Source: an uncultured virus (IMG/VR IMGVR_UViG_3300022074_000022) (taxonomy: Duplodnaviria > Heunggongvirae > Uroviricota > Caudoviricetes). From it: DNA of 20,000 nucleotides. The notes under the pieces were generated by a model, which worked only from the letters and a program-made list of their open reading frames with translations, was not told the DNA's origin and searched no databases. Location: IMG/VR virus record IMGVR_UViG_3300022074_000022, one strand, 5' to 3'. The translations under genes and the position numbers were made by a program. This document shows positions 1-20,000 of this stretch, one piece after another (position 1 is the stretch's first letter; the number at the start of each line of letters is the position of its first letter).

Positions 1-1
1 T

Positions 2-109
2 AAATTGACACGGCTGTTCGAGGAGATACGGAAGTGTCAAGTCTTGTGTGCTAACTGTCACGCTGTTAAGTCTTGCACGGACGAGAGGAGTAAACATGAC
101 TACGAGTGA
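2..109 (+). CDS. 3' end of a putative HNH endonuclease (partial, starts upstream of the window)
   Basis: Not in the ORF track. The frame starting at base 2 reads KLTRLFEEIRKCQVLCANCHAVKSCTDERSKHDYE* (TGA 107-109). EIxKCxVLCANCH is the typical C-terminal motif of phage HNH proteins. Confidence 0.7.
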   Translation, partial: KLTRLFEEIRKCQVLCANCHAVKSCTDERSKHDYE

Positions 110-692
110 CATGAATGTCATCACGTTCGACGTGGAGACGACACACATCGAAAAATCGAGTGGCGGAACTACAGCACTGCCGTACTTTGGCAATCATCTA
201 GTGTCTATAGGTTATAAGCCTTTGCGAGCTAGTGTAGTGTATGACTGCTACTATCACTCTACAGAAGAGCAAACAGAGGGTGCTTATCATCGCTTTCAGG
301 CCATCCTCGACGAGTGCGACGTCTTGATAGGCCACAACATTAAGTTCGACTTGCAGTGGATACGGGCCTGTGGTTTTGAGTACGAGGGAGATATCTATGA
401 TACGATGGTTGCAGAGTATATTCTATCGCGAGGACAGGGCTGGCCTCTTGACCTATCTTCTGTTGCAAGGAAGTATGGTGGAGTGCAGAAGGAGAAAGAC
501 TTGGTTCAGCCGTATCTTGATGCCGGTCACACGTTTTATGAGATACCGTGGGAGATTGTGAAAGAGTATGGTGAGATTGACGTCATAGCCACAGAGCAAG
601 TTGCTGTGAGTCAACTCGAAGAATTCGAAACTACATTTGAGGAGATATACCGTGTCAAAGAGCCTAGTGCCCACGTTGAAGCTGTCGCTTGA
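96..692 (+). CDS. Family A DNA polymerase 3'-5' proofreading exonuclease, encoded as a stand-alone ORF
   Basis: DnaQ-type motifs ExoI (FDVETT), ExoII (GHNIKFD) and ExoIII (YGEID), plus DTMVAEY. Start placed at ATG 96 because GAGGAG (85-90) lies 5 nt upstream; ATG 111 is an alternative. Confidence 0.88.
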   Translation: MTTSDMNVITFDVETTHIEKSSGGTTALPYFGNHLVSIGYKPLRASVVYDCYYHSTEEQTEGAYHRFQAILDECDVLIGHNIKFDLQWIRACGFEYEGDIYDTMVAEYILSRGQGWPLDLSSVARKYGGVQKEKDLVQPYLDAGHTFYEIPWEIVKEYGEIDVIATEQVAVSQLEEFETTFEEIYRVKEPSAHVEAVA

Positions 693-2187
693 GATGACGA
701 ATGTTTTGTCTCGCGTAGAGCGGAACGGACTGCGTATAAATCTTGATACCCTAGAGCAGATCAGGGAAGAGTACACCCGCGAGATGGAGGAGCTAGAAGA
801 GCGCCTCAATGACATGGCACGAGAAGCTATGGGGGACACGCCTGTGAGCTTGACTAGCCCTGATGACCGCTCGATGCTTCTCTACTCTCGTAAGGTAAAA
901 GATAAGAAGGAGTGGCGTCGCGTGTTTAACTTGGGCATGGAGCAGCGAGGCGCTACGATGAAACCGAAACAGCGCACACGCATGTCACGGGGCGAGTTCA
1001 ATCAGACTGTGCGTCGGATGACGGACGTCATGTACAAGACACGGGGCGAGCAGTGTCCTAAGTGTGGTGGCTTTGGGCGTGTGTCACCCACGAAGAAAGA
1101 CGGCACCCCCGGAAAGGCAATTCGTATCTGTAAGACGTGCGGCGGCACAGGTATACTTTATGTGCCTAGCAATACAGTTGCAGGGTTCAAGCTGGTGCCT
1201 ACAGACTCTTATGACGTGGCTACCGCCGGTTTCAAGACAGACAAGAACACACTAGAGATGCGTTCGTCTGACTTGTCAGGTGATGCTTTGGAATTCGTAA
1301 CGGCCTACACGCGCTACAATGCTCTTCGCACATATCTCAGCACGTTCGTAGAGGGAATTAAGAATAATGTGGACAAGAAAGAAATCATCCATCCGGAATT
1401 CATGCAGTGTGTTACGGCGACGGGTCGCCTTTCGAGTCGAAATCCTAATTTTCAAAATATGCCGCGTGGAAATACCTTCGAGATACGGAAGGTTGTCGAG
1501 AGCCGCTTCGAGGATGGCCTCATCGTTGAGGGAGATTACTCACAACTTGAGTTCCGTGTGGCGGGATTTCTAGCGAAGGATGCACAGGCTTACCTCGACG
1601 TCGAAGAAGGCACGGACGTTCACAGTTACACCGCTAGCGTTATAGGCTGCACACGGCAACAAGCCAAAGCTCACACGTTCAAGCCTCTGTACGGTGGTGT
1701 CAGCGGCACAGAGTCCCAGAGACGTTACTACTCCGCCTTCAAGGAAAAGTATGAGGGTGTCACCGAGTGGCACGATAGGCTGCAACGTGAGGCAGTTGAG
1801 AAGAGGTACATCACTCTGCCGTCCGGGCGACAGTACGCTTTTCCTAACGCTCGGTGGACTCACTATGGGACGGCGGTAGGACGCACTAACATCTGCAACT
1901 ATCCGGTGCAGGGCTTTGCCACGGCTGACTTGCTACCGGCAGCGCTCGTCCGTCTAGATAAATTATTTCGTGCTGCGGACTTACGATCTATCATCTGTAA
2001 CACCGTACACGATTCGATTGTTATAGACGTGCATCCACAAGAAAAAGACGTATGTATCAAGCTCATGCGTGAGGCTATGCTGTCACTTCCACGAGAAACT
2101 ATGGAGCGTTACGGCTTTCGATACGACATGCCGGTTGGTATCGAACTAAAGATAGGTAAAAACTGGCTTGACTTACACGACGTTTAG
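652..2187 (+). CDS. polA: Family A DNA polymerase (thumb/palm/fingers) with a DnaJ-like zinc-finger insertion
   Basis: TATGRLSS..PNFQN, motif A DYSQLEFR, motif B RQQAKAHTFKPLYG, NYPVQG, motif C TVHDS; two CxxCxGxG repeats at 1054-1152. Start placed at GTG 652, with GAGGAG at 639-644 and a 7-nt spacer; the track start is TTG 637. Confidence 0.93.
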   Translation: MSKSLVPTLKLSLEMTNVLSRVERNGLRINLDTLEQIREEYTREMEELEERLNDMAREAMGDTPVSLTSPDDRSMLLYSRKVKDKKEWRRVFNLGMEQRGATMKPKQRTRMSRGEFNQTVRRMTDVMYKTRGEQCPKCGGFGRVSPTKKDGTPGKAIRICKTCGGTGILYVPSNTVAGFKLVPTDSYDVATAGFKTDKNTLEMRSSDLSGDALEFVTAYTRYNALRTYLSTFVEGIKNNVDKKEIIHPEFMQCVTATGRLSSRNPNFQNMPRGNTFEIRKVVESRFEDGLIVEGDYSQLEFRVAGFLAKDAQAYLDVEEGTDVHSYTASVIGCTRQQAKAHTFKPLYGGVSGTESQRRYYSAFKEKYEGVTEWHDRLQREAVEKRYITLPSGRQYAFPNARWTHYGTAVGRTNICNYPVQGFATADLLPAALVRLDKLFRAADLRSIICNTVHDSIVIDVHPQEKDVCIKLMREAMLSLPRETMERYGFRYDMPVGIELKIGKNWLDLHDV

Positions 2188-2196
2188 ATGTAAGAT
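2168..2196 (+). promoter_or_regulatory. Putative sigma70-type promoter for the SSB/nuclease genes
   Basis: TTGACT (2168-2173), 17-nt spacer, TAAGAT (2191-2196), followed by AAGGAG and ATG 2231. It sits at one of the few intergenic gaps in the left arm. Confidence 0.65.
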
Positions 2197-2230
2197 CATT
2201 CTACAACCCCTGAACAAAGGAGTATCAGGA

Positions 2231-3103
2231 ATGTTAGGGACAAATATGGTAAATGTTTCGAACGAACTCGATCAGATCGCCGCAGCGTTTAATAGCGATG
2301 ATACTGAAAAACTTATGGAACTTACCGGACAAGGCTCCGGTGGTTCTGAGAAGAGCGGTCCTCCACGCTTGAGCATCAACTATGATGTGGCTACGGAAGA
2401 CGGCACACCTCTCACTCGCGGTGATTGGAAGATGTATGTCGATGGCCGCTTTATCTTTGCGTCGGAGGTAGTTCTCCGTCCGCTTCTCCGCATGTTCGAA
2501 TATAGCGTGTGGGACAACGAGGCTAATGACGGACGTGGCGGGTTCTCCTGCAAGTCAGTCCAGAAGCCTACGTTTTCGGGTGAGTTTCCTGACACGACGG
2601 GTGGCAACAAGTGTGGTCGCCTGTCGCGTGAGGAAGAGGAGAGTCTCGACAAGAACGATCCTCGTCTTTTGGAGTCTCGCTCTGTCGTATGTAATCAAGT
2701 CATCTACGGACGCATCAGCGGTGACTTCAAAGATGCAGAGGGCAACAATGTTCGTCTGAGTGATGAACCAGTGATTTCGTACTTCAAGAAGTCTGGCTTC
2801 TTGCCCATCTCGAACTTCATCAATGGTCTGGCGAAGCAGCGTAAGCTCATGGCACACTCTGAGATTATGTTGCGTACCGAGAAGCAGAAGAAGGGTTCAG
2901 TGACTTACTGGACTCCACTCCCGACGCTTCACGGGACTACGACTATTAGTGAAGCGGATAAGGAGCTTTTCGGTATGTTCCGTGACATGATCGAAAAGCA
3001 TAACAACGGTGTCATGGCATCCCACAGGGAAGCTACGAAACTGATAGTCGAAAGTAGCGACGCTGATTTGGCATCGGACTTCGATGATGCTAACGCTTCT
3101 TAG
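2231..3103 (+). CDS. Putative single-stranded DNA-binding protein
   Basis: 290 aa from ATG 2231 (AAAGGAG upstream). It lies directly after the polymerase, has an aromatic, beta-strand-like core and an acidic C-terminal tail (DADLASDFDDANAS). Function is inferred from position and composition. Confidence 0.55.
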   Translation: MLGTNMVNVSNELDQIAAAFNSDDTEKLMELTGQGSGGSEKSGPPRLSINYDVATEDGTPLTRGDWKMYVDGRFIFASEVVLRPLLRMFEYSVWDNEANDGRGGFSCKSVQKPTFSGEFPDTTGGNKCGRLSREEEESLDKNDPRLLESRSVVCNQVIYGRISGDFKDAEGNNVRLSDEPVISYFKKSGFLPISNFINGLAKQRKLMAHSEIMLRTEKQKKGSVTYWTPLPTLHGTTTISEADKELFGMFRDMIEKHNNGVMASHREATKLIVESSDADLASDFDDANAS

Positions 3104-3977
3104 AATCCAAGACTTCATGTCGCAAGCTGTGCAGGGGGACACTAACGTCTCCCTGTCCAGCCTTGATGCGTTCGTTGAAGAGTGTAAGGAAGCAGCAAAA
3201 CGTCAACTCTCTCGTGAAAAAGGCGACTGGCGCATACGGATGTCAGGCATAGGCAGACCTGTATGTCAGCAAATTCTTGACAAGCGAGGCATCAAAGAAG
3301 AGATGGAATATAATTCTATGTTCCGTTTTCTTTTTGGAGACTTCACTGAATCTATCCTCATGCTTGTTATGCGAGAGGCCGGTGTTGATATTGTAGACTA
3401 TCAAAAATCTGTAGAGCTTGACATAGCTGGTCACAAGGTCAAAGGAACCTTAGACGTTATCATACGTGATGAGGTGGGTATAGAGAAGGTGTGGGATATC
3501 AAGTCCGCTAGCGACTGGGCTTTCAAAAACAAGTTCACAAACTACGGCGGGTATGAGAAGATGAAAGAGGATGATCCCTTCGGTTATCTGATGCAGGGAT
3601 TTTTATACTCTGAGGCGTCTGGCCTTCCCTTCGGTGGGTGGATTGTAGTGAATAAGTCTAGCGGAGAAGTGGCTGTCGTCGAGGCAGCGGACTGGTCCGG
3701 TGAAGATAAAAAACACTACTTACAGCTTGCTGAAAACAGAATTCAAATTCTCGTTCAAGACAATCCAGAATTCGTAAGAATAAAAGATGTATTTGAGACG
3801 CACAAAAAAGACGGCACGGTAGTACGCACAGGTAATAAGGTTCTAACCAGACAGTGTCAGCTTTGTGGTTTTAGGAAACACTGCTGGCCTGACGCACAGC
3901 TTCATGCTCGTGTTACATCCCGCGCCAAAAGTCCCCCTCTTGAGTGGTACTCTAAGTTGAAGATAAAGGAAATGTAA
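3084..3977 (+). CDS. PD-(D/E)XK exonuclease, Cas4/RecB-like
   Basis: RMSGIGRPVCQ, GTLD...WDIKSAS catalytic motif, GYLMQGFLY, and C-terminal CQLCGFRKHC. One N-terminal plus three C-terminal Cys is the Cas4/AddB Fe-S arrangement. Confidence 0.75.
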   Translation: MMLTLLRIQDFMSQAVQGDTNVSLSSLDAFVEECKEAAKRQLSREKGDWRIRMSGIGRPVCQQILDKRGIKEEMEYNSMFRFLFGDFTESILMLVMREAGVDIVDYQKSVELDIAGHKVKGTLDVIIRDEVGIEKVWDIKSASDWAFKNKFTNYGGYEKMKEDDPFGYLMQGFLYSEASGLPFGGWIVVNKSSGEVAVVEAADWSGEDKKHYLQLAENRIQILVQDNPEFVRIKDVFETHKKDGTVVRTGNKVLTRQCQLCGFRKHCWPDAQLHARVTSRAKSPPLEWYSKLKIKEM

Positions 3978-4357
3978 TGTCTTTCCTGTTTATCAACAAC
4001 TACGATACAGAGCTTCTTGAGATGAACCCGGAAGCTCATCATCTTTATATAGAGTCTCATGTTCAGTTCGGTGGCGAAAGAAAAGTGCGTCAGTTACGAA
4101 ACAGTGACAGAGGCTTGCCCCTCACTCTGCGTGATAACTACAGCGACTTAGGTGCGCTATCCTCAAAGACAGAACAGAGAGATATTGTAGCTGTAGAATC
4201 TGAGCTACAAGAAATCGGAGCCGCTTCGAGACGAGGTGTTATTGTATGCGTTCCCCTGACCCCGTTAATCGGAGAGCTTTCAGCTATAGAAAAACTATCC
4301 CCAAAGCTAGGAATGTACGTTCTGCAAAGAATGGCGTCGATAGGAATGAGGCTATGA
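3977..4357 (+). CDS. Hypothetical protein (126 aa)
   Basis: Translationally coupled on both sides (TAATG and ATGA overlaps), with TAAGGA upstream. No motif recognised. Confidence 0.7.
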   Translation: MSFLFINNYDTELLEMNPEAHHLYIESHVQFGGERKVRQLRNSDRGLPLTLRDNYSDLGALSSKTEQRDIVAVESELQEIGAASRRGVIVCVPLTPLIGELSAIEKLSPKLGMYVLQRMASIGMRL

Positions 4358-4743
4358 AAAAAAGTTCTGCACAAAAAGCAGGATACAGATCAGCCTTCGA
4401 GTTGAACTTAGCTAAGTCTCTTGCTAACAACAATGTTTCTTTTGAATACGAATCTGAGAAACTATCTTATGTTCCCAAGCCTCGTGTGTACACTCCTGAC
4501 TTTTACTTGCCGGATCACAGCGTATATATCGAAGCGAAAGGGTACTTCGACAAGAGCGACAGAGTGAAGATGCAGCTTATCAAAGAACAGTATCCTGACC
4601 TTGATATACGAATCGTATTTTTGAATGCTCGAAACAAGATTTACAAGGGGAGCAAAACCTCATATGGTGACTGGGCAACCCGGCACAACTTTGAGTGGGC
4701 AGAGAAAAACATACCCGCAGATTGGTACAAAGAAGATGGATGA
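4354..4743 (+). CDS. T7 endonuclease I-like Holliday junction resolvase
   Basis: YRSAFE, YTPDF, IEAKGYF...DRVKM and DIRIVF...Y..WA motifs of T7 gp3. Start ATG 4354 overlaps the previous stop (ATGA). Confidence 0.88.
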   Translation: MKKSSAQKAGYRSAFELNLAKSLANNNVSFEYESEKLSYVPKPRVYTPDFYLPDHSVYIEAKGYFDKSDRVKMQLIKEQYPDLDIRIVFLNARNKIYKGSKTSYGDWATRHNFEWAEKNIPADWYKEDG

Positions 4744-5059
4744 ACTTGAAATACAGGCGACGATGGAAAAGATGTCGCTTCTACCTGACAGGTACTACAT
4801 CATACTAACACCATCAGGTGAGGGAGAGTTCCGTCTCACCGCGTATGATACGACTGACAATGAATACGAGACGGACGAAGATTTTAACGCTGCTTTCATA
4901 GTGCAAGAAGGTGTTCTCGCTATGATAAGAGATAAGACCGACGAGATATTCACTGAAGGTGTACACGCTATTCAGGGACAGCTTCTAGACGAAGATAAAA
5001 CCCTGATAGAGAGCATCTCAGAGAATGTAGTGAAAGTAGACTTTGGGAAGAAGCAATGA
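4736..5059 (+). CDS. Hypothetical acidic protein (107 aa)
   Basis: Start ATG 4736 overlaps the end of the endonuclease gene and its stop overlaps the MazG start. Ends in NVVKVDFGKKQ. Confidence 0.7.
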   Translation: MDELEIQATMEKMSLLPDRYYIILTPSGEGEFRLTAYDTTDNEYETDEDFNAAFIVQEGVLAMIRDKTDEIFTEGVHAIQGQLLDEDKTLIESISENVVKVDFGKKQ

Positions 5060-5391
5060 TCAAGAACAACTGGAACTTGAATAACTATCAGATGCAAGCT
5101 CGTAAGTTCGCTATCTATCCAGAGCGCACAAAGATCATCTATCCTGCACTGGGCCTCGCTGGAGAGGGCGGAGAAGTTGCCGACAAGGTAAAGAAGATTT
5201 ATCGAGACGGGCGGGATGACGCGAAATTCAAGGGAGAGATCGCGAAAGAGATAGGGGACGTTCTCTGGTATTGTGCGATGCTTGCGGAAGACTTAGGATT
5301 TTCTCTGCAACAGGTTGCGGAGATGAATATCTACAAGTTGCAGCAGCGTAAAGCTCTTGGTACTATTGTCGGCGACGGTGACAACCGTTGA
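5056..5391 (+). CDS. mazG: MazG-like nucleoside triphosphate pyrophosphohydrolase
   Basis: LGLAGEGGEVADKVKK...KEIGDVLWY..N..KL..R, the all-alpha NTP-PPase ExxE/ExxD signature. Confidence 0.88.
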   Translation: MIKNNWNLNNYQMQARKFAIYPERTKIIYPALGLAGEGGEVADKVKKIYRDGRDDAKFKGEIAKEIGDVLWYCAMLAEDLGFSLQQVAEMNIYKLQQRKALGTIVGDGDNR

Positions 5392-5693
5392 GACATGAGG
5401 AGTATATGAGGAAGATGGCAGAGCAAGAAAGCATGGCGAGTATGCAGAGTGCAGCGAATTTAGCGTGGGCTAACGGTCAGGCGGACATGGTTCACTCTCC
5501 GCCCCATTACAATCAAGCAGGAATCGAGTGTATCGATGCTATCCGCGCTGCTACTGACGGTGGGTATGAGTACTACCTACAAGGAAATATAATTAAATAC
5601 CTGTGGCGCTATCGTTATAAGAATGGCGTTGAAGACCTAGAAAAGGCAAAATGGTATTTGGAGAAACTCATTGAGGAGACAGAGAATGAATAA
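5388..5693 (+). CDS. DUF3310 (T7 gp1.7 nucleotide kinase-like) protein
   Basis: DMVHSPPHY...IECIDAI...GNIIKYLWRY..KNGVEDLEKAKWYL pattern. The start codon is uncertain (TTG 5388 or a downstream ATG). Confidence 0.8.
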   Translation: MRHEEYMRKMAEQESMASMQSAANLAWANGQADMVHSPPHYNQAGIECIDAIRAATDGGYEYYLQGNIIKYLWRYRYKNGVEDLEKAKWYLEKLIEETENE

Positions 5694-7614
5694 TATGTTA
5701 CCTACACCCTATCAGCAGTTTATACATAAGTCACGATACGCACGCTGGCTTGACGACGAGCAGCGCCGTGAGAACTGGGATGAAACTGTGTTCCGTTACA
5801 CGGACTTCATGCGTAATCATGTGAAGGACAAGCACAACTTTGAACTGCCGGAGACTGACCTGTTTGAAATCGAACAGGCTATCATTGGTCAAGAGATCAT
5901 GCCGTCGATGCGTGCGATGATGACTGCGGGTCCGGCTCTCGCTCGTGACAATATCTGTGGTTACAACTGTAGTTACATACCTGTTGACAGTCCTCGTGCT
6001 TTCGACGAGTGCATGTATATTCTGATGTGCGGCACAGGTGTGGGCTTCTCTGTTGAACGTGAGAACGTAGACAAGCTGCCTGTCGTCAGTGACGCGATGC
6101 ACGACACGGATACCGTGATCAAAGTTGGTGACTCGAAGCCGGGGTGGGCCAAATCTCTCCGAGAACTCATCGGTCTTCTCTACGTAGGTCAAGTACCGAA
6201 GTGGGACTTGTCAGAGGTACGCGCGTCCGGCGAACGCCTCAAGACTATGGGTGGCCGTGCATCTGGTCCGGGTCCGCTCGACGATCTGTTCAAGTTCACT
6301 GTCGAACTGTTCCGTAAGGCTCAGGGCCGTCGCCTCTTCCCGATTGAGTGTCACGACCTGATGTGCAAGATCGGTGAGATTGTCGTGGTGGGTGGCGTAC
6401 GTCGCTCTGCCCTCATCTCCCTGTCGAACCTCAACGACGATCAGATGGCACATGCCAAGTCAGGTGCGTGGTGGGAGAACGAGGGACAGCGTGCCCTCGC
6501 TAATAACTCCGTCTCCTACAAAGGCAAGCCTGAGATGGGAACCTTCTTGCGTGAGTGGCTTTCCCTCTACGACTCAAAGTCTGGAGAGCGTGGTATCTTC
6601 AATCGTGAAGCAGCGGACAAACAGGTAGCTCGTAACGGGCGTCGTGAGGCAGGACATATGTGGGGCACGAATCCCTGTTCAGAAATTATCTTGCGCCCGT
6701 ATCAATTCTGTAATCTGTCAGAAGTCGTTGTCCGTGAGAGCGACACACTTGAAGACTTGAAACGAAAAGTCCGTCTTGCTACGATACTGGGTACTATTCA
6801 ATCAACTCTAACTGACTTCAAGTATCTGAGGAAGGTATGGAAAAGCAACACGGAAGAAGAACGCTTGTTGGGTGTATCCTTGACTGGTGTCATGGATCAC
6901 TCCGTGCTATCAAAGACCGTAGACTCCCCTCGCTGGCTCGAAGAGATGCGCGACGTCGCCGTCACTACAAATCAGAAATATGCAAGTTTGCTGAGAATCC
7001 CCACAAGCGCTGCTATTACGTGTGTCAAGCCGTCGGGTACTGTGTCTCAGTTGGTAGACGCAGCAAGCGGTATCCACGCTAGACATAATGATTACTACAT
7101 CCGCACGGTTCGTGGTGACAACAAAGACCCGCTCACCAAGTTTCTCAAGGAACAGGGTGTGTACTCTGAGTCGTGTGTGATGAAGCCGGATTCTGTGACT
7201 GTGTTTTCATTCGCTATGAAATCACCTGAGTCTGCGGTGATACGCACACAGATGACAGCCATTGAGCAGCTAGAGTTGTGGAAGACGTATGCGATTCACT
7301 GGTGTGAACACAAGCCGTCTGTTACTATCACCGTGAAAGAACACGAGTGGATGGAAGTCGGAGCGTGGGTGTATGAAAACTTCGACGTAGCATCTGGTGT
7401 TTCATTCCTCCCGCATTCTGATCACACGTACCAGCAAGCGCCGTATCAAGATATCGAACGTGAAGATTATCTTGAGTGGCAGCAAGAGCGTGGAAAATTA
7501 GAGATAGACTGGGCTGCACTTTCTGTGTACGAAAAAGAAGATAACACTTCCGGTTCACGCGAGCTTGCGTGTACGTCGGGTGTGTGTGAAGTAGTAGACC
7601 TCAATGCTGCTTAA
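5686..7614 (+). CDS. nrdJ: Class II (adenosylcobalamin-dependent) ribonucleotide reductase, monomeric RTPR type
   Basis: MPSMR, YNCS, GTGVGFS, GGVRRSA, TNPCSEI (catalytic), CNLSE, TCVKPSGT and C-terminal redox pair CTSGVC. No beta-subunit gene is nearby. GAGGAG precedes ATG 5686. Confidence 0.9.
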   Translation: MNNMLPTPYQQFIHKSRYARWLDDEQRRENWDETVFRYTDFMRNHVKDKHNFELPETDLFEIEQAIIGQEIMPSMRAMMTAGPALARDNICGYNCSYIPVDSPRAFDECMYILMCGTGVGFSVERENVDKLPVVSDAMHDTDTVIKVGDSKPGWAKSLRELIGLLYVGQVPKWDLSEVRASGERLKTMGGRASGPGPLDDLFKFTVELFRKAQGRRLFPIECHDLMCKIGEIVVVGGVRRSALISLSNLNDDQMAHAKSGAWWENEGQRALANNSVSYKGKPEMGTFLREWLSLYDSKSGERGIFNREAADKQVARNGRREAGHMWGTNPCSEIILRPYQFCNLSEVVVRESDTLEDLKRKVRLATILGTIQSTLTDFKYLRKVWKSNTEEERLLGVSLTGVMDHSVLSKTVDSPRWLEEMRDVAVTTNQKYASLLRIPTSAAITCVKPSGTVSQLVDAASGIHARHNDYYIRTVRGDNKDPLTKFLKEQGVYSESCVMKPDSVTVFSFAMKSPESAVIRTQMTAIEQLELWKTYAIHWCEHKPSVTITVKEHEWMEVGAWVYENFDVASGVSFLPHSDHTYQQAPYQDIEREDYLEWQQERGKLEIDWAALSVYEKEDNTSGSRELACTSGVCEVVDLNAA

Positions 7615-7650
7615 TACCGTAACTGAAACTCAAGAAAAAGGAGAGTAGTG

Positions 7651-7740
7651 ATGCTTTTACTAGCTGGACCGTTCATCATCAAGTTCGCTTGGGCCGTCGC
7701 AATTATTGACGCTGGCGCATCCGCAGCAGGAATGAAATAG
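7651..7740 (+). CDS. Small hydrophobic peptide (29 aa)
   Basis: Not in the track. AAGGAG RBS then ATG 7651: MLLLAGPFIIKFAWAVAIIDAGASAAGMK*. The stop overlaps the next GTG start. Confidence 0.5.
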   Translation: MLLLAGPFIIKFAWAVAIIDAGASAAGMK

Positions 7741-7898
7741 TGAAAAAGAAGACAGAGGCCAAAGATAGCAGGCCCGTCTGGAAGCGGGGAAAAGACTGGA
7801 TACAGTTTAGTCCTCCCCGCAACCACCCCACTCATGAAGAATGGAGAAAGATCGTTGATCGAAGTAAAGATAACGCCTCACCTGATAGAGAGAGCTAA
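7740..7898 (+). CDS. Small Trp/Pro-rich hypothetical protein (52 aa)
   Basis: Not in the track. GTG 7740, coupled to the upstream TAG with AGGA upstream: MKKKTEAKDSRPVWKRGKDWIQFSPPRNHPTHEEWRKIVDRSKDNASPDRES*. Confidence 0.5.
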   Translation: MKKKTEAKDSRPVWKRGKDWIQFSPPRNHPTHEEWRKIVDRSKDNASPDRES

Positions 7899-8340
7899 AA
7901 AGAAAACTGCCACTGTAGGCGTCCTACAGGGCAGCATCACGGGCAGTAGAAGTCATGTGGTAGGGGCTATAGGCGAGCTTATCGTAGCAGACGCTACGGG
8001 CGCTCTAGAGGCGAATAACAGGGACTACGATCTTTTGCTGGGCGAAAAGCGCATCGACGTGAAAACGAAGCGCTGCAATACCAAGCCGAAAGATTACTAC
8101 GACTGCTCTATCGCTGCACACGGCACTAAGCAAGATTGTGATTCATATATCTTTGTTCGCATCACAACGAATATGGATCGTGCGTGGATTCTTGGAGAAG
8201 TCGATAAGAAAACATTTTATAAAGATGCAGAATTTCACCGTCGGGGTGATATCGATCCGGACAACGGGTTCGTGTTCAAAGCAGACTGCTACAACCTCCC
8301 GATAAATAAGTTGAGTCCTATCTATGAAGCAAGCGGCTAA
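7855..8340 (+). CDS. Hypothetical protein with a probable PD-(D/E)XK (restriction endonuclease-like) fold
   Basis: GAIGE...DYD.....IDVKTKR pattern. The likely start is TTG 7855 (GGAG 8 nt upstream); the track start is ATG 7834. Confidence 0.6.
   Translation: MIEVKITPHLIERAKKKTATVGVLQGSITGSRSHVVGAIGELIVADATGALEANNRDYDLLLGEKRIDVKTKRCNTKPKDYYDCSIAAHGTKQDCDSYIFVRITTNMDRAWILGEVDKKTFYKDAEFHRRGDIDPDNGFVFKADCYNLPINKLSPIYEASG
7897..7934 (-). terminator. Intrinsic terminator for the minus-strand (structural) transcript
   Basis: The minus strand reads CTGCC-CTGTAGG-ACG-CCTACAG-T-GGCAG-TTTTCTTTTT: a 12-bp stem with one bulge followed by a U-rich tract. Confidence 0.65.
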
Positions 8341-8539
8341 CCTCTTTCGTCTCGAACTTAATTTACTGCGAGACGGTAACATAGAGATCACCTGTGACTC
8401 TGTTCGTCCAGAAGACTTCGAACGCTCAATGAATCAAGGGATGCCGGAGTATGAAGGTTCACACTCAGTAGCATCCCTAATTCGTTACTTACGATCTGTC
8501 GGAGATGAAGCTGTAGAGAAGTCTAAGCTGTACGTGTAG
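8324..8539 (+). CDS. Hypothetical protein (71 aa), last gene of the left arm
   Basis: Overlaps the upstream gene, and overlaps the convergent minus-strand gene by 17 nt. Confidence 0.65.
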   Translation: MKQAANLFRLELNLLRDGNIEITCDSVRPEDFERSMNQGMPEYEGSHSVASLIRYLRSVGDEAVEKSKLYV

Positions 8540-8870
8540 ACATAGCTTTTTGAATGGCTTTACCACGAGCCGTTTCGTACTCGTCTAGCTTACCGTCCTT
8601 ATTCAAGTCAGATTTCTTCTTGTCGATAGCGATGTCACCCTTTGACATTCCCATCATGCGGGTATTCGCCAACGACTTGGGCTGCTGCATCATCTGATTC
8701 TGCATCTGATTTTGCTGACCTTGTGTCGCAGTCATATTACCACCCCCGTAAGCTTTCTTGCGGGGTTTTTTAGTAGCCATGCCGCCGTACATCATGGGCT
8801 TCCTGCGAGCGGCACCGCCATACATCATGCCCTTACGAGGGCCGTTATTGTACGACTTCTTCATCTTCAT
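8523..8870 (-). CDS. Small basic protein with repeated (M/A)YGG motifs and a C-terminal EF-hand-like loop
   Basis: MMYGG twice, AYGGG, a Q/M-rich linker and DLNKDGKLDEYE. GAGGA RBS upstream of ATG 8870. Confidence 0.75.
   Translation of the reverse strand: MKMKKSYNNGPRKGMMYGGAARRKPMMYGGMATKKPRKKAYGGGNMTATQGQQNQMQNQMMQQPKSLANTRMMGMSKGDIAIDKKKSDLNKDGKLDEYETARGKAIQKAMSTRTA
8744..8771 (+). terminator. Intrinsic terminator for the plus-strand (replication arm) transcript
   Basis: CCCCGTAAG-CTTT-CTTGCGGGG-TTTTTT: a 9-bp stem with one G-U pair, a 4-nt loop and 6 U. Confidence 0.75.
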
Positions 8871-11800
8871 TTTCCTCTTCCTCTGAAGGCATGGGGTTGT
8901 GGATCGTTCCGAATGTGCGGAGATTTTCTCTGTCCGCCAGAACTTCTTCTAGTGTGGCGATGTTCTTGCCTGAGAGATACACGCCTTTTGCTATGTGAGC
9001 GTAAATACGAGCCTGTAGGGTGTTGTAGTCTGTTTTTGTCAGTGCGTCAGGATTAGTAAGAATCTTACCCATGACCAGTGCTGCTTGTGGATCGTTCAGG
9101 GCCATTTCCATAAGACTCTGTTGATTGATAAGCATAGCACGAGTGGCAAGTTCTGTACCGACATACAGAGGACTGACCATGCCTCGTGCGACGTTGAAGA
9201 TACGGGAGAATGCAGACTCGATAGTCATAAGCCCACTCGCACCTCCGCGACGGAAGTCGAGGCCATCTCCCATCGCTGTGGATGTCCAGTCTCTCATGCG
9301 TCGGATAGACTTGGCGTGTGTCTCCCCTAAGACTTCATTCATCAGCTTGATCTGATTCGGGTCAGATGTAATTTCGTTGAAGATTTCACCCTCCAACGAC
9401 ATCAACTCTAGAGGCTCTCCTTCCGGGGTGGGCTTGCTTGCTGTAGTCTTAACACGACGACGGGCCTTCGCGAAAAGCCCCTCTACGTACATGTACTTCA
9501 TAGCCTTCAATACTTCCGGACGGGAGAGGCCAGAGGTCGAGGTTAGCTCATCTACTTTTTTGTTGAAAGAATCAGGGGTGGCGTTTGCGAAGTACACGTC
9601 AAAAAACGCCTCTTTACGATTGACGAGTCCTGTATCGAAATCAAGTTGTTTTACGATGCTGTTCAAGCTTTGCAACTCTTGCTTAGCTGCAACACCCAAG
9701 ACCCCATTTATCGGATCGAGATCAGCCCTGAGTTTTTTGTACTCATTTTGATACTGTTTGTTGTTCGCAAGCATCGTGTCGAACTCGATGTGGAAGTAAT
9801 CGATGGAATCGAAGTTGGCCCCTCGAATGACGTCTTGATTGCCGTTTGAGTCTAGGATGTCCACCGACAGTTCATTCTCAATATCGAACATACGATGAGC
9901 GCGGTTGATGTTCAAGGCTCCTATACCCTTCGGAAGGTCTTGCATACCCTCTTGCAAAAGCTCAACAGCCACGTCTGTCTTTTCTAGGTAGTTACGGGCT
10001 ACACGATGTTGAATGTGAGCCTCTAGCAGGTTCTTGTAGATGCCGTATGCCTTCGCCTGATCCGGATCGCGCATATCGATTTCCATGTTACCGTCGGCAT
10101 TTCGCTTGCCGCCGATAGCATACAAGATTCTGTCATTTTCTTTATTGAGTTGCTTCAACAGATCAGCATGTTTCTGTGATCCGGCACGCACGTTCAGTAG
10201 CTGCGTTGATATGTCAGCTATCTTGAGGAACGGAGCCTCCGGATGATCTCTGTCAATGTTCCTGTAGCCATACGGCCCTTCACCTTCAGGACGATCTGCA
10301 GGGTCCCTTCTCACACGAGACGCAAGGGCCGGACCCATCCACGCATAATCAACCTTCGCATCTGTTCGTGCGCCCACTTCATCCCTGTAGGTCCTGCGTG
10401 CTAGTTCAATTTGCTTTTTGACCGCTGGGTCTAAATCGCCGTAAGCGGTGGTAATTAGCTTACGCATCTCGCTCTTAACCCTGTTGATTTCTGCTGCGTC
10501 CGTCTTACCCCCGATGCCGCGAAGCTCGAAGAAACGGTAGAGGTCTTCTGCTTCGGAGAAGTTAGCGCTAAGCAGTTGCTCCGCTCCCTCACCCTTATTT
10601 TGGATGGCTTCAATAGCGATTTCGAATTCTGTTATGTCTTCGCCATCCATCTCTGCACGCTGCCTTTTCAGGGCTGCGATATCTTCGGGAGTGTATCCCA
10701 TCTTGATAAGCTGACGCCTAGCCATAGTATTGAATGTGCCCAAGACAGCACGTCCGTCAGTCTTCAGGAATTTTCCGAAGTCTGTAAGCTGTTCAGCAAT
10801 CGGACGATCTTCTATGTCGCCCGAAAGTTTAGCTAGTCTTTCTACAACATTGACAAGATTAAACTCTCTGCCGCCAAGAATGACGTCTACTTTTTCGTAC
10901 TCTTTTCTAGCTCTAGCACGACGACGTCCGTATGTGATGTCAAGCAGAAGATCAGCGTTTTTACGAGACTCTGTGATAAACTCGCTCCGCTCCATGTCTG
11001 CGGCAAATCCTCGTAGATTTGTTGCTTGTTCGTTTGCTGAGTCTAGCATGTTTTGATGAGCGCGTTCGACGATCTGTCCTCGTGCTATAACACCCTGTAC
11101 GGTGCCCTCTGGCAGGATGGACATTCCTTCTAACTCCTCAGCCATACGCAACAGGTCATCGACCATCGTGCTGTCGGTATCACCTGCGGTGAGCATACCG
11201 ATGTTTCTTGTGTAGTTATCTAGAAGAAGAACAAGCTGCTGTTGCTTGACAAAGATAGCTTCACGCTGCCTCTCTGCTCCGCTCTCTAGATCGGCAATAA
11301 ATCCTTGCAACTGGGCATTATCACCTATGTTGATACCCTCTGCCGCAAATTGTTCTCGGATGAGTCGTATGTTGGCATCGATACCCTGTGCCAGCACCAT
11401 CTCTTCTCCTGTAGCTCGGATGAGAGATTGCATGTCGTTTGCATCGGTAAGCTTACCCGCAGTGACGAGATCGATTTTACCCTGCTGGAATTCGATGAGA
11501 GGGGCGAGTCCGGATGCCTTTGCCACACTTAGATGTAGCCTACTCATGATCTTTTCGCGACCTTCATTCGACATATCCAAAGCTTTGAGGTCAGCGTCGT
11601 AGCTCTGCATCATCTCCGTGTAGCGAGTGAGGGCACGATGTACTTCCTCGCGAGATTCTTCCGGCATCGCCCTGAGTATACGATTGAACTGATTGAATGC
11701 CTTCACACGAGTGTCGTCAAAATTAAAGCCGCTGATCTCTAGGGCTTCCCGCATCGCTCCCTCATCAGCATTCAAGATAGCATTGCGAGGGACCATCGGG

Positions 11801-13623
11801 AACATGTCGGAGTTCTCAAGAAGAACAGCAACATCAGTGAACAAGCCCTCTGTCATAGCGTCGCCTGTTCGAAATACTGTGCGTGCGCCAAGACCGACAA
11901 CGGCTGGAGTGACGATGGGAGCGGTTATACCCACGATGATTTCAGAGGGAACGCCGAATACGTCCATGTCCGGCAGGTATGTCTGTGCGGAAGCGACAGC
12001 ACCTGCGATTAGAACTTCGTCTCTCATAGCCGCTTTTACATACGGACTCTTTCCGACACTTGCTTTGTACCTGTCCCGGTTAGCTACAGCAACTCTCCGT
12101 GCTTCCTCTAGAGGCGCGAGCTTTTCGTTTATGTCGGGATCGATACGACCACTTTTCGGGGCGTTCAGTGCGTTTATTTGCGTGTCAATGTCGGCTATGT
12201 TTTGATCGTACTGTTTTAAGTTTTGATTTATGTCGGTGAGAGTATTACCGATGTTAAGCTGATTTTTTCGAGATGCTTTACCGATAGCACGAGTAACTTG
12301 CGCGACTCCGGGAACATAACCAGCAGCCTTGCCCACCGTGTTGCGGGTGCCATACCAAACCTTAGCTATGACGCTATTTGCGTCCCTGAAGTCATTCTTT
12401 CTAAGCCTTTCCATAACTTCTAGATCAGTCATAGATGCAGGGAACTGACCGAAGTCTATGGACTCTTTGTCGCCGCTGCGTGCGCGAGCGTCTGTAACAC
12501 GTCTCACAGAGCTTTTAGCTGCGGACTCAACTAGCTTCACGCCTCCGTAAGTAAAACCGGCTTGCTGTGTAAACAGAAGAGCCGCCTTAGCAGAGAAGGG
12601 CAATTCGTTGTACGTGAGTTCTAGGAGAGCGTTGGCAACTTGTGGCGGAAGCCCTACGTCACGGCGCTTGACTTTGCCATCTTCTCTCCGGACACGCTGT
12701 AGCGTACCATCCTCTCCGATTTCAACTAGCTGCTCTGTGTGGGTTTCGTTCCACGCATCTCGTCCGTACTCTCTTATGAAGTTAGCTTTGTACCAGCGCT
12801 GTAATCCCGCCACACGATCATCGGTAAGAAGGTTACTACCGAGAGCTTTCTCACCAAATTTAATAAATCCACTTTCTGACATACGTCTTCCGAAAGCGTC
12901 GGGCAGTTCGTCCCCAAAGGGCCTGTCTGAAACTACCGCATCTTTTACCGCTGCAACACCATTGTACATCATGGGGAAAACATAGGGCGTGCGTAACACG
13001 TCCCCCGGAACATTTCGTATCTCACGAAAGGCTGTAGCGAAAGTTTCACCATTTGAGAACCTACTCATGATGAGCCGCTTGCCCTTCAGGCCAAAGTTGA
13101 CGTGATCACCCACCATGACATCACGGAGACGGATGTTCTGCGACGTGATGGCTTCCATAGCCTGAACAAATCCCGCTGGCATACCCTCTGTTAGTTCTTT
13201 CGGCAGTCCGAACTCGAACGCAACAACAGGCTCCATCGGATCGGCTTGAGGCACCCTGTTTGCAGAGACGTACTCTTGAAGAAGCTGTCCCCTGAAACCC
13301 TGCTCGTTTCTCGCTTTTTCAAGAACGCTAGGCTCTAGTGCCCTGCCGTTAGGCAATAATACGTCGCCCCCGTTAGCTTTAATCGCTTCATTTATGTCGC
13401 GAGCGTTGATGATCGCATCAAATTTAGAGGTTAGAGCGTCTGGGCTGTCCTGCAGACCGCGCTGTTTTTTGACGTCTTCTCTAGCTATCGACGGAATGTC
13501 TACGGTTACTGTATCCACCGAAGCACCAGCAGTTTCGTCAGTGTCCCCGCCTATAACTACACTCTTAGGCTTAGAGACACTTTTAGGGAGCATAGAGATG
13601 TCTTGATCGAGGGCTGTCGCCAT
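8845..13623 (-). CDS. Large internal virion/ejection protein (T7 gp16-like position), 1592 aa
   Basis: Very long, helical-looking ORF with hydrophobic segments (e.g. IIVGITAPIVTPAVVGLG) and no Cys seen. It is the last large gene of the virion module. Function is inferred from size and synteny. Confidence 0.6.
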   Translation of the reverse strand: MATALDQDISMLPKSVSKPKSVVIGGDTDETAGASVDTVTVDIPSIAREDVKKQRGLQDSPDALTSKFDAIINARDINEAIKANGGDVLLPNGRALEPSVLEKARNEQGFRGQLLQEYVSANRVPQADPMEPVVAFEFGLPKELTEGMPAGFVQAMEAITSQNIRLRDVMVGDHVNFGLKGKRLIMSRFSNGETFATAFREIRNVPGDVLRTPYVFPMMYNGVAAVKDAVVSDRPFGDELPDAFGRRMSESGFIKFGEKALGSNLLTDDRVAGLQRWYKANFIREYGRDAWNETHTEQLVEIGEDGTLQRVRREDGKVKRRDVGLPPQVANALLELTYNELPFSAKAALLFTQQAGFTYGGVKLVESAAKSSVRRVTDARARSGDKESIDFGQFPASMTDLEVMERLRKNDFRDANSVIAKVWYGTRNTVGKAAGYVPGVAQVTRAIGKASRKNQLNIGNTLTDINQNLKQYDQNIADIDTQINALNAPKSGRIDPDINEKLAPLEEARRVAVANRDRYKASVGKSPYVKAAMRDEVLIAGAVASAQTYLPDMDVFGVPSEIIVGITAPIVTPAVVGLGARTVFRTGDAMTEGLFTDVAVLLENSDMFPMVPRNAILNADEGAMREALEISGFNFDDTRVKAFNQFNRILRAMPEESREEVHRALTRYTEMMQSYDADLKALDMSNEGREKIMSRLHLSVAKASGLAPLIEFQQGKIDLVTAGKLTDANDMQSLIRATGEEMVLAQGIDANIRLIREQFAAEGINIGDNAQLQGFIADLESGAERQREAIFVKQQQLVLLLDNYTRNIGMLTAGDTDSTMVDDLLRMAEELEGMSILPEGTVQGVIARGQIVERAHQNMLDSANEQATNLRGFAADMERSEFITESRKNADLLLDITYGRRRARARKEYEKVDVILGGREFNLVNVVERLAKLSGDIEDRPIAEQLTDFGKFLKTDGRAVLGTFNTMARRQLIKMGYTPEDIAALKRQRAEMDGEDITEFEIAIEAIQNKGEGAEQLLSANFSEAEDLYRFFELRGIGGKTDAAEINRVKSEMRKLITTAYGDLDPAVKKQIELARRTYRDEVGARTDAKVDYAWMGPALASRVRRDPADRPEGEGPYGYRNIDRDHPEAPFLKIADISTQLLNVRAGSQKHADLLKQLNKENDRILYAIGGKRNADGNMEIDMRDPDQAKAYGIYKNLLEAHIQHRVARNYLEKTDVAVELLQEGMQDLPKGIGALNINRAHRMFDIENELSVDILDSNGNQDVIRGANFDSIDYFHIEFDTMLANNKQYQNEYKKLRADLDPINGVLGVAAKQELQSLNSIVKQLDFDTGLVNRKEAFFDVYFANATPDSFNKKVDELTSTSGLSRPEVLKAMKYMYVEGLFAKARRRVKTTASKPTPEGEPLELMSLEGEIFNEITSDPNQIKLMNEVLGETHAKSIRRMRDWTSTAMGDGLDFRRGGASGLMTIESAFSRIFNVARGMVSPLYVGTELATRAMLINQQSLMEMALNDPQAALVMGKILTNPDALTKTDYNTLQARIYAHIAKGVYLSGKNIATLEEVLADRENLRTFGTIHNPMPSEEEENEDEEVVQ

Positions 13624-16205
13624 TATGAAGTTACCTCAACAAATTCGTCGCCGCCCTCATTCGGACCCGACTGAATAATTTGTTTCTTAAATGTTTTGCC
13701 CGGATAATCCGGATGTGTGTATCCGTCCGGACCTTGTGTCATGCCTTTAGCTCTAGCGTCGAGAGAGTCGATAGTGACGGGGCCTTCCGGCTTAGGCTCT
13801 ACGGGCTGTTCTTTCGGGGCTTCCGGCTCAGGGGGTGTTGCTGCTCCTGCTTGCGGCTTAGTGTCGGGAAGCTCGCCGGTCTTATAGGTGCCAGTCTTTT
13901 CATCGTAATATACTTGACCCCCTTCTTCGGTAGCGGCTTCAGCCAGTTGTCGTGTCCTTCGAATTTCTTGTGTTTGCATAACACCCTGAAGACCGCGCTC
14001 CGTTCCGCTACCCATTCTGCCAGTCGTGCCCAGAACTTCTCCCTGTCCTTCTTGTGAAGGTGTCGGAGGTGGCAGGTCTTCCTGCTTAGTATCTACTTCG
14101 GAGTTGTTGAATACTTCAGCGGAAGTTTCAGGACCGCCCTCTGGTTGTGTCTCTGGCTCAACATCACTGGCTCCACCAGCGCTTTTCTGTGTGATAACGC
14201 CGTCGTCTATGAGGTCTTTTATAGTGCCAGTCCGGATGACAGTGCCCCCCGATCCGATGATAGCGCCTGACTGTCCGCCCTCAAGAATCATCAAGGTGCC
14301 TTTGTCACCCTTAACCACGAATATTTCACTCTCTCTCGCGCCTTTCAGGTCAGCGGCTGAGATAGGTCCTTCTTCTCCAAGACGTCCTATAGCAGGCTTG
14401 TAGGTGGCCCTAGTCCACGTCTTTAGAGCGTTGTCTCTAACTTCCATGTTACGGAGCATCGTGCGTAGCTCGACTGTCATGCCCTCAGAACCATAGGCAA
14501 GGACAGCGTTGTTTACGTCGTCGAGATTTTTTATTTGAGAGTCGAGTGACCCGATAACCTGTTCGATAGACAGAATCTCACCGCGTTTTGTAGTGTATCC
14601 GCCCGTCAGTTTTTGCAGGTTACGTTGGAGGTCACCGTCCGAAAGACGTCCTGCGGAGTCTTCAGCACGAGCCATGTTTGCTGCGATGATGAAGGCGAGG
14701 GTGTCACGCTCCGCTCTTTCGCCACCCTTTGCAGTGCGAATTGCCATAGCTTTGATACTGTTATAATCTGCATCGCTTTCGCTGACTCCGATCATACCCA
14801 TAAGCTGATCGATTGTACCCGTATCTCCAACAAAACCTTCAGCTACTGCAACAGCGGAGTCGAGTAGTGTGCCCTTCACCGTGCTGATATCATTTACGAT
14901 AGTCTTGTAGAGTTCTAGCTGTTGACGAGCCGTGGTTGCAGAAGACAGGCGTGTCTTAAATTCATTATAACTAACGCCGCCCATGACGGACTTGAAGCCC
15001 TCTTCTCGGTTCGTTCCGATTTTGTAGGCATCCTCTGTCATCAAGCTTTCGTTGATCAAGCTTCTCTCGTAGACACTAAGAACGTCACCCATGAGTCCGC
15101 CTACGATTGTCATCTGTAGATCGGCATCGTTCGTAATTTCAGTCTCAAGGTATTCACCAATCTTGAGAACGGTGTCAGTGCTAGCGAAGTTTATCTTCTT
15201 CCCTTGCGTAGTCTGTTTAGCAACGTTGGTGACGTGCATAAGTGCGTCACTCAATTTATCTACACTGTTGAAGTTCTTAGAGAAGCCGTACATCCACTCG
15301 TCTAGGGTAGCACCCTTCGATTCTGCTACGGTGGTAAGAACGCCCATGTCAGCACCCATCATTTCAAAAGCGCCACTTGAGTACGCCATGAAATCATCTT
15401 CTCCACTGAGTGCGCGTATGTTTTTTCTATACGGAGTTTCATCCATAGGCGTCAAAAGATGAGAAGATATTATAGTAAAGGCACCCTTATCTGCATCAGC
15501 GCCCTCAAAGCTAGAGGTAAACACATCGGCTGTAGCTTCCTTTAGAGCGTCGAACCTGATGCCCCTCTCAGCAGTCGAGTTCAGTCCTAGCAGATCAACC
15601 CACTCGTCGTAGTTTGCGAATGACTGAGGAGAGAAAACAAACTTTTGCCCCTCTTGTGTGCTAGCTCTCAAGCCTTGAATACGATGAAGCATACGCTTTT
15701 TATATTCTCCCTTGAGAATGTCCATGTCTCCGGGGTTGGCTTTGTAGTGAGCGTCGAATGCTTCTTTGTCCTTGTTACGATGATCGTTTAGGGTCTGGAA
15801 CCACAGGTTTGATTCTTTGTCCATGTCACCACGATCTGTTGTATATCGCTCATACAGATCATCGTCCATGCCGATTTGATACGCGCCGGTGCCGGGAAGG
15901 TAGTTGTTACCTACAGAGTCGAGAAGTCCCTGCATAGACGTCATGTCCATAACAACGTCCTCTCCGCGTGTGCCAAAGATGTCGATAGGCTTCTGGTTGT
16001 CTAGGTTTTCGAAACCTTTTTGAACCATCTGTTGAACAGCGTTGAAACCGCTCTTAGTGGCATCCCCCTCTAAGACGGCCTTGAGAGCCATAGACTCGTA
16101 CTCTTTGAGCCTATCGCGCTCAGCAGTGCGACGTGTCTGTTCTCGTTCGATGTTCTGCGTGAAGCCCTTGACGAGGCCAGCAGCAAATGCAGCTCCGATA
16201 CCCAT
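13623..16205 (-). CDS. Internal virion/ejection protein (gp15-like position), 860 aa
   Basis: Gly/Ala N-terminus (MGIGAAFAAGLVKGF) followed by a charged helix; Pro/Glu-rich low-complexity C-terminus; coupled to the next gene by TAATG. Confidence 0.6.
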   Translation of the reverse strand: MGIGAAFAAGLVKGFTQNIEREQTRRTAERDRLKEYESMALKAVLEGDATKSGFNAVQQMVQKGFENLDNQKPIDIFGTRGEDVVMDMTSMQGLLDSVGNNYLPGTGAYQIGMDDDLYERYTTDRGDMDKESNLWFQTLNDHRNKDKEAFDAHYKANPGDMDILKGEYKKRMLHRIQGLRASTQEGQKFVFSPQSFANYDEWVDLLGLNSTAERGIRFDALKEATADVFTSSFEGADADKGAFTIISSHLLTPMDETPYRKNIRALSGEDDFMAYSSGAFEMMGADMGVLTTVAESKGATLDEWMYGFSKNFNSVDKLSDALMHVTNVAKQTTQGKKINFASTDTVLKIGEYLETEITNDADLQMTIVGGLMGDVLSVYERSLINESLMTEDAYKIGTNREEGFKSVMGGVSYNEFKTRLSSATTARQQLELYKTIVNDISTVKGTLLDSAVAVAEGFVGDTGTIDQLMGMIGVSESDADYNSIKAMAIRTAKGGERAERDTLAFIIAANMARAEDSAGRLSDGDLQRNLQKLTGGYTTKRGEILSIEQVIGSLDSQIKNLDDVNNAVLAYGSEGMTVELRTMLRNMEVRDNALKTWTRATYKPAIGRLGEEGPISAADLKGARESEIFVVKGDKGTLMILEGGQSGAIIGSGGTVIRTGTIKDLIDDGVITQKSAGGASDVEPETQPEGGPETSAEVFNNSEVDTKQEDLPPPTPSQEGQGEVLGTTGRMGSGTERGLQGVMQTQEIRRTRQLAEAATEEGGQVYYDEKTGTYKTGELPDTKPQAGAATPPEPEAPKEQPVEPKPEGPVTIDSLDARAKGMTQGPDGYTHPDYPGKTFKKQIIQSGPNEGGDEFVEVTS

Positions 16206-16206
16206 C

Positions 16207-16767
16207 TTATTCCGACTCCTTCTCGTCCATCATATTCATAAAGTTTTCTGGTTCTGGTGCTTGAGGTATCGCACCCCTGCGAATATCTTCGTTCATCTTT
16301 TCTTTGATGACAGAGAACATCTGCGGATTGTTTTCTTTCATCATCGAGAAGAATGTACGGTCATCCATCTCATCACTTGCAAGCTCATCGTTGTTCTCAA
16401 AGAACCGATACGGAATGCCCTCTTCCTCCGCCATGCCAGCAATAGTCATGGCGAGCGGACCTTTGATAAGCACTGCAACGTCTGGTGTGAAGCGTCCCTC
16501 TTGAAAGCCTTGAATGAGATACCCCTCTACGAGAGCCTCTACAGACACACCGACCATGAGGAGTTTCATCAACTCCGTCTGTTGACGAGGTTGTTCGAGA
16601 GCGTCGAGGGCCTCTTGCAGGACCATCTCCGGATCGACATGACGGGGAGGTTGACCCCACGGCCAGCGAGAGTTATCGAGTGTTAAGCTGTGTCCCGGAG
16701 GCGCTGTAGCAAACGGGTCTTTAGCCTCTATAGTTCCGACTTCGGGGGTTGCTCTTGAAAGTTTCAT
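16207..16767 (-). CDS. Hypothetical virion-module protein (186 aa)
   Basis: Coupled ORF (ATGA overlap) containing PPGHSLT..WPWGQPP and FTPDVAVL. Function unknown. Confidence 0.7.
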   Translation of the reverse strand: MKLSRATPEVGTIEAKDPFATAPPGHSLTLDNSRWPWGQPPRHVDPEMVLQEALDALEQPRQQTELMKLLMVGVSVEALVEGYLIQGFQEGRFTPDVAVLIKGPLAMTIAGMAEEEGIPYRFFENNDELASDEMDDRTFFSMMKENNPQMFSVIKEKMNEDIRRGAIPQAPEPENFMNMMDEKESE

Positions 16768-17237
16768 CGTACATCAATCTCTCTGAGTGACGGAGCTTCG
16801 AGGGCAGCAGTCTTTTTACCCTGACGTGTGGTCGGAGACACGACCCCTGCGTCACGGAGCATAGAATTTAACTGATTGTCACGGGAGCCGGACATGAGAG
16901 GCTGCACCCGCCTCTGAACCGTAGGGTTGCTGTAAAGACGTTGTTGAACAGGATCGAGACGCATAGCTCTCGCCCCCGGATCACCCCGCGTCAGTTCTTG
17001 CACGCTGCGATTTTGACGTGCAGTTGCAGGAGTGAATACGCCCCCTGTCATTCGACCGCCTTGATCCATGAGTCCCTGTGATTGAAGAAGTGCCTGTGCG
17101 CCCTGCTTCATAAAAGGAGAAACCATAAAACCACTAGACTTGCTAGAGGCTGCAGCTTGAGCGGCTTGTCCGCCAAATCCGCCACCTGCAAAGAGGGCAA
17201 GACCTACGCCCAGTGCTGTTTTAAGTCCGAATCCCAT
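16764..17237 (-). CDS. Putative small internal virion protein (gp14-like), 157 aa
   Basis: Gly/Ala-rich hydrophobic N-terminus (MGFGLKTALGVGLALFAGGGFGG), located upstream of the large internal proteins. Confidence 0.5.
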   Translation of the reverse strand: MGFGLKTALGVGLALFAGGGFGGQAAQAAASSKSSGFMVSPFMKQGAQALLQSQGLMDQGGRMTGGVFTPATARQNRSVQELTRGDPGARAMRLDPVQQRLYSNPTVQRRVQPLMSGSRDNQLNSMLRDAGVVSPTTRQGKKTAALEAPSLREIDVR

Positions 17238-18583
17238 CAGTTACTATCTCCACTGCCTGACGCTCCCACCCACGCAGCAACCCAGTTGCCGATACCCATA
17301 GCGAGGGCGTCTTTTTGTTCTTGTTTGTAAAGTTCTTTTGTATTGGCAAATTCCATAGCCATGATGCCGACTTCATGCTGTCGTTGAAGGTAGGATTCTC
17401 CCTTTTGGAAGTTCCACGCGGCGACATCACGGTACTGTTGCCACAGATTATTTAGTGCATTTTGTGAGGCGTTAAAGACGTTTTGAACATCTATTCTGTT
17501 CGACTCATTCTGGGCGGCTGTGTTTGCGGTATTGACGTCTCTGCGCCACACAGCGTTAGATTGATCTACAGCGTACTGCATGTTTGCATTGAACTTGTCG
17601 CGAGCGTCTCTCAAAGAAGCGCCGTACTGCGTCATAGCGTTTTCTTCACTCGTATTGAACTGCTCCATAGCCGCTAGGCGGTTAGCGTTCGCTGTTTCAA
17701 CTTGTGCGCCAAGCTCAGCGAAAAACTCTTCTACTTGTATTTCGTTTTTAGCGTTGAGTTGAAGACGGGCGTTATCCGCAGCCGCATCTTTGAACAGGGC
17801 TTGAGTGAGCGCGTTGTACGACAGGGTGTTAGCCTGTTGCTGCGCCTGCATATTTTTAGTTTCGGTGGCAAGAAGAATTTGCGCGTTTGTGACGGCGGAC
17901 TGCATCCGTGCAGACAGGTTGGCCTTGTCCATAGCGGCGAATGTAGAGGAATTCTTCAACGCCATTTGCTGCGTGTTATTCAGGTTTGCAAGCTGCATCG
18001 TTTGATACTTTTTCGCATCATCTGCAGCAATACCAACTCCAGACTCTAGGACAGCCTGAGTCATAGCCATAGCGGCCATAGACGAGCTACCAAGACCGCG
18101 AGCCTGCATCACACCTGAAATCTTACGAACAGCCGGTGCTGCCCACGCTGGCAGAGGTTCTCCAGCCTCGATGCTCGACATGAGCTTGCCTAGCTGAAAT
18201 GACGTCGTGGCTCTTTCGTCTAACTCAGCCGTTGCAGCAACGCCTATAGACTCCGGAGAAACAGTGCCCTGAATCTCTTCGAAGCCCATGTCCGTGTCTA
18301 TCGTGGCTGCTTTTGCTTCTCCTATTTGAGGAGTAATTTCCGTTGTTTGAGCTATCTGACCTAAGTCTTGCGTCGCAGTAGCAGCTATATTCGATAGACC
18401 TGTCGGATCAGCTTGGGCTGTGGTGAGTTGATTTACAGGATCAAGCAGCGTCCCCTCTGTGTCGAGAAGAGTATCCGGGGTTGCAGTTATTTCTTCAGTG
18501 ATGCTTCCCGGAAGATTTGCACCACCGAGCGCTCCCATTTTACTCACTGCAGTTTTAAGCTGCTCTTCGTTGTTTATCGCCAT
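17237..18583 (-). CDS. Putative virion structural/ejection protein, Ala/Gln/Asn-rich coiled coil (448 aa)
   Basis: Thr-rich N-terminus, RGLGSSSMAA motif, long A/Q/N-rich helical region with (Q/K/V)FN repeats, and a hydrophobic C-terminal helix. Confidence 0.55.
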   Translation of the reverse strand: MAINNEEQLKTAVSKMGALGGANLPGSITEEITATPDTLLDTEGTLLDPVNQLTTAQADPTGLSNIAATATQDLGQIAQTTEITPQIGEAKAATIDTDMGFEEIQGTVSPESIGVAATAELDERATTSFQLGKLMSSIEAGEPLPAWAAPAVRKISGVMQARGLGSSSMAAMAMTQAVLESGVGIAADDAKKYQTMQLANLNNTQQMALKNSSTFAAMDKANLSARMQSAVTNAQILLATETKNMQAQQQANTLSYNALTQALFKDAAADNARLQLNAKNEIQVEEFFAELGAQVETANANRLAAMEQFNTSEENAMTQYGASLRDARDKFNANMQYAVDQSNAVWRRDVNTANTAAQNESNRIDVQNVFNASQNALNNLWQQYRDVAAWNFQKGESYLQRQHEVGIMAMEFANTKELYKQEQKDALAMGIGNWVAAWVGASGSGDSN

Positions 18584-18783
18584 TACTTAATTCCCATAAA
18601 TACTGTGACGACCATAGCCACAACTAGAATCGTGCTACCCATAATCATCGCCTCAAGCCGCCACATGCGCTTGTCGAGGGCGTCGAGCTTCTCTTGCACA
18701 GCGGCATAGCGAATAGCGCACTCCTTCTCGTGTGCTTCGAGTTCCATCTGGGTTTTGAGTACGGGTTCCATCGCCATCTTCAT
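18583..18783 (-). CDS. Small coiled-coil membrane protein (XhlA/holin-like), 66 aa
   Basis: HEKECAIRY coiled-coil segment followed by one C-terminal hydrophobic helix (AMIMGSTILVVAMVVTVFMGI). Confidence 0.55.
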   Translation of the reverse strand: MKMAMEPVLKTQMELEAHEKECAIRYAAVQEKLDALDKRMWRLEAMIMGSTILVVAMVVTVFMGIK

Positions 18784-18971
18784 CAGTCGGCGTCGAGGAT
18801 TGTCAGGTCACCGGCTGCGACCTGTCGTTGAATTTCGGCGTAGTGGCGATTGCCGGGAGAGTTATTAGGAACATACCAAGTGTAGCCATCTACAACTATT
18901 TTAATAGATGGCGTACTGTTTGTAAGAGAATCAAATTGATACTGTGCCGATGTTATATTCATGCTGTTCAT
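18783..18971 (-). CDS. Putative tail fibre assembly chaperone-like small protein (62 aa)
   Basis: Directly follows the tail fibre gene. YVP...NRHYAEI.RQV.AG.LTI.DAD resembles small proteins that follow phage fibre genes. Confidence 0.55.
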   Translation of the reverse strand: MNSMNITSAQYQFDSLTNSTPSIKIVVDGYTWYVPNNSPGNRHYAEIQRQVAAGDLTILDAD

Positions 18972-18973
18972 AA

Positions 18974-19999
18974 TTACAACTCCGAAGTCATAATGAAAAT
19001 GCCGTTGTTGCTACCATTATATATTATTCCCGGCCTATACTGGGCAAGAGTACCAGAAGCTAAATTTGCATCAAATTCAACGGATGTTTCGTTGGAATAA
19101 GTAAGAGTAAATGATGTTATAGTTCCTGTACTTTGACCATCATAAACATCTAAAGTACCGCTAACACCTAAAGATGGAGACGCTCTCATAGTAACTGGTA
19201 AAACTGCCCCCATCCGATTTACAGCAGTGTTTGTTCCCATTACCCCCCTAAAAGGTAATTCTGTATGCTGCTGATAATACCTCTGACATTTCTGCAACGT
19301 GGTTCCAGCGTCTTCATGCTCAAAATCCGTCGCAACAGAGCCGACCTCAACCTGCACGCCGGTCAGATACCACGTTGCATTAAGCGTCCCAAGCACATCT
19401 GTCGTTGCGCCTGTCGCAGAGTTTTTGTCCCCCGCTGCCCAAGCTCCTGCCGTGCCGCTGTAAGTTGAACCCACACCCAAGCCCCACACCACTTGAAGAC
19501 TACGACCAGTGTCTGTGGCCCAAGTTCCAGTCGTATCACCAGCTACAGTGATGGTCTTACGTTCCCAAGTATCCGCACTGCTAATTGTGTATGTGAACGG
19601 ATAGTTTCTATTGTCTGAGCCGTTACCAAATGCACCGCCGTGTGTGCCGGTGATTGAGCTTCGGACATAGAATGAAAGCGTCACTGTCTTTGCGGCAGAG
19701 GTTCCCCAATTAAGGTGAGAAACAGTGTTGCCTTCCAATCGTGTAGCAACAATCAACCTCTGACCCGCTGCTATGGATGCGTCTGCCGTCGTTGTCTGTA
19801 CCTTCAGTGCGTGAGTGAAATCGTCTGGGACTACCGACGTTTCTTGACTGAGAGTAAATGCGCCATCTGAATCATGAAAATCAAAAAACCTGTCGATGCC
19901 ATAGTTCACACCGGCACCGTGACCAGTGAATGAGGTTCCGCGACTACTTATTTTCATAGAGCCGTTGATAACAAGGTTTCTGCCCGTGATGCCACCGGC
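18974..19999 (-). CDS. Tail fibre / receptor-binding protein (5' end outside the window)
   Basis: The frame stays open to the window edge (AGGITGRNLVINGSMKISSRGTSF), so ATG 19957 is internal. RNLxING..QRG-like start, DRF, TLSFYVRSS, TGVQVEVG.ATDFE and CQRYY are features of beta-rich phage fibre modules. Confidence 0.72.
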   Translation of the reverse strand, partial: AGGITGRNLVINGSMKISSRGTSFTGHGAGVNYGIDRFFDFHDSDGAFTLSQETSVVPDDFTHALKVQTTTADASIAAGQRLIVATRLEGNTVSHLNWGTSAAKTVTLSFYVRSSITGTHGGAFGNGSDNRNYPFTYTISSADTWERKTITVAGDTTGTWATDTGRSLQVVWGLGVGSTYSGTAGAWAAGDKNSATGATTDVLGTLNATWYLTGVQVEVGSVATDFEHEDAGTTLQKCQRYYQQHTELPFRGVMGTNTAVNRMGAVLPVTMRASPSLGVSGTLDVYDGQSTGTITSFTLTYSNETSVEFDANLASGTLAQYRPGIIYNGSNNGIFIMTSEL

Positions 20000-20000
20000 A

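Follow-up and report, generated by a model that had tools for sequence, protein, structure and literature searches.

A probable gene fission at the exonuclease/polymerase boundary of an HMO-2011-type family A DNA polymerase in an uncultured virus

Introduction

HMO-2011-type phages are among the most abundant groups of marine viruses, and their DNA polymerase serves as a marker gene for them. In the cultured members of the type, which are fused (HMO-2011 gp12, 680 aa; HTVC033P gp22, 678 aa; and the CRP phages), the whole enzyme is encoded by a single CDS, with a linker of just 3-4 residues at the point where the locus described here is interrupted. The hallmark of this polymerase, as set out in two reports (PMC9038755, PMC6918029), is a partial DnaJ central domain that carries two CXXCXGXG motifs and lies between the exonuclease and polymerase domains.

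Two other groups of phages are described as carrying a divided DNA polymerase. Czernecki et al. 2023 (Nucleic Acids Res 51:4488, PMC10201439) report an exo/pol fission in S-SBP1-like T7-like cyanopodoviruses; in that case, the exonuclease and polymerase domains of the phage family A polymerase (PolA) occupy two adjacent, overlapping genes that arose with a +1 offset, a new exonuclease stop shortly downstream of it and a new polymerase start shortly upstream. The split DNA polymerase of the MEP401-type OM43 phage (PMC10580990) differs in that the break lies inside the polymerase domain rather than at the exo/pol boundary and a small inserted ORF stands in between, for which the authors suggest an intron. 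We found no published report of an exo/pol fission in HMO-2011-type phages, and the names HMO-2011, Puniceispirillum, Pelagibacter and Roseobacter phages do not occur in PMC10201439.

Here we analyse such a locus in a stretch of 20,000 nucleotides (the window) of an uncultured Caudoviricetes virus (IMG/VR IMGVR_UViG_3300022074_000022). An earlier sequence-only reading had proposed that its PolA is truly divided between two genes, one for the exonuclease and one, with its own ribosome binding site, for the polymerase. It noted that T7 gp5 and the described HMO-2011 polymerase are single polypeptides; a view of PolA as known only in that form is out of date since the cyanophage report (PMC10201439). 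The existence and conservation of the split are confirmed by what follows, while its kind had already been reported in other phages.

Results

Two complete genes in different frames

The features of the locus are collected in Table 1. As the sequence-only reading had it, all three proofreading motifs lie in the first gene and all polymerase motifs in a frame offset from it by +1 and running to 2187, the two frames being open together over 83 nt (610-692) and nowhere else; these positions, and that of the GAGGAG 7 nt before the in-frame GTG, all proved correct.

Table 1. Features of the split polymerase locus (positions in the window)
Feature	Position	Strand	Remarks
Small HNH endonuclease gene, 3' end	2..109	+	between the DnaB-like helicase and exonuclease genes; context, outside the split
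GAGGAG, Shine-Dalgarno-like, of the exonuclease gene	85..90	+	5 nt ahead of ATG 96; putative function
Exonuclease gene	96..692	+	198 aa, stand-alone DnaQ-like 3'-5' proofreading exonuclease; ATG 96, TGA 690-692
Exo I motif, D12-x-E14	129..137	+	D12 and E14 invariant in alignment A1
Exo II motif, N81-x-K-F-D85	336..350	+	N81, K83, F84 and D85 invariant in A1
Exo III motif, Y158-x3-D162	567..581	+	Y158 and D162 invariant in A1
Last stop in the polymerase frame 5' of the polymerase gene	607..609	+	TGA
Shine-Dalgarno GAGGAG of the polymerase gene	639..644	+	inside the exonuclease CDS (codons Glu-Glu); 7 nt, then GTG 652
GTG start codon of the polymerase gene	652..654	+	homologous start codon conserved in relatives
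Overlap of the exonuclease and polymerase genes	652..692	+	41 nt; polymerase frame is the constrained one
Polymerase gene	652..2187	+	511 aa, stand-alone family A polymerase domain, HMO-2011 type; TAG 2185-2187
Two CXXCXGXG zinc-finger motifs (CPKCGGFG ... CKTCGGTG)	1054..1152	+	HMO-2011-type hallmark insert; C135, C138, C160 and C163 invariant
Polymerase motif A (DYSQLE)	1534..1551	+	D295, Q298, L299 and E300 invariant
Polymerase motif B (RQQAKAHTFKPLYG)	1654..1695	+	Phe at the discriminating position; R335, K339, F343, Y347 and G348 invariant
Polymerase motif C (HD)	2008..2013	+	H453 and D454 invariant

The product of the first gene matches the 3'-5' exonuclease family PF01612 (E 1.7e-11, 44.7 bits, cut-off 23.6), and its active-site residues D12, E14, D85, Y158 and D162 are invariant across the 41 sequences of alignment A1; by both profile and Exo I-III residues, it is thus a DnaQ-like exonuclease of PolA. 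Among known folds, its AlphaFold2 model (pLDDT 88.8) matches best with E. coli Pol I's exonuclease domain (8oo6_A, TMq 0.68). Conservation stops at about residue 185 (..TTFEEIY), leaving residues 186-198 as an unconserved tail encoded by the overlap; the tail is predicted to be disordered, with residues 189-198 modelled at a pLDDT below 50. On other records, gene callers likewise report the exonuclease as a protein of 198-199 aa.

The second ORF, for which the gene caller's product is also 511 aa long (P0001), matches DNA_pol_A (PF00476, E 4.9e-51, 174.3 bits, cut-off 34.3), and the profile of its alignment A2 (41 sequences) finds the Klenow fragment at E 1.3e-37. The catalytic residues of motifs A, B and C are invariant in A2, placing the protein in family A, and in both halves the catalytic residues stay the same whether the form is split or fused. 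The CXXCXGXG motifs (residues 135-142 and 160-167) carry four invariant Cys, and PF00684 (DnaJ_CXXCXGXG) matches only below threshold (16.8 bits, cut-off 32.7; E 0.0082). In its AlphaFold2 model (pLDDT 87.1) the first helix begins at residue 6. Each half is thus confidently predicted to fold alone, and confidence is low nowhere but at the new termini.

The closest cultured relatives are fused HMO-2011-type enzymes

The top 12 phage records matched by the polymerase, with identities of 37-47%, comprise HTVC033P, HMO-2011 (which appears twice) and nine CRP roseophages; the records after these are at most 35% identical or of lower coverage. Identity is 47% to HTVC033P gp22 and 42% to HMO-2011 gp12 (42-47% for the polymerase half against the fused forms, 33-41% for the exonuclease half), and the two CXXCXGXG motifs and the primase-helicase-polymerase gene order are shared with them. 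Where the fused enzymes have their short linker, however, the window has the TTFEEIY segment, a stop and a new start, and the exonuclease, insert and polymerase that all described members have in one polypeptide are here encoded by two genes in different frames. A DNA search against phage genomes returned only a 90-nt match, so that no close sequenced phages were found. As to a host, the sole hints come from two MAG labels, Hyphomonas and Parvibaculum, which may reflect mistaken binning.

The break is present in independent sequences

A single record would be insufficient to exclude a one-base error. A 1080-nt contig from an independent run (another study and year) covers 335-1414 with 24 substitutions and 0 gaps, and hence shows no indel that would fuse the frames. 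The nearest record (G001) matches at 100% identity over 1-2400; it may be the same assembly, and we count it as a copy of the window's sequence that adds no independent support. No contig of two further runs (X4 and X5) bridges the junction; one from X4 joins 481 to 660 via 172 other letters and comes from a diverged relative. Contigs from an RNA library (X23) cover only 1144-1294 and 1354-1504 and are no proof of transcription. Like those of X4 and X5, they were not used as evidence.

In IMG/VR, 78 of 81 loci hold both halves, namely 76 relatives and 2 copies of the window's own record; in the remaining 3 the contig ends before the exonuclease is reached. The relatives come from many metagenomes and are 56-74% identical in the exonuclease and 70-80% in the polymerase. 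Rather than being fused, as would have spoken against a true split, all 76 non-identical relatives keep the +1 offset of the polymerase frame and, at the homologous position, the break, the Shine-Dalgarno (SD) sequence and the start codon. These locus counts are not counts of independent events, many loci being close kin.

Constraint passes from one frame to the other at the start codon

Of 77 loci, 66 have ATG, 6 have GTG and 5 have TTG as the codon homologous to GTG 652, with no other codon seen; across the 46 distinct junction sequences the figures are 39, 5 and 2. Because Met, Val and Leu are interchangeable as internal residues, the argument for a start codon depends on CTG, ATT and similar codons not being seen, together with the other evidence. 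An AGGA, GAGG or GGAG motif precedes the polymerase start in 77/77 loci, and the GGA-to-start spacing is 8 nt in all but one of them (76/77). GAGGAG occurs in the window at about chance frequency (11 matches, 12.4 expected; no enrichment), and the case for the ribosome binding site is therefore built on conservation in relatives rather than on a motif in a single sequence. Part of that conservation is protein constraint, given that the SD overlaps conserved Glu-Glu codons. A synonymous choice within the SD speaks for separate initiation: the first of these Glu/Lys codons ends in G in 45 of the 46 distinct junctions, although GAG makes up only 52% of the Glu codons in these genes.

Within the overlap, mean pairwise identity is 0.87 in the polymerase frame versus 0.36 in the exonuclease frame, whereas 5' of the start codon it is 0.62 versus 0.80. 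Constraint thus changes from the exonuclease to the polymerase frame exactly at the start codon. Length variation falls right after this codon, and the position of the exonuclease stop is variable, giving overlaps of 29 to 41 nt.

Sister junctions and the age of the split

Among 19 short representatives at 50% identity, the genomic context of three lineages was checked (P0026, P0123 and a 67% relative of P0127); for P0201 and P0164 no usable loci were found in IMG/VR. Other loci, in the window's clade and beyond it, join the same two genes in other ways. In L116 and L121 a stop codon directly precedes the polymerase ATG, in 15 loci start and stop overlap as TTGA with the polymerase in the -1 frame, L215 has an ATGA overlap, and L184 has no overlap whatever. 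Wherever a split locus has enough upstream sequence, the exonuclease gene directly adjoins the polymerase gene (78/78 and 33/33), the two being overlapping or coupled everywhere except in L184.

Lineages A, C and D, all of which carry the split, group together as a single clade (UFboot 94 / SH-aLRT 89). Polymerase identity among its members is only 55-58%, and the arrangement has persisted in this large, old clade. Stand-alone exonucleases make up 606 clusters, the best 120 of which are all 187-200 aa long; likewise, among 3740 polymerase homologues, the best 120 all have lengths of 499-515 aa. Only 10 longer proteins match the exonuclease, and 9 of these hold the whole domain at no more than 43% identity. 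The tenth, P0307 (573 aa), was rejected as a fused form, as the match is confined to its first 130 residues and what follows is unrelated low-complexity sequence. A FastTree of representatives gave 9 changes for the short form, at least 6 of them forced; this count, which used protein lengths alone and for which 35/150 representatives were dropped as partial, is not relied on.

Discussion

We conclude that the PolA of the window is, very probably, a fixed gene fission of the HMO-2011-type enzyme at the exonuclease/polymerase domain boundary, with separate initiation of the second gene; the conserved start codon, the conserved SD and the switch of constraint between frames all speak for the true split with its own ribosome binding site that the sequence-only reading had proposed. 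According to this model, the exonuclease would be translated from ATG 96 to TGA 690, and ribosomes would start separately at GTG 652 by means of the GAGGAG, within the last conserved exonuclease codons, so that the 511-aa polymerase would begin five residues ahead of the first helix of its domain. The 41-nt overlap would leave the exonuclease with an unconstrained and presumably disordered tail of 13 residues. One mRNA would then give both proteins in roughly coupled amounts, and these would come together again, non-covalently, as a proofreading replicase that is the equivalent of the fused HMO-2011 or HTVC033P enzyme.

A programmed +1 frameshift within 634-692, which would yield a fused PolA as the sole product or alongside the separate proteins and which the earlier reading had placed near ACA-TTT-GAG, would also account for the overlap of the frames, for the +1 offset found throughout the window-type clade and for the SD-like GAGGAG just 5' of the candidate region; judging by the fused homologues, a slightly longer linker should be structurally tolerable. 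In prfB an SD-like element indeed stimulates a +1 shift, but a site of that type combines a shift-prone codon, conserved and placed at a slow codon or stop, with an SD some 3 nt upstream, and its downstream frame has no start of its own. Here, by contrast, the conserved start follows 8 nt after the SD core, and no conserved shift-prone codon is followed by a stop or rare codon. From the conserved start it is 38 nt to the exonuclease stop, and a shift at that stop would swap the conserved L-x-P-T-L-K-L-S for an unconserved frame; 5' of the start, in turn, it is the exonuclease frame that is under constraint, and in 11/77 loci no more than 18 nt of open polymerase frame precede it. No stable or conserved RNA structure was seen, the fold of the junction being no more stable than that of shuffled sequences (z +0.80), and Rfam gave 0 matches at E <= 1 over 1-2400. 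In addition, the sister junctions with a TTGA or ATGA overlap, or with none, leave the window's +1 shift without application: the TTGA offset is -1, not +1, in L116 and L121 the stop directly precedes the ATG, and in L184 the polymerase frame opens only after the exonuclease stop, so that no shift could join the two. Taking these points together, we regard frameshifting as very unlikely, while judging by sequence alone a low-level +1 shift may still occur alongside separate initiation. Even less credit is due to the idea that the gene is normally fused and that its break stems from a one-base error in sequencing or assembly, or else from a recent frameshift that inactivated it (pseudogene). 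The window's record and its identical twin, possibly the same assembly, could not by themselves dispel this suspicion, but the offset common to all non-identical relatives, the gap-free independent contig, the catalytic residues kept throughout both halves and the hundreds of protein clusters at the two stand-alone lengths exclude the error and reduce the likelihood of a pseudogene to almost nil. Transcriptional slippage, inteins and trans-splicing were rejected as well; the junction has no homopolymer run longer than 3, and the window's genes contain no intein-like insert.

Granted a fission with separate initiation, the two products might still form no stable complex, the polymerase working without bound proofreading and the exonuclease acting in trans or in another pathway, such that proofreading would be detachable and fidelity dependent on subunit ratio, as the sequence-only reading had suggested. 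Klenow's exo and pol domains can be produced separately, each half is predicted to fold alone, and nothing in the sequence shows binding. Against this stands the adjacency of the two genes in every split locus with enough upstream sequence which, together with their overlap or coupling (L184 excepted), fits the co-expression of partners; the tight linkage of the two cistrons in the lineages seen, if anything, disfavours ratio-dependent fidelity. By analogy, the AlphaFold2 complex published for the cyanophage split, which superposes on the fused enzyme, would also argue for association, as would the statement in the discussion of the same paper that PolAs need their exonuclease domain for stability (PMC10201439). 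We therefore consider the lack of a stable complex unlikely and suppose that the exonuclease and polymerase of the window associate physically. It is about equally doubtful that this abundant, uncultured HMO-2011-type marine clade replicates with a heterodimeric PolA whose proofreading subunit is dissociable, and that its polymerase has been split repeatedly, and possibly re-fused, at the boundary. Were the subunit dissociable, the phage could adjust its rate of mutation or put the exonuclease to work in trans, for instance in recombination or in processing ends.

The split of the window works like that of the S-SBP1-like family but does not belong to it and is an independent event. Both consist of adjacent exo and pol genes that a frame offset sets apart, the start of the polymerase and the stop of the exonuclease being conserved, and both are read as gene fission rather than frameshifting, with new termini that are predicted to be loose. 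The S-SBP1-like enzymes, on the other hand, belong to T7-like cluster #5 and have Tyr as motif B's third conserved residue (PMC10201439), whereas the window has Phe (F343, invariant) and the CXXCXGXG insert. The T7-like cluster is marked by this Tyr and by a thioredoxin-binding-domain region; with its Phe, and with closest relatives of the HMO-2011 type instead, the window falls outside it. Its clade is also old, with the 55-58% polymerase identity between branches, and its junctions have diversified (+1, -1 and no overlap), unlike those of the S-SBP1-like split.

In E. coli Pol III (alpha and epsilon) and archaeal PolD (DP2 and DP1), too, polymerase and 3'-5' exonuclease are separate polypeptides of one enzyme. 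This is a functional analogy, the polymerase families being unrelated, and, unlike the subunits of Pol III and PolD, the two parts at our locus are halves of what every close cultured relative has as a single chain. The discussion of PMC10201439 mentions PolD as well.

Collectively, a whole clade of HMO-2011-type phages carries its polymerase as two genes, which provides a second, independent natural PolA with the proofreading domain on a separate chain; the general picture drawn by the 2023 cyanophage report is unchanged. Surveys that require a long single protein could undercount such phages. A published phylogeny of HMO-2011-type polymerases kept only sequences of >540 aa with >=80% coverage (PMC9038755), and this filter would probably drop the split clade. 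With its many natural junction variants and close fused relatives, the clade should also be a convenient system in which to relate a covalent link to fidelity and processivity.

Compared with the fused HMO-2011-type phages, the window clade has, in addition, the small HNH gene between the helicase and exonuclease genes. Its product matches PHROG HNH endonuclease families (E 3.6e-07 to 2.8e-06), the complete ORF is visible in a related locus (L002), and homologues lie 5' of the exonuclease gene in the loci of 36 relatives (E <= 1.5e-11).

A frame offset shared by relatives

The HMO-2011-type family A DNA polymerase of the window is divided between two ORFs, the polymerase ORF (whose product contains both CXXCXGXG motifs) being read in the +1 frame, one base off the exonuclease ORF, whose 198-aa product matches the PolA 3'-5' exonuclease family. 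The coordinates offered by the sequence-only reading for both ORFs, their overlap, the GAGGAG and the GTG all proved correct.

Features of the exonuclease/polymerase locus (window numbering)
Feature	Position	Strand	Remarks
HNH endonuclease gene, small, last 35 codons	2-109	+	PHROG HNH families
GAGGAG	85-90	+	ahead of exonuclease ATG 96
Exonuclease ORF	ATG 96 to TGA 690-692	+	198 aa; PF01612 match, E 1.7e-11
Region with both frames open	610-692	+	ORF reading
GAGGAG of polymerase gene	639-644	+	7 nt before in-frame GTG
In-frame GTG of polymerase frame	652	+	
Polymerase ORF	open from 610, to TAG 2185-2187	+	PF00476 DNA_pol_A, E 4.9e-51

The sequenced phages nearest to the window are Pelagibacter phage HTVC033P, Puniceispirillum phage HMO-2011 and nine CRP roseophages, with 37-47% identity for the polymerase and 33-41% for the exonuclease. 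In HTVC033P (678 aa) and HMO-2011 (680 aa) a single CDS is annotated for the polymerase, and the exonuclease and polymerase tblastn matches share one frame in eight of the CRP and HTVC records. Aligned with these fused relatives, the window has its split point exactly within their 3-4-residue inter-domain linker.

A one-base assembly error had been considered as an alternative, and it can be ruled out on two grounds. Scanning IMG/VR with the polymerase half yielded at least 598 relatives, the best 80 of which were examined with the locus of the nearest record; three of these 81 loci end at a contig edge before the exonuclease, and the +1 offset is present in all 78 others, namely two identical to the window and 76 relatives with 70-80% polymerase and 56-74% exonuclease identity. 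Moreover, a 1080-nt contig from X10, a public run of a different study and year, spans window 335-1414 with 24 substitutions and no gaps, crossing the interval checked for an indel (600-700) and showing zero differences within 600-890.

X10 also contributes a contig in which ACG (3 nt) is inserted after window 101 and positions 94, 95 and 100 are substituted. The differences near 101 fall within MTTSD, a five-codon N-terminal extension missing from most relatives, whose exonucleases start at the Met6 equivalent (MNVLTFD); either ATG 96 or ATG 111 may be where the exonuclease really begins.

Separate initiation or frameshifting

The GAGGAG judged from the window by itself means little, there being 11 occurrences against 12.4 expected and hence no enrichment. 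Its conservation across 77 junctions (46 distinct sequences) is informative, and upholds the earlier claim that the second gene has its own ribosome-binding site. The conserved exonuclease frame ends at F-G-T-T-F-E-E-L-Y, and the codon right after it in the polymerase frame is ATG in 66 loci, GTG in six (including the window) and TTG in five, with no other codon at this position in any of the 77. The GGA of the Shine-Dalgarno (SD) sequence ends 8 nt ahead of this codon in 76/77 loci, and the SD-bearing Glu/Lys pair has a G-ending first codon in 45 of the 46 distinct junctions, GAG making up only 52% of Glu codons in the exonuclease and polymerase genes. The exonuclease stop lies 29 to 41 nt beyond the polymerase start.

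The rival explanation, a programmed +1 shift joining the two frames, is disfavoured. Constraint switches from one frame to the other at the conserved start codon: mean pairwise identity over the eight codons upstream is 0.80 in the exonuclease frame versus 0.62 in the polymerase frame, the downstream values being 0.87 for the polymerase frame and 0.36 for the exonuclease frame. Residues just after the start differ in number and kind (MSKS, MNT, MEKG, MTNN, MS and others) ahead of a conserved L-[LIV]-P-T-L-[KR]-L-S segment, a variability typical of N-termini. In addition, the junction RNA has no unusual structure (z +0.80 relative to shuffled sequences) and matched no Rfam family.

We consider that two genes are to be preferred to a frameshift because the junctions of sister lineages settle the matter. 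Loci retrieved with two other representatives comprised 46 fused, 18 with a +1 offset, 15 with a -1 offset, 13 cut and two ending before the exonuclease. A polymerase-frame stop directly precedes the ATG in L116 and L121; in the L180 group and L215, a TTG or ATG start shares bases with the exonuclease stop (TTGA or ATGA); and in L184, whose junction (2918-3010) includes a tandem duplication of 41 nt, the exonuclease stop precedes the polymerase start and even the opening of the polymerase frame. No single frameshift mechanism fits this series, with its -1 offsets and, in L184, its lack of overlap; separate initiation at the polymerase start fits every member. L184 is the only non-overlapping pair among the loci examined, its genes being separate but adjacent. 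In every lineage except L184 the two cistrons either overlap or abut, an arrangement that suggests coupled expression of the partners and would make an adjustable exonuclease:polymerase ratio less likely.

An old gene fission

Of 3740 polymerase homologues in a protein collection clustered at 90%, the best 120 all measure 499-515 aa, and stand-alone exonucleases form 606 clusters, the best 120 being 187-200 aa. Only 10 proteins of at least 348 aa match the exonuclease; nine carry the whole exonuclease domain, at no more than 43% identity, and the tenth (P0307) proved not to be a fused polymerase. Among 115 full-length representatives at 50% identity, 19 are short forms starting at the same boundary, mostly judged by protein sequence alone. 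Some 18 family representatives (P0128, P0158, P0163, P0175, P0178, P0182, P0183, P0188 and others) reach 900-1341 aa, their match being interrupted, often near query residue 345 (motif B), so that it falls into 2-3 stretches; they resemble forms of the same polymerase with an intein or endonuclease insert.

A maximum-likelihood tree was built from 43 polymerase halves whose genomic context had been checked; it unites the window type with two other split types (C and D) in one clade (UFboot 94 / SH-aLRT 89), the sister of a fused clade (100/98). Another split lineage, L084, sits outside on a long branch, and 200/200 bootstrap trees require two changes of state. Polymerase identity between branches of the split clade is only 55-58%, which makes the split arrangement a long-standing one.

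A PolA split of the same kind was described by Czernecki et al. (2023) in S-SBP1-like T7-like cyanophages (PMC10201439). In that paper the offset is +1, accompanied by a new stop lying 13 bp downstream and a new start lying 21 bp upstream; the authors interpret it as gene fission, not frameshifting, regard it as the first of its kind among PolAs, and superpose an AlphaFold2 complex of the halves on a fused relative. The window's split is alike in its +1 offset, new exonuclease stop and new polymerase start. HMO-2011, Puniceispirillum, Pelagibacter and Roseobacter do not occur in the paper, and papers on HMO-2011-type phages (PMC9038755, PMC6918029, PMC6302109) describe, in the passages searched, only a single-chain enzyme with a DnaJ-like insert, without "split" or "frameshift" in this sense. 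In open full text there is no report of such a split in HMO-2011-type phages; that of OM43 phage MEP401 differs in breaking inside the polymerase domain. The split is real and was correctly interpreted by the sequence-only reading, and to a fission known from cyanophages the window clade adds a second, independent, widespread and old case.

State of the two halves

An alignment of 41 sequences, split and fused, shows no variation at exonuclease residues D12, E14, D85, Y158 and D162, in motifs A, B and C of the polymerase or at its four zinc-finger cysteines. Models predict that each half folds alone (exonuclease, pLDDT 88.8, pTM 0.85; polymerase, pLDDT 87.1, pTM 0.78); confidence is low at the new termini (exonuclease 189-198, polymerase 1-5) and in a single polymerase loop close to motif B (341-350). 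The exonuclease model resembles the corresponding domain of E. coli Pol I and of other PolAs. Association of the two proteins, their stoichiometry and any effect on fidelity are inferred.

Genomic setting

The + strand to ~8.3 kb (1-8340) is a replication and nucleotide-metabolism module (Cas4-like exonuclease, endonuclease, MazG, nucleotide kinase, ribonucleotide reductase), preceded by primase and DnaB-like helicase genes read from an overlapping IMG/VR record. Past 8.8 kb, the - strand (8845-19999) carries large structural genes, a tail fibre among them, and two of its ORFs (1592 and 860 aa) have no match in PHROG; the two blocks are convergent, meeting near 8.4-8.8 kb. The HNH gene, complete in L002 (2120-2473), is flanked by the helicase and exonuclease genes, with a 14-nt overlap at the exonuclease start. 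In 36 loci of relatives a homologue (33-56% identity, E <= 1.5e-11) precedes the exonuclease gene at varying distance, and the HTVC033P and HMO-2011 annotations have no gene at this position; it may be a mobile homing-type element.

A near-identical 199-aa exonuclease, filed as a hypothetical protein (P0272 / P0274), is found on a 26.8-kb contig of a Hyphomonas sp. MAG, and a Parvibaculum sp. MAG includes a 7.9-kb contig (L217) with a window-type junction and 64% polymerase identity; these contigs are either host hints (marine Alphaproteobacteria) or mis-binned phage contigs. Finally, two 151-nt contigs match the polymerase gene without a difference at 1144-1294 and 1354-1504; they come from X23, an oligo-dT RNA-seq library made from a marine metagenome, and may stem from DNA carry-over.
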